Assembly: GCA_030867685.1 (NCBI GenBank)
Contig: JAQOWU010000007.1
Coordinates: forward strand, 2,480,001-2,544,000
Origin: Wickerhamiella versatilis
Taxonomy: Eukaryota
Direction: 5' to 3'
DNA: 64,000 nt
Part shown: piece by piece, positions 1 through 64,000 of the stretch
How the letters are laid out: the number at the start of each line of letters is the position of its first letter
Position numbering within the stretch: the first letter of the stretch is position 1
Translations under genes and position numbers: made by a program
The notes under the pieces: generated by a model
What the model was told of the DNA's origin: nothing
Seen by the model: the letters and a program-made list of their open reading frames with translations, nothing else
Database searches by the model: none

Positions 1-893
1 TCAGGAGATACAACTCCTAAGTATGATATGTTCGCGAGAATATATAAAATTGATACTCCAATTAAGGCAGCAGGTGCTGCAAACTTCAATACCCTTTGCG
101 GATTCCTAGTTTCAGCCAAGGCATAATTAGCATTATTGTACCCTGCATATGAAAATACGACATTGTAAAGACTCGTCACAGCACCATAGCTAGACGACTT
201 CCCAGCAAAACTATGTCTGAATGAATGTGTTGGTTTAACATTGGCCCCACCAGCCCATCCAACCCATCCTCCTACGATAATGAGTAGCAAGATAACAACC
301 TTGAAAATACCAAGTGTATTCTGGAGCCGCAGGGCGTGCTTCCCACCTACTGAATGTGCCAAATATGCGAATGAAAGACAACCGAATCCGATTAACTTGG
401 CATTCATACCTCTATCATCCACTTTAATCCCCGCAGCCTCACAAATATAGCTACCAAATGCAGAAGAGTTCGCCCCATTGCCTAACAGAAAGAGATAAAG
501 ACAATACATCGAAATCGCAAGTAAAGCTGGACGGCAATAGACGTAATTGAGATAGTGTTTCTCTCCCCCGTTTCCTGGAAGCATTGTTCCAAACTCAAGA
601 TACACCATCAGACCACTCATACTGATGAGTGCTCCTATGGCCCAAAATATAAGAGCTAGGCCAGGTGATCCAGCAAGTTTGACAATCGACGATGGTGTGG
701 AGAATATTCCAGTTCCAATCATCTTATTCAAGATAAGAAACACCGCACTCGTGGTACCAATATCACGGCGATGTTCTTTCTTTGACTCAGTGCTTGTGCT
801 CACAATATCCTCATGCAACCCTTTTTCATGACTCTCGTCACTTGATCTAAGGTCTGTGTGAAGAGAGCTTTCGACGTATTCGCTCTCCCCCAT
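1..893 (-). CDS. MUP1: High-affinity methionine permease-like amino acid transporter (APC/LAT family), 5' part; runs off the window
   Basis: Not in the ORF track. Manual translation from ATG at 893 gives MGESEYVESS...IGTTSAVFLILNKMIGTGIFSTPSSIVKLAGSPGLALIFWAIG...YLEFGTMLPGNGGEKHYL, the typical Mup1/LAT N-terminal motifs. Confidence 0.88.
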   Translation of the reverse strand, partial: MGESEYVESSLHTDLRSSDESHEKGLHEDIVSTSTESKKEHRRDIGTTSAVFLILNKMIGTGIFSTPSSIVKLAGSPGLALIFWAIGALISMSGLMVYLEFGTMLPGNGGEKHYLNYVYCRPALLAISMYCLYLFLLGNGANSSAFGSYICEAAGIKVDDRGMNAKLIGFGCLSFAYLAHSVGGKHALRLQNTLGIFKVVILLLIIVGGWVGWAGGANVKPTHSFRHSFAGKSSSYGAVTSLYNVVFSYAGYNNANYALAETRNPQRVLKFAAPAALIGVSILYILANISYLGVVSP

Positions 894-1141
894 TATTTTA
901 ACACCGCTTGAATCTCTGAGTGATATTAATGCGTCTTTAACTTTTTATATTAATCACTCTCATAATACCCTAACATCTATATATTTTTCATAATGTTGAG
1001 GAACGACTGCCTGCGATCATTTCACTAACTATCATGTAAGACTGAAATAATTATCCCGCTATAAAGATCCTTTTCCTTAATACTTGAGGAATTGAAGACT
1101 ACCGCTCACCGAAATTCTAGAAAAGATAGGTTCGATCATCA

Positions 1142-1148
1142 CACGTGA
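1142..1148 (-). promoter_or_regulatory. Cbf1-type E-box TCACGTG in the MUP1/JLP1 divergent intergenic region
   Basis: CACGTGA on + (TCACGTG on -), about 250 bp upstream of the MUP1-like ATG. Confidence 0.5.
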
Positions 1149-2438
1149 GCTAGCCTAATTACCGTACCCTTAGTGAGAGGCAGCAGTGAGCTCAATCTCT
1201 TTAATGGGTCTCGAATACTTAACTAAATCTCGGTAGAAACAGCCGTGGACCATCCGACACTATTGAGCAGATTTGTTGAAAATTGTCATTCTGTATAGCC
1301 ACTCTCTTCATTCCCCGCACTACTTCCAATTTGATGTAATCTGATTATGGATACTTTACTGTCATCACTCCTCACGAGGCAAAGAAAAATAATTATCTTC
1401 AAAAAAAGTCTTTACGGAATACCTTCGGTAAAGTACGCCGAGTTTTAGCCTTGTGAGCCGATTCCAGAACAGCAAGCTCTATCGTGCTGAAGGAAAACTC
1501 TGGTTTAACAAGAATAACATAACCTTCCGTATCATTATATGTTGAACTAACTTCCTCGGGGATATGATACAACTGCGATAAAAACTTATCTCAAGTGACA
1601 TAAGATGCATTTCCAACGCTTCCATCTAACTAGCTCAATCTAATTCTCAAAAGTTTCGCGCTGAGAGAGATATTGTATCACATGCTGCCTGGATTCCGAA
1701 AAGACAGAAAAACATCTGGATTGAACTGGCACTACACCCCGATATAGCACGAGCTGCATAGTCATGAGACAGGTTAGAAATAATATTGTGCCGGTCTGGA
1801 TCGGCTTGAGACATCTCGAAATCTGTACGTGACTCTTTAATTGACTGGTATATACCCCAAACGTATGTGAAAGAAAATGTCATGACATTGTGCCATAGAA
1901 ATGTTCGGAGCCCATTATGAGGTTGGTTGATCTGTATGTGTCGACATAAAAAAATAGATTAGAGTTCATGTTCGAAGCTGCATAGATCAAGTTATATGTG
2001 CTCAGCGACCAACACCAATGTTATTTTCAAACACTGGATACCTAGCTCCTGTTATTTTCATGTTGTACACTCGTTCATCGAGTAGATCATAATCCCCATA
2101 CTTCAATTAGGCCATTCCTTTGGCTTATACCTCAGGTACTCTAATGCTAATCAGGTTGAATCGGCATAGTAATTATTGAAAGTCAGCCAATATTGCGTAT
2201 ACTCTACATTATGAGTCTTTTAGTTCCAGTTAGCTTCAGGATATACAGATGCATAAAAAAGACCAATATACCATGTATAATTTTAAAAGTATAAATTCAT
2301 AAAATTTTATCATGGTCTCATTACCATTGCGTGATTCCGCAAGGGCTAGGGTGCGATAACCTACGGATATTGCGTGATACGGGGAAGCTTTATAATAGCA
2401 AAAGACTTGTGGAGAAAAAAGATATATCAATCCTTTTA

Positions 2439-3677
2439 ATGACATCAGTTGATACTATTAGCACGGCTCTGGATTCGTTGAAGTTCGCGAGATATGAAGA
2501 TAATCCCGAGCTGTTTGGTGAGATTCCAAAATCGGAACACCGGGGGCCTTCCTCCTGGGCTCATACGTTGACCGAAGGTCCATCAGTTTTGAAAGGGTAT
2601 AAGCCCCTTAAAAAAAGTGGGAAACTTGATGACACTTACAAATATACTGAAGTAACCCCTGGACTTGGTCGTGAGTTTTATGAGGACGCACGGCTTGCTG
2701 ACATCTTAGAAAACGAAGAATTGCTTCGCGATCTAGCTATCACAGTAAGTGAGAGAGGAGTTGTGTTTTTCAAGAATCAGCATGAGTTAACGGTCCAGCA
2801 ACAACTTAAACTCGCTGACGCGCTTGGCAAGGTGACCAACAAACCCAAGAGTGCAGGGCTACATATCCATCCAACTGCTTTTCAGCATTCCGCAGTAGAT
2901 GAACGGACAGGCAAAGCAGTACCTGAGTTATGGACTCTTGATACGCAGTACAATGCTAAACGTTATGGAACAGGCGGCAAGAGCACCGGTCCTGGATTCC
3001 ACACTGATATAGCTTTCGAGCCTGTACCTGCCAGCTATGCCATTCTGCGTCTGAAGGAAACTCCAAGCCATGTGCCTAGCGTAGATGAAATCAAATCTAC
3101 CCAGGCTGGAAGCGTTGGAGGAAGTGGGGGTGATACAATATGGGCCTCAGGCTATGGTTTAGCGGAAAAAGTAAGCCCCGCATTTTTATCATACCTAGAA
3201 AAATTGACTGGCGAATACACGGCTCCTGGTTTCGAGCGTCTCATTCAAAATGCGCATGTCCCGTTCTGGTCTGGAGAACGTGGCGCACCTGAAAATGTTG
3301 GTGAAGCTCTGACTGCCACACACCCTCTTGTCCGTACCAATCCTGTCACGGGCTGGAAGTCAATTTATGGGGTGAGTGGATTTTTTACGAAGATCAACGA
3401 GGTGAATACTCAGGAGAGCGACTATGTGCGCAGATATTTATTAGAGTTACTTTACACTAGCCCGGAGTTGCAATTGCGCTATAAGTGGAATGAAAATGAT
3501 GTAGCCATTTGGGACAACCGGTCGACATTTCACAGTATTATCCACGACCTACGCCTTCCTGATGGAGACATACTGCAGCGAGTGGGCATACGTTCTATGT
3601 CTCTAGGAGAGCGTCCATTTCTAGATCCACATTCTAAGTTACGAAGTGAAGTCCTATCTGGAGAGCAGCTAAGCTAG
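2439..3677 (+). CDS. JLP1: Fe(II)/alpha-ketoglutarate-dependent sulfonate dioxygenase (TauD/Jlp1 family)
   Basis: RGVVFFKNQ, HxD motif FHTDIAFEPVPASYAIL, GGDTIWAS, HPLVRTNPVTGWKS, WDNRSTFH. First ATG is at 2439; the track ORF starts at a GTG. Confidence 0.92.
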   Translation: MTSVDTISTALDSLKFARYEDNPELFGEIPKSEHRGPSSWAHTLTEGPSVLKGYKPLKKSGKLDDTYKYTEVTPGLGREFYEDARLADILENEELLRDLAITVSERGVVFFKNQHELTVQQQLKLADALGKVTNKPKSAGLHIHPTAFQHSAVDERTGKAVPELWTLDTQYNAKRYGTGGKSTGPGFHTDIAFEPVPASYAILRLKETPSHVPSVDEIKSTQAGSVGGSGGDTIWASGYGLAEKVSPAFLSYLEKLTGEYTAPGFERLIQNAHVPFWSGERGAPENVGEALTATHPLVRTNPVTGWKSIYGVSGFFTKINEVNTQESDYVRRYLLELLYTSPELQLRYKWNENDVAIWDNRSTFHSIIHDLRLPDGDILQRVGIRSMSLGERPFLDPHSKLRSEVLSGEQLS

Positions 3678-4022
3678 AATGGGTCATATAGCTCCAAGAT
3701 GCAATATCGGCGGCCAAAGACTGTGTGTGATCCCAGGGCCAGCACACAACTGGATATATTATCTAAATAGCATATTTGGATCTGCGAAAAGAATTCCTGA
3801 TTAAGAACTGAATATATTCCAGAATGGTAAGATGGATATGCAGATTACTGAAGGCTATCTTGCATTTCTGTTCAACCAACAATGTAAATTGAGCTTTCTG
3901 CAGCACCACGTTTATTAGGTTTTTTCGTCGGAATGTTGAATTTATAAATGGACTGATGTCTTCAACACTAAGCCTCGCTTACATCAGTATACTTATCGAC
4001 CTGGCAAATCCAAGTGCACCAT

Positions 4023-4030
4023 GTCACGTG
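4023..4030 (+). promoter_or_regulatory. Cbf1-type E-box GTCACGTG
   Basis: Exact match about 80 bp upstream of the ATG at 4110. Confidence 0.55.
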
Positions 4031-4109
4031 TTATCAGCAACTTCCAGCATATAGAAATATGATTAAAAAAAGTTCAGAGGAATACTAACCCAGAGTCCTC
4101 CATTATAGA

Positions 4110-5561
4110 ATGCTGTCTATCGGAAAACCCAAAACAAATATTGACAGCACGATATCGTACTCGAATAGCTCAGAAAATGAAAGTCTGAGAGGCAGTGTGA
4201 AGGTTAAATGGTATCACTCTACATTTTATAATACCACGATACTGGGACTCTGCAATTTCTTATCTCCTGGACTATGGGGGGCGATGAATTCGCTGGGAGC
4301 TGGTGGGCTTGAAAAGCCATATTTAGTGAATGCTTCAAACGCACTCACATTCGGATTAATGTTTTTAACATGTTTTGCTGGCTCTGCCCTGGTCAGAATT
4401 ATTGGGGTTCGTCAAGTATTGTCGTTTGGATGCATGGGATATGCTCCCTATGCAGCAGCGCTATACTGTAACAGTAGGTACGGTGTGGAATGGTTTGTCA
4501 TTTTTGGATCCGCATTATGTGGTTTGACTGCCGGATTGTTCTGGATGTCTGAGGCAGCAGTCGCATTAAGTTATCCGGAACCAGAGAGAAAAGGGAAGTT
4601 GATAGCTTATTGGCTTTGCTATCGTGTGGGTGGCCAACTGGTAGGGGGAGCCATAAATCTTGGAGTAAATGCGCATGATAATCACGCTGGAGGTATTTCC
4701 TACAAGGTCTATATAGTATTCATTACTTTGCAAGGACTGGGGCCTTTTGTGGCCTTCCTCCTGAATTCACCTGAAAAGGTTGAGCGCCGTGACGGCAAAA
4801 AGGTTCGCTTGGTGAGTGACCCTAGCATAATTGGCGAACTTAAGGAAACACTGAAATTTTTTCTTCGCAAAGAATTTCTACTTATTTTACCCCTTATTGC
4901 TCAAGCTGTATACTCGGAGGCATTCAATAACACCTATCTGGCTTCTTATTTTACTGTGCGATCTCGCGCTTTGGGTTCGTTTTTAAGTGCAGTATGTTGC
5001 ATGATATCGGGATTTTTTTTAGGGTTTCTTCTTGACAACAAAACATTGTTGAATAAAAAGAAAGCCCGCTGGGGGTTTATTGGTGTGCAGGCACTACAGG
5101 CAGGAATCTGGATATGGTCGACAGTGAATCAGCAGCAGTACACGCACGATAAGCCGACATTTGACTGGAATGACTCAGGTTTCGGCAAAGCATTTGGCTT
5201 ATACATATTTATGGCAATCAATTTCCAGTTAAATTACATGTACCTCTACTATGCTATCGGTAACTTGGCGAATTCTCCACAGGAAATTATTCGATTGTCT
5301 GCCCTACTACGAGGGACAGAATCGGCATCTCAAACTGTTAGCTACGGGTTGAATAGCGTACAGGCTCTTACGACTATTGGAAATTCTGCGATTAACTTTG
5401 GGCTTTGGGGTATCTCAATTATTCCGGCATCACTTGTCATTTGGAGAATAGGTACTCCAGGAGGCTTTGGTGCAATTGAAAGCACGATATATGTTGAAGA
5501 TCCACATCCTGAATCCCCACATGAAAAGGATTTGGCCGATGAACAAGCACATAAGAACTGA
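4110..5561 (+). CDS. MFS transporter, UNC-93-like (DUF895) family
   Basis: 483 aa, about 12 hydrophobic segments. ILGLCNFLSPGLWGAMNSLGAGG and GLFWMSEAAVALSYPEPERKG are typical of fungal UNC-93-like proteins. Confidence 0.85.
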   Translation: MLSIGKPKTNIDSTISYSNSSENESLRGSVKVKWYHSTFYNTTILGLCNFLSPGLWGAMNSLGAGGLEKPYLVNASNALTFGLMFLTCFAGSALVRIIGVRQVLSFGCMGYAPYAAALYCNSRYGVEWFVIFGSALCGLTAGLFWMSEAAVALSYPEPERKGKLIAYWLCYRVGGQLVGGAINLGVNAHDNHAGGISYKVYIVFITLQGLGPFVAFLLNSPEKVERRDGKKVRLVSDPSIIGELKETLKFFLRKEFLLILPLIAQAVYSEAFNNTYLASYFTVRSRALGSFLSAVCCMISGFFLGFLLDNKTLLNKKKARWGFIGVQALQAGIWIWSTVNQQQYTHDKPTFDWNDSGFGKAFGLYIFMAINFQLNYMYLYYAIGNLANSPQEIIRLSALLRGTESASQTVSYGLNSVQALTTIGNSAINFGLWGISIIPASLVIWRIGTPGGFGAIESTIYVEDPHPESPHEKDLADEQAHKN

Positions 5562-7012
5562 AAATAATTCTTCCACCAATATGAACCTTTATGCCATGCC
5601 ATTTACAATCATAGCTCTTAGAAATAATAGCCATTTTCCATAAGTGACGAGAGATAGCCATACTTACGTGGGCTGTTCACTCATCCTGTACATTTTCATT
5701 ATTTTACATACGCTACGATTCATCATAGATGCATTAAATGGCCAAATCAGTTGGGTTGAAAGCTTAAATATTTTGAAGGGGAAGTACATCAGCAATATCG
5801 TGGACGACTAGCTTTGACAGGTAAAGCACACTTTTTCTGAGATTCAGGTCAGGAGAACTGCCGCCAGTTAATAGGATTCGGCTGCTTAAATCCAATAAAA
5901 AGAATAAGGATAGACATAATTTTTTGGTTAAAAAAAAACATGGATCGTTATTGAATTGCCAGTGAAATAGAAGGCCCTCAAAAACCTAGGGTTTCAACAT
6001 AAGAAGCGACGAACAAACTAAGAACACAAAAAATATTCTCTTGCAACTCATTTTTGACCATAACCCCATAATAACTTTATAGGTGGTGCGTATTATCTCC
6101 CATCGATTTATTAATCAGACAGTATCTTAGTGACGGATAAGGGACGGGGTTCGCAGAACAGATGACACAGATTAAAAAACGAGAATCAGTGGCTAAAAAT
6201 TTGTGATAAATCCCCTTTTTGATTTTTAAATTGAAATTTACAACTCACACTTCACTCCTGTGATAAAACCCCTAGGTGAATCAGCGTCTGAAACATCCAG
6301 TTGATGGTCGTTGCTTCTAAATCCCTGCTATTATATAAGGCTCAAGCAAAGGGTTTGCCAAAGATCATACCTATATAAAAATAACTTGCCAATCTCGCAG
6401 TGAGAGAATGCAACAAATCATACTTACTAATTGAATTGTATAGGATGTTACGGGGATATTAGAGGTGCTTGCATTAAGCGATAGTCTACCAAATCCCAGT
6501 CTCCTGCAAATTTTCTTGTGAAACAAGATAAGCTAAGTCGAATATTAGTAACAATATCTAAGGGTCTTGTCCTGCATATCGAGAGAGCTCGTTCCTCACT
6601 TGTTACACAAAGAAATTTCTTTAGATGTGTTCCAATGGAAAGACTAATATTATCCAACATTTCAATTAGCAGTACGTCTAGCGAGGAGACGTATTATGTC
6701 GTTACGCTATTTTTTAGGTAACATCATATCACAATGTCAATTGTTTGTCATCATGCATATGCAAGATATTATTTTACAGTGAAGACTTCTTGTGCGGGTA
6801 ATGTCAGTTTCAGGCACAAATAGTGGTGGATTCAGAGATTTATATTGCCTACAATCATTTATTAGCCTAAATATTCAACTCCCTCTCATTTTTGAAAAAC
6901 TAAGCAAATTTGAAAAACCTATCCTCAGGTGATCAAGTGTCATCATTCGATATCACGTCATTTGAGTGATGCCTTAATAATAAAGAGACTAGTAAGACTA
7001 GCTGGAAGAAAA

Positions 7013-9589
7013 ATGTCGTCCGGGGACTCCGAATCAACGAATCCCTCTTGGAAGGAGAAAGGTGTGGATGAAAAGAATGTGTACATTGGGTCTGATTCGA
7101 TTTCCAAGGGATCTACAGATTGGTATGCAGATGGGTCGCTTACTCCTGAAGATCTAGAAATCATTCAGGCACATCTTGATGATATTTCACACGATGAGGC
7201 TTTAGAGATTGTACGTAAAGCTGTGCGCAAGCATAAGTATGATCCAGGTCTCCCTATTCCATACCTTGAGCACCTAAAAGCTCTGGCAGAACCTGAGCCG
7301 CCAGTCCATCTCACCGAAGCAGAATTTGAATATCACGTGAAATTTGAAGCTTTCGTTATTTCCCAGTGGTCTATTTACCCCGAGGTGCGCGCAGCAACAC
7401 GACCTATCGGCGAAAAGGATGAGCCTTGCGAAACGTTCCGAGTCTATGTCATTGGAATAGCCTGGGCAGGTGCAGGTAGTTGCTTGGACACATTCTTCGC
7501 GAACCGATTCCCTGATATCTCAATGAGTGGAATATCGCTGCAAATTTTAGTGGCATTGACGGGCCGTCTTTGGGCTTCTTTTCCTAAACCGTCTGAAGGC
7601 AGCCGCTGGAGATGGCTCAATCCAGGACCTTGGGGATTTAAGGAGCAGGTACTTTCATCTTGCGCAGTTACTGTAGCAGCTAAGAGTCCATACGTGTACT
7701 ACGTGATCACAGCGCAGGCAAATAAATATTTCTTTGATTTCGATGGGTTTGGATACGGGTACGTTATTCTTTTACTGCTGAGTTCGACCTTTATGGGTTT
7801 CGGTGTTGCTGGATTGCTGAGGGTCCTGCTTGTGTATCCAGAGGATGCCATATGGTACCAAGCTCTTCCTAGTATAGTGCTCTCGCGCTCTCTTATCCGA
7901 CCAGAAGCAAGACAGTCTGTTAACCACTGGCGATTAACACGTATTGAAATATTTTGGGTAGTGTCCTGGTTGAGTTTTGGCTGGTACTGGATTACAGGAT
8001 TCGTATTTACAGGACTTCAGAATTTCGATTGGCCGGTTTGGTGCAATCCACGTAATATTGACCTGGCTGCTATCTGTGGTAACACCAGTGGGCTTGGTCT
8101 TAACCCAATCCCATTCTTAACTACATTTGATTGGAATATTGCTGACAGTCATGGAATGATTATGCCCTGGTGGTCACAGGCGAATACCATTTTTGGGCTT
8201 GTAGTAGCATTTTCCGCCATTGTGGGCATCTGGTACACCAACGTCAGTTTCACGGGATACCTACCCATAAACTCGAACACTCTGTACACAAACACGGGAA
8301 AGAAATTTAATGTGTCTAAGATTCTGAATGCGGATGGGTCGTTCTCATACGATAAGTATAAATCATATTCTTCGCCGTATTTTACAGCAGGGGCTCTCAT
8401 CGGTTATGGTTGCAACTTGGCTTTGTATCCAGCGGCGGTGACATATGCCATTCTTTACCACGGTGAGCATATTTGGCAGTCAACTAAGCAGCTAGTGCGA
8501 GGCTTTTTACGCGCAGACGCCATTCTAGCAGAACAGAATGATCGATTTAGCCGGGCAATGAGAAAATATAAAGAGGTTCCTGAGTATTGGTACCTTGCCG
8601 TTTTGATTGCTGCTTTCGTGGTATCGATTGGCATGGTAGAAGGGTATAAAAATACCCAGACCCCTGTCTGGTCAATTGTGTTGTCAATTGGCATTTCATT
8701 GGTACTTATTGTTCCATTTGGATACCTGTATCAGGCTACGAGTTACCAGATCGATCCTAACGAGATAATGGAGGTAGTGATGGGTGCGTTGAGGCCGGGC
8801 GATGCCCAATCAAACATGATAACTAAGGCTTATGCAACAACATTGACGAACCAAGCAGAGGCATATCTGATGTCGTTGAAGGAAGCTCATTATGTGGGGC
8901 TTCCAACACGACCACTATTTCGGTTGCAGATGATTGCATGTGCTGTTTCTTGCTTTGTTCAATCTGGTATCATAACTTGGCAGCAATTTCAGGGTGGTGT
9001 TCCTGACATGTGTAGCACGAGTAATACCAGCAGTCGTTTCACATGTGGTGGTGCACGTCAGTACTTTAATGCCGGTGTTAATTTCGGAACAATCGGTACA
9101 CCTCGTCTGTTCAGACATATCTATCCAGGTCTTAAGTGGAGCTTTTTATATGGTGCGTTGCTACCTTTGCCGATCTATGTATTACGTCGTTGGTGTTTTC
9201 CACGCTTATCGGAAAAGGTTAAACGGGGCCTTCGGTGGACTAACGGCATCAACGAGCTCGCGCTGCTCTCTGGGGCTAAGTATTGGGCTCCACAATCCCT
9301 CCAATACACTGCACCGAATGCATTCTTATGCTGGTTTTTCAGCTACTTCGTGAAAAGGCGGTTTCCTCGCTGGCATACGCAATATGTTCACATAATCTGG
9401 GCTGCTATGGGAGTTGGTGTCGCCTATTCAGCTCTCATAATGTTCTTTGCCACACAATATAAGCACACTGCGCAAATCAGCTGGTGGGGAAATCATGTTG
9501 CCTCAAGGGGTCTAGATGCTGACTATGAAGCTCGCCGTCTACCCATACCTGATATAGGTTACTTCGGTCCTGCCGCACCACTGCCGTGA
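7013..9589 (+). CDS. Oligopeptide transporter (OPT family; glutathione/oligopeptide uptake)
   Basis: SIYPEVRA, ETFRVYVIG, NPGPWGFKEQ and YKEVPEYWY OPT motifs; C-terminal SWWGN. First ATG at 7013. Confidence 0.93.
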   Translation: MSSGDSESTNPSWKEKGVDEKNVYIGSDSISKGSTDWYADGSLTPEDLEIIQAHLDDISHDEALEIVRKAVRKHKYDPGLPIPYLEHLKALAEPEPPVHLTEAEFEYHVKFEAFVISQWSIYPEVRAATRPIGEKDEPCETFRVYVIGIAWAGAGSCLDTFFANRFPDISMSGISLQILVALTGRLWASFPKPSEGSRWRWLNPGPWGFKEQVLSSCAVTVAAKSPYVYYVITAQANKYFFDFDGFGYGYVILLLLSSTFMGFGVAGLLRVLLVYPEDAIWYQALPSIVLSRSLIRPEARQSVNHWRLTRIEIFWVVSWLSFGWYWITGFVFTGLQNFDWPVWCNPRNIDLAAICGNTSGLGLNPIPFLTTFDWNIADSHGMIMPWWSQANTIFGLVVAFSAIVGIWYTNVSFTGYLPINSNTLYTNTGKKFNVSKILNADGSFSYDKYKSYSSPYFTAGALIGYGCNLALYPAAVTYAILYHGEHIWQSTKQLVRGFLRADAILAEQNDRFSRAMRKYKEVPEYWYLAVLIAAFVVSIGMVEGYKNTQTPVWSIVLSIGISLVLIVPFGYLYQATSYQIDPNEIMEVVMGALRPGDAQSNMITKAYATTLTNQAEAYLMSLKEAHYVGLPTRPLFRLQMIACAVSCFVQSGIITWQQFQGGVPDMCSTSNTSSRFTCGGARQYFNAGVNFGTIGTPRLFRHIYPGLKWSFLYGALLPLPIYVLRRWCFPRLSEKVKRGLRWTNGINELALLSGAKYWAPQSLQYTAPNAFLCWFFSYFVKRRFPRWHTQYVHIIWAAMGVGVAYSALIMFFATQYKHTAQISWWGNHVASRGLDADYEARRLPIPDIGYFGPAAPLP

Positions 9590-10037
9590 AGAATCTACAA
9601 TATCAAAGATTAATTCGAATTATTTGTCCTAAATGATACATGGTAAGATAGCTCACTCGAAGTTTCCCTATATATATAGTGTGTAACACCTGCGAAATTT
9701 TCTTAACTTGTGAAAAATCAAAGGTCATCTTCAGACATCTCTAGCAAGCAAATATACCCAAAGAGGTGCCCTTTTATTTGCAGAACGAGTCTCAACTCAT
9801 TCAGTGGAGGTTTTCCTACTAACACTATACTGGCAGTTGGGAATCAATCGCTTTCAAAGTTGATAATAGGAGTTATTAAAAAGACAATGCAGGGTTGGGT
9901 AAATGAGATATCAAGAACAGCATTATATTTTGGGCTGTATTGCAATCTAGAACCCAAAATTAGCAGAGATTTGGGCTTTGCCTAACTGCAAGAAATTTAA
10001 TAACCGGGGCTAGGGATGTTTTATTGAAATCGTAGCA

Positions 10038-10045
10038 CACGTGAC
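10038..10045 (-). promoter_or_regulatory. Cbf1-type E-box GTCACGTG
   Basis: CACGTGAC on +, about 235 bp upstream of the Dal5-family ATG. Confidence 0.5.
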
Positions 10046-10277
10046 ATTATGAATATACGCGCAATATCTCGTAATCACATCGCATTGAACCAAAGAGACA
10101 GCTGGAGGGATAGATTTTTTTTGAGAATATTATAATTAATTACTGAAGACATGCAGGGGTTATTTCTAGCAAAGGTCTACGAGCAGAAGAATACAGCTCC
10201 TATCTATCAGTATATGACATAAGGTACTGCATCATAGTATATTACATATACTTTCTTTCCACGCACGATTTCCCGGC

Positions 10278-11864
10278 ATGGGTCATTCCAAATTTGATAT
10301 CTCTGAAAAAGGGTTCAACCTAGAAGTTAATGGACTGGAAAGTGATGACGCGGAACCACGGGATAATGATACTCAGCTATCTCAGCACTATGAAATTAAC
10401 GAAAAAGAACATGAGCATGGAGATATAGTCCTCAGGTATGTACACAACCCCCATGAAAATGATCAGGTACCGCCGGAAGTGGAACGTCGTCTAGCCTTCA
10501 AAGCCGATATCTACCTATTCACATTCATGGCATGGTGCTACTGTCTACAATTTGCAGATAAGACAGTTCTCAGCGGATCTAGCATGCTAGGGATCACTGC
10601 TGATCTTCAGATGGAGGGGGATATGTACAGCTGGGCTGGTAGTAGCTTCTATTATGGCTACTTGGTGGGTGCTATTCCCATGGCGTTCATTTTGCAAATA
10701 TATCCTGTGAGCAAGGTTGTTTCAGTGTGTTACTTTGCTTGGGCTGTCGTTCTCACGCTATCCGCAGCAAGCCAGAATTATGGAGGATTCATCGCTACTA
10801 GAGTTATACTGGGATTTCTTGAATCGGTTGTGACTTCGGCATTTACAATAATCACCACACAATGGTTTCCGCGCAATTCCCATTTCACACGAATCTGTTA
10901 TTGGTTTGGATGCAATGGGTTGGGTACCATTCTCGCGAACTCAATAGCCTACGGCATTTATAGGAGAAGCTCGACGACTATTGCACCATGGAGATGCCTA
11001 ATTCTAATTATGGGCCTCATAACGGTCGTTAGTAGCATTGCATTTTATTTTCACGTTCCAGATACTCCTGTAAAAGCCTGGTTTCTTAGCGAGGAAGAGC
11101 GTGCTTGGCAAGTACAAGTTATTAGGGAGCATAACGGTGGTGCCGGTTATGGTACCGGTATAATCAAAAAGTATCAGGTAAAAGAGGCCATTCTTGACCC
11201 GGCTACGTGGTTAGCAGCCTTTCACATATTGCTGGGGAACGTCTCGAATGGTGCAACCACAAATTTCGCATCACTTCTCCTAAAAGGAATGGGCTTCGAA
11301 TCCACTCGCGATTCACTGTTGATGACATTACCTGGTGGTGGTATCGAGCTTGTAGGTTGTGTGGTCACCGGGTTTGCTTCCAAATACATATTCCACAATA
11401 ATCGCATGGTATATTGTGTCACCAGTAATGCTGTTTCTGTGATTTGTCTATGTCTGCTTGCTTGGGGTCCCAACAATGCCTCTCAACTCGCTGGAAATTA
11501 TATCTCCAGCTGGGTGGGTCCTATAAGTATGATTGCATTTCTGTCAAATATAGGCTCAAATTCCGCTGGTCATACCAAAAAGCTAGTAACAAATGGTATC
11601 TTTCTGGCTTGCTATGCGATCGGTAATCTCTGTGGACCTTATAGCTTTCGGCGCAGTGAAGCTCCATATTATACAACAGGTAAGACAACTATGGCGGCGA
11701 CCACAGCAGCATCATTCATTCTTACATTACTTTTGGTGTCTCTAAATCTCTGGCGGAACTGGCAGAGAAATAAGAAAAACGAGAAGCTCCCAGCCAGTAT
11801 CGAAAATCCTGAATTTGCTGATTTGACAGATCTCGAAAACCCAGAGTTCAGATATGCCATGTAA
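10278..11864 (+). CDS. Dal5/allantoate-permease family MFS (anion:cation symporter; the family includes Yct1 and Soa1 sulfur-compound carriers)
   Basis: LQFADK, YSWAGSSFYYGYL, PDTPVKAWFLSEEER, NSAGHTKK and the C-terminal FADLTDLENPEFRY signature. Confidence 0.92.
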   Translation: MGHSKFDISEKGFNLEVNGLESDDAEPRDNDTQLSQHYEINEKEHEHGDIVLRYVHNPHENDQVPPEVERRLAFKADIYLFTFMAWCYCLQFADKTVLSGSSMLGITADLQMEGDMYSWAGSSFYYGYLVGAIPMAFILQIYPVSKVVSVCYFAWAVVLTLSAASQNYGGFIATRVILGFLESVVTSAFTIITTQWFPRNSHFTRICYWFGCNGLGTILANSIAYGIYRRSSTTIAPWRCLILIMGLITVVSSIAFYFHVPDTPVKAWFLSEEERAWQVQVIREHNGGAGYGTGIIKKYQVKEAILDPATWLAAFHILLGNVSNGATTNFASLLLKGMGFESTRDSLLMTLPGGGIELVGCVVTGFASKYIFHNNRMVYCVTSNAVSVICLCLLAWGPNNASQLAGNYISSWVGPISMIAFLSNIGSNSAGHTKKLVTNGIFLACYAIGNLCGPYSFRRSEAPYYTTGKTTMAATTAASFILTLLLVSLNLWRNWQRNKKNEKLPASIENPEFADLTDLENPEFRYAM

Positions 11865-14383
11865 ACTTCGTATATCTATCGAAAAGTATATTCAATAACT
11901 TACAAAGCTTCAATGATCTTCAACACGTCCCTTGACATATAAGAAAGTAGTAACGTAAGGTGCGCAAGAATACCAATATCGGCATGTTTTGTCGTAATAG
12001 GTTTCTGTGCGAATAAGTTTCCGAAACATTTGCTTTCTTTTCCATTTTTGCTTTTCCAAGTATCTCTGTCTTATGGCCTCCCTTCTGTGGGTGCATGAAG
12101 CTGTGTGGGGATATGTTACGATAAATAATGTTGTTAGGTAATCATATGTGATAGCTAGACTGTCTAGGCATTGAACCGACCGATTACTGGCCAAAGAGTC
12201 TGATAAAATTATTTCCAATAATGGTAATTGCTGCCATGTTAGTAGAGTGATATACAAAAAAAATACGAGGCTTAGTCTATAATTTATGCTTCTTAATTTG
12301 ATATCATTACAACAAGAGGGTCGTCTCAATAGCAGAATGCTCCCGGTGATATAAGAAGAAATGACTGGGAAGATCGAGATTCTTATGACAACGACTTTCT
12401 CTTAAATTACTTAATAGTCTGCAAAATAAAGAATGAAACCAAAACATCATGAAGTTTTGCACCTAAGTCGGTTTGTATCTACCATGGATAATAAACCACA
12501 ACGGATTACCGCTTCTCACAGAACTGCGATATGGTAAAATAGTCTTATTCCACTTGTCATAGTCTTAATACCTGTGGATTAAGGAGCCAATTGACTCTAC
12601 CTCCTCGGAAGATACTATGAATGAAAAAAATGAGAGTGCTAATTCAAGCCATAGAATACGAGTTACCTCAGCAAAGAATGTGTTGTCATACAATTGATAA
12701 TTTCCTCACGATTCGTAGTTAGACATGTTAGGTACGGTATCAATATATCCAATTAACTTGGAGCTGCTCCAAATAGCAAATACGATCCCAGTCCAAGGCT
12801 TGATCAGAGTGCACAAGTTCAAGATGATCAGCTGGAAAGGCTGCAGCAAAGAAATATACTCAAATATTCATTGCATTGAGCCTAAAGCACAGAATGGTTA
12901 TGATATAATCCTGTTACCAACATACGTTTAGCAGAAATATGTGGTGGTCTCCAAGCTAGAAAGCCAGCAAAAGCGGCCCAATCCTAGTATGCCAAATTTT
13001 ACGACCATGGAAAATGTTCAAGATGATAAGTCTTACAAATTGGCACTCGCTTTATATTCACACCCTCTATAGGATTCCAATCTCTAAATTGCAAAAAATT
13101 AATTGGAGAAGACCTTGATAGAATTCATGTTGTCCTATATGTATAACAAGAGTTTTTTCAGGGATATTGGGCATAACTTCCCCGTTTCTAGTAGAGTAGT
13201 TAGCATTCTGTTCTCCTGGAATGTTCAATACTTTGAATGCTCTTGGTGCCGCTGGGTAAGAAACACCTGAGCTCTCAAATACGGCAAATGTAATTACAGT
13301 TACAATTATCCCCGTAGGTGGATTGTTTGTAGCTCCCCTAATTGAAGTTCTTAGAATACGCTATACACATTATCAAGTCTTTCACCCGTGAGATGACTTT
13401 CACATTTAACTCTTGATTAAGTATTCCATACTGAGCCTGATAATTCCAAAATGTATCTCACATTTATATCAGTGCTAGAAAACTTTGAGAAAGTTTTTTC
13501 TCAGAATCACTCATCATAAGCAAGCTTTATAGTATTAGTCATCTAGATATGTAGCTGACTCATTATGTCTTAGCTAATATAAGACAGTGTTGCTAAACAT
13601 TTCACGGATATATAGATTTTTCATTAAAAGCACTGGCGACTTCTGGGAATTTGTGCTATGTTACTTAGGGCAGCCCTCTATTATAATAATAAGTTTGGAA
13701 CTTAATGGTTTTATTACATTTGCAGCCTTAATCATGGGAATTGGTATATTGCTGTGTGGGGTATCTGGCCCGATTTTGCTAGGTTATCCATCCCCATCGT
13801 AGCAGAGAAGACCGGTATCAGTAAAATATCTTTGCATAATCTCAGTGAATCTATTGGGGATCACAGACCTGCATCCGATCGAGTTCGAACGGTTCTTGAC
13901 CATCGGTGTCTGGGCGCAACGAGGGGTTTGACTCAGCTACATGAGTGGCTTTTGTCGGAAAAATCAAACTACAAGGGCTAGATACAATTGGGCTATTGGA
14001 AGCGAATTCTGAATGATTTGACTTGGATAATTTGCCTACGTATGTACTTGTCACCTTGGGGTATTTCATCCATGTTTTTCTTTCCTTAACGGTTTCCTGA
14101 CCCATAAACTCCGTTTATGTCATCTCGGTGATCGATGCTTGATCAGGTAATGTGGTCTCATCCTTGTAAAACAAACTATATTGACCGATTGTATCTCATT
14201 TACAAGATTTAATGTTCTGGTTTTTCCAAGATATGTTTATAAACTTAGATTTTCACTCCGTTCTATGCCTCATCGTCATGACCTTCAGTTTACCCTTACC
14301 CACGTATAGAAGGGTGTTACAAATGACGCATTTGTGCTGTCAGGTATTAAAGCTAAGGTTTTTCTCAACATTCTTGTAATATT

Positions 14384-15466
14384 ATGCGACCCCTAAGCAG
14401 TAAGAATGTTTGGATGGCCTTATGTCAACAGTCGAAGGCGGCCCACTTCTCGACTACGTCTAACCGCTTGAGAACAGGACAAGCCAATTTGGACCAATCC
14501 GGCAAGAGTGATTTAAACGGTCCCAACCCATTGGCTGATATTGAGAGTCCAAGAGCATTAGCTGATATCAAAAGTCCAAGCTCTTCAGCCCGAGACCTTT
14601 TCAAAGCTGATGATTATCATCTTGCTAGCGGTTGGACACATACAGTGTTTACTCCTGAGCAAATGCGTGCGGTTACCGTTTCACATAGAAAGCCCACAGG
14701 ATTAGCGGACAAAGCTGCTTGGCGAATGCTTCAAGTCATTCGCTGGTCTTTTGATCGCGTTACCGGCTACAAGCATCCTCCCCCTGATGCAGCTCATGAA
14801 TTTGACCCAAAGTTCAATATGAGCGAAAGTAAGTGGCTTCAGAGGTTTGTCTTTCTGGAGAGCATTGCAGGTGTTCCAGGGATGGTAGGAGGGATGGTGA
14901 GGCACCTTCATAGTTTGCGGCTCTTCAAGCGGGATCGTGCATGGATTGAGAGCTTGCTAGAAGAAGCATATAATGAGCGAATGCATCTGCTGACATTCAT
15001 AAGACTCGCAAATCCTGGCATAATGATGCGCTTGATGGTGCTTGGGGCGCAAGGTATTTTCTTTAATACCTTTTTTGTGGCGTATCTCATCGCCCCTAGG
15101 ATTTGCCATCGATTTGTGGGCTATCTGGAAGAAGAGGCCGTGATCACTTACACGAGGTGTATCGATGATCTAGAGAAAGGCAAACTACCTGAGTTTTCTT
15201 CAAGAAAAGCTCCAGACCTCGCTATCAAGTACTGGAAAATGCCAGAAAATGCCACTGTAAAGGATTTGATTTATTATGTTAGGGCGGATGAGAGCAAGCA
15301 TCGCGAGGTTAATCATACGTTTGGCAATCTGATACAAAAATCTGATCCCAATCCATATGCCTTAGACTATTCGGCACTTCCCGAATCGGTGCCACGACCC
15401 ACTCTGGACTTGGACAAGGATAAAGGGCATCCTACGGGATGGACAAGAGAAGATATAAAATTATAG
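14384..15466 (+). CDS. AOX: Mitochondrial alternative oxidase
   Basis: FLESIAGVPGMV, LEEAYNERMHL, HRFVGYLEEEAVITYT and RADESKHREVNH di-iron motifs; basic N-terminal presequence. Confidence 0.97.
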   Translation: MRPLSSKNVWMALCQQSKAAHFSTTSNRLRTGQANLDQSGKSDLNGPNPLADIESPRALADIKSPSSSARDLFKADDYHLASGWTHTVFTPEQMRAVTVSHRKPTGLADKAAWRMLQVIRWSFDRVTGYKHPPPDAAHEFDPKFNMSESKWLQRFVFLESIAGVPGMVGGMVRHLHSLRLFKRDRAWIESLLEEAYNERMHLLTFIRLANPGIMMRLMVLGAQGIFFNTFFVAYLIAPRICHRFVGYLEEEAVITYTRCIDDLEKGKLPEFSSRKAPDLAIKYWKMPENATVKDLIYYVRADESKHREVNHTFGNLIQKSDPNPYALDYSALPESVPRPTLDLDKDKGHPTGWTREDIKL

Positions 15467-17011
15467 ATATAGATAAACTTACCAGCATTGAAACCGAATA
15501 TCTAAGCCTAGATTGGCTAGAAAGGCGCAAAATTCCGTAGCATGTTTTACGCCCTCAAATCAGGCAAACACCAGTCTTTATAACAGAGCCAATTAGAATT
15601 TGAATTATTGACTGATTTATCAGTGGCAAGAACTATCACCCTTGGATCACCACATTCATGTTCTTGATAGGAGATGGATAGGCTCTGGTAATATGATGCT
15701 TGAGGAACTGGAATTGAGAAATCCTCTTGAGACATTTATTTCTAAATCGTGGTCTGCAAAGTGATCCGGATATCATACTTGGTACGGAGGAATTCAAAGT
15801 TACTAACAATCCAAAAAGTTCCATATTGCTTATTCTAAAGTACTGAAAACTTTCACTGATCATCAGGTCATAGTATGTTCGATTTTTTTTTCAGCATATG
15901 CGACGATGATTATATGAAGGTATACCAGAGTGTGGAGGCGAGAATGGGCGATTTCATGACCCACCAGATATTCCGCTATGTGAACACAGATAGTTATAGC
16001 AATTGTTTTAAATTAGCCTTAGAATGCTCTTGAATCTATTATACAATGCATTACTTGTTGATGCAAGACAGAAACTAAGTACTAGGCTATTTGCATGGAA
16101 GAATAGAGGAGAAATTCTTTTGCTTTTATACTCAATTCATAGAAACTGCTCAACCAGGAGCCACTGAAAGGTGGAGCTGTGATATACACGTAGTATCACA
16201 CGAGCTAGGTATTCGCTGTAAGAGGAAGGGTTAAGTGCTCTATTTATCACATAACCAAAAGTTTCTTATACGTTTGAATTCGGGATTAAATCAGTAACTA
16301 TTTTTTTGGAATATCATTCACTAATCCACCACCGATCTTCACCTTTTGCTGGTAGCTGAAACACGGCCATGGAGTAGTGGGAAGATTCAAGGTCCATGGC
16401 AAGATAAAAAAGAGCACAATATAACGGGATAAGGAAACTTGTATCACCTTAAACTAATCTGTTTTTCAGGAACAAAAAAAGTATATAGGTCCTATGATAT
16501 ATATTTGTGTACCCAAGAAAAACCAGAATACTCTAGCGTGAAGTCAGTTGTCTTTAAACTACCACTAAAATTACAGAAGTCCATAAGATCCTTCTCTCTG
16601 GGCATTGAATAATTCGTATAATCGTACACGAAATGGTGGGCACACCCTTGCACATTATGTTGATTAGTGATGCGCGGGAATGTCGGCCAAATATAGCCCA
16701 CTTTAAACTATTCGAAATAAAAGCAGTATCTTTTTTTTTGAAAACTTATATCTACCACGATGGTTTTTATTGATTATAAAAACTAAAGGTATTAGTGTTA
16801 GGAGTATCCGCTGGATAAATTTTAAGTCTTTAAATAACTTCAACCAATCATTCCTTCCTAATATAAATAACTACTACAGTTTCGATATGAGCCACAACAC
16901 TGGTTGAATGCGACCAAGAAGCCACAAAACAACTAGTCTACTAAGCCAAGAATATTAAATTTGTCTAATATGAGGCTAGCAAAATTTTAAAAAAATGTGA
17001 TAAAAAACTAT

Positions 17012-20000
17012 CTAAAGTAGCAGGATTCCAGCAGCCACACTTAGTAGAAGTGCACTGAGCGGATTCGTCCTTCCTGCAGTATTTGCGATAGCTGGAACAC
17101 TGGAAGTTGTTGCAGTACCAACGGAAGTAGATTTACTAGGAGATTCAGAATCTGCTGAAGGTGCATTGCTTGAAGCAGCAATCGGACTAGACTCACTGTA
17201 AGTTTGAGACAGAGTCGCAGTGGTTACACTTGAAACATCAGGAAGCATGGATTCATTGGATTCAGAGGGCCTTGCAGAAGCAGTACCATGTGAAGCAGAG
17301 CTGGTTTCGGCGGTTGGTACACTGGTTGCAGCAGTCGGAGCAGCAGTCGGAGTTCCGGATGTACTTTGCCCAATTGTTAAGGATGTGGGACCAGAAACAG
17401 TGTAAGTAGATGAGCCATGGGTAAATGTGGTGGGTGAAGGACAGTAAGTGGTGAAGACAGTAGCTTCTGCTGTCTTTGTAGAGCCCAAACTCGCTGAATT
17501 ATTTTCCTCACTCTTACTCTCGGTACAATCGCACTCCTCTATAGACATTGTTGTTTCTTTTGTCACAGTGTAAATGGAAGAACCATGAGTGAAAGTAGTT
17601 GGCGATGGACAATACGTCGTGAAGTAGGTTGCATCTGCTGTTACCGTTTCACTGGTACCAGACACACTTGAATCAGTATTAATTCCAAACGAACTAGTAG
17701 GAATTGTTCCTGTGGAACCTAATTCTGTACCCGCAGTACCTGTATCCATAGCGCTAGTACTAGTATCACTCAACCCAGTACCAATAGCGCCAGAACTAGT
17801 GACACCTGGATTTGTACCGGTGGTATTAGTACCTCTGGTACTTGAACTAGTAAGGATCACACCTGAACCAGTAGCAATTGTTCCTGTAGAACCTGATTCG
17901 GCACCCGCAGTACCTGTACCCATAGCGCTAGTACTAGTATCACTCAACCTAGTACCAATAGCGCCAGAACTAGTGACACCTGGATTTGTACCGGTGGTAT
18001 TAGTACCTCTGGTACTTGAACTAGTAAGGATCACACCTGAACCAGTAGCAATTGTTCCTGTAGAACCTGATTCGGCACCCGCAGTACCTGTACCCATAGC
18101 GCTAGTACTAGTATCACTCAACCCAGTACCAATTGCACCAGAACTAGTGACACCCGGTTTTGTACCGGTGGTATTAGTACCTCTGGTGCTTGACCTGGTA
18201 ATCATCGCGCCTGAACTAGTAGGAATTGTTCCTGTAGCACCTGATTCTGTACCCATAGCATTAGTACTAGTATCACTCAACCTAGTACCAATAGCACCAG
18301 AACTAGTGACACCTGGATTTGTACCGGTGGTATTAGTACCTCTGGTACTTGAACTAGTAAGGATCACACCTGAACCAGTAGCAATTGTTCCTGTAGAACC
18401 TGATACTCTACCCGTAGTAGTTGACCCACTACCAGTGGCAACACTATAAGTCGAACTAATTGGTGCTGATATGAGTGTACTCTTCGAAGCAAGTGATGGA
18501 CTTAGATTGGAGCTCCAGCCTGAGACTTGTTGGGAAGCACTAGTGGAAAGACCCGGTATGAATGATCCTGAACCAGTGCCAGATATAGAAGGTGATCCAA
18601 TACTTCTGGAGGAACTCATAGATCCACTATAGGCAAATGGATCTTTACTCGACTCATGCTTGCTAGAAGAATGTTCAGTAGATGTATCAGTAGTAGTCAC
18701 GTTTTCGGTTACAGAACTCACACTGGGATTGACAGAGCCTGTAGCCGGAGTGCCTGTGGTGGAAGCTCCTTCAGCCGTTGACTTCTGACTGCTGCCAGTA
18801 GACGCAGAGGGTCCTGGCTTCAAAGAAGAAAATGACAGAGTCACGGTCCCTGAAGTAATAGGTGGACTATTGGACATTGTGCTGCTGAGTTCCGAACTCA
18901 CTTGCGAAAACGATGAGAGGCCGGTATTCGATCCAGCACCAGTATACGATGTGGAGGATGTGGAGCAGTCACCTGATGATCCTGTAATATCGTACCCGGA
19001 TATGTGATTCAACTTGTCAAACGGTAGCATACCGTTGATACTATCAATGATCTTGTTGAGGTCATTGATAGAATCTGAGGACGAATTTACCTCATCCCAC
19101 AACACACAGCAGGGACGGTTCGAGAGTCCACCGCTAACCTGAGTAATGGTATTCGATATTCCATTGGTTATTAGATTCAGAGCTGGCACAAGTGGTGCGA
19201 TCGCTTGAGAAACCCCAGAACTTTCAAGACCTCCTAAGAGTTGATTATCGATTTTCAGGAACTGGGAAAGGGTATTCAAGAACTCTGCCTGACTGCTATA
19301 ACTGATGCAATTAATGCTACCAGATGTACCTGTAAGGTCATTGAAAACTGATTCAAGCGAGTTGAGTTCATTGGGAAGGTCGAATATATTAATGCCTGAG
19401 TTGAAGGTATTAGCCGCAGCATCTACTGCTTTCTGCAGACTATCAATAATGTCGCCAAAACTCCCTTCATTGTCACACTGACAGCTTGAGGTGGCAGTAG
19501 GAACAACTACGTTAGAGCTAGTTGGACTCGTGAACTGAATGGTCGACGAGGCCAAGCTTGATATAGTGGTTGGGATACTACTGGCAATATTGCCTGAATC
19601 ACTGCTCGATGAGGCCAAGCTAGATAGAGTGTTGGAAATACTGCTGGTGCTATCACTTGATTCACCCCCTGAGGTATCACTGGCCATATTTTTTGAAGAG
19701 GTTGAGCCTGGTGTCGTGGTCGATCTTGATATAGTGGTTGAGATACTACTGGCAATATTGCCTGAATCACTGCTCGATGAGGCCAAGCTAGATAGAGTGT
19801 TGGAAATACTGCTGGTGCTATCACTTGATTCACCCCCCGAGGTATCACTGGCCATACTTGTTGAAGAGGTTGAGCCTGGTGTCATGGTCGAGATGCTGGT
19901 GGTTGCAGATGATGAGCAATCGCCAGATGATCCTGTAATATCGTACCCAGATATGTGATTCAACTTGTCAAACGGTAGCATACCATTGATACTATCAATG

Positions 20001-21427
20001 ATCTTGTTGAGGTCATTGATAGAATCTGAGGACGAATTTACCTCATCCCACAACACACAGCAGGGACGGTTCGAGAGTCCACCGCTAACCTGAGTAATGG
20101 TATTCGATATTCCATTGGTTATTAGATTCAGAGCTGGCACAAGTGGTGCGATCGCTTGAGAAACCCCAGAACTTTCAAGACCTCCTAAGAGTTGATTATC
20201 GATTTTCAGTAACTGGGAAATAGTATTCAAGAACTCTGCCTGACTACTATAACTGATGCAATTAATATTACCAGATGTACCTGTAAGGTCATTAAAAACT
20301 GATTCAAGCGAGTTGAGTTCATTGGGAAGGTCGAATATATTAATGCCTGAGCTGAAGGTATTACCCGCAGCATCTACCGCTTTCTGCAGATTATCAATAA
20401 TGTCGCCAAAACTCCCTTCATTGTCACACTGACAGCTTGAGGTGGCAGTAGGAACAACTACGTTAGAGCTAGTTGGACTCGTGAACTGAATGGTCGACGA
20501 GGCCAAGCTTGATATGGTGGTTGGGATACTACTGGCAATATTGCCTGAATCACTGCTCGATGAGGCCAAGCTAGATAGAGTGTTGGAAATACTGCTGGTG
20601 CTATCACTTGATTCACCCCCTGAGGTGTCACTGGCCATATTTTTTGAAGAGGTTGAGCCTGGTGTCGTGGTCGAGACGCTGGGGGCTGCTGACGATGAAC
20701 AATCGCCAGATGATCCTGTAATATCGTACCCAGATATGTGATTCAACTTGTCAAACGGTAGCATACCGTTGATACTATCAATGATCTTGTTGAGGTCATT
20801 GATAGAATCTGAGGAAGAGTTTACCTCATCCCACAACACACAGCAGGGACGGTTCGAGAGTCCACCGCTAACCTGAGAAATGGTATTCGATATTCCATTG
20901 GTTATTAGATTCAGAGCTGGAACAAGTGGTGCGATTGCTTGAGAAACCCCAGAACTTTCAAGACCTCCTAAGAGTTGATTATCGATTTTCAGGAACTGAG
21001 AAAGGGTATTCAAGAACTCTGCCTGGCTACTATAACTGATGCAATTAATATTACCAGATGTACCTGTAAGGTCATTGAAAACTGATTCAAGCGAGTTGAG
21101 TTCATTGGGAAGGTCGAATATATTAATGCCTGAGTTGAAGGTATTAGCCGCAGCATCTACTGCTTTCTGCAGACTATCAATAATGTCGCCAAAACTCCCT
21201 TCATTGTCACACTGACAGCTTGAGGTAGCAGTAGGAACGACTACGTTAGAGCTAGTTGGACTCGTGAACTGAATGGTCGACGAGGCCAAGCTTGATATAG
21301 TGGTTGGGATACTACTGGCGATATCACTTGATTCACCTCCCGGGGTATCACTGGCCATATTGGTTGAAGAGGCTGAGCATGCTGCTAATTGAATTATAGC
21401 TTGTACGAAGGCCTTCATTCGCACCAT
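17012..21427 (-). CDS. Large GPI-anchored cell-wall protein/adhesin with three Cys-containing helical repeat domains, a Ser/Thr/Gly stalk and two TTYCPSPTTFTHG (Ccw12/Sed1-type) repeats
   Basis: N-terminal signal peptide, C-terminal GPI signal ANTAGRTNPLSALLLSVAAGILLL, internal repeats visible in DNA and protein. Confidence 0.9.
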   Translation of the reverse strand: MVRMKAFVQAIIQLAACSASSTNMASDTPGGESSDIASSIPTTISSLASSTIQFTSPTSSNVVVPTATSSCQCDNEGSFGDIIDSLQKAVDAAANTFNSGINIFDLPNELNSLESVFNDLTGTSGNINCISYSSQAEFLNTLSQFLKIDNQLLGGLESSGVSQAIAPLVPALNLITNGISNTISQVSGGLSNRPCCVLWDEVNSSSDSINDLNKIIDSINGMLPFDKLNHISGYDITGSSGDCSSSAAPSVSTTTPGSTSSKNMASDTSGGESSDSTSSISNTLSSLASSSSDSGNIASSIPTTISSLASSTIQFTSPTSSNVVVPTATSSCQCDNEGSFGDIIDNLQKAVDAAGNTFSSGINIFDLPNELNSLESVFNDLTGTSGNINCISYSSQAEFLNTISQLLKIDNQLLGGLESSGVSQAIAPLVPALNLITNGISNTITQVSGGLSNRPCCVLWDEVNSSSDSINDLNKIIDSINGMLPFDKLNHISGYDITGSSGDCSSSATTSISTMTPGSTSSTSMASDTSGGESSDSTSSISNTLSSLASSSSDSGNIASSISTTISRSTTTPGSTSSKNMASDTSGGESSDSTSSISNTLSSLASSSSDSGNIASSIPTTISSLASSTIQFTSPTSSNVVVPTATSSCQCDNEGSFGDIIDSLQKAVDAAANTFNSGINIFDLPNELNSLESVFNDLTGTSGSINCISYSSQAEFLNTLSQFLKIDNQLLGGLESSGVSQAIAPLVPALNLITNGISNTITQVSGGLSNRPCCVLWDEVNSSSDSINDLNKIIDSINGMLPFDKLNHISGYDITGSSGDCSTSSTSYTGAGSNTGLSSFSQVSSELSSTMSNSPPITSGTVTLSFSSLKPGPSASTGSSQKSTAEGASTTGTPATGSVNPSVSSVTENVTTTDTSTEHSSSKHESSKDPFAYSGSMSSSRSIGSPSISGTGSGSFIPGLSTSASQQVSGWSSNLSPSLASKSTLISAPISSTYSVATGSGSTTTGRVSGSTGTIATGSGVILTSSSTRGTNTTGTNPGVTSSGAIGTRLSDTSTNAMGTESGATGTIPTSSGAMITRSSTRGTNTTGTKPGVTSSGAIGTGLSDTSTSAMGTGTAGAESGSTGTIATGSGVILTSSSTRGTNTTGTNPGVTSSGAIGTRLSDTSTSAMGTGTAGAESGSTGTIATGSGVILTSSSTRGTNTTGTNPGVTSSGAIGTGLSDTSTSAMDTGTAGTELGSTGTIPTSSFGINTDSSVSGTSETVTADATYFTTYCPSPTTFTHGSSIYTVTKETTMSIEECDCTESKSEENNSASLGSTKTAEATVFTTYCPSPTTFTHGSSTYTVSGPTSLTIGQSTSGTPTAAPTAATSVPTAETSSASHGTASARPSESNESMLPDVSSVTTATLSQTYSESSPIAASSNAPSADSESPSKSTSVGTATTSSVPAIANTAGRTNPLSALLLSVAAGILLL
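17700..18400. repeat. Coding tandem repeat, 4 units of 174/174/159 nt (about 58 aa, Ser/Thr/Gly stalk)
   Basis: tagtatcactcaacc recurs at 17761, 17935, 18109 and 18268. Confidence 0.9.
18960..21370. repeat. Three near-identical ~600-nt domain repeats plus repeated linkers within the adhesin
   Basis: Units start near 18960, 19911 and 20691 (spacing 951 and 780 nt); the protein unit CQCDNEGSFGDII...SGYDITGSSGDC occurs three times. Confidence 0.95.
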
Positions 21428-22859
21428 GTTAATAGTTCACTGATGGACAACCATCTGAATTTAATATAAGGCGGCTGGTATGCGCAATTCAGTGGCTCCT
21501 GCAGATTGCTGTGGTTTATATTTCGTAATGATGCATTGCATTAAATCTCTACATTAGGTATGAAATATTTCACTGTGGAAAAGAAAATGAACAACCTAGC
21601 CAAACTAATATTGAATTGAATATATTACAATTGGGTATACCAAACCAGTATTTTTTAATCATTCCATTCACATTTTGATACCCAGACTTTTACAAGGGTG
21701 TCAAGGCGCTGTCGGCATATGTACACTTTCTTAGTAATTATGTACAGGGTAAACCATACCACACCCTGGCCGTTCTCGAGCCAGCACAGTGCCCTCCCAC
21801 GAAAATATGTCTTGCTGGACTTCCCAGACCGGAATCTCACTATAGAGGATGTCGCAATATATAAGGTCCAAGATTACCGAAAGAAAATCAGGGGCAAGTA
21901 CTTAGACATGCATCGACTGTGAGCCCCTACCCATGTTGGATTACTTTTTTTTTAGTGATGGGACTCGTCAGAAAGTGAAGCAGGCCTATATTGGAATTAT
22001 AGAAAATTAGTTTTTATGTAATTGATACTAGAGTACTAGTCGCGATAATTATTATTATTTAGATGCTTTTTATTCCCAATCATCACGAACATTCGATTTG
22101 CGATTCGTCGAGAACCAGGTCCTCCATGTGATTAATCATTTTTTCTCGCTGGTTGTTCGTATCGCTAAATACCTTATGTGTAGCATTAGCGTATTAAGTG
22201 GTCACCCAATCGGGCATCATAGAGTAACAGCCAACTCGAGAAAAGAATACTGCAGTTTGGATTATTAGTTTATAAGCTCTCTTGGACTCATTACTCTTGG
22301 CGTCTTGAGCACAGTTTTCTTTTTTAGCGAAGGGTACGGTAACGTACAAAATTTGCAGTTTTTTTACAGCTAGTCTCTAGTTCCTGAGCCAGCATTATGT
22401 GTTAAATTACGAGTATATGCTACTATCTTATGGTAAGCGACATGGGTCAACCTAGATCGTGGCAAAAGATGTGTACGACTTGGGCAACTTCCGAGACAGA
22501 TGAGCCGAGGAAAGCACATAGGTAAATATCTAAAAATAAATGGGTGTAGTGCTTGTTTTTTGCGTAGTAAAAGAAGCAGAGTGAGCAGGCTGAAGTCAAT
22601 GCAACTCCTGTTCACTGCATACAGAGTGATCAAACCCACATTCACAACTGCAGTCACATCCACACAAGCTATATCCACGAGTATTTCTTATATGGGTATA
22701 AAGCTCAGTCCAAGTTTCTTTTTTCCAGGTGGATTTTCTCAAATTTCTATTTCAGGATTTCTTATGTTTTCGGACTTGCAAGGCATATACGCTTACTCAT
22801 ATGCGCCTGTCATGACGTCACGGCTGCCCAACACTGTGAGATACGAGACATGGGGCTAG

Positions 22860-23960
22860 ATCGGCAGTCCCTCATGAAGCACCTCGGGGTAGCAGTATGA
22901 ATTGTTGATACATAAGTACGATGACTTATCTGTGGATCCCAAACAGGATCCTCGTCTTGAAATATTAAACCAATTCCATAATTACATGAGAAATTCCCTC
23001 AGACATCAAAGTATTCAGAGACTTTGAATACATATGGTCTACTCTACACACTACCAGGAACTAATTCCAGTCTGAAACCAATTGTATTGTTGGCTGATCA
23101 AGATGTTGTACCGGTAAATCCTTCAAACATTGATCTATGGGAGTACCCACCATACTCAAGCTACTTTGATGGCGAGGATGTTTGGGGCCGCGGCAGTTCG
23201 GACACGAAAAACCTTTCGGTGAGTATTTTGGAAGCAACTGATAACCTACTTCGACAGAATTGGAAACCATCTCGTACCGTGATTATTGCCTTCGGTTTTG
23301 ACGAGTGGTTGGGTGGAGAACGTGGTGCAAAATCACTGGCTGAATAAATTGAAAGGCGATATGGATCTAACTCAGTTCATTTCCTTTTGGACGAGGGGGG
23401 GGGTTGTTATATGAATCAGGGGCTCTTTACGCTCTACCTTCTGTAGCAGAAAGAGGCTATGCTGGCATTAATCTAGTGCTTGAAACTCTAGGTGGCCATT
23501 CTTCTGTACTTCCGCATCATACTGGAATCGGAATTGCCGCGGAGGTTATCACGAGGCTTGAAAACATAGACTTGTTCAAACCAAGCTTGAATGAAGGTCA
23601 TCCCCTAGTTAAACAACTTGCTGTACAAGCACCATATTCACCTGAACTCGATGAGAAAACACAGCAAAAATGGGCAAGGCTTACATATGACGAGAAAGCA
23701 CGTCATGCACTTGCCCATGAGCTAGAGAAAGATAGAGCACTGCGTGCTTATGTTACCACTAGCCAGGCCATAGATGTTATACATGTTGGAGTGAATGTCA
23801 ATGCGCTACCTGAAAGAGTAGAAGTGAAAACGAACTATCGTTTCAAGTTGGATTCTTCAGCAGCAGCAGTGCATGAATGATACCTAGAAATTGCTGAATC
23901 TGTGGCGAGGAAACATGACCTTGGGCTAACCAAAGGCAACAATCTTGAGCCTCATCTCAA
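22860..23960 (+). pseudogene. CPS1: Gly-Xaa carboxypeptidase (Cps1, M20 peptidase) pseudogene, 3'-truncated
   Basis: Fragments KYDDLSVDPKQDPR..FHNY, NTYGLLYT..SLKPIVLLADQDVVPV (metal His changed to Asp), WGRGSSDTK, FGFDEW, LLDEGG, GGHSS, TTSQAIDVI..NALPE. Stops at 23345 and 23878, a frameshift at the G9 run 23395-23403, and no C-terminal part. Confidence 0.88.
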
Positions 23961-24287
23961 GATTCAGATTTTAATTCATAAAGCGATCGATAATTTCAGG
24001 AAACATATACGAGCCTGCATAGTGGCTCAGAGACAAAAAGCTGTAAATACTAGAAAAAGGAAAGTAGTAAAGTGCTCAGGAAAAAATTACAATCAGACCA
24101 TGGAAAGAGTATAAGATTGACTCCCTATTTCCAGAATTAGGATGGCCCCAGTGCCGTCATTTTTTCTAAACTTAAATAAACCTACGCTAGGTGAGTCTTT
24201 CAATATAGAGACGTTAAGTGAACATCATTTGAATAACGCAATTGTGTGTGCTAGTTGCGGATGGAAGTGTTGCCTCGTCTTCACTCG

Positions 24288-25292
24288 TTATAGACAGACA
24301 ACCTTTTTCATATAGCGTCTCCCTTCTAACATCTTGTGCTGACGCATATCAGCAAGCTTATAGGCAAAGTGCCAAAGGGTGTCAAAGAATATCAAGGGTA
24401 CCATATTGCCCTGAAATCGCTGATCTATACCACTGAGATCAAGCTCTTTAGCATCGAGTACAAGGATATTTTCGGTGGAGCCAAAGAGGTGTAGGAATCT
24501 CTCCGCTCTTTCCTCAAGCGGACGAGAGCGGTCTAGCCCCTTAAGCAATACAAACGCCCGATTCTCATCTAAGACCTCAAATGGACCATGGAAGAACTCA
24601 TTTGCATGAATAGCTTGGCTGTTAATCCATAGCATCTCCATCAATACACAGATAGAGAATGAATAAGATGCACCGTAATCCGCCCCACTTGCTAAAGAGT
24701 AGATAATATCTTCGTTAGCAAACCGTGGAGCATATTCAGCAAAAAGAGGGCTGAAGGTTTTTATTGCGCGATCAATGGCGGGTTGCAAAGCATGTATGCT
24801 GTCGGCTAAAGGCTGATTGAGATCCTCTCCCCCCGTCATTGAAACTAACCCCATAATCAGTTGATAAATACGCGAGTAATTGCTGTCTTTCGAGTCTATG
24901 GGGATTCCTGTTGTGTAATGGGCCTCAAATTCAATGACATGCTCTACTACATTAGCAAGTGGTGAGTCACTGTCCGCAGTAAACCCGATGGTGGTAGCCC
25001 CTATCTCCTTGGCAAATTGGGCAGCATCAGTCGTTTCCCTCGTTGTGCCTGTAGTGGAGCACAAAATCACCAGAGAATCTTCGCTAAAGACTTTTGGAGT
25101 AAGCGCAAGAAACTCTGCTGCGTTATAAACACTAGAGGCTACGTTACAATGTGTATCAAACAAGACCTTGGCCCCTTTCAGAACGGAAAGGGACCCACCA
25201 CAAGCAATGAGAAAAACATGATTCAGGGCTGAATATCTCAAAGCCTCTAATGTTGCGACGACTCTGTTGTCATAACTCGTAGGAAACGACAT
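24288..25292 (-). CDS. frlB: Bacterial-type fructosamine/fructoselysine-6-phosphate deglycase (double SIS domain)
   Basis: ACGGS, CSTTGTTRET, SICVLMEMLWI, IHANEFFHGPFEV and C-terminal RRYMKKV resemble Bacillus FrlB motifs (EYFHGPFE, RRYMWKVEY). 334 aa, intronless. Confidence 0.9.
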   Translation of the reverse strand: MSFPTSYDNRVVATLEALRYSALNHVFLIACGGSLSVLKGAKVLFDTHCNVASSVYNAAEFLALTPKVFSEDSLVILCSTTGTTRETTDAAQFAKEIGATTIGFTADSDSPLANVVEHVIEFEAHYTTGIPIDSKDSNYSRIYQLIMGLVSMTGGEDLNQPLADSIHALQPAIDRAIKTFSPLFAEYAPRFANEDIIYSLASGADYGASYSFSICVLMEMLWINSQAIHANEFFHGPFEVLDENRAFVLLKGLDRSRPLEERAERFLHLFGSTENILVLDAKELDLSGIDQRFQGNMVPLIFFDTLWHFAYKLADMRQHKMLEGRRYMKKVVCL

Positions 25293-25430
25293 GGTTGGAA
25301 GTAAGCCACAAAGATAGTCCTGTGCTAGTAATTATATAGTGGTGACAAAGCTTAAGGTATACCGGAAGGTCACTCCGATATTTATCTAATACTATAGATA
25401 ACGACTTGAAACAACTCACGATGTCTTACG
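25293..25430. promoter_or_regulatory. 138-bp bidirectional promoter with a central CGG-N9-CCG (CGGA-N7-TCCG) Zn2Cys6-type site and TATA-like elements on each side
   Basis: CGGAAGGTCACTCCG at 25363-25377, TATATA at 25333-25338, TATTTAT at 25379-25385. Confidence 0.5.
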
Positions 25431-26324
25431 ATGTCTCGTCCACCAAAAATTCTTGCCTTTGGCGATAATGTTGTCGACTGTTATAGCGATCGAAAATTGA
25501 TGTTTCCTGGTGGAAACGCTGTCAACCACTCAGTCTTTGCCCACCGTGCCGGGGCCGAAACTTTCTACGTGGGAAAAGTTGGAACCGATCGCGCAGGACA
25601 CCTACTGCATCAATCATTAGTAGATGAGGGTGTTGATACAAGTTTGATGCGGTTCGGTCCAACGACAACGGCATTTTGTTTGATCGAAACACATGATGGA
25701 GATAGGGTGTTTGTCGGATGTCATCTCGGAGACTCTATTATCGCACCAGGAAGAAAAGATCTTATGAAGCTTTCTGAATGTGATGCAGTGCATACGGGCC
25801 GATCAAGCCATATTGACGCGTGGATACCGACTTTTAGTAAATTAACAAAAGTTTCCTACGACCTTGCCACGGTTCATGAAGAGAAGCGTATAGCAGCAGT
25901 GGCGCCATTCTGTTTTTTGATGTCCTTCTCAGGTAGCAATTTGTCGTCAAGTTCCGCACAAGAACTTGCACAGTTTGCCGTTCGAAAAGGGAGTAAATGG
26001 AGCCTGGTAACTAGAGGAGAGCATAGTGCATTTCTAGTCAGCTCAGAGTCAGTTTTCGAAAAAAAACCATTGTCTATCAATGTGGTTGATACACTTGGTG
26101 CAGGGGATGCATTTATCGCCAATGTGCTTGTAGGGCTGTTAGCTGGGCAAGGGCATCCCAATGCTGTACTCGATATGGCGGCTCAAGCGGCGGCAAGCAC
26201 TTGTCAGGTTGCTAGTGCATTCGGTCATGGAGTACCGATAGATATCGATATATCGCAATCCATGAGTTTAGAAGCCGTATATGCTACTACTAAGGCAGTT
26301 CCGGGGCCCGCGCAGGTGCAGTGA
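25431..26324 (+). CDS. frlD: Bacterial-type fructosamine/fructoselysine 6-kinase (PfkB family)
   Basis: N-terminal GDNVVDCY..MFPGGNAVNHSVFA matches FrlD (GDNCVDIY..GGNAVNVAV). PfkB signature VVDTLGAGDAFIA. Adjacent to frlB. Confidence 0.88.
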   Translation: MSRPPKILAFGDNVVDCYSDRKLMFPGGNAVNHSVFAHRAGAETFYVGKVGTDRAGHLLHQSLVDEGVDTSLMRFGPTTTAFCLIETHDGDRVFVGCHLGDSIIAPGRKDLMKLSECDAVHTGRSSHIDAWIPTFSKLTKVSYDLATVHEEKRIAAVAPFCFLMSFSGSNLSSSSAQELAQFAVRKGSKWSLVTRGEHSAFLVSSESVFEKKPLSINVVDTLGAGDAFIANVLVGLLAGQGHPNAVLDMAAQAAASTCQVASAFGHGVPIDIDISQSMSLEAVYATTKAVPGPAQVQ

Positions 26325-28749
26325 TTAGAGGCCTTTTCTGCCTGTCCTACTCAAACGGGATCTGGATGACTCTCTATATACCGACAGATATATTGCGTTT
26401 ATATTTATCTGTAATACAAGGGTATATTGGAGTATGATAGCTGACTCCACTACTTGAGACTGGTGATAAAATGCAAAACAACATGACTTGTGCGTAGGAT
26501 TACACTTGATAGTTGATAGAAGTCGGAACTTATGCCGCACTGACAGCGATTGCAATTACTTAAAGCCTTCTCTTAAGAACTCTGTATTATAATTTCTCCT
26601 AGAGCGAGAGTTACATTATTCGTCTGTCCGTATACCCGGGTCCACATCGCTGGAAAATATTGGAATCTAGACGATTACTACACTTGATACTTTAGAAGGA
26701 AGAGTCCAGTGTATCTAGTACCTAGTGGCCAGTGAACTCTGGGAGCGTAATTTAATCCGACCTTTGTGTTGCATGAGCAATGAACATAGCTTCGAGATCA
26801 GGTAGTATCTATAGCCATGGTACGCGAAGATCTAACCATACGAAAGTTTGAATATTCGCGCATCTGCTTCGGCTAGTGGGCTATATATATATATCCTCAA
26901 GCTAGCGCCAGACCTGAGACTATCTGCTAAAAATGTGCCTCTTGGTCGCTGATAGCGCTGGTTAGATGTTAGGGAATCACTTGGCTTGTGAGCTAGAAAC
27001 GCGTATTTTAGCCAGATTTTATTTTATTCTTGATTGGTTATTGGCATATATGTGCCCTAATAATGGTATTGTGTTTAAATTATAAGTGAGAGTTCGATAT
27101 CGAAGGTAGGTGAAAAGGTTTGATGGATCTCGACTGGTCTCAATTCTCGATAAGGCGTTTTGAAAACCATGGCCATGGGGTCGAGGAATTGAATCATCTA
27201 CATCCCATTTATATCTAGCTTCTAAAAGGGGAGAGCTCGTTTATATTAGATTAGATTATGCTAATCTACACCCTTTTGAGTGCATGATTCTTCGAGTCGA
27301 AAGAATGCATAAGGGAAGAGCAGTTTCTTCTTATTCATGTGTGACTAAAAGCTAACACCATCTAGTTTCTCTGTTGTAGGATATCTGCCTGCGTGCCGGT
27401 ATATGCCGTTATATTGATAAGCAGATCATATACTGAAACTAGTCTTACCTTGATGATTGTACTTACACGATCCCTTTATCTGTGTATCTACCACCTGCTA
27501 TTATACTTTCTGCTCTATTGATATATATTTGTATGTCGTGGGTGCGAGCTGAAAATATATGTTTCTAGATTTGGCATCATAATATTCAGTTACTCATCTC
27601 ACTATTTAAGCAAGCCAGTTTGCCAACCCTGACGGCTCTTCACATTTTATACTTACTAGGTTCTGAACAAGTGTCAATACAATCGATAGATTCTTGCTTT
27701 TTCTTTTTTCATCAATCGGATCTGCATTGACGTCTGCGTTGACGATACATGGTAGCCCACTCCCGTAGCGAAGCCTGCACTTTGTCACAGCCCCTCCAAC
27801 CATTCCAGACTCACTAGATTTCCAGACCACTGATGTGCTAGCTAGAGGTGTACACTAATTGCTACGTCCTTTTTCATGCTGAAGATACTTATAGTACTCT
27901 TATCCTAGTAATGATTATACCGTCTATATGTGCACGGATGTAAATCAATATCGGTGACGCATGGTCTACGCACATATCAGCTATCTTGCCTGCTTTCATG
28001 TAGCCAAAGAGAAGACACCAGTAAAAGTGACAAAGCAAAGCCTCTTGTCGAATGTGTCATTGGGTTATCTTGCATTGTCCAACCAGCTCCTAAACTCAGT
28101 CATACTCCAAAAGTACAGGTGTTCACGGATATTTTTAATTGGATCCGGAATGGAACATTAGAACAAGTATCTATTCCCTAGAAGAGCCTTATTCTATTTC
28201 ACAATTAGTATATAGAGACATCGACTTATCCATATTGATGGCTTGTTTTTTCGCTGGTTCAGCCAATAATAAGATCAAGCCTTTCTCCCCAATCATCCAC
28301 ATCCCGATGTACGGTATACCGCCCCAGCAGGGTTTACCTTAAACTGACAAAAGCTTTAGGTCGGCAACGGCAGCGATAGCGCAGCGGAGAACGCTAGAGG
28401 GTGAAGCACCCCCCAATAAAAAGTCAGCTCAGGTCTGACGTGAGAACATCTATTTTGATTACCCGGATTTGATTGCGGATATAAATTCTAGGATTACCAG
28501 TTTTGGGAGAACAACTGATAATACGACGCTCCAAGGAGATAAAGCCAATGAGATCATGAGCTCATAGACCTAATTAAATACAAATGAATCTCTTTTATCA
28601 ATATTCGGCCACGAAATTTATCGTAAAATTGTGTAAATCGCACCTAAGAGCAAAAGTTACTAAGGGGTTATAATACTGGCATCAAATCGTGTCTAAATAA
28701 ACGTCAAATTTGGCACAATTTTCATGTTATATACTACCTTCTTCCATCC

Positions 28750-29250
28750 CACCCGCATACGTATCTTGGCATTTAGTAACCTGAGTTGGGCAATCACTGT
28801 TCAGATTATTCATGCTCACCTGTTTTGGGTCAAAGAAGCTCTCCACCCACTATTACATAGCCCTTCGCATCTCACAGCCCTTACCCTCAAAATAACTCCG
28901 AGTGCGCATATTACATAACATACAACATAGATGATGACTCTAAATGGTCATTATACGTTATTGGCTAACATCAGTCCACTGTTTGGGACTCGGGAAAACG
29001 TATAAATTTCACCCGCATACTTACCTTGGCATTTAGTAGCCTGAATCGTCCAATTACTGCAGGCTCGCCTGGGTAGCGATCACATAAGCTTTCTATTATT
29101 ATTTAAGAAATTGGCGGTTGTAACCCTTACCCCAAGAATGACTCGGAATGCTCGCGTTACATAATAGATATTACATTATGGATGATGATTCTAAATAGTC
29201 AGTATATCTTATTGGCTATCATCAGCACTCTACTTGGGTCTCGCGGGAAC
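28750..29250. repeat. Diverged non-coding tandem duplication, period about 260 bp
   Basis: cacccgcatac-ta-cttggcatttagta-cctga at 28750 and 29010; cccttaccc...gatgatga-tctaaat-gtca...ttattggcta-catcag also occurs twice. Confidence 0.85.
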
Positions 29251-29442
29251 ACATCAGGTGTGTTTTGCTCACAAGCAACTCCAACCAGTCATCACGGCTG
29301 TGATACACTAATGCTTACTCTCGAAACAGATATAGCATGAACTGAACTACAGTGACGATGGGTGATCGACAAGGTTAGGATCGTCGCAATTATGGAGTTA
29401 GTAATTCCACACCAGACATCCCCTTCTACCATTCTTCGCATC

Positions 29443-30693
29443 ATGTGGAAAACTGGATTTCTCTTGCTGTCACTAGTTAATGCCCTTATTGACTTCAGCG
29501 AACCCATTCGAGGTGTGTCACTGGGCTCTTGGCTAACTGTAGAATTCTTTTTGACCCCTTCGCTATTTGATAACACGCTAGCTCTCACGGAGCACTCTTT
29601 GACGGCTCAGTTAGGCAAGGAACGTTCTCGAGAAGTACTGCAGCCTCATTGGGACAATTTTATTTCAGAAGCAGACTTTGCGAAGATGGCGTCATGGGGA
29701 ATAAATTTTATTCGCTTGCCAGTTGGCTATTACACGTTCCTACTGCGAGATGGCGATCCCTACGTCGATGGCCAGCTACCATATCTCGACAGAGCCATGG
29801 GGTGGGCGCGTAAGTATGGTATTCAGGTACTTATCGACCTTCATGTTGTTCCTGGTTGGGAAAACTTCAATAACATTGATGAGATTGGGATTCCCTGGGT
29901 GGAAAGCCAAAGTGATATTGACGACACTGTCGAGGTGATTCGCAGAATCGTTAGCAACGTTACTGAGAAGTGGGATGGGGTTGTGACTGGAATTGAATTG
30001 CTGAATGAGCCCATATCACCCATAGATTTACCCCTGGGACTTGTCTATGAGATTACTTGGTTCACTGCGAGATTCTACAAAAATTTGTACTCATATTACC
30101 AAAGATGTATGGAGATAATCCCTGACAATATCAGTGTTGTAATAAATGATTATGGTCAGGGAGCTCCCGATCCTAACAATTGGTTCCTCAATGATAGTAG
30201 AGTGAGTTTCGACTATCACTATTACGACATTTCTGACACTAACCTATTCGGGTCTCAACCTGTCTCAGAGAATGTACCAGCAGTATGCAACAATGCGCCA
30301 AAATGGTATGGAAAAGATCCTAGGCGTCACTTCGTTGGAGAATTCTCAGGGACAAGAGCTGAATGCGAGCGGGTTTTAGCTGGATTCTCAGATTCCATCC
30401 CACCTTGTCATGGTGTTAACAACATTTCTTCTTCGGATTGGTGGACCACAAAGTATCGGGATGATACTCGTAGATTCATTGAGGCTCAACTTGATGCATT
30501 TGAGTCGAGCGGAAATGGCTGGGTGTTCTGGACGTACAAAACTGATGATGGTATTGCTCTCGACATGAGGCATTTAGTGGAATACGAGATATTCCCAGTG
30601 CCATTCAATGAACGCAAGTATCCCAATCAATGCAGTAATTTGCAACAGTATACAAGCTCTCAAGCTTCAAGTACTCCGACGTCGACTTCTTGA
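29443..30693 (+). CDS. Secreted GH5 exo-beta-1,3-glucanase-like protein (Exg1 family)
   Basis: Signal peptide MWKTGFLLLSLVNA, IRGVSLGSWL, IRLPVGYY, IDLH, acid/base ELLNEP, nucleophile GEFS, GWVFWTYK, RKYPNQC. Confidence 0.92.
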   Translation: MWKTGFLLLSLVNALIDFSEPIRGVSLGSWLTVEFFLTPSLFDNTLALTEHSLTAQLGKERSREVLQPHWDNFISEADFAKMASWGINFIRLPVGYYTFLLRDGDPYVDGQLPYLDRAMGWARKYGIQVLIDLHVVPGWENFNNIDEIGIPWVESQSDIDDTVEVIRRIVSNVTEKWDGVVTGIELLNEPISPIDLPLGLVYEITWFTARFYKNLYSYYQRCMEIIPDNISVVINDYGQGAPDPNNWFLNDSRVSFDYHYYDISDTNLFGSQPVSENVPAVCNNAPKWYGKDPRRHFVGEFSGTRAECERVLAGFSDSIPPCHGVNNISSSDWWTTKYRDDTRRFIEAQLDAFESSGNGWVFWTYKTDDGIALDMRHLVEYEIFPVPFNERKYPNQCSNLQQYTSSQASSTPTSTS

Positions 30694-31383
30694 GAAATCT
30701 CAAGTCTCAAAAGCGACGTTTATCAAAAATACAAATAGGCTAATGACACATTCCATTAGTTGTGCAAAAAAAAATGAGGCTATAGCTATTGAAGTTAACA
30801 TGTTATAGACATAACACACGTGGGAAAAGGAATTGCTAATGGCTAGTTTTCAACGTGAGCTCTATCTTGGTTGGCTTTTCCTAAATTGGTGGCTTGTACC
30901 ACAGGTTTAGCTAATAAATTTTCTTTCATACTCAATAACAGTTCAACAAGTCGCCTTGAATAGCTATAAAGCATCTCGTCGTTGAAAGCCCTGTTTTCTA
31001 TTTACAAACGAGAATAAAAATTTAGTTAGAAGATAAACATTCGACCTGGAGGCACACTGCACATTCCAGCGAATCAAATTACATAGCTTCACGGCCCACT
31101 GATCTACCATATGAGTAATTAGCGGCACCCTGGAATTTCCCGGTTCGTGTGATCGACAACGGGAAACACCGGCGCATATTTGTAAGTGCAACATCAGCAA
31201 GGTACTTTTTTCAAGAAAAACCGAAATAATGTGGCATTTTTTAAGATTTAATCACCTCGAGCGAGCCCAAAATCCAGTTCTTGATGAGGCCATTTCACGT
31301 AATCTGCCGGCTAGGAAGATCAATGTGTAATTATTTTTTAGTCATATTGCTTTCTAGTAACTAACCTTCGCCACATCCTACGT

Positions 31384-31587
31384 ATGAATTTCTTGCTTCT
31401 ACTGGCAAGTACATTCGCCATTGCCCAAGGAAACGAGGCTGCATCCACCACAGTTGATTCGTCTCAGTCTACCCCTACGATAAACTGGGGGCTATTATCC
31501 TTCTTTAGGACAGCACAGCCATCTGATATCGAATCGTGGGCCAGAAAGGAATTCCCCACCGCTACCAGCACTTGGAGTCTAACTTGA
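31384..31587 (+). CDS. Possible small secreted peptide (67 aa)
   Basis: ATG start with a clear signal peptide MNFLLLLASTFAIAQG and an S/T-rich body; no recognisable family. Confidence 0.4.
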   Translation: MNFLLLLASTFAIAQGNEAASTTVDSSQSTPTINWGLLSFFRTAQPSDIESWARKEFPTATSTWSLT

Positions 31588-32374
31588 GTGGTTCATTGGT
31601 TCGAAGGTTTATTCTGTCTAGCCGTGTTCGAGGTGAGGTCATATATCGGATAGCTCAAGTGAATTCTAACTAGGTAAATGCTCCTAGAGTTGAAATTGAG
31701 GGATTATCGAGAATTGCAATCTCACTACATACTTCTAGCAATCTAACAAATAGTAGAATATTCCTCGACTTAGAAAATGTGAACTTAATACTTAGTCAAT
31801 TTTTTTTGTCCAAAAGAAATAAATACAGTTAGTTTTTCTCACTGGCTTGCTGACTTGACAGAGGCTGGTTGGAGAGTGGCGTATCGGATAATCTCGGTCA
31901 GATAGCGTAGGAAAAGATTAACAAAGAATTTGGTGCGGGCGACGATTCCTATGGCGGAAATTCTAAAGGATCTGATAAACCAAATTTATTTTCACAAGTA
32001 TCCGACAGTCTACAAATGAATTGCTGGAGAAATTACTTATAATTCTCATCTGAAACTGGTTGGAAAATGCAATATGAGTCAGTTTTCACTGATACCCCCC
32101 AGATTTCTATATATTAGCTAAGATACTTGCTTATGGCTTTAGTATAAAATAGACACAAGTGTCACTGAAAAGTTCAGAATATAGGGATATATAAAGGAGT
32201 CGCGGTATTGTCTTAAGAATCCTATGAAAACGAATTGAGAAAGAAACATAAATGAACAGCCTTATTAAATCCTTAGATTTCCAGTGGACTTCAGGGTTTT
32301 ATTGTCAAATCCGGGTCTTAACGTCAGATTTACCTCTAGTATGCTCTCATAAATTTCACCGGGTTAGGGCTCTA

Positions 32375-32382
32375 GCACGTGC
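32375..32382 (+). promoter_or_regulatory. Pho4-type E-box GCACGTGC
   Basis: Just upstream of the acid phosphatase ATG at 32404. Confidence 0.5.
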
Positions 32383-32403
32383 GCTTCTTTCCATCAAACC
32401 ATA

Positions 32404-33837
32404 ATGTATCTACTTGAAATTCTCACAGTTTTATGTGCTGCTGTGGCATTTCGGGACCCGAATTATGAAGGGAAAAAGGCTTTCTCCCAAGAATGTTTGG
32501 ATCGGTATAATCCTTTGAAGTTTCTCGGGAATTACGGGCCTTACTCGTCGAGAACCGGACTGGGAATCAGCACTGCAACCCCAGAGAATTGTACTGTGGA
32601 CCAAGTGATCCTCCTAGGTCGCCACTCCGAGCGCTATCCAGATCCAGACGATGCACGTGCGCATTTAGCTGTACTTAACAAAATCCAGCAGGGTCACTCA
32701 GGTAGCTTCAGAGGTGATGACCTAGCATTTCTTGATAAATGGACGTATTTTTTGGATAATGAGCTTGCAAATGCTGCACTTGAAATAAGACAAGGTCCTT
32801 ATGCAGGTCCAGCCAGCGCGTATCGCTTTGGCTCGGAATTTCGACAGAAGTATGGGCACCTCTGGGACCACCATTCTCAAATTCCTATTTTCTCAGCGGA
32901 TAGTGAACGGGTACTCAACACAGCCCGAGCTTTTGGTGAGGGATTTCTGGGTTACAACTACTCGAGCATTGCTGCGGTTCAGGTATTGCCGGAGATAAAA
33001 GCTACAGGAGCGAACGCCCTAAGTCCCGCTTATTGCAAAACACCACAAACGTCGCATTGCAACATTGATATTTCTAATCTTGTTTTTCCTGCTTTTAACA
33101 CAGCAGCCGCACGGCTCAATTCCCAGTACGGACTCGAGTTGAATGGCACCGATATCAATACATTGATGGAGATAGGATCATTCGATGTTAGTTCCAGAGG
33201 TTCTTCACCATGGCTGGATGTGTTTACAAGTGAGGAATGGATCTCATACGAGTATCTTAGGACCCTGGACGCTTACTGCAACCAAGGGCCTCAGTCAGAC
33301 GTTGGTATGGCAATAGGGGGAAGCCTGATGAACGCGACTTCCAGATTACTAAATGAAAATCCGCCATCGCTGCCTATCTCTCTAAACTTTGCATATGATA
33401 CTGTGATTACGAAGGCTCTGGCTGCAGCTGGAATATTGACGCCAAAAGAAAATCTGAGCAAGACTAATGTGGTGCTTGGCAGTGGCTATGATATTTCTGA
33501 TATAGCACCAATGGGTGCGAGACTTGTCATAGAGAGGTTGAAATGTGGGGATGGCTATTTCGTCCGCTTCATTCTCAATGACGCCGTGCTTCCACTGGAG
33601 TTTGGGCATACGGGACCAGGGTTCTCAACCCCTCTTTCAGAGTTCACCAACCATATTCAAGATCGAGTGAGCAAGTATAATTATAATAGTGTATGTGCAC
33701 CGGCTGAGGCAGGCGTTCCAGCCGCCCCAAGTTTCTGGTGGGATTACAATACCTCCGCTGGAATCAATCATCAAATTGGTCCCATTTTGTTCCAACAAAA
33801 TTTTGGGGACTGCTCCGTGCACGCCTCGCCGTGCTGA
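32404..33837 (+). CDS. Secreted histidine acid phosphatase/phytase (Pho5/Pho3 family) with variant catalytic motifs
   Basis: Signal peptide; RHSERYP (canonical RHGxRxP); NFAYDT (canonical HD); PMGARLVIERLKC; VRFILNDAV. Confidence 0.9.
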   Translation: MYLLEILTVLCAAVAFRDPNYEGKKAFSQECLDRYNPLKFLGNYGPYSSRTGLGISTATPENCTVDQVILLGRHSERYPDPDDARAHLAVLNKIQQGHSGSFRGDDLAFLDKWTYFLDNELANAALEIRQGPYAGPASAYRFGSEFRQKYGHLWDHHSQIPIFSADSERVLNTARAFGEGFLGYNYSSIAAVQVLPEIKATGANALSPAYCKTPQTSHCNIDISNLVFPAFNTAAARLNSQYGLELNGTDINTLMEIGSFDVSSRGSSPWLDVFTSEEWISYEYLRTLDAYCNQGPQSDVGMAIGGSLMNATSRLLNENPPSLPISLNFAYDTVITKALAAAGILTPKENLSKTNVVLGSGYDISDIAPMGARLVIERLKCGDGYFVRFILNDAVLPLEFGHTGPGFSTPLSEFTNHIQDRVSKYNYNSVCAPAEAGVPAAPSFWWDYNTSAGINHQIGPILFQQNFGDCSVHASPC

Positions 33838-34247
33838 CAACCGGAGCGGCTATATCTGTAATTTATGGGTGTTATCTCGTTTTGTTTTGAGACTTCAGCT
33901 TCGGCTGTAGCTCAGTATACGTGTTTAGAATGAATATTTAGATAGTGTGTATCCATGTTCAGCTCGTTGGAAATATACTTTAGTGCTATCTACCTGAGAC
34001 TGGTTGGACAGTGCAAAATAGCCTAAATAAGCTTACATATTTACACAGAGGTATGGTACTAGTGCAAAATGAAGTCATGAAGTCATAAAAAATACCAAAT
34101 ATCATAGAGAATATATGGGTGACTTACGATGTACATATATATATATGGCTACTATATGAGTTAAGAAGCTGCTGGTTGGACAACGCGAGATATCCCATTG
34201 CTTTTCTACCCACAGCAAAAATTGGAGAAAGTCTAATGTACGGTAAC

Positions 34248-35141
34248 CTATTGTAAGTGCCATTGCAGGGTGACGCCAATTGGCGAGTGATCAGAGAGCA
34301 TTATGCCCTGGTCATTCAAAAAGCTGCTATTATAGTTTTGATATGAGACAGCATTTAAGTCAATTTCCTGGGAGACGCGGTAGAAAATCTTGTCCACAAC
34401 CTCGCAGGTGTTTTCATTTGTGTCACTTTGGCCACACAAAAGGGGATCTGCACCTTTTTTAGGCCGGTCTCCGCCACGTTCAAGTTTTACCCAAGCATCT
34501 GTGAGATTTAGTGCATCGGCAAACTCAGCTATCGTGTCGTTAGTCCGGGTGTAACGGGTATTAGTGTCCCCCATTATAACGACTGCTTTTCCCTGGGAGT
34601 GGTGGATTACGAAGTCCTGCAGCTGGGAAAGGTTATCGCCTCGGCTACCCTCATCACCTAAGTTATCTCCTGCATTTGCATGGAGATTATAGAGATCTAT
34701 TTCCACATTCTCCGCCAGCTCAGTTCGGACGAAAGTGAATCCTTTGGGAGTAAAGCAATCACCCGAATCAAACTGACAGCTATGCCAGTGGACACGTTTG
34801 AGGTCTGACAACGAGTATTTTGAGACTGTGTTTAGTCCACTACCAATACCAGCACCTCCACTAGTGGCTGTGCGATACTTATGCTGATCGGAGGAGTATA
34901 CATATGCGTGATAATTGAAGTCCTCCTGCATGTTGACAATGTCGAATATTCCAATACGCTCGCCTATTGTTACGCTGCTTTTCTCACGATTACTGTCAGC
35001 ACTGTTGATGATGGAAGGCAATCCGGCTACATTGTAGGTTGCAATACGTAGTTCTCCTGCACTACTAGTATTGGTGCTTCCAACTGGACTAGCGCAGGTT
35101 AGAGAGGAAAAAAGGAGGTTAAACCAAATTGGAGACACCAT
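34248..35141 (-). CDS. Secreted endonuclease/exonuclease/phosphatase (EEP) family enzyme
   Basis: Signal peptide from the ATG at 35141; TYNVAGLP, QEDFNYH, NLHANAG, GDTNTRY, VDKIFYR and LSDHSPI EEP motifs. Confidence 0.88.
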   Translation of the reverse strand: MVSPIWFNLLFSSLTCASPVGSTNTSSAGELRIATYNVAGLPSIINSADSNREKSSVTIGERIGIFDIVNMQEDFNYHAYVYSSDQHKYRTATSGGAGIGSGLNTVSKYSLSDLKRVHWHSCQFDSGDCFTPKGFTFVRTELAENVEIDLYNLHANAGDNLGDEGSRGDNLSQLQDFVIHHSQGKAVVIMGDTNTRYTRTNDTIAEFADALNLTDAWVKLERGGDRPKKGADPLLCGQSDTNENTCEVVDKIFYRVSQEIDLNAVSYQNYNSSFLNDQGIMLSDHSPIGVTLQWHLQ

Positions 35142-35187
35142 TTTTGAAAAATTAGTCGTCACGCAAACCTTTTGATACCTTTCGATA

Positions 35188-35195
35188 CCACGTGC
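35188..35195 (-). promoter_or_regulatory. Pho4-type E-box GCACGTGG
   Basis: CCACGTGC on +, about 47 bp upstream of the EEP ATG. Confidence 0.5.
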
Positions 35196-35654
35196 ATGCA
35201 TGCATGCAGGTATAGATGCAGATATTACATTACCTATTGGAGATCTAGGCGCATAGAATACAAAGCCATTAAGTAGCACCAGTTTAAGACGATAAGCTGA
35301 GGTATTTTACGATTCCACCAAATGAGTCGCTTTCAATTGGCTTTCCTGACTCCCTTTCAATACAAGTTGTACATTTAACTTCGCATACGATGGAAAAAGA
35401 AATTATAGGTAGTAATCTAGGGAAAGCTTCATAATCTATGCATTTCATCTTATTGATCTTATTCTTACTGATGATACGCTTAGGCGAGATGTCTGACATC
35501 AACAAAGGACCCTAGCAACCACTTTAGTAACTGGCTCATAGCGGGTAGTCCAGAATAATAAGCTATGGTGATATCTCGAGACAAAATCCCGGTGAGTCAA
35601 TTCCAATTTGCTGATGCCGTATAATAACCCAGGACGCATGGGCCTAGGGTTGGC

Positions 35655-35662
35655 GCACGTGG
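35655..35662 (+). promoter_or_regulatory. Pho4-type E-box GCACGTGG
   Basis: About 60 bp upstream of the second acid phosphatase ATG. Confidence 0.55.
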
Positions 35663-35719
35663 AAACTTTCTGATCTATTGACAAAGCTATAATCAAAGGA
35701 GTCATATTATTTAGCTCAA

Positions 35720-37219
35720 ATGCGATATTTATTTCTGATATGCAGCATTTTTGCGGCTGATGCTCTAGTATTCAGCTCGAACGTCCCTTACTCGCAGACC
35801 TTCGAGGATAACTATAATGTCCTGAAGTATACGGCCAACCACGGACCGTATTCCAATCGTCGTAGTTTTGGCGTATCTTGCGATCCTCCCGATGGTTGCG
35901 AAATTGAGCAGGTTGTTCTTATCATGCGGCATGGTGAGCGATATCCAAGCAAAGGCTCCATGAAGAATATAGAGAAAAGCGTTGGGAAGTTAATGAGCAA
36001 AAAGGGCAGCCTGACAGGCTCTCTAGAATTTCTAAATAATTGGAAGCTGTATTCTAACTCAGAAAGTGGATGGATTGAGGCAGAGTCTACCACAGGCGCC
36101 TACAGTGGGCTGCATGATGCGCATACGGCTGGTACGCTTTATGCAAACCGTTACGGCTACCTATGGGACAAGGATGAAATCATTCCAGTATTTACGAGTG
36201 GGTATGCTCGTGTAATCGATACTGCACGTGAGTTTATGCGCGGCTTTTTCGGCTACAACCTCACACAGGCAGCCCTGAATATCATTCCAGAGACCCCTGA
36301 CCAAGGAGCGAACACTCTTGTTCCTCAATGCCTGAACACCTCTATTGGTAAACCCGCCACTTGCTCAAATAACTGGGACTACCCTCCTTTCCATCAATTG
36401 GCCAAAAAGTGGAACTCAGAGTACGGGGTATCGCTTGAATGGAGAGACATCTTTAACATCGCTCTAATGACTATCTATGAATTGAATGTCGTCGGAAGCT
36501 CTCCGTGGGTTAGTGCAATTCCTAGTGATGTGTGGGTTGCCACAGAGCATTATCTTAGCTCCCAGTTTTACTGCCAATCGGGTCCTGGTTCACCCGAAGC
36601 CATTGCAAGGGGCACAAACTTCTTCAATGCGTCCCGCACACTCCTTATGCAGGGCCCCGAGAATGGCATGCCATTGTCCTTAAACTTCGCCCATGATGGA
36701 GATATTGCCGAATTGCATGCTGCAACAGGATTGGAGCCGGCCCTCGGCTTTAACGATTCATATATCCAGCTGCACCCCGGATACCACGCAGCAGACATAA
36801 TTCCTATGGGAGGCCGTGTGATATTCGAGCGAATGAGGTGTTCCAATTCCGACTTCAACGCGACATGGACTGAAAAATACCCTTTAAGCGTCAACATGAC
36901 TGATGCCATCGATAGCGTGAATAGCACCAAGGGTTCCGATGTATATGTGCGTATCATTTTCAATGAGGCTGTGGTTCCTATCGAGAAATGTCAGTCAGGT
37001 CCGGGCCTCTCCTGCCCGCTTCAGGACTACTCAAACTATGTAGACTCTCAGATTTCCGGGCGATTATTCGCCGACGTGTGCAATCTCACTGACAACGCAC
37101 CAAAGCACCTATCATTCTGGTGGAACTACAATACCACCACTAATCTTAACAAGATGAATGACACCTTGGGATTCCAAGCGAAGGGCACCAATTATCTTGG
37201 ACAAGCAATTGGTAGCTGA
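35720..37219 (+). CDS. Secreted histidine acid phosphatase/phytase (Pho5/Pho3 family)
   Basis: Signal peptide; intact RHGERYP and NFAHD; PMGGRVIFERMRC; CQSGPGLSCPL; many N-glycosylation sequons. Confidence 0.95.
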   Translation: MRYLFLICSIFAADALVFSSNVPYSQTFEDNYNVLKYTANHGPYSNRRSFGVSCDPPDGCEIEQVVLIMRHGERYPSKGSMKNIEKSVGKLMSKKGSLTGSLEFLNNWKLYSNSESGWIEAESTTGAYSGLHDAHTAGTLYANRYGYLWDKDEIIPVFTSGYARVIDTAREFMRGFFGYNLTQAALNIIPETPDQGANTLVPQCLNTSIGKPATCSNNWDYPPFHQLAKKWNSEYGVSLEWRDIFNIALMTIYELNVVGSSPWVSAIPSDVWVATEHYLSSQFYCQSGPGSPEAIARGTNFFNASRTLLMQGPENGMPLSLNFAHDGDIAELHAATGLEPALGFNDSYIQLHPGYHAADIIPMGGRVIFERMRCSNSDFNATWTEKYPLSVNMTDAIDSVNSTKGSDVYVRIIFNEAVVPIEKCQSGPGLSCPLQDYSNYVDSQISGRLFADVCNLTDNAPKHLSFWWNYNTTTNLNKMNDTLGFQAKGTNYLGQAIGS

Positions 37220-38433
37220 CTAATTTCTCGAAGCAGATAAGAACCAATGTAAACTGAATGAATCTTGGCTCATAATTTAACCTTTTGCATATTCTGGTAC
37301 TGAGTATGATTAGACTAGGATCCAACAATGGTCTGAAATATAGCCGATGCGGTGTCCCTGGGCTCACATAAAACGTCTGTGTTTATCTAGCAAGCGATAA
37401 TGTAACTAGTATCAAGACGAATCATCTTTTTTCTTCATAGCTGTACCACAATAATGCTATTGATCCACGTACTCCGGCCACATGGGCCCACCGCTGCGTG
37501 GAGCTGCCAAGTGCCGCTAGCAGCTCAATACCCTATTCCAGGGTAGGCAGCAAACGCAAGAAATATTGACATCTAAACATCAGCATGAGGATAATTTACT
37601 CATCACTCAACTTTCCGAATGATTCTGAACGGTTTTAAGATGAAATATTTTGGGCGCAACCAAATCCGCGGAGGATAAGAGGATATGCTCGAGCGGCTCG
37701 TGCCTACCGTTCTTGGGCTTGGTTAAAAAACCCAAGTCTCTGAAAATGCCGCTGCCACTTTCCCGCTACGAAAGTAGCCAGACTGTAGTCATTTGCTCTT
37801 ACGAGATCGCATTTGTAACTGTCAAATGCGCTTAAGAGTCACAACTATTCCATGCTTTGCGAATTAAGCTCTACACGGGCAGCAAAATCCCTGAAACATG
37901 CCTACTCGAAATATAGTTAAAAGTTAATAACAGAATGAAATACATAAACTTCGAATCTCGAACTGAAAGCTTAAGCTGGTCTTTGGCTGGGCGAAATAAA
38001 TATTATCTAGTTAGTAGGACTACAAAACAGATAGAGATTAAATTCACCACATACTCGTAGCCCTTAAATTTTTTTCAAGCCTAGTTGGACAATGCCAGAT
38101 ATCTCACTCCTCTGAACTTATGATAATGAGAACTGGTAACGCTTAAGTCACGGAAAGGTGGGACAATATCCCGCTATGACATTAATATTAAGATTAGTAT
38201 TATTGATGGCGTCGTAAATTCAACTTACATGCGGTACAACTTTTGCGCCCGGTTCATTAGCACCGGGAACAAATCTCAATCCAGTTTCAACGCATCTTAG
38301 ACATGATTATGCTCATAAAAAATAATAAAGCATTTGAATCTTAGTAGCCGTCGAGTGAACCTTTCAGCATATTTTTGGAGGCATCTATTTTCGGCCCTCA
38401 TATGTTTGCTGGATATAATTGTTGCAGCAAGTT

Positions 38434-38979
38434 TCATTCTTCTCGTCGGATATCTTGCAAAGGTTCTTCCCCTGCAGCCCGACTGGATTCAGAGTGAGTC
38501 TCGTTACGGTCATCAAAAGGATTTTCGTCATCCTTTTTACTATACTTTTGTGCGAATAAACGAGACTCATAAAATATGAAAATGAGTATTAAAATGCCTG
38601 TTATCCATAAAAAAGCATCTAGTGCTCTCTGAGAAACGTGTTCTGAGTCCAGCTCATTTAAGACGATGGCTGCAATCGCCAGCGTTATACCACCGACAAG
38701 ACTGAATGAAAAGATAAATATGGAAATAAGGATTTTGTTAGGTAGCAGGAATATATCGGTAAGAATCTTCCATAGAGCAAAAGCCAGTACCAAGAAGTTT
38801 GCTGCCAAAACAGCACTTCCTAGCGAAGAGCTACCCCAGGGTTGGCTACGTAAATGAACCATGATCCCAAGAGCAATGCTATCGGTGATAAGAATCAGTA
38901 CGCTGAAGCCTGTGCGAATGATGTTCTTCCAATCCATGGCAGAACGCGTGCCCATCAGGTGACAAAGCAAGGCAGCCAT
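38434..38979 (-). CDS. Small 4-TM membrane protein (MARVEL-like topology)
   Basis: Four hydrophobic segments followed by an acidic tail; ATG start. Confidence 0.65.
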   Translation of the reverse strand: MAALLCHLMGTRSAMDWKNIIRTGFSVLILITDSIALGIMVHLRSQPWGSSSLGSAVLAANFLVLAFALWKILTDIFLLPNKILISIFIFSFSLVGGITLAIAAIVLNELDSEHVSQRALDAFLWITGILILIFIFYESRLFAQKYSKKDDENPFDDRNETHSESSRAAGEEPLQDIRREE

Positions 38980-39081
38980 TGCTACGTCATGTGGATTTAT
39001 GCATGTGCTTATCCGTGTGAAGCATTCAATGGCATGCAGATGCCTCTTTTGTTTTGGAATATAGAGTCGATATTCAGCATT

Positions 39082-39657
39082 CTATATGGCCAGATAAAAC
39101 CACAGGCATGATCCGAAGTAGTTCATGGCAGAGAATATAATAGGACTTGTAATATCGCTAAAGTCAATCAGTTCCCAAAATATGCCGAAATTAAATAATT
39201 TGGAGCTGAAATCGTTCAAAAACTGCACTAAGTACACAGAAATAAACCACATAGCAGCTCGGAAAAGCCTCAAATCGTCCACAGTATCATATGGACTTGT
39301 GCTTTGGACTTTTAAAGGCTCCCAACAGGCCGCGATAAACGGTACGACAAAGATGGACAGCAGAAGTGGCCTACCAGTTCTGGGAATGAAGCATATCAAG
39401 TTTGAGAGTAGAGATAACCATATATAGACACCTTTGTCTTCGAAGTTATCTAGTCCACCTCGATTCTGTTGGGAGATCATCGACAAATGGACCAAAACTA
39501 TATGAGCTAACTGATAGCATATTCCAAAATGGATTTCCGCATCCGAAGTTAATATTACCAATGTTGCTACTGATCCTGAGAGGGTTAGAATGAGATACAA
39601 TAAGAGATGAAAGCTCTCAGGTGGATTGAAAGAAGCAAGAGTAGCAGATAAGTACAA
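39082..39657 (-). pseudogene. Hydrophobic multi-TM ORF, possibly a degenerate tandem relative of the neighbouring 4-TM gene
   Basis: No ATG at the 5' end; the upstream in-frame ATGs are cut off by TAA/TAG. FRAAMWFISVYLV loosely resembles RALDAFLWITGILI of the neighbour. Confidence 0.35.
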
Positions 39658-39759
39658 TAAAAAAACATCTTGTGGCTAATACATTTGGGTTGAATTTGAG
39701 CGTTAAGACTCCATGTAGCATCTTTGATATAGTGGTGCTATGTGAACTCTGAACTTAAA

Positions 39760-41079
39760 TTACTGGCTATCTGTATAATTGCACTGACCAGGATACTTCC
39801 GTTCATCAAATGGAAGCGGGAACAGGCCGTATTCTATCAACAGTCTCAAATCCATCATAATACGATTTTCTGTCTTATAAGTCCAGAAAATCCAACCATT
39901 ACTGGCCCGCTCAAATCCATCAAGTTGTGCTTCCACATACTTACGAGTGGTTTCCTTATATTCTGAGCTCCAATAAGAAGAGCTGATATTCAAAACTCCC
40001 GAGCATTGGGGAATTGAATTTGATGAACCTGAGAACTCTCTTTCACACTCTGATCTCAGAGCAGAAAATTCCCCTATTATATGATTTCTCGTATCATTAC
40101 CATACCAGGTGGGGATGTTGTGACACGAATCCGGTATGTTTTCTTGGGCTCTAGAAGGTGCAAATGGATCTGTCGTATTAATGTCGTAGTAGTGATAGTC
40201 GTAAACAACCCTTTCATCATCAAGAAACCAGTCATTCGGCATAGGCGGACCGACACTGTAGTTATTTATGATAACACTGACACCCTTGGGTATCTCCTTG
40301 ATGGCCCTGGTATAGAAAGCATGCAGCTTTTTAAGATACTCCTGATCATTCATACCAATCAAAAATACTGGACCAAAAGGATTTGTTGATGGTAAGATCG
40401 GTTCGTTCATCAATTCTATTCCGGTAACCGTGCCTGCCCAATTCGTAGTCACGTTTCCAGCAATCCTGCGAATCGTCTCTATTGTGTCTTCGATATCGCC
40501 TTCACTCTCTATCCATGGTGTCCCAAGCTCATCGATATTCTCATAATTAGCCCAGCCAGGGACTATATGCAGGTCAATGATCACCTGAATTCCATATTTA
40601 CCGGCCCATTTGATTGCACGATTCAGATAGGGTAGCTGGCCATCAACATATGGATCAGTGGGACGTAAAAGAAAGGCATAATATCCCACGGGAATCCGTA
40701 TGGTATTGATTCCCCAGGAGGCCATGGTTTTAAAGTCGGATTCTTGGTAAAACGTATCCCAATGTGGCTCGAGGATCTTTTTTGACTTCTCTTTGCCAAA
40801 ATTCCACGTCAAAGAATGCTCAGTAAGTGCATTAGAGTTCTCAAATAGAGAGGGAGTGAGGAAAAACTCAACTTCGAGCCATCCTCCTAGATTGACACCT
40901 CGAATTGGTGAGCTGAAGTCGATACTAGAGTTAACGTAAGTAGCAGGAGAGCTCGGAGAAGCTGTTGCGGAAGGAGATGTGGTAGTGGCACTAACATCAT
41001 ATGGTGGAATTGTCTCGAAAGTTATCCCTGCTGAGCAAGTCCCCGAAAGCAGAGCAAGTGCTCTAATAATCTTCCACAT
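39760..41079 (-). CDS. Secreted GH5 exo-beta-1,3-glucanase-like protein, paralog of 29443..30693
   Basis: MWKIIRALALL signal, S/T linker, IRGVNLGGWL, ELMNEP, GEFS, GWIFWTYK, RKYPGQC. Confidence 0.92.
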   Translation of the reverse strand: MWKIIRALALLSGTCSAGITFETIPPYDVSATTTSPSATASPSSPATYVNSSIDFSSPIRGVNLGGWLEVEFFLTPSLFENSNALTEHSLTWNFGKEKSKKILEPHWDTFYQESDFKTMASWGINTIRIPVGYYAFLLRPTDPYVDGQLPYLNRAIKWAGKYGIQVIIDLHIVPGWANYENIDELGTPWIESEGDIEDTIETIRRIAGNVTTNWAGTVTGIELMNEPILPSTNPFGPVFLIGMNDQEYLKKLHAFYTRAIKEIPKGVSVIINNYSVGPPMPNDWFLDDERVVYDYHYYDINTTDPFAPSRAQENIPDSCHNIPTWYGNDTRNHIIGEFSALRSECEREFSGSSNSIPQCSGVLNISSSYWSSEYKETTRKYVEAQLDGFERASNGWIFWTYKTENRIMMDLRLLIEYGLFPLPFDERKYPGQCNYTDSQ

Positions 41080-42265
41080 CTGTTCCTTGATGGAGAGAGA
41101 CTCTGAATCGCTTGAGTAAGCGTTGATCGCCATTACATGAATAAGAATTGAGCGAGGAGGTCAAATACCGATGATGTAATAGAGGATCTGCACAGTGGTC
41201 GTGGACGAGGATCGCCAACCAGTCGACTGATTATCATTAAACCTATGCTGTTAATTAAGCCTATACTGCTCGTTTGAGTAGTATTTTCCTAACTAGAACG
41301 ACTTGAGCAACACAATACAGGATACAATCTAGACCAGTATGTGCAGACAATACTTACGAGAGTTCATATAATGAGTAGAGCTATGATTACCAAGTAGAAC
41401 TGAAATATGACGTAAAAGAGGGGGGTCTGTATTATATACTACTTTTTTGATCAGAATCATCGCATCTTCCAATCCGGCTTTAAGTGTAAATGTACGTGAC
41501 TTTTTAAACATGCTGTTTGACGATCTCAAGGAAAGTGGCCTCTACCCATGTCTAGTGTCCTATGAAAGCCACTCGAAATAAACCGCGGATAGCTGGTTTC
41601 TTGCTCCTGCATACAGATCTGCATGAACATCGTTATGTCAATCCAGCCCGAAGTACCTAGTTAGTAACATAACGTCTTTATTTGCTGCACTTATTACCTA
41701 CTCTCTAATGTAATGACGTGTCTAAATTTTCATGGTTTTAGTGTATGCCGTCTGCGAATTTAAAGCACTATAACCCACTATTAACATCATGGGAGAAGCC
41801 CTTAGTAATAGTACTGTTTTATTTTTTTAGTGTGCAAGATTTCAACCTGTATATTGTCTAATACAAGAGTTATACATGAGCCCTATTTCATGCTTAATAT
41901 CCGCATGTTGATCATACTGGCCTTACCTTCTCTTGTTACTACTTGGAAGCGATCGACCTAAGGGTTAACCTAGCCCAGACTTACTAGCCAAGGCGGGCTG
42001 TATGTGATACTGATATCACTACTTGAGATTTAGAACGTTTCTCTTACGAGACAAATGAGCCTGCACGTAATCGTATTAGGTTTGGAACCAGTGCTCTTTT
42101 GAAATTTTATGATCAAGCCGGAATATTTTGTGGATGTTCGGACAGTGTAAGTGACATGTGAAAATGATACTAGCACCGAGATATCCAACACAATTGAGCT
42201 ATCTTGCATTATGGTTTCTCGATATTCAAAGAGAGTAGCTTTTGAGTAGAAGGTGCGTTACCATT

Positions 42266-42433
42266 TAGAACAAGGATAGCAGGCTCATCTTGCATCTGCC
42301 CTTCTAGCTTATATTGCCTAAAGCTAAATATTTATCTTGCTGCCACGTAAACTCTTCAGATGATTTAATTTTTTTTGAAATTTATTTTGTGTCCCGTTTT
42401 ATCGTTTCAATCTTGGACGGGACCGTCAAAATC
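42266..42433 (+). repeat. ~167-bp direct repeat, left copy
   Basis: tagaacaa-gatagcaggctcatcttgcatc...gcct-aagctaa...tttatcttgctgc...gggaccgt-aaaatc is shared with 45360-45526. Confidence 0.85.
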
Positions 42434-42993
42434 TTAGCCAACAGTTCAGAGGGAACGAAGGGTAATATTGAGTTTCGGGTTTCCTTACCGATGTCCCCTC
42501 GCTAGAGATCATTTCACTCCGAATCCTAGAATCAGTCCACCTTTGGAAATGCCTGTAGAATACGCTAGCCGAGTTTGCAGTTTTCTGACCAAGGTATGCT
42601 GACATATCACACATGCAAGGGATCCAAGCTGAACCGGGGGTGCGGGAGTGGTTTGTAACCCCTACATCTTGCATATTCATGTTTTCTGCAGCTCAGCCCC
42701 TACCCATACCAAAAAACACCTCGGAGAAATTCCACACGAAGAGGACCACTGCGTATTGTGCTCCGCCTCATTTCAGTCTGCTTCTCACGGCAAGAATGGA
42801 ATCACTAATGCAATATATCACTGGTGTGATAGGAAATCACTAGTTCTAATTTAATTGCCAGATACATAATATCAACTTTTGCTTTACTACTAGAGACTGA
42901 CTAGAGCCATCATAGTACGGAGGTGGGCGACTGGTCATATCAGAGAGGATTGAAAGGAAAAAAAGCTACTTGCTATAGTTTATATTATCATTA

Positions 42994-43677
42994 TCAATAC
43001 AGCAAATTTATACTGCTCGTCAGGTTGTTAAGAGCGGACCCAACCTCGTCAATTTGGCCCCCAAGGGTTTCTTCAACAGTGGGTACAGATTTCAATGAGT
43101 CAAGTTCACTGACAACAGGCTTAACCTCCTCGGTAAGATTGTGAGAAAAAATATTAATTGGTGACTTTAACTCAGCCTGCTTTCCCCCATGGATTTTCGT
43201 AGTCAGAAGCTTCGCAACTTCTTTGATCAGTTGCTCATCAAGTTCTAGGAGCTTTTTCAGCTCGTCAAGGAATGGTGTGAAAACTGGCTCCAGCCCCGTA
43301 ACTGTCTGGTTTGCAAAGTCGAAACCGTCCTCAACAAGGCATTTCCATGGAGCACCGGTAATACTGGATAGGACATCCGAAAAAATACTTCCTCCCTCAC
43401 TCACAGAGTCTTTTACATCGTTCAACGCGCTAGTTGATTTCAATAGTTTAGAGATACACGTACTGACATCGCCAGATAAGCAAGTGGAATCACCAGTTAC
43501 AGTATCAATGATATCTGTCACATCCTTGACAATACCATTTATCTTGGGCAAAGAGTCTTGAAACTTATCCTCCACATTGCCAAAGAGCTGCTTAACGGTA
43601 TCCTGCGGCGGACACGACGAGCTGGCTGTACTCAGCGCTAAACAAAGGATAGCAGTATATCTCATGGAAAACGACAT
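42994..43677 (-). CDS. Secreted amphipathic alpha-helical protein of unknown function (paralog A)
   Basis: Signal peptide, 227 aa, 4 Cys in the mature part, heptad-like hydrophobic pattern; aligns with 44172..44897. Confidence 0.85.
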   Translation of the reverse strand: MSFSMRYTAILCLALSTASSSCPPQDTVKQLFGNVEDKFQDSLPKINGIVKDVTDIIDTVTGDSTCLSGDVSTCISKLLKSTSALNDVKDSVSEGGSIFSDVLSSITGAPWKCLVEDGFDFANQTVTGLEPVFTPFLDELKKLLELDEQLIKEVAKLLTTKIHGGKQAELKSPINIFSHNLTEEVKPVVSELDSLKSVPTVEETLGGQIDEVGSALNNLTSSINLLY

Positions 43678-44171
43678 GTTCGAGCAAATTATTTTACTAA
43701 TAAATATACTTGCTGCAGCTCGTTATCCTACATAGTAACAGAGGCTGTGTGCCGATCCTCGATCTTCTTCATACCAAGCCTGCATGAACATTTTTTCTAT
43801 GCAATGCTAGTAGATGACTCCACGAAAATTTGGATCTTTACGCGATCAGCTTCTCCCGTGCACTTGGAAGCGGCTTTCATTGCACATTCAGACAAACGCT
43901 ATTATGCGGGAGAAAATCGGTGCAGTAACTGGGTAAGGGTGCGTACACAAAACCTCGTGTGGACTAAGGACGTGTGCTGTCTGACCAGATAACAAAGCTA
44001 GATTCCTTGCAAAAACATATCATTTCAATGATATTTCATAAACTAGATCCTAGAATTTTTTGAGAGCTTTTCTGCCTTCGAGGAGCTGACGTTAATGGAA
44101 TATGATTTGCGGTGCATTTGTAATCAACATATACATATACATCAATAATCTCAGCATTCCGCTATTCCAAC

Positions 44172-44897
44172 ATGCTCAGAAATTTTGCTTATTGGAGCTT
44201 GGTCGTATCCATCATTGCTACTTGTGTAGTGGCGTCTCCTATTGTCGCGAATACCGAGGTCAAGCGTGGAAATTGCGATATCACCGACTCCATCAAAGGT
44301 ATCATCAGCGACCTGAAGAGTGACTTTGGCAAGGTCGTACCCATGATCAAGGACATTGGAGATGATTTGTACAAGGTTGCTAGTACGTTCTCTTCCGATA
44401 GTGGCTGTGCGACTGCACTTGTCACCTGCATTTCGACTATCGCTGAAGGCTACACAACCTGTGGCTCCCTTGCGGCATGCTCTTCTCTGCTAGGAAATAC
44501 CGGGTTTATTTCAACTATTACAGATTCGGTATCCAAGTCTACAGAAGTAGTCGGGGATGCCTTGAACTTGATAGGAGAGATTCCTTTGTCTTGTTTGTCT
44601 GATTCTGCAATCACCGCTATTTGGCCCGTGCTTGAGTCCACGCTAGGTCACGTTTCTAATTTTGGCAAGGGAGTCATCCATATTATCAATGCTGCCGAAA
44701 AGGCTGAGATATCATTGGCCAACACTGGCTTCAAAGTATTTGTGGACCATAGCACTGAAATCCTCGAGGATACGATCGATATTGCCAAACCGATTGTATC
44801 GCATGCTCCGTTTTTTAATACCACCCTAGTCAACTCTTTGAATGATCTCGAATTTGTTTTCGACTCATTGAAGAACGTAACAACCAGTGTACTGTAA
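44172..44897 (+). CDS. Secreted amphipathic alpha-helical protein of unknown function with a Kex2 KR site (paralog B)
   Basis: Signal peptide, propeptide SPIVANTEVKR, 241 aa; aligns with 42994..43677. Confidence 0.85.
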   Translation: MLRNFAYWSLVVSIIATCVVASPIVANTEVKRGNCDITDSIKGIISDLKSDFGKVVPMIKDIGDDLYKVASTFSSDSGCATALVTCISTIAEGYTTCGSLAACSSLLGNTGFISTITDSVSKSTEVVGDALNLIGEIPLSCLSDSAITAIWPVLESTLGHVSNFGKGVIHIINAAEKAEISLANTGFKVFVDHSTEILEDTIDIAKPIVSHAPFFNTTLVNSLNDLEFVFDSLKNVTTSVL

Positions 44898-45359
44898 GTT
44901 AAAAGTAATTACAATGCTATGTCGTCATAGGATGCTCAAAACTATTTCATGGACTTGTTAGGTGATTGTGTTAACCTGGGTGACGATACAGTAATACAAT
45001 TAGTCTACTTGGGTCATTTGCATGGCGAGATAGGTCTTCAGTGTGAAGAATACTTCATTTTTTCTATCAGTGCATACCAGGGTGTCTAGCTTACTTAAAT
45101 TCGTGTTGTCGATGCATGTGGCATAAAAAAAATTTCTGCATCCAAGATTAGCAGCATGATATTTGAAAGTTTCCAAGCACAGTAGCGAAGAAATAAGAAC
45201 TCAATAACTTTCTTATTTTTATTGCTGTTTCTTTTTTAATCTCCAGCCTGCAAAAAAAGACTTGTGACGCCCAAGAATGTAAAACGGGTCTTATACGGTC
45301 TAAAATTCAAGGAATAGTTGCAGACTTTTGATATATGCCACCTTTTTGGGCTAGATGTC

Positions 45360-45526
45360 TAGAACAATGATAGCAGGCTCATCTTGCATCCACTCTTCTG
45401 CCTTTTAATGCCTGAAGCTAACCTTTTATCTTGCTGCTACATAAGCTTTTCACATAATTTCATTTATTTTGAAAATTTATCATGTCCCCTCATCTAGTTT
45501 TAATCCAGAATGGGACCGTTAAAATC
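45360..45526 (+). repeat. ~167-bp direct repeat, right copy
   Basis: Matches 42266-42433 with scattered substitutions. Confidence 0.85.
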
Positions 45527-46952
45527 GAATGAAAACCGGTGGCTATCTTGCATTGCCCCCGCCCAGAATAAGCGCCATATTAAGTAAACAATTTAAGTCG
45601 GTGTGTGCCGCTTATTAATACCTCAATGATCCCCAAAATTGGTTGGACCCTCCAGTTAGCTCTTGTAATGTTGCTGTGTTGCTCAGGGGCATCCACTTCA
45701 CTACCTGAGACTAGTTGGACAATGCAAGATTGTTTAGTCTACAGTTCTAGAATTGGGTGTTAAACCTCTATCAGTAGGTATGTGATCATGTTTTTCAACT
45801 ATATCGTGTAAACTCGTAATATTTCCCCCAAAACAGACCGTCCCTTGTCTGTGAAGCACGAACTATCATTGATGGGAGGTATTTCATTTTCCGGTACAGA
45901 AATAACAGAACATAAAATCTCGTGGGCTTCTCAGCTCGTAAACCGTCCAGCAAGCTCCAATGAACGAGATTCAGGGGACTCGATGTATATCTCAAAGTAT
46001 GGCATTATTCCTGATCCACCAACTATTCCAGTAGACCGGTTAAGAATCCCTATTTTGAGACCAGACAAAATCCTGACATTTACAAATGATACAGAACATT
46101 GGCGAGCTGTAGAACTTCGCTGAGAGAGGTCTGACCATATAGATTCGATCTTCTTAAGGAAGTCATCTGTTCGTACGTCGACATCAATTCATATGGTTGG
46201 TTATAGATGCCATATAGTTGAAACTGTCTTTAAAAGATGCTATACTGATGTGACCAATGGCGGCGACCCCTATTTGGTACTTGTTCCAAGAGTACTTGAT
46301 TATACACATCCCTCAGGAGTGGTATATATAGATAAATCCCGCGAACTCCACAAACTACCTCTACTATATCTATGGCAAAAACAATGCCCCTTCTCATAGT
46401 CAACCTGACGTGTTAAGCTCAGGTAGTGCTTGACGTTTTCCTTACGTCGATCTAAGTGGCCACGAAGGTATTCTCACGCATTCGTCGCTTGGGGGACTGG
46501 CAACGAATATGAATATGGTCTTTTTCCAGCAAAGTTAAGAGGCTGCCTAAATATTTAAGTATTTTGGCTTCAGTGAGTTACCGACTGTACAAAGAATCGT
46601 ACGTACGTACATATGAATACTTACTTCTCAGCGAGTCTATGAAGCTTCGATCGTCATCTTATAGCAAGAACTGGTATATTTTAACATTTTGTTCTAACCT
46701 GAGATCTTGAGAGTATTATTAGAGGTTATAATTGATTGCCAGACTTGCGTGGCAACAGACAAATATAGCTCCGGGAATACCTAATTAATGAATAAATATG
46801 TATTATTTAGGTGGAGGAGTAGAGACCACCTCATGTCTGCCAACCTTATTGAATTTTTTTCGAATGACCCATAGCCCTACAAACACGGGGCTCTGCGACT
46901 TATGTGGCTCCCTCGCTGATTAATCTCATCATACTATTCACACTCTGCTCCG

Positions 46953-47918
46953 ATGTTCACGCCCGTGGAAGCCGTTGTTGGCGCCACACTTATACAGGTG
47001 GCTACAACTTCATATGCGTATCTTATGGGTAGAACTATAGGGTTCAGCAGCCTCCTGTACGATCTCGTTACAAAGCCTACCACTCGATCGGTATCCCTTG
47101 TTGGCGGACTTGCTGCCGCTGTAGCAGTGGTCCGACTGTGGCTACCAAGCTTCTGGCCTGTATATAGTCAAGTCGGACTACCATTCTATGGTGCAGCTGG
47201 TGCTCTCGTTGGCTGGGGAACGTGCTGGGGTTCGGGCTGTACTAGTGGCCATATGCTCGCCGGACTCTCGCGCTTGAGATGGAGAAGCTTTGTCGCCACG
47301 TGTACATTCTCGTTCACTGCTGTCATTATCTCTACTCTCCTAAACTTAGCCCCAGAATGTCCGAATGCACCATGCTATATTCCTGACTTCAGCAATGTCG
47401 GGGATAATATCTGGAAGTTGGTATCGTTGGTTGTGGGCTCCTATACTGTAAGCTATCTGGTTCTTCCTCAGTTAAAGCCCTCGGCCACTGCAAGAGTTTT
47501 GGCGGGCTTGAATTCCGGATTCTTGTTCGGTATGGGCTTGTTTCTATCCGGCATGGCTTCCCCAGCGAAACCACTCGGGTTCTTGGCCTTTTTAACACCC
47601 CGCAAATTCGATCCATCTTTAGCCGCTATCATTATTTTCGCTATCATCCCTAACATTTTTGTCTGGCGGCGTATACTTCCCCAAACACCAACGTCCCCGC
47701 AGTCTGAGCATCCTTTATTTGAAGATCGATGGAATCTTCCTTGGAGTGACGCCACTCCACCTCGCTTTATTGTGGGCAATGCTATTTTTGGGTTGGGATG
47801 GGGTCTTATGGGTGTTTGTCCTGGCCCAGGACTTCTAGGTGTCCTAACTAATGGATGGGCAGGGGCGACCTGGGTGCTAGCATTTGAGGCATCATACTTT
47901 CTAGCAAAGCAGGTATAA
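46953..47918 (+). CDS. YeeE/YedE family (thiosulfate/sulfur-compound) transporter, fused two-domain form
   Basis: GTCWGSGCTSGHMLAGLSRL, FGMGLFLSGMASPAK, FDPSL, FGLGWGLMGVCPGP. Confidence 0.9.
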   Translation: MFTPVEAVVGATLIQVATTSYAYLMGRTIGFSSLLYDLVTKPTTRSVSLVGGLAAAVAVVRLWLPSFWPVYSQVGLPFYGAAGALVGWGTCWGSGCTSGHMLAGLSRLRWRSFVATCTFSFTAVIISTLLNLAPECPNAPCYIPDFSNVGDNIWKLVSLVVGSYTVSYLVLPQLKPSATARVLAGLNSGFLFGMGLFLSGMASPAKPLGFLAFLTPRKFDPSLAAIIIFAIIPNIFVWRRILPQTPTSPQSEHPLFEDRWNLPWSDATPPRFIVGNAIFGLGWGLMGVCPGPGLLGVLTNGWAGATWVLAFEASYFLAKQV

Positions 47919-49885
47919 ATACTATACATCTATCTGGCGCAGCATATACTATCTGTAAATAAATCATGAAGATGTGAGACTCATTAAGATAATTAATTCG
48001 CACGAGTTTAGTAACTTATTAGTTTGCCGGACTCACGTATGGAATATGTCTTCATAAAGCATGACACTAAGCAGGCGCTATAAACAGCCGCCTAAACGGT
48101 TTAAATCATATCAGTATAGAGCTATTGCTGCTATAGCTCTAAAAATGTCTCATGAAAATTGATACACTCGCCCGTCCCTTCTTCATTTATGGTTTTTCAC
48201 TTTGCTGTTAGGATAATTTCCCTCTGACTCTACAAATATGGGCAAGGTACTGCAAACATTATGCCAGACCGTAGTTCAGGCACGCTTAATATTACTAATC
48301 ACTCCGATTGATGCTAACGTACGCAAATATTAGAAAAGAATAAAAAAGATCCCGACTAAGGGAAGCACTGTTTGGTGTCGGAAAGCCTACAATTCTAGGA
48401 CTAAAATATTGGTTCAGTAACGGCCCTATAAGTATGTACCTAGAATACTATAGAAAACGTTCAGGTCGGAGGCGTCTCAAGGCATAAATAAAGATAATCC
48501 TGCTTGGATATTTTCAGGATCTAAACAGGAGCCTATAGAAAAAAATGACATGATGCAATGGATATGGACCCAGCAATCGGGGTCATAGAAAATTGAAAAT
48601 TCTGAGAAATAATATGTCGAGGGAAAGAACTTCTTTCTCCTAAGCTAACCAGAATGCCTCTACTCAGAATCCATGCTGTTATCGTGCCTACTCTCCACCC
48701 AACCTCTTCGTTCAACGGAGTGCACGATGTTTGGAATAGATACTGTTGCTACGCAAATGACCGCAGTCGCATAGAACATTGATATGGGAAGCTTTTGGCG
48801 GACGGAATTCCGAATAGACATGGTTAAAGCAAGTATACTGTTACGTCATCGCCTTTAGCCACTGAGGCCGAGCTTTATAACTCAAGCGTAGGGAAAGAAT
48901 AGGAACATTGGAAAGCTAATTAATATATTTTAAGTTTTCCCTTCGATAATGTCTCACTTTTTCATTCCCCATGGTGCAATATTGGTTCAACACGTACGGA
49001 TTCACCCCATTACAGTTCAAAATATCAACTCTCAAAAATACGTACATACCTGAATGCTACAATTAATGGGAAAAAATCCGATAATAAAGGTTCGTACCCT
49101 AGAAGACGAAGCATATTCTTTACTACCTTTGACCAGACTTTTGAGACAGATATCTCGTTTGAGTAGACATTTACCTGGAGTATAAGAAGTTATTAATTCG
49201 CTGGACTCGCATACGAGTGTAGGTACCCATTAAACGCACCCCTGAGAGAGCGCTAGCGCTAAAGAAGGTAGCTGCTACATAGGGCGTTGTTTCTTGGGAG
49301 AAATACAATAAATACATTGATGAATTTAGAAATCTACTTGCAGTTCCGACGTTAAGTCGGATGATGATGGCAAGTCCAAGAGCCTTAATATTTACAGGGC
49401 GCATGAAATTTTGCAATCCATCTTTTTCTCTATTGCAATTATTGATTCTCAGTTTCATAGGTACTACTACTCTAGGCAAAAATCGATAATGATCATCTCT
49501 CCGATGTAGGGTTTGCCTTGATATTAGGGTAACTTACTTATTCTGATCCCCACATGTATGAGTAAGCCTTCATAACCATAATGCAAATAGACAGTTCACG
49601 CCAGCTTAATATGATTAAGCGATATAATCAGCAATACAAAGGCAAATGCACATGCCATACTACGCCAATGCACGCCAGCCTACAGAAGTCTTAGAAAATA
49701 ATAAGATAATGCCTATAGATTTTCAATCTCGAAATTGAAATACTATCCAAGAGCCTAATGCTTGCCAGTCTCGAGTTTACTTGTGTCCCAGGGGCAGCCA
49801 TACACTGCTGACGAATAATATCCTTGCCGCTCACTAAAAACTTTTCTTTTGACTTCATTGGAGTATTTTAAACGAATTTTGCCAC

Positions 49886-50152
49886 ATGAATATTTCGACA
49901 TTTCTGGGGGTTCTGTATTTAGCGTTTCTTCCGTGCATCCGCTGCGACACCCCTTCGGGCTATCCGCATGATGTACCAATGTGGCGCGACGGGGAACATA
50001 TGGATCATGAGCCATCCCTGATGGATGGTGATTGTATCTCAGCTTATAAGAGTAGTGGAATGGAACCATCTTCGATGCCTATGAGAGACCATCATGGACG
50101 CCATCATATGGATCACCATATGATGGATCGAGACTGGGAAGCTCAGCAATGA
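49886..50152 (+). CDS. Small secreted His/Met-rich peptide, possibly a truncated gene
   Basis: Signal peptide MNISTFLGVLYLAFLPCIRC; EHMDHE and MPMRDHHGRHHMDHHMMD. Confidence 0.5.
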   Translation: MNISTFLGVLYLAFLPCIRCDTPSGYPHDVPMWRDGEHMDHEPSLMDGDCISAYKSSGMEPSSMPMRDHHGRHHMDHHMMDRDWEAQQ

Positions 50153-50946
50153 AAACATGGAGGGTAGTATGATAGGATTACATTCTCCACTGAGACAAGT
50201 GAAAATTCTATTCCTCTCACACTCAGTACTAGTTACGCTAGCATGGGGATAGCTTTTTATGCTGGCTTTTATGGTCTCGTCCTTGATTCGAGTACGTTTG
50301 TCGAGAACGTGCTACAAATTTAGAATCTAAACTAGGCGTATCCACCCAAATATTTTTCAGCTGTTTATATTGAATACGTCTTTTCTTGCTATATCTCTCT
50401 AGACTTAACACTTAAGGCTCGGTTATCAATTAGTGGTTGTGGTTCTCCTTTGGAAGAGACAGCTTAGAATTGGTATCCAGCTTGCTTGCAATATTTAACA
50501 TACCAAACATGTTTTTAAATATGACATTATTTTTCGTTCTTTCGACAAGTATTGCACATAAGATAAGACATAAGGGGTCAGTCGAAACCCACACCAATGA
50601 TATATACCCGAGGCATATTCCATCCCACTGCCCTAGTTAGGAAGCAAGCTGTGGTTTGTACTGAGTCCCATATTGGTATAAATTTACTCATTAAGCTTTT
50701 CACGAAGGCTCAAGGGCAAAAATAGGATGGCATTTATGGTTCCCTATACCTTGGTCTTCTCATCAGGAATTTGGCTCTGCTCAGGTTAAAATAGCACCAT
50801 AATTTCATTATTTTTAAATTTGCGAGGCTTTGTGCCAGTCTAACCACATCGTGAAAATACATTAATCATTTTGCTCAAATAGAGCTAGATATAACCTCAA
50901 CCATTTGGGTCCCTAATTTATGAGCCTAGAGGATCTCTTGTATGGG

Positions 50947-52020
50947 TCAAAAATCAGGAAATAAAGGAGCATAAATATCGGGCCCTGGGTCACAACGACT
51001 GTTTTCTTTCTCAGGATAAACCCCAAATAGAGAAGGGTCACCATGACCAAAGGATAGGATAGGCTGATACGGAGCTTGAATAGAGCGACTTACCAGTTTC
51101 TCCCAGACAATGTTGCCAAACCATGGGTGAGCTTTGACATTTCTGGCCCCAGTGATCATATTTCCTAACCTCAAACTCACATCTGTCGTGATTAAATGTT
51201 GTAAAAGGTCTACAGCTAAGGGCTCCAAAAAACTCGGATACTGAATCTTGCATTGAAGAATATTCCTATATGTCCTCATAAGGTCTTCAGCAAAAAAGGG
51301 TGTATAGCCAGTCAGCATTTCGAAAATGAGCACTCCTAAAGACCACCAATCGACACTGATATTATAAGGCTTGGAGGCTATAACCTCTGGTGCAATATAC
51401 TCGGGGGTACCACAAAAGGTACACGTTTTATCATTAATCTCTTTTGAGAATCCAAAGTCTACAATCTTGATGTATCCATGCTTGTCTAACAAAATGTTTT
51501 CTGGCTTCAAATCACGGTAGATGATTCCCTTTGTGTGCAAGTACTCAATAGCCAGAACCACTTGACTGGCGTAGAATCTTGCTACTTGTGATGGAAACCG
51601 CTGAGATCTGCGCAATAATGCAAATAATTCGCCTCCCTCAACATATTCCATCACCATAAATAAATTACTGCTATCCTGGAACGTTCCCCATAATTCAACC
51701 AGAAATGGAAATTTAATGTTCTTGAGAATATGGAGTTCGTCATTGGTGTGTTGAACCTGTTTCCGTTTCACGACCTCGGCTTTTTCTAGCAATTTTATCG
51801 CGTAGAATCGCCCATCATGTACGCTTTGTACCAGGTTTACCTTTCCAAATGAGCCCGTACCGAGAGTATGTATGATTTGGAAGTCTCTGATTGTATACCT
51901 ATCCTTCAAATATTTTTTCGTATCTGGCTGGAGCGTGGGCATTTTAGGAAGCAGTATACTCCGTTGTGATACAGCATTGAAAGGCACCAGTGACCTAGCA
52001 GCCATTATCTCAGTTGACAT
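50947..52020 (-). CDS. cAMP-dependent protein kinase catalytic subunit (TPK-like)
   Basis: [71 protein letters not shown]-terminal FPDF. Confidence 0.93.
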
Positions 52021-52784
52021 TGGTATACTTGAGAGTCCTGGTGCTGTAAAGTTTCTGAGTCATTAACGCATTGTCGGCGCTTCATATGTTATAATTCGAT
52101 TATGTCATTGCCTAAGTATATCTAGGGTTGGGTTTTGTACCGAACTTACAGGTAGTAGCAAATATCAAGAATAGCAGATATGTAATTTGTACTAGGCAAA
52201 ACAGATCTAAGAATGCCACACCAACCCCCTTCAAATTTGCATACCCATATACCCGCTGCTCGATGCAGAGGGAAATAATTCCATGGATGGTACAGATGAA
52301 ATACCAAAAGTGATGGTATTGATTCCAGACAGAATAAGGAAAGATAATTCGACATGCACTATCTTTTTTGCCATCAAGTAAAGTAGATGTGATAATATTC
52401 TGGCTATTCCAGAAATCTTCTTTTTCGTATTTTTTTTACCTACGTGTTTACTATTAGTGCTCATAATTTCAGTTTAAAAGCCCAGTATCTGTTGTAGGGT
52501 CCGACGAGCTTTTGATGGACCTTGAAAAGCTGCATGAAGTTTGACTTCCACAACTAGTCGCACTTGTTATTATTACACCAACTCCTCAAAATTGACAACC
52601 TGAGCTTGCTCCTTTGCATTTTCCCGCCAGTCTCAGGTAATGATGTAGGATATAGATTTATAAACTATCGATGACCGTTGTTGAAAATACTTTTTTTTCT
52701 TCTTCTAGGGCGCGGTAATATAATATCCAAACAAATTCTACACACATAAGAGAAAAAAAGTCGACTATTCTTAAAATGCTTCTC

Positions 52785-55700
52785 CTATATCAAATTTAGA
52801 TGTTGCAAATCGACCATATATTTGGCGATTAGTGACTGATCAATGGTGGGGATGTCTTGAGTTGGCCCGATCTCGGCCTTCTTAACCGCCTCACGGAATA
52901 TGTCGGTGTTAAAAGTGGATCCACATTTCGGTTTCTCTGGCTTTTGATAATTGTGTAACAATGGCATTAACGATGCAGCTTGCAGCTTAGCTGGAAGGCT
53001 TCTTAAGCTGGTTTCAAATTGCTGCAACCACTCTGAGTACTTTGGAATCCGCTTGATACAGTGACCTACAGATATTAACCAGTCAACGTATTCATCCATC
53101 CCAATACCATCATCGTGACAGTTCATCACGTGGTATGTATTGAAACCTTTCTTTGAGGAGCCCAATTTAGTGATTGATTTTGCGACAAAATCAACCGGAA
53201 GCCCATCATAGTGAGCACGTTGGCGCTTACCGCCAGCATCCAGCTCATAAAATGAGTATGGTGCTATCCCGGTCACGACCAGGCTCAGGAGCATCCTGGT
53301 AAACATGTCATGTTCATTGATCTGGCCTAAGTACTTTGTACCTGCTAATATCATTCCACATCGAAAGACCGAAACAGGAAGCCCACATAGATCATGAGCT
53401 TCTCTAAGCAATACTTCACCTGCCCACTTACTGGTTCCATAGCCATTTGCGTAACTGTTGTCGATCTTCCGCAACGAGCTCATCTGTCGCACATCTCTGT
53501 TCTCGACAAAATCATTAGGTGACACTCCTTGGCCTACAACAACGGTGGAAACGTAGGTGAATGGCTTGATTTTTGATGTAATAGCTAATCGGATCAGTTC
53601 TGCGGTACCAACTACATTTGGACCGAAAAGTTCATAGTATGGAAGAACGTGGTTGACGAGTGCTGCCGAATCAACAATCTGGTCGACATCATGCGAGAGT
53701 CTCTGCCACGTGGGTTCGTCCAGACCTAGGTTTTCCTCAGATTTATCGCCGGCTAGCACCTCAAGATGGTTGTCGGCCAGCCTGTTAAAGTATTGTCGTA
53801 AATCATGATTACCCTTATCAAAAGAGCGGTATAATCGAGTTCGCGCTTCAGCCACGCTTTTTGCACGGACCAAGCAGATCACTTTCCCATCTACTTTCAC
53901 CATCTCCTCTAATAATTCCAGGGCGAGCTGGGATCCAAGGAAACCAGTTGCCCCTGTTAACAGAATGACCCGGGGTGGTTCCGGATCAGTCGGTGGTAAG
54001 AAGGAAGCGTTTGCCAGTGTAGCACTATCCATAAACCTGTCTAGTGTTAATTCTGAAGCCATCACCTCTTTATCGCCAGTAACATGAATATCTTCATACG
54101 TCGGTCGTGTACTGGATCCCCCAATATGCAGTTCGATGTAGTCTGTAATTGATTGAAGATTCGTGATCGGACTGGTGACCAATGCCACAGGTACTGAAAT
54201 ATTGAATATTTGACGCAAAATATTCACAAATTGCAAGGCTATCAGTGAATCTCCACCTAGTTCATTAAAAGTCGAGTCTGGTCTGGCATTCTCTGGATTA
54301 CCTAGGAGAGCTATAGCGGTGTCGATGACTGACTGCAACACAGTTGAACCTCGTGCCTGATTCTTCAAGTAATCAACGTTAATATTCTGTAAGTCGATTA
54401 TGTTGCTACCTTGGACATCTTCTGGTTTGACGTGGAGCTCTCGAAGGACATTGCGCAAGATCTTGCCTGTTGCACCCACAGGAATCTTTTCCGCGATGAC
54501 GCCACCTCCTGAAAGGCGTTTCTGGGATGATACTCTTTTGTTGAACCACTGGATAATGGGAATGATATCAGATTTATCCCGGAGAACCAAAAATGCTCGA
54601 GGAAGTTCGGTAGTCTCTGTGGAATCTAGAACCCCGATAACAGCCGCATCAATTACATTGGGATGGGTGACAAGGATACCTTCTAGTTCTGCTGGGGCAA
54701 CCTGATGGCCTTTTGACTTGATAAGCTCTTTTATGCGACCGACAATTTTAAATTGGCCAGTCTCATCGGCCACGGCTACATCCCCAGTTTTCAGCCAGCC
54801 TTCCGAGGTTTTCGTTTCAGCGGTGGCTTTTGGGTTGTTTAGATATCCCTTCATAATTTGTGGTCCGCGTAACCAAATTTCGCCAGACGCACCCAAGGGC
54901 ACATCATCACCAGTTTCAGGGCTAATTAGGCGCGCTTGCGTGCCCGGGATTGGCCATCCCACTGTATCTATGTCATACTCATCGCGAACAGCCCCTGTAA
55001 AAGTGAAAATTGTCTCTGAAAGCCCATACACCTGAATGATTTTTACATCAGGTATTCGTTTAGTCAATATCTCTCCGCTAGACCTAGACAAGGTGCCAGC
55101 CGATGATATGACATATTTAAGTTGTTCCTTAAACTTCGGATATAGGTCAACTAAGGGATCCTTACCGAGTACAAGTAGAATAGATGGAACTGTATAAATA
55201 ATGGCAACTCCATAATTTGAGCATCCTTGCAATATCTCCCCTAAATCAAATCGGTCGAACAGGACAACAGTCTTGCCCTGTACAACTGAACCCCATTGGT
55301 ACATGTGCAGCCCATAGATATGGCTTAATGGCAAAAAGGCGCCGACGACTAGATCATCATTTTCAGTGTAAGGAGCCCCACTTCCGCTAATTTGAAATGC
55401 ATGTTGAAGCAGATTATAGTGAGTAAGCTCAACTGCCTTCGGCAGCCCTGATGTGCCTGATGAAAAACACATAAGACCAGTGGCATCAAGTCCTACAGGA
55501 ACGGGATCAATTTCTTTAGCATCATCATTATCAATCAGGTTAAGGAGCCGTGGCACCAACTCGGGGTATTGGACAACCTCTATGTTATGTTCCACAAGCT
55601 TGCAGGCTTCAATGGCGGTAAAAGCATCATCAGCCAATATAGTCTTAGGCTGTGTCATTTGTAGATGGTGGGAAATCTCTGCTGAGTTGTACTGAACATG

Positions 55701-56006
55701 CACAGGGGCTATAACGGCACCCAGCCACTTCGTCGCATGATGTATGGCTGGTATTAAGATGTTGTTCCTGGCAATAAGCATCACCACATCCCCTTTGCTA
55801 ATTCCGAATTTTTCGTGCAATACGGCAGCTATCCTTGGAATAAGGCTTTTATGCTGGCCGAATGTGATTCCTTGACCGCTTATCCCATCTATAAAGGCTA
55901 ACTTGTTATGGTTGAACACAAATGGAGCAGTTGATAGTAGTCCAACTATGGAATTCAAGCAGCTAGGGATAGGTGGAAGGGCTTGAATTGCCTCGTATAC
56001 TTTCAT
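52785..56006 (-). CDS. NRPS-like carboxylic acid reductase (A-T-R): 4-coumarate-CoA-ligase-like A domain plus actinobacterial CAR-type carrier and reductase domains
   Basis: A domain: FSSGTSGLPK, QVYGLSET, GEIWLRGPQIMKGY, WLKTGD, RIKELIKSKGHQVAPAELE, GKILR. T domain: FNELGGDSL (Ser codon 54246-54248). R domain: LLTGATGFLG, AALVNHVLPY, YANGYGTSKWAGEVLLREAHDLCGLPV, RQRAHYDGLPV. Confidence 0.95.
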   Translation of the reverse strand: MKVYEAIQALPPIPSCLNSIVGLLSTAPFVFNHNKLAFIDGISGQGITFGQHKSLIPRIAAVLHEKFGISKGDVVMLIARNNILIPAIHHATKWLGAVIAPVHVQYNSAEISHHLQMTQPKTILADDAFTAIEACKLVEHNIEVVQYPELVPRLLNLIDNDDAKEIDPVPVGLDATGLMCFSSGTSGLPKAVELTHYNLLQHAFQISGSGAPYTENDDLVVGAFLPLSHIYGLHMYQWGSVVQGKTVVLFDRFDLGEILQGCSNYGVAIIYTVPSILLVLGKDPLVDLYPKFKEQLKYVISSAGTLSRSSGEILTKRIPDVKIIQVYGLSETIFTFTGAVRDEYDIDTVGWPIPGTQARLISPETGDDVPLGASGEIWLRGPQIMKGYLNNPKATAETKTSEGWLKTGDVAVADETGQFKIVGRIKELIKSKGHQVAPAELEGILVTHPNVIDAAVIGVLDSTETTELPRAFLVLRDKSDIIPIIQWFNKRVSSQKRLSGGGVIAEKIPVGATGKILRNVLRELHVKPEDVQGSNIIDLQNINVDYLKNQARGSTVLQSVIDTAIALLGNPENARPDSTFNELGGDSLIALQFVNILRQIFNISVPVALVTSPITNLQSITDYIELHIGGSSTRPTYEDIHVTGDKEVMASELTLDRFMDSATLANASFLPPTDPEPPRVILLTGATGFLGSQLALELLEEMVKVDGKVICLVRAKSVAEARTRLYRSFDKGNHDLRQYFNRLADNHLEVLAGDKSEENLGLDEPTWQRLSHDVDQIVDSAALVNHVLPYYELFGPNVVGTAELIRLAITSKIKPFTYVSTVVVGQGVSPNDFVENRDVRQMSSLRKIDNSYANGYGTSKWAGEVLLREAHDLCGLPVSVFRCGMILAGTKYLGQINEHDMFTRMLLSLVVTGIAPYSFYELDAGGKRQRAHYDGLPVDFVAKSITKLGSSKKGFNTYHVMNCHDDGIGMDEYVDWLISVGHCIKRIPKYSEWLQQFETSLRSLPAKLQAASLMPLLHNYQKPEKPKCGSTFNTDIFREAVKKAEIGPTQDIPTIDQSLIAKYMVDLQHLNLI

Positions 56007-57079
56007 TGTCTGAGTTTCGTGTTGACGTTTCGTTAAATATATAACTCATAAGGAAAAATAAGCATCAATTTATTATTATTATTAATAAGTGTAAATGAGC
56101 AATAAATCTGAATATTATACTCAGATCTCATGCATGTCGCACATGATCTTCGGATGACCATATGGCAACATCTATGTAAAATGACGCTAATACATTTAAA
56201 TACTATAGAGCCATTTCACATGCTTCCAGAGGCATAGTGCTCCATGCTTGTATGTCATTTCGTCAACAACTTCCCATCTCTAAGGTCGGATTCGCGTATT
56301 GCGCTTTCACGCTTAGCAGCAGCCTATTTTTGTTATGTAATAAACTGAGCAATTTCCACTAATCTATAATGGTTCGCTTCTGTGAGGTTTCTATGCACTG
56401 ATATTAGCTTTTGATAGCCTGAGAACCTGATTCACACCTGTATACGCTATCTTATATGTTTCAACCCCCAAAAATGTCTCATACTATTATTCAGCTGGTA
56501 ACAAGGGTTGGGCCACCCCGTCCACCATACCCCTGGAGACTTTGCAATGTCGAACCTATCCACAATCAAATTGAGAGGTCTTCCAACTTGATTGCCATCC
56601 GAGATCCTGCTATCATTAGATGCAAAGCAGATGCAATTGCTGCCAAATCAGCTGCTGCAATAGAAACTAATGTCTCAAAATTATCTAAGCTGTCTCAAAT
56701 TACAAGCGCAGCCGATGCGGAGGTGGGACGAGGCCCTGTTGAGGTTCTATGTGCAATATCATAGTGACAAAACACCGAAATTAGGTTTTTAGGTGGAATG
56801 TCTATTAGAAGTGGAATTGTTGGATCTCTATAGCAGAGATTCCGGAAAGGAGCCCCTTGGTTGGTCAGATAATCACTTTATCTAAAAATAATATAATTAC
56901 CAATCGGTATCTATGAAATTAATGAAATGGAGCATGAGCGATGGTCTTCTCGAAGCTATACCAGCCTAGAAACCTAAAAGCTTCAAATTCTAGCAATGCT
57001 GTTTTATGGTTGACTTGATTTTTCAGGTATCATAAATACAGTATTTAAATGGTCTAGACCAGTCATCGCTCGTTTGCAA

Positions 57080-57340
57080 ATGCAATTCGCCACTCTTTGG
57101 ATTCTCGCATCCGCCGCACGTGCTGCCCAATCGACGTTCGATCCTCGAGGGTCTTGGCAATATATTTCATACCATTCAAATTTGGCCATCTTGCTGTGCC
57201 TTTTTTTAATAATAATGGGCTATCTTGAATTGTGCAACCAATCTCAGGTAGCCAAGCTGAGGATGCGTTTTATAAGTCTGGAACGTTACCGATTCCGGCA
57301 CTTCTTTGGAAGAAGAGAAATCATACTATATCTCCTGTAG
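57080..57340 (+). CDS. Possible small single-pass membrane protein
   Basis: ATG at 57080; signal-like MQFATLWILASAARA, one TM segment, basic tail. Confidence 0.35.
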   Translation: MQFATLWILASAARAAQSTFDPRGSWQYISYHSNLAILLCLFLIIMGYLELCNQSQVAKLRMRFISLERYRFRHFFGRREIILYLL

Positions 57341-57791
57341 CAATATGTGATATACTAAGCATTCATACCTCCACATTCTCTAGTGTAATTACTATCCTAG
57401 AAAGTAAGAAATTAAATCTGGGGTTGTGTCTCATCCGATTGAAGTGATAGTTAGATTCTTACGTGCAAAACTAGTTTATCTTGCATTATCTTGTTGGACT
57501 TACGTAAATACTTCTGTCGAGCCTTCGTATTTCACGCTAAATGCAAAATGAGGACCGCACGTTTTCTGGTTTGTTGGCCTTCCATTGGAAGCTCTTGGAC
57601 AGCCAATTGTTCCAAATAATCCCTTTCCCCTAGTGTTGCTCTCCGGAATTATCGCCATTTACCAAGTCTCAGATATAGCGTTTAGCACACTCATATCGAA
57701 TGGTCAAAGACATTCGTGTACGCCGAATCTAAATCAGTATTTTGCACATTAACGACAAAACAATAAGGGTTATATTAAATCGCTAGTGAGC

Positions 57792-58451
57792 TCAAACTTG
57801 TTTAATTTTTACATAATGATAACCGGGACCTGGCTCCTCTCCTCCATCAACAGATGCATAAAGAGAACTGATCAATGGAATAGGCATAGAGTAGAATGCG
57901 TCGTCAGTCTTACCATTACTAGCAAGATAGCCATCCACCACTGAGATATTCTTCGGGTTCCAGTTTGTTGAATGTAAAATTGAATCGAGTCCATTAGCTA
58001 TAAGTAATACCGCGTTGTATAGCACCAGAGTATGCTTATTATCGTCCGTTTCATACATACCAAGAACATATTCGATCGGTCCAACATTAGTCTTGTACCA
58101 ATTGAAGTGTTCATCGTACTCAAAGGAAGCTGGTGTGTCAAAAATGTCCGCTTCAAAGTCCAAGTTTTCAGATCTAATGACATTCAGATACTTTCCGTTG
58201 TTAGAATCATCGGACTCAATCTGGAATTTTATTCCAGTGGAAGCAGATGTAGGGGTAGAGGCAGAAGAAGCTGTGGAATCACTTACAGAAGATACCACAC
58301 TCGTAGGGGCGCTTGTTCCGTTTGAATAACTCGTGGTTTTGGTGTCCGGACCAATCGCAGTTGTCCCAGTAGTGGCGTCAGCATAGGGGGAAAGAGTGTA
58401 GAAATTAAAGCTGCCGAGAGCTCCAGTGAGAAACAACAGATGGTAGTACAT
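57792..58451 (-). CDS. Secreted/cell-wall protein with an S/T-rich N-terminal region and a beta-rich C-terminal domain
   Basis: Signal peptide MYYHLLFLTGALG, S/T linker, 219 aa, no GPI signal. Confidence 0.8.
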   Translation of the reverse strand: MYYHLLFLTGALGSFNFYTLSPYADATTGTTAIGPDTKTTSYSNGTSAPTSVVSSVSDSTASSASTPTSASTGIKFQIESDDSNNGKYLNVIRSENLDFEADIFDTPASFEYDEHFNWYKTNVGPIEYVLGMYETDDNKHTLVLYNAVLLIANGLDSILHSTNWNPKNISVVDGYLASNGKTDDAFYSMPIPLISSLYASVDGGEEPGPGYHYVKIKQV

Positions 58452-59541
58452 TAGTTTTAATGTGTGTTGTTCGCGGTATTTCTACTTTGTTAGTGCTTAT
58501 GACCGAAGTCGCGTAATATCGTGGTAAGGGTAGGAAACTTCCGCCCTCATCTGAGATTGATGGCTTCGACTGTTCACTGGTATACAGAAGCAAGTCAGCG
58601 GATATTTGGCTCAAACATATAGATTATCTCCCAATACACGCAGTGCCATTATTGTGATAGCATGTAGCGTTATGTGGGGTAAATATAGCGTCGTCTCGCT
58701 GCATTCGTCATATTTATATAATCTATTACCATCAGTATCTTGTAATGTACCGCGGTCCAGTCCAGTATCCAAAATTTACAGTAAACACAGTATCAGCATA
58801 TGCTATTATGATAAGAGTTAGTGAAGTGAGCTATCTTATATTGTACCACCAGCTTGGGTAGGGGATATAGGTGGCCCGCCCGGTCTATGGGTACGGTCAT
58901 CTTGCATTCTAGTATTAGGTGATGACAAAGGTAGTCATCAATCATGGATGCCAGCCTATAAATGGTTGCTGTTTTTCATATATCCGCAACCAGAGTGATA
59001 AAACTGTTGGACTAACATGAGTCTCATCTCTGACCGCTATATAACTATAGTATATGCAGGTCGCATGAGCTCATGACAGATATTTATTCAGACATCTTCG
59101 AACTGTATATATATTGGTGTAGCTCCTCGAAACCTTAGAAGATCTTGCATCTTCCAACCAGCATACACCACATGCTAGTCATCTTGTGATCTCCGTAAAT
59201 GGGCGATTATTGATAAATGGCGTTGGTCACTGGAAGAAGAAGTATGAGGCATTTCACAGGATTAACGTAAGTAACTCTACTACAGTCCACTCTAATTTAC
59301 ATTTGAATGTATTTTGTTTTCAAGGAAGGATTAAATAGCATTTAGCTATAGAACCATAGACAGTGGATTGGACGACGCAACATAACTACTTAACTATCTG
59401 ATGCTTGATTAAAATGAGGAGTAGAGTTGGTATAACCTTTTCAGCCGAATTCTCGTACATTCATGACCGGATCGTCTTTAAACGTAAGCAATGCACGGAT
59501 TATTATATTACCTGCAGAGATGATAGTAGTGGGGAGGAGGG

Positions 59542-59970
59542 ATGAGTAAAACGTGGCTTATCGCAGGTACGTCCATCGGAATTGGACCGCTGCTTATAGA
59601 AGTACTACTTGAGAGAGGCGACATGGTTATTGCCACCCTAATAAGGCCAGGTGAACTAGATGGGACGTAGAAAGAGTATGGTGAGAACCTACAGGGCATG
59701 AAACTCGATAGAACAGACACAGATGGCATAAGAAGAGTCGTTAGGGATATATTCATTCGCACGAGGCACATTGACCTTGATGTAAGTAACGATGAATGTA
59801 GAATATCCGGGGCAGAGGAATAAGCCACAGATAAAAAGGCTGAACGCCAGATTTTCATAAACCTTATCGAGTCAATCCAGCTAGATCGTGGGACGATATC
59901 GGATCTCCGTAAACAGGGTACGGGACAAATTGAGCAAACATCGAAAGGGGGAACATGCAAGACATGGTAA
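59542..59970 (+). pseudogene. Bacterial-type classical short-chain dehydrogenase/reductase pseudogene (N-terminal half)
   Basis: Manual translation: MSKTWLIAGTSIGIGPLLIEVLLERGDMVIATLIRPGELDGT*KEYGENLQGMKLDRTDTDGIRRVVRDIFIRTRHIDLDVSNDECRISGAEE*ATDKKAERQIFINLIESIQLDRGTISDLRKQGTGQIEQTS. Collinear with bacterial SDRs of the MSKTWFITGASSGFGR...NLIGSIQ...LRRQGGGRIVQVSS type. Confidence 0.85.
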
Positions 59971-60266
59971 ATACACATTCTCACTCGAACATTCATAGTA
60001 CATCGTAAATATAAGCGGCATTGCAATCTCGCAAATAAGTATATGATACGAATTTATTAATACTAGTGTTGACTGTAGCGACAATCCCGGATAGTGAAAT
60101 GTTACTGGTCGGTAACAGTGCAATTGACATTTATACATATATCTTGAGCAAGTCACAAATTTAATTTACTTGCATTTGAAGAATTTGTAGCAGAAACGTA
60201 GTTGATGAGAGTATTTCTCACTGTGAGATCTGCCGCCTTCTTCTTTCGGGGTAATATGGCAAAGAT

Positions 60267-60284
60267 TCGGTCTTATCGGAATTA
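60267..60284 (+). promoter_or_regulatory. CGG-N6-CGG direct repeat (TCGGTCTTATCGGAATTA), candidate Zn2Cys6 site
   Basis: Resembles the (TCGGAGTTA)3 array at 63077; lies upstream of the DHA1 pump. Confidence 0.45.
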
Positions 60285-60425
60285 AAACCTGCTTACACAT
60301 CATCACAGCACTATGACAAAGAATTAATCCACAAGTCACCCTAATTTACTGGTAGTCCCAAATATTTCGGGTTAGGAAATGATATATATATAAACTTCGC
60401 AGTTCAAGCAGCGGAAAAAAGAGTT

Positions 60426-61988
60426 ATGCAACCGCATCTGACTTCAAATCATTGTATTCTGGGTCACTCGCACGGACAAAGGTCTGGTTCAGACAATAAT
60501 ATGTCTGACAGAATAGTGCCCCAAGAGGTGCAACGGCAGGTGCCATACAGTGCACTCAATACTCAGCTCCGCATCTGCATCTCCATTATTCTAACTATCG
60601 CAGGAATAATATCTCCTCTCACGGCAAGCATATTCTTTCCAGTAATTCCAGACATGGCGAGTTCGCTAGAAACTTCTGTGGAAAAAATTGATCTTTTGGT
60701 AACATACTATATGATTGTTCAAGGTATTGCCCCCTCGCTTTGGGCATCTGTTGCCGATGTGCTGGGTAGAAGAAATATATACATTAGCACATTTCTTATT
60801 TACGTGGGCACAAGCTTGGGAATCGCAAATTGCAACAGTTATAATGGAATAGCGGCTCTCCGTGCTTTTCAAGCTTTTGGGTCTTCACCAGTTATTGCAA
60901 TTGGGGCAGGGTCCATAGGTGACTTGTTCTCACCTGCGGAACGTGGCTTCTATATTGGAATTTTTTCGGTAGGGGTACAGATAGGACCTGCTGGAGGACC
61001 AATATTTGCAGCACTACTAGCGCAGCGTTGGGGTTGGCATTCGATATTCTATTTCCTTTCATGTCTTGCAGTACTTGTTATGGTCCTTATCGGTGCATTT
61101 ATTCCAGAGACGTTAAGATCTATCGCTTGGAATGGAAGTGTCAAGCCAAAGTCGAAATGGCACCGTTCGTGGATGTCCCTTGGTGCTGAGATCGTTACTG
61201 GAAATGATGAGTTTACTTATCGTGAAGTTCCAGAATTTGCAACTGATATACCGCAACGAAAAAGCTGGCGAGATATCAGGCCGTGGTTATCCTTCGAGCT
61301 GCTAGTCACGAATTTGCAGATGACGAGTTTAGTTGGTGTAGCAGCAATACTATTCGGCTTATTCTATTGTATTCAAGTTAGTATGTCCAGTCTTTATCAG
61401 AGCGAATACCACCTGACACTCATAGAGGTTGGTCTCTGTTTTTTGCCCACCGGATTTGGAAGTATGCTGGGAGCAATGTTCAACGGACGCTTCCTGAACT
61501 GGGAATTTGAGCGCCTAAAAGTATTGTGTAAGAACCAGGAATGCGAAGAGACAGACTTGCAAGATTTCCCCCTAGAGAGAGCACGTTTTCGGCTAATCCC
61601 TATTCACATTTGTCTCTGCTCTTTTACAGCATTGATCTACGGATGGTGCGTGGAAAAGCATGTTAGCATAGCAGTACCATTAGTGATGCAGGTGATATTT
61701 GGATTCTGCTTCACAGGCGTGTCCAATAGTATCAGCACCTACTTGGTCGATATCAACCCAACTTCGAGCTCATCTTCCTCTGCAGCAAATAATCTTACAC
61801 GTTGCCTATTTGGAGCGGCATGTACCGGATTTATCAATCCTTTGATGAACGCGATAGGTACTGGGTGGACATTTACTTTTTTCTGTTTCTTAGTACTCAG
61901 CACTCTGCCAGTTATCATTCTTCAATTCAAATATGGGAAAAAGTGGCGTGAGAGACGACTCAAAAAGGGTCAGGGGCAAAATACATAG
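60426..61988 (+). CDS. DHA1-family MFS drug:H+ antiporter (Qdr/Aqr1-like); true start may be 60501
   Basis: ISPLTASIFFP, YMIVQGIAPSLWASVADVLGRR, IGDLFSPAERG, GWHSIF, PETLRSI, FPLERAR, NNLTRCLFGA. Confidence 0.93.
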   Translation: MQPHLTSNHCILGHSHGQRSGSDNNMSDRIVPQEVQRQVPYSALNTQLRICISIILTIAGIISPLTASIFFPVIPDMASSLETSVEKIDLLVTYYMIVQGIAPSLWASVADVLGRRNIYISTFLIYVGTSLGIANCNSYNGIAALRAFQAFGSSPVIAIGAGSIGDLFSPAERGFYIGIFSVGVQIGPAGGPIFAALLAQRWGWHSIFYFLSCLAVLVMVLIGAFIPETLRSIAWNGSVKPKSKWHRSWMSLGAEIVTGNDEFTYREVPEFATDIPQRKSWRDIRPWLSFELLVTNLQMTSLVGVAAILFGLFYCIQVSMSSLYQSEYHLTLIEVGLCFLPTGFGSMLGAMFNGRFLNWEFERLKVLCKNQECEETDLQDFPLERARFRLIPIHICLCSFTALIYGWCVEKHVSIAVPLVMQVIFGFCFTGVSNSISTYLVDINPTSSSSSSAANNLTRCLFGAACTGFINPLMNAIGTGWTFTFFCFLVLSTLPVIILQFKYGKKWRERRLKKGQGQNT

Positions 61989-62212
61989 CATGGTATGATT
62001 TATATTTTAATAGCAGTTAATTTGCGACCACGGTAGGTTCTCGATATGTAGAACCTTGCAAGAGGTTCGGGAAAGGATTGGGACTTTAGAGGAAGTACAT
62101 TGAGTTATTGACCAAGGCTGAATTCGATTAACTGCTGATAGTATCCCCAGGTTGCGAGAGCGAGCTTTCGCCGCCTTAATCTTAAAGAGGTAGCTTAGAT
62201 ATATAATAGGTG

Positions 62213-62950
62213 TTAACGCAATAGGCCATGCTGATTTATTTTAAACCACCAGAGTTGATCATCAAAGGCTTTTTCCTTAGCAATTCTGTCAACTCGCTTG
62301 GTAGGATCACCACGAACTGCAAAGCCATGGCGGACACCGCTTGCCAACGTAATGTGGTAGAAAACACTATTCTCACGTAAAACTTCCTCAAACTCAACCC
62401 TAATTTTCGGTGAGAAAATAGGATCCACCTCCGCTGCGCTGACAAGCAGAGGGCCACTGTCGGATGATAGCCTTTTCAGATCTACCACGTCCACAGAAGA
62501 GGGATGGGCAATGGCGCCGGCCTGTAACTCACCACATGCAAGCTGCTTAATGACAAATGGTGCACCATAACAATAACCGATGGCACCAATGAATTTACGA
62601 GGAGAACGTTTAACCCAGTTGATAGTAGCTTCAGATAAAGGTAGAGTGTTTGAAATACTATGCTTCTCCTTCCATTCTGGGGTGAGGGTACCACCTGGTC
62701 TTAGCGAATCACCCTTAAACAGGTCAGGAACAATAACAAAATAGTTCTCTTTGGCGAAGGAGTCAGCAATCAACTGTGTATTCACGAAGCTATGGCCAAA
62801 TATATCAGAATAGATAATGATGACCTGAGAAGCGGATTTGTTGCCGCTTGCATAGGCTTCAATATCTTCGATTCTGATGAATTCACCTAAAGGAGTACCA
62901 GTGTGTTTGATGCCTTCTGTGCAACATTTATCGAGAGTTTTGGAGGCCAT
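62213..62950 (-). CDS. Dienelactone hydrolase family protein (Aim2-like)
   Basis: CCTEGIKHTGTPLG, DIFG, PDLFKGD, nucleophile GYCYG, SAAEVD, HGFAVRGD. Confidence 0.92.
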   Translation of the reverse strand: MASKTLDKCCTEGIKHTGTPLGEFIRIEDIEAYASGNKSASQVIIIYSDIFGHSFVNTQLIADSFAKENYFVIVPDLFKGDSLRPGGTLTPEWKEKHSISNTLPLSEATINWVKRSPRKFIGAIGYCYGAPFVIKQLACGELQAGAIAHPSSVDVVDLKRLSSDSGPLLVSAAEVDPIFSPKIRVEFEEVLRENSVFYHITLASGVRHGFAVRGDPTKRVDRIAKEKAFDDQLWWFKINQHGLLR

Positions 62951-63076
62951 TGGGGTCCGACTGGTGTGAATGTGAAGATGTAGTTTTCCTTATTCAACCA
63001 TTTATCGTAAGTTATATGTGTATGATTACATTGCTCCGCCTCCTCCTTGTTCCTCCCGTCCTGCGCTGAGGTTAAC

Positions 63077-63103
63077 TCGGAGTTATCGGAGTTATCGGAG
63101 TTA
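63077..63103 (+). promoter_or_regulatory. (TCGGAGTTA)x3 perfect tandem array in the DLH/TF bidirectional promoter
   Basis: Read directly from the sequence; CGG triplets at 9-bp period; overlaps the palindrome TAACTC-G-GAGTTA at 63073-63085. Confidence 0.6.
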
Positions 63104-63159
63104 TGATAATTGCTTATGAAAACTATGTCTATTGGTAAGCATAATAATTTGCTGATGTC

Positions 63160-64000
63160 ATGCCTCCTATTGCAGCCAGAACTGGCAGCAGGAGGCGTCG
63201 ACACTATGCTTGCGAACGCTGTCGTTCACAAAAATTGAGATGTTATTTTGCTACAAGAACTTCAGTAGCTTGCGCCCGTTGCATTCAGTGTAATGTTGAG
63301 TGCACTGGGCGAGGTAGCTTCGATCAAATTCAGCTACCACAAGGACAAAATCCGGGAGGGTCATCTCTGTTAAACAACTTGCTAGTATTGCGCACGCAGC
63401 TAACCAACTTAGGTGATACTCCGCTTAGAAGAGCAATAGCGGTTGGTGCCTATACTTGGGATGAGGTCGAAGAAATGTATACATTTTTTAGAACATCAAA
63501 TATGTCACTGCTATCGGATATGGGCGATTGGGGATCCATAGTAGAAATAGATACAAAATCCCCTCAGTTTGCTATTGCGATCGTGAGCGTAGTGGCTATG
63601 TCGATATCTTTGCCTGAAGTGCAGAAGCAGCATAGCCGTGAGTTCTTCCTCGGCGAAATCTGGGAGCATGTGCGCTCCGAGAACTCTTGGGACACATTTT
63701 GTGCTCTTGCGGTAATCTGTGGTTACAGATTGCCCTATGCAGAGCTTGGTATTTCGCACTTATATACCCTTAATGGTATTATGGCGGCTCTAAGTGCAAG
63801 ACTAACAGACGCACAGGTTGATCTTATGAGAAAAACATGCATTTCTGTCACGATACCTTATGCATTTCTTGATTCTTTTGTTCCTATTGCCGGACTAATT
63901 CCAGTTGAACACCCCTCGCCTGACAATGACAGTGTTGCATCACAGGTGCTACAAGCATATTATGACTTTAGGAAGTGTGTCAGAGATATAAATGAGGCAC
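63160..64000 (+). CDS. Zn(II)2Cys6 fungal transcription factor, 5' part; runs off the window
   Basis: Not in the track. MPPIAARTGSRRRRHYACERCRSQKLRCYFATRTSVACARCIQCNVEC; the frame stays open to 64000. Confidence 0.9.
   Translation, partial: MPPIAARTGSRRRRHYACERCRSQKLRCYFATRTSVACARCIQCNVECTGRGSFDQIQLPQGQNPGGSSLLNNLLVLRTQLTNLGDTPLRRAIAVGAYTWDEVEEMYTFFRTSNMSLLSDMGDWGSIVEIDTKSPQFAIAIVSVVAMSISLPEVQKQHSREFFLGEIWEHVRSENSWDTFCALAVICGYRLPYAELGISHLYTLNGIMAALSARLTDAQVDLMRKTCISVTIPYAFLDSFVPIAGLIPVEHPSPDNDSVASQVLQAYYDFRKCVRDINEA

Follow-up and report, generated by a model that had tools for sequence, protein, structure and literature searches.

Within the window, that is, the whole 64-kb stretch of DNA analyzed, two open reading frames (ORFs) in the standard-code listing lie head-to-head, with their ATGs facing each other across 138 bp. 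They encode homologs of a sugar-amine kinase and of the deglycase that acts after it. The features of the locus are as follows.

7013-9589, OPT transporter ORF, one of the nearest transporter ORFs of the window
10278-11864, MFS transporter ORF, also among the nearest transporter ORFs
17012-21427, minus strand, gene for a fungal Ser/Thr-rich repeat wall-type protein, left of the pair
21428-24287, ORF-poor left flank between the Ser/Thr-rich repeat gene and the deglycase gene; its sole ORF of at least 80 amino acids is at 22500-22859
24288-25292, minus strand, homolog of FrlB/FraB-type fructosamine-6-phosphate deglycases with SIS fold, 334 amino acids (ORF list, Pfam, match to 3eua)
25293-25430, spacer of 138 bp common to both genes, presumed bidirectional promoter
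25431-26324, plus strand, FrlD-like PfkB-family sugar-amine kinase homolog, 297 amino acids (ORF list, Pfam, NCBIfam)
26325-29391, ORF-poor right flank between the kinase gene and the exo-beta-1,3-glucanase gene, with no ORF of at least 80 amino acids
29392-30693, plus strand, fungal-type exo-beta-1,3-glucanase gene (Exg-type GH5), the closest solved relatives of which are exo-1,3-beta-glucanases (E = 8e-63 to 2e-54)

Neither ORF of the pair contains an internal stop codon, and both share the start and end positions of their bacterial homologs in the alignments, so that they are full length and no intron is needed. E-values to 1e-150 against homologs of the deglycase and the kinase rule out chance ORFs. 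An earlier sequence-only reading had described intact, intronless, divergent FrlB-like and FrlD-like genes 138 bp apart, and the ORF listing and homolog alignments confirmed this description. The spacer has a GC content of 0.38. At its center is a TATATA-like palindrome (25333-25340), and it also carries two sites of the GATAA type (25382-25386 and 25397-25401). Nitrogen regulation through these sites cannot be claimed, since at least two GATAA sites occur in 6.3% of the 138-bp windows across the 64-kb window. Compared with the bacterial loci, the spacer had no leftover similarity, the single match being 14 nt long (E = 0.49) and in an unrelated place.

The deglycase homolog scored 59.3 bits with the Pfam SIS model (cut-off, 25), and its top NCBIfam model, matched over near the whole length, was fructoselysine-6-phosphate deglycase. 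Against NF008481, the equivalog model of Escherichia coli FrlB, it reached 105.5 bits, under the cut-off of 430; judged by its sequence, the protein thus belongs to the deglycase family in the wider sense and is not an FrlB equivalog. The best solved structure was 3eua (E = 2.8e-72; residues 5 to 331 on 6 to 327), followed by 3fkj, 9otj, and 8glr (E = 1e-45 to 5e-32). The 3eua entry is annotated as "putative fructose-aminoacid-6-phosphate deglycase." E219 and H235 lie 16 residues apart within MEMLWINSQAIHANEFFHGPFEV and align with the corresponding Glu...His pair in each of the 15 bacterial homologs aligned and in E. coli FrlB. According to the mutagenesis reported in PMC10285752, a Glu general base and a His general acid are exactly 16 residues apart in Salmonella FrlB (E224/H240) and FraB (E214/H230), and the same report lists S46, S91, S93, G94, T96, and E98 as conserved phosphate- or substrate-binding residues. 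These were mapped by motif, as that report numbers its residues with a shift relative to the E. coli record, and equivalents are present in the yeast protein (CGGS at 31 to 34, and S79, T81, G82, T84, and E86 in a Ser/Thr phosphate loop). The equivalent of S93 is Thr (T81) in the yeast deglycase and in every alphaproteobacterial relative aligned.

The kinase homolog scored 96.7 bits with the Pfam PfkB model (cut-off, 25.8). Its top NCBIfam model was by far fructoselysine 6-kinase (residues 7 to 263 on positions 4 to 260 of 261), although its score of 136.3 bits with NF007321, the equivalog model of E. coli FrlD, was under the cut-off of 247. The PfkB family is defined by an N-terminal GG and a C-terminal DTxGAGD catalytic motif. 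The yeast protein has GG at 27 to 28 and DTLGAGD at 220 to 226, the latter opposite DTMGAGD in the alignment with E. coli FrlD, and the catalytic motifs of both predicted yeast proteins are therefore intact. A C-terminal extension of about 35 amino acids is common to the alphaproteobacterial homologs of the kinase and missing in E. coli FrlD. Kinase and deglycase genes were paired within the fetched flanks at 76 of 80 bacterial loci; in the yeast they are adjacent and divergent.

The pair is integrated in a fungal chromosome. As the sequence-only reading had stated, it is embedded among fungal genes: besides the Exg-type GH5 gene and the OPT transporter ORF, the window carries a gene for a Zn2Cys6 protein, acid phosphatase genes, and an AOX gene closest to those of Dipodascales yeasts (54 to 63% identity). 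A single 17,338-nt contig of run X1 covers positions 21500 to 31000. In metagenomes X9 and X10, which come from other studies, contigs span the junctions and the spacer, including the junction at 24288, and two of the X9 contigs (25416-26437 and 26423-29534) form a tiling path between the kinase gene and the GH5 gene. GC and GC3 contents were 0.449 and 0.439 for the deglycase gene and 0.471 and 0.379 for the kinase gene, against 0.42 to 0.50 and 0.37 to 0.52 for neighboring genes and means of 0.59 and 0.75 (deglycase) and 0.62 and 0.69 (kinase) for the bacterial homologs; the codon-usage scores of both genes were inside the range of neighboring genes. Five natural alleles of the deglycase (0 to 12 amino acid differences) and two of the kinase (0 and 16 differences) were all full length with unchanged motifs. 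In organism B (run X13), a relative diverged by about 5%, both genes and the spacer lie on one 1,663-nt contig with 76 differences. At the nucleotide level, organisms A and B differed by 4.7 to 5.1% in the genes and by 4.9 to 8.1% in parts of the left flank, and because these values are similar, recent purifying selection is not demonstrated from that measure alone. The runs holding the stretch are labeled food-fermentation or food metagenomes (two were confirmed by placing their contigs), which does not agree with the nectar, honey, or pollen-store niche proposed in the sequence-only reading.

Relics of donor genes were searched for by tblastn of 9,188 ORF translations from 91 bacterial loci against the window. 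Only 2 of the 484 matches fell outside the pair, and both were weak (one within an MFS gene, 60750-61274, with E = 3e-4, and one at 33700-33813, with E = 1e-3). None of the genes sought (GntR, ornithine cyclodeaminase [OCD], LacI, ABC, and TRAP) had left a match in the 2.9-kb and 3.1-kb flanks. Transporter adjacency had been denied on inspection of the sequence, and correctly so: the nearest transporter ORFs are the MFS and OPT ORFs listed above, and no donor transporter relic was detected. A search for direct or inverted repeats marking an insertion around the pair gave only short, low-identity pairs, and the 64-kb window contains no tRNA genes. A DUF6691/YeeE-like gene was considered as a second candidate for horizontal transfer and rejected, having only about 30% identity to bacterial plasmid genes.

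The deglycase search yielded 487 matches among 2,580 candidates. Of the best 120, one was 98% identical and the other 119 were 61 to 69% identical; among the best 120 matches of the kinase, one was 95% identical and 119 were 52 to 60% identical. The 98% and 95% matches represent an allele cluster. Nothing among these best 120 thus lay between 69 and 98% (deglycase) or between 60 and 95% (kinase). Where rows among the best 120 carried an organism name, which alone allows assignment, they were alphaproteobacterial in every case for both proteins (17 rows for the deglycase), and fungal names were absent. The nearest Atlas clusters, to be read as leads only, were 100% and 97 to 100% Bacteria. In the single-gene trees, the yeast deglycase was placed inside a 42-row bacterial clade (SH-aLRT, 97), and the yeast kinase was placed inside a 30-row clade (SH-aLRT, 99) and a 34-row clade (SH-aLRT, 97).

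The bacterial loci have two architectures. Architecture A is co-directional, with deglycase, GntR, OCD, ABC transporter, LacI, and kinase genes; architecture B is head-to-head. A concatenated maximum likelihood (ML) tree of 45 taxa and 628 columns was computed with a careful search, with outgroups taken from a Priestia plasmid locus and from the frl operon of E. coli K-12, a search of named control genomes having given no match above the cut-off. The split uniting architecture A with the yeast was supported at 100/99, its clade being dominated by Rhizobiaceae and often plasmid-borne. The rows nearest to the yeast pair were Rhizobium loci L004 and L030 (92/80), and the yeast branch measured 0.92 substitutions per site. 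It had been expected that homology search and ML phylogeny would put both proteins in the same bacterial clade, and the single-gene and concatenated trees agreed with this expectation. Horizontal transfer of both genes from a bacterium to the yeast is strongly supported, and the donor was an alphaproteobacterium, a soil or root bacterium from the gene pool of Rhizobiales/Rhodobacterales; a Rhizobiaceae-type megaplasmid locus is the most likely source.

Of 80 alphaproteobacterial loci, 50 have the head-to-head layout. Their spacers have a median length of 131 bp, and the 138 bp of the yeast spacer fall within the mode of these lengths (24 of 50 measure 121 to 151 bp). The layout is also that of the Paracoccus plasmid locus (L090) and of all lineages basal to architecture A in the outgroup-rooted trees. 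The divergent layout is therefore native to many of these bacterial loci, and a donor of architecture B requires no rearrangement in a eukaryote. We consider it reasonably likely that a head-to-head cassette of about 2 kb was taken up as such and that overwriting of its spacer has since produced a short, AT-rich eukaryotic bidirectional promoter. The sequence-only reading had instead suggested an operon fragment rearranged into a divergent eukaryotic pair. As worded, the rearrangement is not supported, the head-to-head order being present already at 50 of the 80 loci. The ML tree nevertheless puts the yeast pair within or next to the architecture A clade, and the topology test (approximately unbiased [AU] test, P = 0.41) is not decisive.

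A donor of architecture A nonetheless has to be weighed. At the sampled loci of this type, deglycase and kinase genes lie 5.4 to 6.4 kb apart on one strand, and the yeast layout would have required either the loss of about 5.9 kb together with an inversion or independent insertion of the two genes. Such a donor is suggested by the nesting of the yeast kinase in the 30-row clade, which is of architecture A (SH-aLRT, 99), by the position of the concatenated yeast pair in a 26-row architecture A subclade (95/94) beside L004 and L030, by identities that are highest to architecture A loci, and by a yeast spacer that has kept no similarity to bacterial spacers. However, a kinase tree with the yeast constrained outside all architecture A rows was 3.46 lnL better (AU, P = 0.62), and for the concatenated alignment the AU test with P = 0.41 refers to a difference of 1.21 lnL. 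Deletion and inversion would moreover have had to bring back, by chance, the head-to-head order of the ancestor and a spacer of a length that is modal in the bacterial loci, and the window holds no tblastn-detectable relics of the intervening genes. Head-to-head loci with a deglycase of the architecture A clade also exist, namely, L029 and P0002/P0238 (assigned to one 3,445-nt contig). We regard the architecture A donor as unlikely in comparison with uptake of the head-to-head cassette.

As to function, the horizontally acquired pair is probably a functionally maintained two-step module for the utilization of fructosamines (Amadori compounds). In the proposed mechanism, the PfkB kinase would phosphorylate the fructosyl moiety at C6, and an SIS-fold deglycase homodimer, with Glu219 as the general base and His235 of the other subunit as the general acid, would turn the 6-phosphate into glucose-6-phosphate and a free amino acid. 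At the donor locus the pair would have been accompanied by GntR, an OCD-family enzyme, LacI, and amino acid ABC or TRAP transporters, with only the two enzymes left in the yeast, where uptake would proceed via a host permease. The presumed short promoter in the spacer may keep kinase and deglycase co-expressed. Co-expression would matter, since bacteria that lack the deglycase suffer from toxicity of the phosphorylated intermediate; Salmonella fraB mutants are reported to be poisoned by 6-phosphofructose-aspartate (PMC12755824). The module may be of benefit in Maillard-rich fermented foods. The substrate is extrapolated from distant relatives, given equivalog scores under the cut-offs and identities of 26% and 29% to E. 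coli FrlB and FrlD, about 31% to MocD, and about 36% to FraB. Fructoselysine as the substrate, by analogy with the frl operons of E. coli and Bacillus subtilis to which the pair had been compared, is consequently not established, the closest kin being a Rhizobiales/Rhodobacterales subfamily; alpha-glycated amino acids and further fructosyl-amino acids seem no less probable than epsilon-fructoselysine.

A functional pair could also act on a non-Maillard substrate, such as an opine-like conjugate, e.g., deoxyfructosyl-glutamine (DFG; santhopine) or a conjugate of ornithine, proline, or lysine, and even in the synthetic direction. The donor loci lie on symbiosis or At-type plasmids and carry an OCD-family gene with polar-amino-acid ABC or TRAP transporters, and no biochemical characterization of the alphaproteobacterial SIS/PfkB subfamily was found in the literature. 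The homologous MocD/MocE of Rhizobiaceae are reported to degrade DFG (PMC8087989, PMC6341043), and relatives of OCD are described as having evolved opine-related activities (PMC8087989). Yet DFG, too, belongs to the Amadori compounds, so that the question is mainly one of substrate range within one chemistry, and the yeast, which occurs in food and fermentation metagenomes, has retained neither the OCD gene nor a transporter. Maillard products are plausible in such settings, and we hold the opine-like reading to be distinctly improbable. Far more improbable still is that the yeast has no present use for the genes and carries them as silent or decaying passengers. The presumed promoter, at 138 bp, is very short, and a linked transporter or regulator is absent, but over about 0.9 substitutions per site neither ORF has been shortened, and GC3 has wholly re-equilibrated; all catalytic motifs are intact, the five deglycase and two kinase alleles are all full length, and the diverged organism B retains both genes. 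Bacterial contamination, a chimeric assembly, or an old, vertically inherited fungal pair has nothing in its favor beyond the bacterial affinity of both proteins, and its probability is close to negligible. Host-like GC content, GC3, and codon usage, the 17-kb contig and the tiling contigs of separate metagenome studies that connect the pair, left and right, with fungal genes, and the same arrangement in the 5%-diverged relative speak against contamination, which the sequence-only reading had rightly thought unlikely. Vertical inheritance is at odds with the lack of fungal names among the best 120 matches per protein and with the drop in identity from 98% and 95% to 69% and 60%.

No report of an FrlB/FrlD-type pathway in yeasts was found in the literature, in line with the novelty presumed from the sequence. 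Maillard products are abundant in heated and fermented foods. If working, the FrlD/FrlB-type route would be a third, peroxide-free way for eukaryotes to obtain glucose-6-phosphate and amino acid from these products. The pair also offers a clean case for how bacterial gene neighborhoods outlast transfer into eukaryotes: a divergent pair needs promoter conversion only and no splitting of an operon, and may for this reason transfer more easily than co-directional operons. It draws attention, moreover, to a widespread, often plasmid-borne alphaproteobacterial locus, the substrate of which is worth identifying. Only tentatively, as an account we would not call probable as a whole, do we propose that the divergent pair was captured whole with its spacer of about 130 bp, which was converted in place into a minimal bidirectional promoter (TATA-like palindrome and two GATAA sites, with possible nitrogen catabolite control); that it constitutes the first peroxide-free kinase/deglycase Amadori pathway in a eukaryote; that toxicity of the intermediate has kept the genes linked; and that the pathway is adaptive in Maillard-rich fermented foods.

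Among known systems, fungal fructosyl-amino acid oxidases (amadoriases) act on the same substrate class and belong to different protein families, deglycation being oxidative and yielding H2O2. Fructosamine-3-kinase, again of a different protein family, provides a eukaryotic Amadori route by 3-phosphorylation. In the Wickerhamiella/Starmerella clade, bacterial genes with related functions, linked in the enterobactin operon, are reported to have been integrated and kept (10.1101/399394, PMC11043216). That transfer concerned a co-directional operon, whereas the yeast Amadori set is a two-gene divergent pair for another pathway, with Alphaproteobacteria as the donor class.

The two-step chemistry is biochemically established for FrlB-FrlD of E. 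coli and Salmonella (frlABCDR), with which the yeast proteins share the Glu and His 16 residues apart and the PfkB motifs; the E. coli proteins are only 26% and 29% identical to those of the yeast, and their genes are co-directional in an operon that also encodes a transporter, an epimerase, and a regulator. B. subtilis FrlB/FrlD (frlBONMD; 3eua-type) includes the best solved relative of the yeast deglycase, with the same catalytic motif block, and its kinase-then-deglycase pathway is reported to favor alpha-glycated amino acids (PMC12632257). Unlike the yeast pair, the B. subtilis frl genes are bacterial and share an operon with those of an ABC importer; the yeast deglycase and kinase have only 42% and 32% identity, respectively, to a Bacillus-type plasmid homolog. 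Salmonella FraB/FraD (fructose-asparagine) and MocD/MocE of Agrobacterium Ti/Ri plasmids (deoxyfructosyl-glutamine) likewise combine a kinase and an SIS deglycase for Amadori compounds. The yeast deglycase is about 36% identical to FraB (tblastn) and about 31% identical (tblastn) to the SIS protein of a 194-kb Agrobacterium tumefaciens plasmid, the neighbors of which match the described moc region (mocA/B/C/R/S). The SIS and kinase genes of the A. tumefaciens Ti plasmid are adjacent and co-directional, unlike those of the yeast, and on these identities the yeast pair is best classed with MocD/MocE in one superfamily and in a different subfamily, and not as a MocD ortholog. Its true family is that of the alphaproteobacterial SIS/PfkB loci (Sinorhizobium meliloti pSymA, the Paracoccus sp. 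Arc7-R13 plasmid, Shinella, Rhizobium, and Ensifer). These differ from the yeast locus in also carrying GntR, an OCD-family gene, LacI, and ABC or TRAP transporters and in a GC3 of about 0.7 to 0.75 versus about 0.4, and they match it in identities of 61 to 69% and 52 to 60%, equal lengths and termini, the C-terminal kinase extension, and, at many loci, the head-to-head order with a spacer of about 130 bp.

The pair is certainly a real feature. Two open reading frames (ORFs) in the standard code make it up, their start codons face to face with 138 bp between:

24288-25292, minus strand, deglycase-like ORF, 334 aa
25431-26324, plus strand, kinase-like ORF, 297 aa

The deglycase-like protein matched SIS in Pfam (59.3 bits) and the kinase-like protein PfkB (96.7 bits). 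Among NCBI bacterial models, the top models were fructoselysine-6-phosphate deglycase for the former (105.5 bits versus a curated cut-off of 430) and fructoselysine 6-kinase for the latter (136.3 bits versus 247); nearly the full model length was covered in each case, yet both scores were far under the equivalog thresholds. The deglycase-like protein aligned end to end with PDB 3eua, a "putative fructose-aminoacid-6-phosphate deglycase" (E 2.8e-72), and the solved structures related to the kinase were all generic PfkB proteins. Since the termini of both proteins coincided with those of bacterial homologs, both are complete and require no intron, and the sequence-only reading was correct in describing intact, intronless FrlB-type and FrlD-type genes in divergent orientation.

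Mutagenesis of Salmonella FrlB and FraB is reported to place the general-base Glu and the general-acid His, which come from different subunits of the dimer, always 16 residues apart, with conserved residues corresponding to S46, S91, S93, G94, T96, and E98 (PMC10285752). E219 and H235 of the yeast deglycase show the same 16-residue spacing, and the block around them matches that of its bacterial relatives exactly or almost exactly; CGGS was found at 31-34, and S79, T81, G82, T84, and E86 were present. The equivalent of S93 was Thr in the yeast protein and in all alphaproteobacterial relatives aligned. The yeast kinase carried GG at 27-28 and DTLGAGD at 220-226, as well as a C-terminal extension of ~35 aa common to the yeast and alphaproteobacterial homologs only. 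All five natural deglycase alleles (0 to 12 substitutions) and both natural kinase alleles (0 and 16 substitutions) were full length with unchanged motifs. ORFs and motifs have stayed intact through ~0.9 substitutions per site and full amelioration of composition, which speaks for purifying selection acting on the yeast lineage over a long time. The pair is likely to constitute a functional fructosamine kinase/deglycase module.

The origin of the pair was assessed by searching 5.8 billion proteins across the tree of life, with the best 120 matches listed per protein. The listed deglycase matches comprised one at 98% identity (on a 654-kb contig) and 119 at 61 to 69%, and the listed kinase matches one at 95% and 119 at 52 to 60%, with nothing in the intervals between; all organism-named rows were alphaproteobacterial (17/17 for the deglycase). 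When prokaryotes were scanned with a single genome for each species, 80 loci were recovered, 80/80 of them alphaproteobacterial; as that collection contains no eukaryotes, the result informs on the donor only. For the deglycase, a quick maximum-likelihood (ML) search over 86 rows, with a homolog from a Priestia plasmid as the root, placed the yeast allele pair on a branch of 0.72 within a 42-row clade (SH-aLRT 97). In the kinase tree (81 rows, two loci truncated at contig ends being excluded), the yeast pair occupied a branch of 0.75 within clades of 30 and 34 rows (SH-aLRT 99 and 97). A careful search on the concatenated proteins (45 taxa by 628 columns) recovered a split joining the yeast pair with the bacterial loci of architecture A, in which the two genes are co-directional and far apart, with support of 100/99; two Rhizobium loci were the closest rows (92/80), and the yeast branch was 0.92. 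Many members of the clade reside on large plasmids (pSymA, At-type, Microvirga, and Paracoccus plasmids). Both proteins are thus nested in a bacterial clade, as had been anticipated, and horizontal gene transfer (HGT) from an alphaproteobacterium is very likely.

The 2-kb stretch holding the pair was present in 20 listed sequencing runs from 13 studies, including isolates of organism A (about 10 to 11 Mb of contigs) as well as food-fermentation and food metagenomes; A and B are code names in the runs. Contigs of four runs were aligned to 21500-31000. In run X1, which may be where the DNA of the window came from, a single 17,338-nt contig covered the entire interval with 3 letters differing. 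In run X9, a food-fermentation metagenome from another study, contigs ran over the deglycase stop (23602-24762), through the kinase and the right junction (25416-26437), and on to the GH5 gene (26423-29534). Run X10, a food metagenome from a third study, contributed short contigs without differences (24216-24608 and, over the spacer, 25157-25599). Run X13, from organism B, held a single 1663-nt contig matching 24826-26324; the two differed in 76 places (~5%), and divergence in the flanks was 4 to 10%. Since contigs of X1, X9, and X10 span the junctions and X13 has the pair, the integration is real and common to a diverged relative. The GC content, GC3, and codon usage of the pair were indistinguishable from those of 21 other ORFs in the window, and bacterial homologs had a mean GC3 of 0.75 and 0.69. 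The earlier claim that the pair is embedded among fungal genes and is unlikely to be simple contamination therefore holds.

Some variation was observed on the right flank. At 28055-28086, several other X1 contigs stopped at or shared ~32 nt (word depth, 43 versus 26.7), and one X1 contig omitted 27566-28066, a pattern suggestive of either a dispersed short repeat or an indel polymorphism of ~500 bp at 27566-28090. The pair-bearing contig of organism B omitted ~498 nt (26324-26823) right after the kinase stop codon, so the sequence just 3' of the kinase differs between organisms A and B.

The remaining ORFs of the window were of fungal type:

Zn2Cys6 protein
OPT oligopeptide transporter
alternative oxidase
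two acid phosphatases (histidine acid phosphatase paralogs), 32404-33837 and 35720-37219
two GH5 enzymes (exo-glucanase paralogs), 29392-30693 and 39760-41133
MFS transporters and an amino-acid permease

Among named proteins, the alternative oxidase was nearest to those of Dipodascales yeasts (Sugiyamaella, 62%; Trichomonascus, 54 to 63%; Magnusiomyces, 61%; Blastobotrys, 55%), and the right-hand neighbor of the pair matched solved exo-beta-1,3-glucanases (E 8e-63 to 2e-54). The left neighbor (17012-21427, minus strand) encodes a 1471-aa Ser/Thr-rich protein with three near-identical internal repeats of ~250 aa each and a hydrophobic C-terminal tail; it resembles a wall protein or adhesin with a GPI anchor. 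The GH5 and acid phosphatase paralog pairs lie within 12 kb, and, together with several transporters and the Zn2Cys6 gene, they give the region a subtelomere-like, paralog-rich character; such regions are frequent sites of acquired genes. Two diverged direct repeat pairs at 28750-29250 (79 nt at 77% and 50 nt at 84% identity, both spaced ~251 to 260 bp) suggest that a tandem duplication of ~255 bp took place long ago directly upstream of the GH5 gene. A 321-aa DUF6691-domain protein (46953-47918, plus strand) spans, as if fused, two adjacent bacterial genes (YeeE/YedE family and DUF6691) at ~30% identity, at which no clear sign of recent transfer was found. The domains of a 1073-aa protein (52785-56006, minus strand; AMP-binding, PP-binding, and NAD_binding_4, i.e., adenylation, carrier, and reductase) indicate a carboxylic-acid-reductase or Lys2-like enzyme; typical Lys2 is longer.

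The sequence-only reading had an operon fragment rearranged into a divergent pair within the eukaryote. Architecture A, found in 26/80 bacterial loci and showing the highest identity to the yeast pair, has both genes on one strand, 5.4 to 6.4 kb apart; on pSymA of Sinorhizobium meliloti, SIS is followed by GntR, ornithine cyclodeaminase (OCD), three ABC transporter genes for amino acids on the opposite strand, LacI, and finally the kinase. In architecture B (50/80), the kinase is directly upstream of and divergent from the deglycase, as on a Paracoccus plasmid (TRAP transporter, kinase, then divergent SIS, GntR, OCD, LacI, and ABC transporter); the remaining 4 had no kinase inside the fetched flank. 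The yeast layout is that of architecture B. ML analysis of the concatenation placed the yeast pair inside the architecture A crown (26-row subclade, support 95/94), a nesting that, taken at face value, requires a deletion plus an inversion. However, AU tests did not reject an architecture A clade without yeast, either for the kinase alone (P = 0.62, the constrained tree being better by 3.46 lnL) or for the concatenation (P = 0.41, lnL difference of 1.21). All lineages basal to architecture A in outgroup-rooted trees were architecture B, so the head-to-head layout is ancestral in bacteria, and head-to-head loci with an architecture A-clade deglycase exist (L029 and the locus of protein rows P0002/P0238, the latter assigned to one 3445-nt contig since the longest contigs were equal in size). 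Divergent bacterial spacers measured 71 to 273 bp (median, 131; 24/50 within 121 to 151 bp, by our own ORF calls), and the yeast spacer falls in their mode. Because an architecture B donor needs no rearrangement and the spacer length is in the bacterial mode, inheritance of the layout from the donor is the likelier course, with fair confidence, and rearrangement within the eukaryote is unnecessary and probably wrong.

No other donor-locus genes were found in the window (9188 ORF translations, all 91 fetched loci), and no similarity between the yeast spacer and the bacterial loci could be detected. In L029 and P0002/P0238, the kinase belongs to the sister clade, indicating recombination among bacterial loci, and a Rhodobacter genome carries two homologs of the deglycase on a single contig, separated by ~9 kb, which indicates paralogy. 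In the uncharacterized donor-type loci (L089 and L090, the latter the Paracoccus plasmid), kinase and deglycase always occur together with an OCD-family gene, regulators of the GntR and LacI types, and ABC (or TRAP) transporters for polar amino acids.

Yeasts are well known to have acquired bacterial genes and even operons, as reported in 10.1101/399394 and PMC11043216. Judged by title and abstract, the literature yielded no report of a kinase/deglycase Amadori pathway in yeasts or fungi, in line with the earlier statement, and the main texts of two HGT surveys of Wickerhamiella/Starmerella yeasts contained none of the terms fructoselysine, fructosamine, deglycase, SIS domain, PfkB, or Amadori; their supplementary gene lists might include the pair. 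If functional, the pair would be the first such pathway in a eukaryote, and it may represent a bacterial divergent gene pair transferred as one unit. The nectar, honey, or pollen niche proposed earlier was not borne out: by run labels, backed by aligned contigs from two of the studies (X9 and X10), the niche is food fermentation.

By analogy with characterized relatives, the kinase would phosphorylate C6 of the substrate, and deglycation would then release glucose-6-phosphate and an amino acid. Salmonella fraB mutants are reported to be poisoned by the phosphorylated intermediate (PMC12755824), so tight co-expression, which a shared promoter would provide, may be advantageous. At the center of the spacer is a TATATA-like palindrome, and two GATAA-type sites are also present; because 6.3% of random 138-bp windows have at least two, nitrogen control is only a suggestion. 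The donor OCD-family gene and polar-amino-acid transporters hint, speculatively, at a basic or cyclizable amino-acid moiety in the substrate. B. subtilis enzymes reportedly favor alpha-glycated amino acids (PMC12632257), and the reported substrate of MocD/MocE is deoxyfructosyl-glutamine (PMC8087989 and PMC6341043). Identity to the yeast pair was 26%/29% for E. coli FrlB/FrlD and 42%/32% for a Bacillus-type plasmid pair, and identity to the yeast deglycase was ~36% for FraB and ~31% for the Ti-plasmid SIS protein of the moc region.

Follow-up and report, generated by a model that had tools for sequence, protein, structure and literature searches.

A yeast ligase joined to a mycobacterial-type carrier and thioester reductase in Wickerhamiella versatilis, with glycine in place of the bacterial aspartate gate

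A carboxylic acid reductase (CAR)-like gene of the yeast Wickerhamiella versatilis was shown, by sequence comparison and trees, to be a hybrid of a yeast ligase and horizontally acquired T and R domains of mycobacterial type. It is this hybrid build, and not the glycine (Gly) found at the aspartate (Asp) gate of the reductase domain, that is the unusual part of the encoded protein, hereafter P0001. The gene lies on the minus strand of the 64,000-nucleotide stretch analysed here (hereafter the window, to which plain coordinates refer), and its features are as follows.

52785..56006 (-), chimeric A-T-R carboxylic-acid-reductase-like ORF (P0001), intron-free, 1073 aa, without internal stop
54408..56006 (-), yeast Aal/4CL/luciferase-like adenylation (A) domain, aa 1 to ~533, assigned from PDB matches, identity and tree
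54372..54410 (-), fusion junction, approximate, aa ~533-545, placed by alignment A1
54111..54374 (-), CAR-type lead-in helix and T (PCP) domain, aa ~545-632, assigned from diagnostic columns
52788..54110 (-), mycobacterial-type thioester reductase (R) domain, aa 633-1073, 64% identical to mycobacterial CARs
53346..53369 (-), VFRCGMIL motif, aa 880-887, read from the translation of P0001
53355..53357 (-), Gly884 codon GGA, equivalent to Asp984 of MmCAR and Asp998 of SrCAR
52762..57169 (-), 4.4-kb duplicated segment (the gene and ~1.2 kb upstream), with a copy on contig C4 at 87% DNA identity

Pfam placed AMP-binding at residues 33-389, AMP-binding_C at 440-515, PP-binding at 560-624 and NAD_binding_4 at 683-945, and P0001 has the A-T-R domain order of type I CARs. 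The A domain, in contrast, is not that of a CAR. The best PDB matches of residues 1-530 were plant 4-coumarate-CoA ligases (4CL) and luciferases, and the best named database matches were standalone yeast ligases, the nearest named relative being that of W. sorbophila. The domain is 47% identical to a standalone ligase of the same genome (L005) as against 21-22% to CAR A domains, and the bacterial inserts specific to CAR adenylation domains are missing. Adenylation motifs SSGTSGLPK, PLSH, YGLSE and GKIL are all intact. In a quick tree of 40 rows, the fused A domains nested among yeast ligases with PTS1-like ends, away from bacterial ligases. Such ligases are known from Yarrowia, in which the Aal proteins are 4CL-like, carry PTS1-like ends and activate fatty acids (PMC9925530). 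To judge from the tree, the A domain of P0001 probably belongs to the family of these peroxisomal ligases (Yarrowia Aal1-10 and the 4CL-like ligase of W. sorbophila), an assignment made via W. sorbophila and other yeast ligases with PTS1-like ends rather than via the Yarrowia Aal sequences. Unlike these ligases, the A domain of P0001 is fused to T and R domains and lacks a PTS1-like end.

In alignment A1, similarity to yeast ligases stops near G533 and similarity to CARs starts near residue 545, and the junction falls just before the point at which standalone ligases end in a PTS1-like tripeptide. P0001, being fused rather than standalone, terminates in NLI. A single 10.8-kb contig of DNA run X2, which is possibly the source sample, bridges the junction. 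The A domains of two other fused proteins of this genome, L003 (G000:C8) and L004 (G000:C7), grouped with the standalone L005 (G000:C8; SH-aLRT 97), to which they are 60% identical, and those of P0001 (L001), L002 and P0242 formed a separate lineage. With the A domains split into two lineages, the fusion may have happened a second time, or an A domain may have been exchanged later. A 4CL-like A-T-R protein of Nostoc, P0312, was considered as kin of the yeast fusion and rejected, its R domain being 26% identical and its A domain grouping with bacterial ligases. In the cluster of P0312 (Nostoc, Scytonema and Rhizonema), a 4CL-like ligase of bacterial type is fused, independently of the yeast case, to a T domain and a different thioester reductase, a convergent architecture in cyanobacteria.

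The remainder of P0001 is of bacterial affinity. Over residues 545-1073, identity to mycobacterial CARs is 59-63%; among the best 120 of 5430 T-R matches, 119 were bacterial-type CARs, and nearly all the named ones among the matches listed belonged to Mycobacterium or Mycolicibacterium. The T domain carries the GGDSL motif with Ser587 (54243-54257), and the R domain carries TGATGFLG and the triad Thr821/Tyr856/Lys860, which corresponds to Thr921/Tyr956/Lys960 of MmCAR minus exactly 100. Both the CAR-type T domain with its GGDS Ser and the R domain with TGxxGxxG and Thr/Tyr/Lys are present in P0001, and the NRPS-type T domain and module context are absent. A structural model of the T-R part, built from a 94-row alignment, reached a pLDDT of 95.8 and a TM score of 0.95 against the CAR PCP-R structure 5msv; an AlphaFold prediction of the whole protein, made with 11 aligned rows, had low confidence in the R domain (mean pLDDT 62, pTM 0.48) and was set aside. 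Type I actinobacterial CARs (5mso/5msu, 5msc, 5msp/5msv) thus resemble P0001 in domain order, T-R sequence (50-63% identical), fold, catalytic triad and carrier Ser. They differ from it in having Asp984/998 where P0001 has Gly, and P0001 differs from them in its 4CL/Aal-type A domain without CAR inserts and in its yeast host.

The affinity of the T-R part within the mycobacterial reductases is less uniform. Seventeen of 25 diagnostic columns of the T domain were CAR-like, 2 NRPS-like and 6 neither, whereas 6 of 13 diagnostic columns of the R domain were NRPS-like, with a CAR:NRPS split of 6:6. In trees made from subsets of 39 and 48 rows with the switch column removed, the five yeast T-R sequences came out as a single clade (100/99) that grouped with CAR and NRPS reductases of mycobacteria. 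This clade fell outside the NRPS clade in the maximum-likelihood trees, a grouping of yeast and NRPS sequences not being rejected (AU p = 0.31), and it joined no sampled Gly-bearing CAR. P0001 scored 858 bits with the model NF041592, below the cut-off of 1300, with the best stretch at 514-1073. By its sequence, P0001 is CAR-like in its predicted working, yet it is outside type I CAR by membership under NF041592. A scan of GTDB with an alignment of yeast T-R sequences only gave 0 confirmed loci from 100 pattern matches.

The original prediction had located the motif VFRCGMIL, with Gly884 at 53355-53357, at the Asp switch of CARs. Both points were confirmed: the motif lies in the intact 1073-aa ORF with GGA on the minus strand, and the phmmer alignment to MmCAR Asp984 and SrCAR Asp998 is free of gaps. 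Against PDB sequences, Gly884 aligned with FRCDM of M. marinum CAR 5mso (Asp984), FRSDM of 5msc (Asp984) and FRSDM of S. rugosus CAR 5msp (Asp998), these residue numbers being counted along the phmmer alignment rows. The position had been proposed earlier by counting from the C-terminus, and the position itself was right; the count was off by one (189 residues after Gly884 versus 190 after MmCAR Asp984), so that counting was rejected as proof and an alignment is needed to place the residue. The same GGA codon occurs at the switch in 4/4 intact paralogs of the genome, Gly is also present in the relatives P0002, P0390, P0391 and P0242, and a contig from run X2 (possibly the source sample) spans the codon with no alternative letter. 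A sequencing slip is ruled out, as paralogs, relatives and the X2 contig all carry Gly. The Asp of the 984/998 gate is accordingly absent from P0001, although Asp itself is not universal among type I CARs.

From this Gly, a natural four-electron enzyme that reduces acids through to alcohols had been predicted. The Asp-to-Gly variant of S. rugosus CAR, attributed to Gahloth in 2017, is said to have gained modestly in aldehyde-reductase activity only. The premise holds in part, as Gly takes away the Asp gate that has been proposed for bacterial CARs (PMC8024701); the step from Gly to alcohol is weak and found no support. Fungal CARs carry Gly at the Asp-switch site, e.g., G872 of NcCAR (PMC5826065), and Gly occurs in all known NRPS R structures, aldehyde-releasing ones included, in a source that also states that the control of reduction extent in thioester reductases is still unclear (PMC8024701). 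Measured against acid reduction, the Gly-bearing NcCAR reduced aldehydes at 1% (benzoyl) and more than 40% (octanoyl), and the Asp-bearing MmCAR at 16% (benzoyl) and 66% (octanoyl), the ratios being strongly dependent on substrate (PMC10168641). A natural four-electron enzyme does not follow from Gly alone, since Gly is also found in aldehyde producers and NcCAR over-reduces less than MmCAR. The product of such reductase domains has been described as hard to predict from sequence (bioRxiv 10.1101/2023.05.23.541938).

The genome itself offers two Gly-bearing controls, both distant. Its Lys2 orthologue (TIGR03443, above cut-off), 29% identical, carries RPG at the equivalent position, and the product that Lys2 releases is a semialdehyde (PMC10510592). 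An A-T-R-R protein, 32% identical, has RLG in its first R domain; by its architecture it is probably glycine betaine reductase, which uses two R domains for two reductions (PMC10510592). The gene for the latter is located at G000:C3:392500-396400 (L128 2006-5884), beside an amadoriase-type-oxidase-like gene. The aldehyde-making controls with Gly are all remote from the query, at ~17-32% identity. Among natural Gly domains of known chemistry, the nearest on a matching scaffold is the terminal reductase of M. tuberculosis Nrp (Nrp-R; 4dqv/4u5q), which carries the same RCGMI and is a four-electron reductase (PMC8024701). It and other mycobacterial NRPS R domains are ~57-58% identical to the R domain of P0001 and share RCGMI, DSAA and HDDG with it; P0001 differs from the NRPS reductases in lacking condensation domains and in its CAR-like T domain. 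The fungal CARs of types II-IV (NcCAR, 8aep) are, like P0001, eukaryotic A-T-R acid reductases with Gly, but they constitute a separate lineage, with R domains ~17% identical to that of P0001 in a structural alignment. Gly alone is therefore ordinary and is not a marker of alcohol formation, and since Gly at the gate is already in print, the original prediction as written is largely ordinary as well.

Among 73 diverse full-length CAR-like representatives, we found Asp in 27, Gly in 19, Ser in 15, Asn in 6, Thr in 4, Ala in 1 and Pro in 1; these were taken from the best 150 representatives at 50% clustering (1100-1220 aa, T-R identity at least 33%), their CAR status being deduced from length and identity. 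The nearest bacterial CARs, in contrast, all had Asp (119/119 among the matches listed), as did the metagenome loci that cover the site (28/28, of 38 loci). Long NRPS R matches listed (n = 120, a redundant mycobacterial set) had Gly in 72, Asp in 47 and Ser in 1, and Gly was rejected as a discriminator between CAR and NRPS because of the 47 with Asp. A pattern scan of GTDB, pre-selected for the Gly motif and hence giving no frequency of Gly, yielded 60 loci, of which 20 had an A domain of CAR type, 33 were of NRPS type and 7 were unclassified. Full-length CARs with Gly were found there in M. szulgai, M. angelicum, Sciscionella marina and several Streptomyces. In the tree, such proteins branched at three separate points among the mycobacterial-clade CARs that have Asp; at two of these points the sister, with strong support, was an Asp protein. 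The Gly CAR of Sciscionella marina (L079), for example, has the Asp-bearing P0003 as its sister. No description of bacterial Gly-bearing CARs was found in the literature searched.

The loci of Gly-bearing type I CARs noted are L074, L082, L079, L078, L115 and L120, from M. szulgai, M. angelicum, Sciscionella marina and other mycobacteria, and the change from DPAA to DSAA seen in the yeast proteins is common to those of M. szulgai and M. angelicum. At this DxAA position, Ser occurred in 9/9 yeast rows and 66/71 Gly NRPS rows and Pro in 159/169 Asp non-NRPS rows, the rows being redundant and related, so that the split is no independent test. The only columns that co-varied with the switch in mycobacterial NRPS R domains were the neighbouring Ser/Cys and two other, weak ones.

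Four intact fused copies, on three contigs, were found among 17 matches in the genome, all within ~110 kb of a contig end. Relative to P0001, the copy on C4 is 88% identical, and those on C8 and the second on C7 are 53% identical. Between close pairs, dN/dS for the A/T/R domains was 0.29/0.46/0.22 and 0.21/0.21/0.12, the T domain having few changes; with values well below 1, the fused copies are under purifying selection. The four relatives with Gly named above are fused and full-length and come from public assemblies; P0242, 55% identical, is distinct from all four copies here and so most likely belongs to another genome. RNA runs labelled with the same species, three in number, gave 12, 0 and 3 reads, all 95-99% alike, which is no gauge of expression. 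Degraded fragments with stops were also noted, one of an R domain at G000:C7:166082-166450 (L012) and one of an A domain at G000:C4:53558-53716 (L015), which suggests turnover of further copies.

Sequence and trees show that a yeast of Wickerhamiella/Starmerella (W/S)-clade type acquired a mycobacterial-type CAR gene horizontally, and that the adenylation domain of the latter was replaced by the yeast's own Aal/4CL-like acyl-CoA ligase, the peroxisomal tail being lost on fusion. From the intact motifs, the putatively cytosolic enzyme would activate fatty or aryl acids by adenylation, pass the acyl group to the phosphopantetheine arm of Ser587 and use NADPH to reduce the thioester at Thr821/Tyr856/Lys860, with Gly884 removing the Asp gate. 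As Gly is a common residue of thioester reductases and recurs in type I CARs, aldehyde is most likely the main product. We put the probability at about 0.6 that P0001 mainly turns acids into aldehydes and that, as in other CARs, it reduces these further to alcohol more slowly and to an extent set by the substrate. In the cell, the last step would probably fall to host dehydrogenases, whichever residue is present. Against this reading stand the nearest CARs with Asp only, the match to the four-electron Nrp-R, the 6/13 NRPS-like columns of the R domain and the distance of the controls.

The alternative is a dedicated four-electron (2+2) R domain like those of mycobacterial NRPSs, converting acids to alcohols, with Gly884, Ser780, Val798 and His964 as an adaptation. 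Gly is fixed in all four paralogs and in P0242, RCGMI is shared with Nrp-R, and the yeast R domain has NRPS-like residues, including the invariant Ser at the DxAA position; Gly may also have been selected, given that the nearest bacterial CARs uniformly have Asp while the yeast copies keep Gly over long branches. We nevertheless regard this as unlikely, because Gly is found in aldehyde producers, MmCAR over-reduces more than NcCAR despite its Asp (PMC10168641), and the residue fails to separate CAR from NRPS. Similarly doubtful is its fuller form, in which P0001 would be a new one-protein acid-to-alcohol reductase, made by placing the yeast's own fatty/aryl-acid ligase on an acquired T-R, possibly twice with two ligase paralogs, and by retuning the R domain from two- to four-electron chemistry through the same four residues. 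The origin of Gly is a matter apart, and compatible with either chemistry. Its inheritance from the bacterial donor, either a Gly CAR or a CAR with an R domain recombined from an NRPS, in which case it would tell nothing about adaptation in yeast, comes to slightly less than an even chance: Mycobacterium, Sciscionella and Streptomyces include species with Gly CARs, and both the even split of the R-domain columns and the AU test accommodate it, but the yeast clade groups with no sampled Gly CAR and the most similar CARs among the matches listed all have Asp.

Two further explanations concern how, or whether, the fusion works. The 4CL-like domain might make acyl-CoA that the fused R domain reduces directly, the T domain being largely bypassed. 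The A domain does descend from CoA ligases rather than from carrier-loading enzymes, small N-acetylcysteamine thioesters serve as substrates of CAR R domains (PMC10168641), and a search for a Lys5-type PPTase picked up 0 candidates, which does not show absence. Still, the GGDSL Ser is kept in 5/5 aligned yeast lineages, the T-domain dN/dS values (0.21 and 0.46, from few changes) point to constraint, and PPTases are present in the genome (EntD-type, Fas2 and AcpS-type), of which Lys2 needs one, so that we hold a bypass to be improbable. An assembly artefact or a decaying gene is largely refuted, and we give it hardly any weight. Degraded fragments of both halves exist and the RNA reads are uninformative on expression, but the intact copies on three contigs, the full-length fused relatives in public assemblies, the low dN/dS and the contig across the junction all speak against it. 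An acid-to-aldehyde reductase stays our preferred reading.

No description of the chimera was found in the literature searched, a search with most subscription journals outside its scope; term searches of the main text and supplements of PMC13376923 gave no match to it, although tables there may list genes by identifiers alone. The Asp-gate model rests on bacterial CAR structures. The yeast protein and the bacterial Asp/Gly sister pairs are natural variants on a near-identical scaffold, and reciprocal swaps between them can therefore test the model. The build of the chimera suggests, too, that the T-R part of a bacterial CAR can be supplied by a CoA-ligase-type domain, which bears on the engineering of CARs by domain swaps.

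Other features of the genome were noted in passing. At 24288-25292 (-) of the window, a SIS-domain gene is divergent from a PfkB-kinase gene at 25431-26324 (+); the pair resembles bacterial fructosamine deglycase and kinase (frlB and frlD). Contig C1 (G000:C1:795000-805000; L024, L025, L014, L009) carries a bacterial-type enterobactin gene set in operon-like order, comprising an isochorismatase, an EntD-type PPTase, an NRPS, a chorismate-binding enzyme, an adenylation enzyme and an SDR, among which putative EntE-, EntA- and EntF-like ORFs were named from their sequences; this set, together with the W. sorbophila relative of the A domain, points to a host of the Wickerhamiella/Starmerella clade. 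Two small proteins that look secreted and match no clear Pfam family lie at 42994-44897 of the window, and the pair is duplicated along with the reductase neighbourhood at G000:C8 ~104000-105800 (67-69% DNA identity). A Ser/Thr-rich adhesin-like protein of 1471 aa, with internal repeats and a GPI-like end, is encoded at 17012-21427 (-) of the window, and related sequence occurs near the second C7 paralog.
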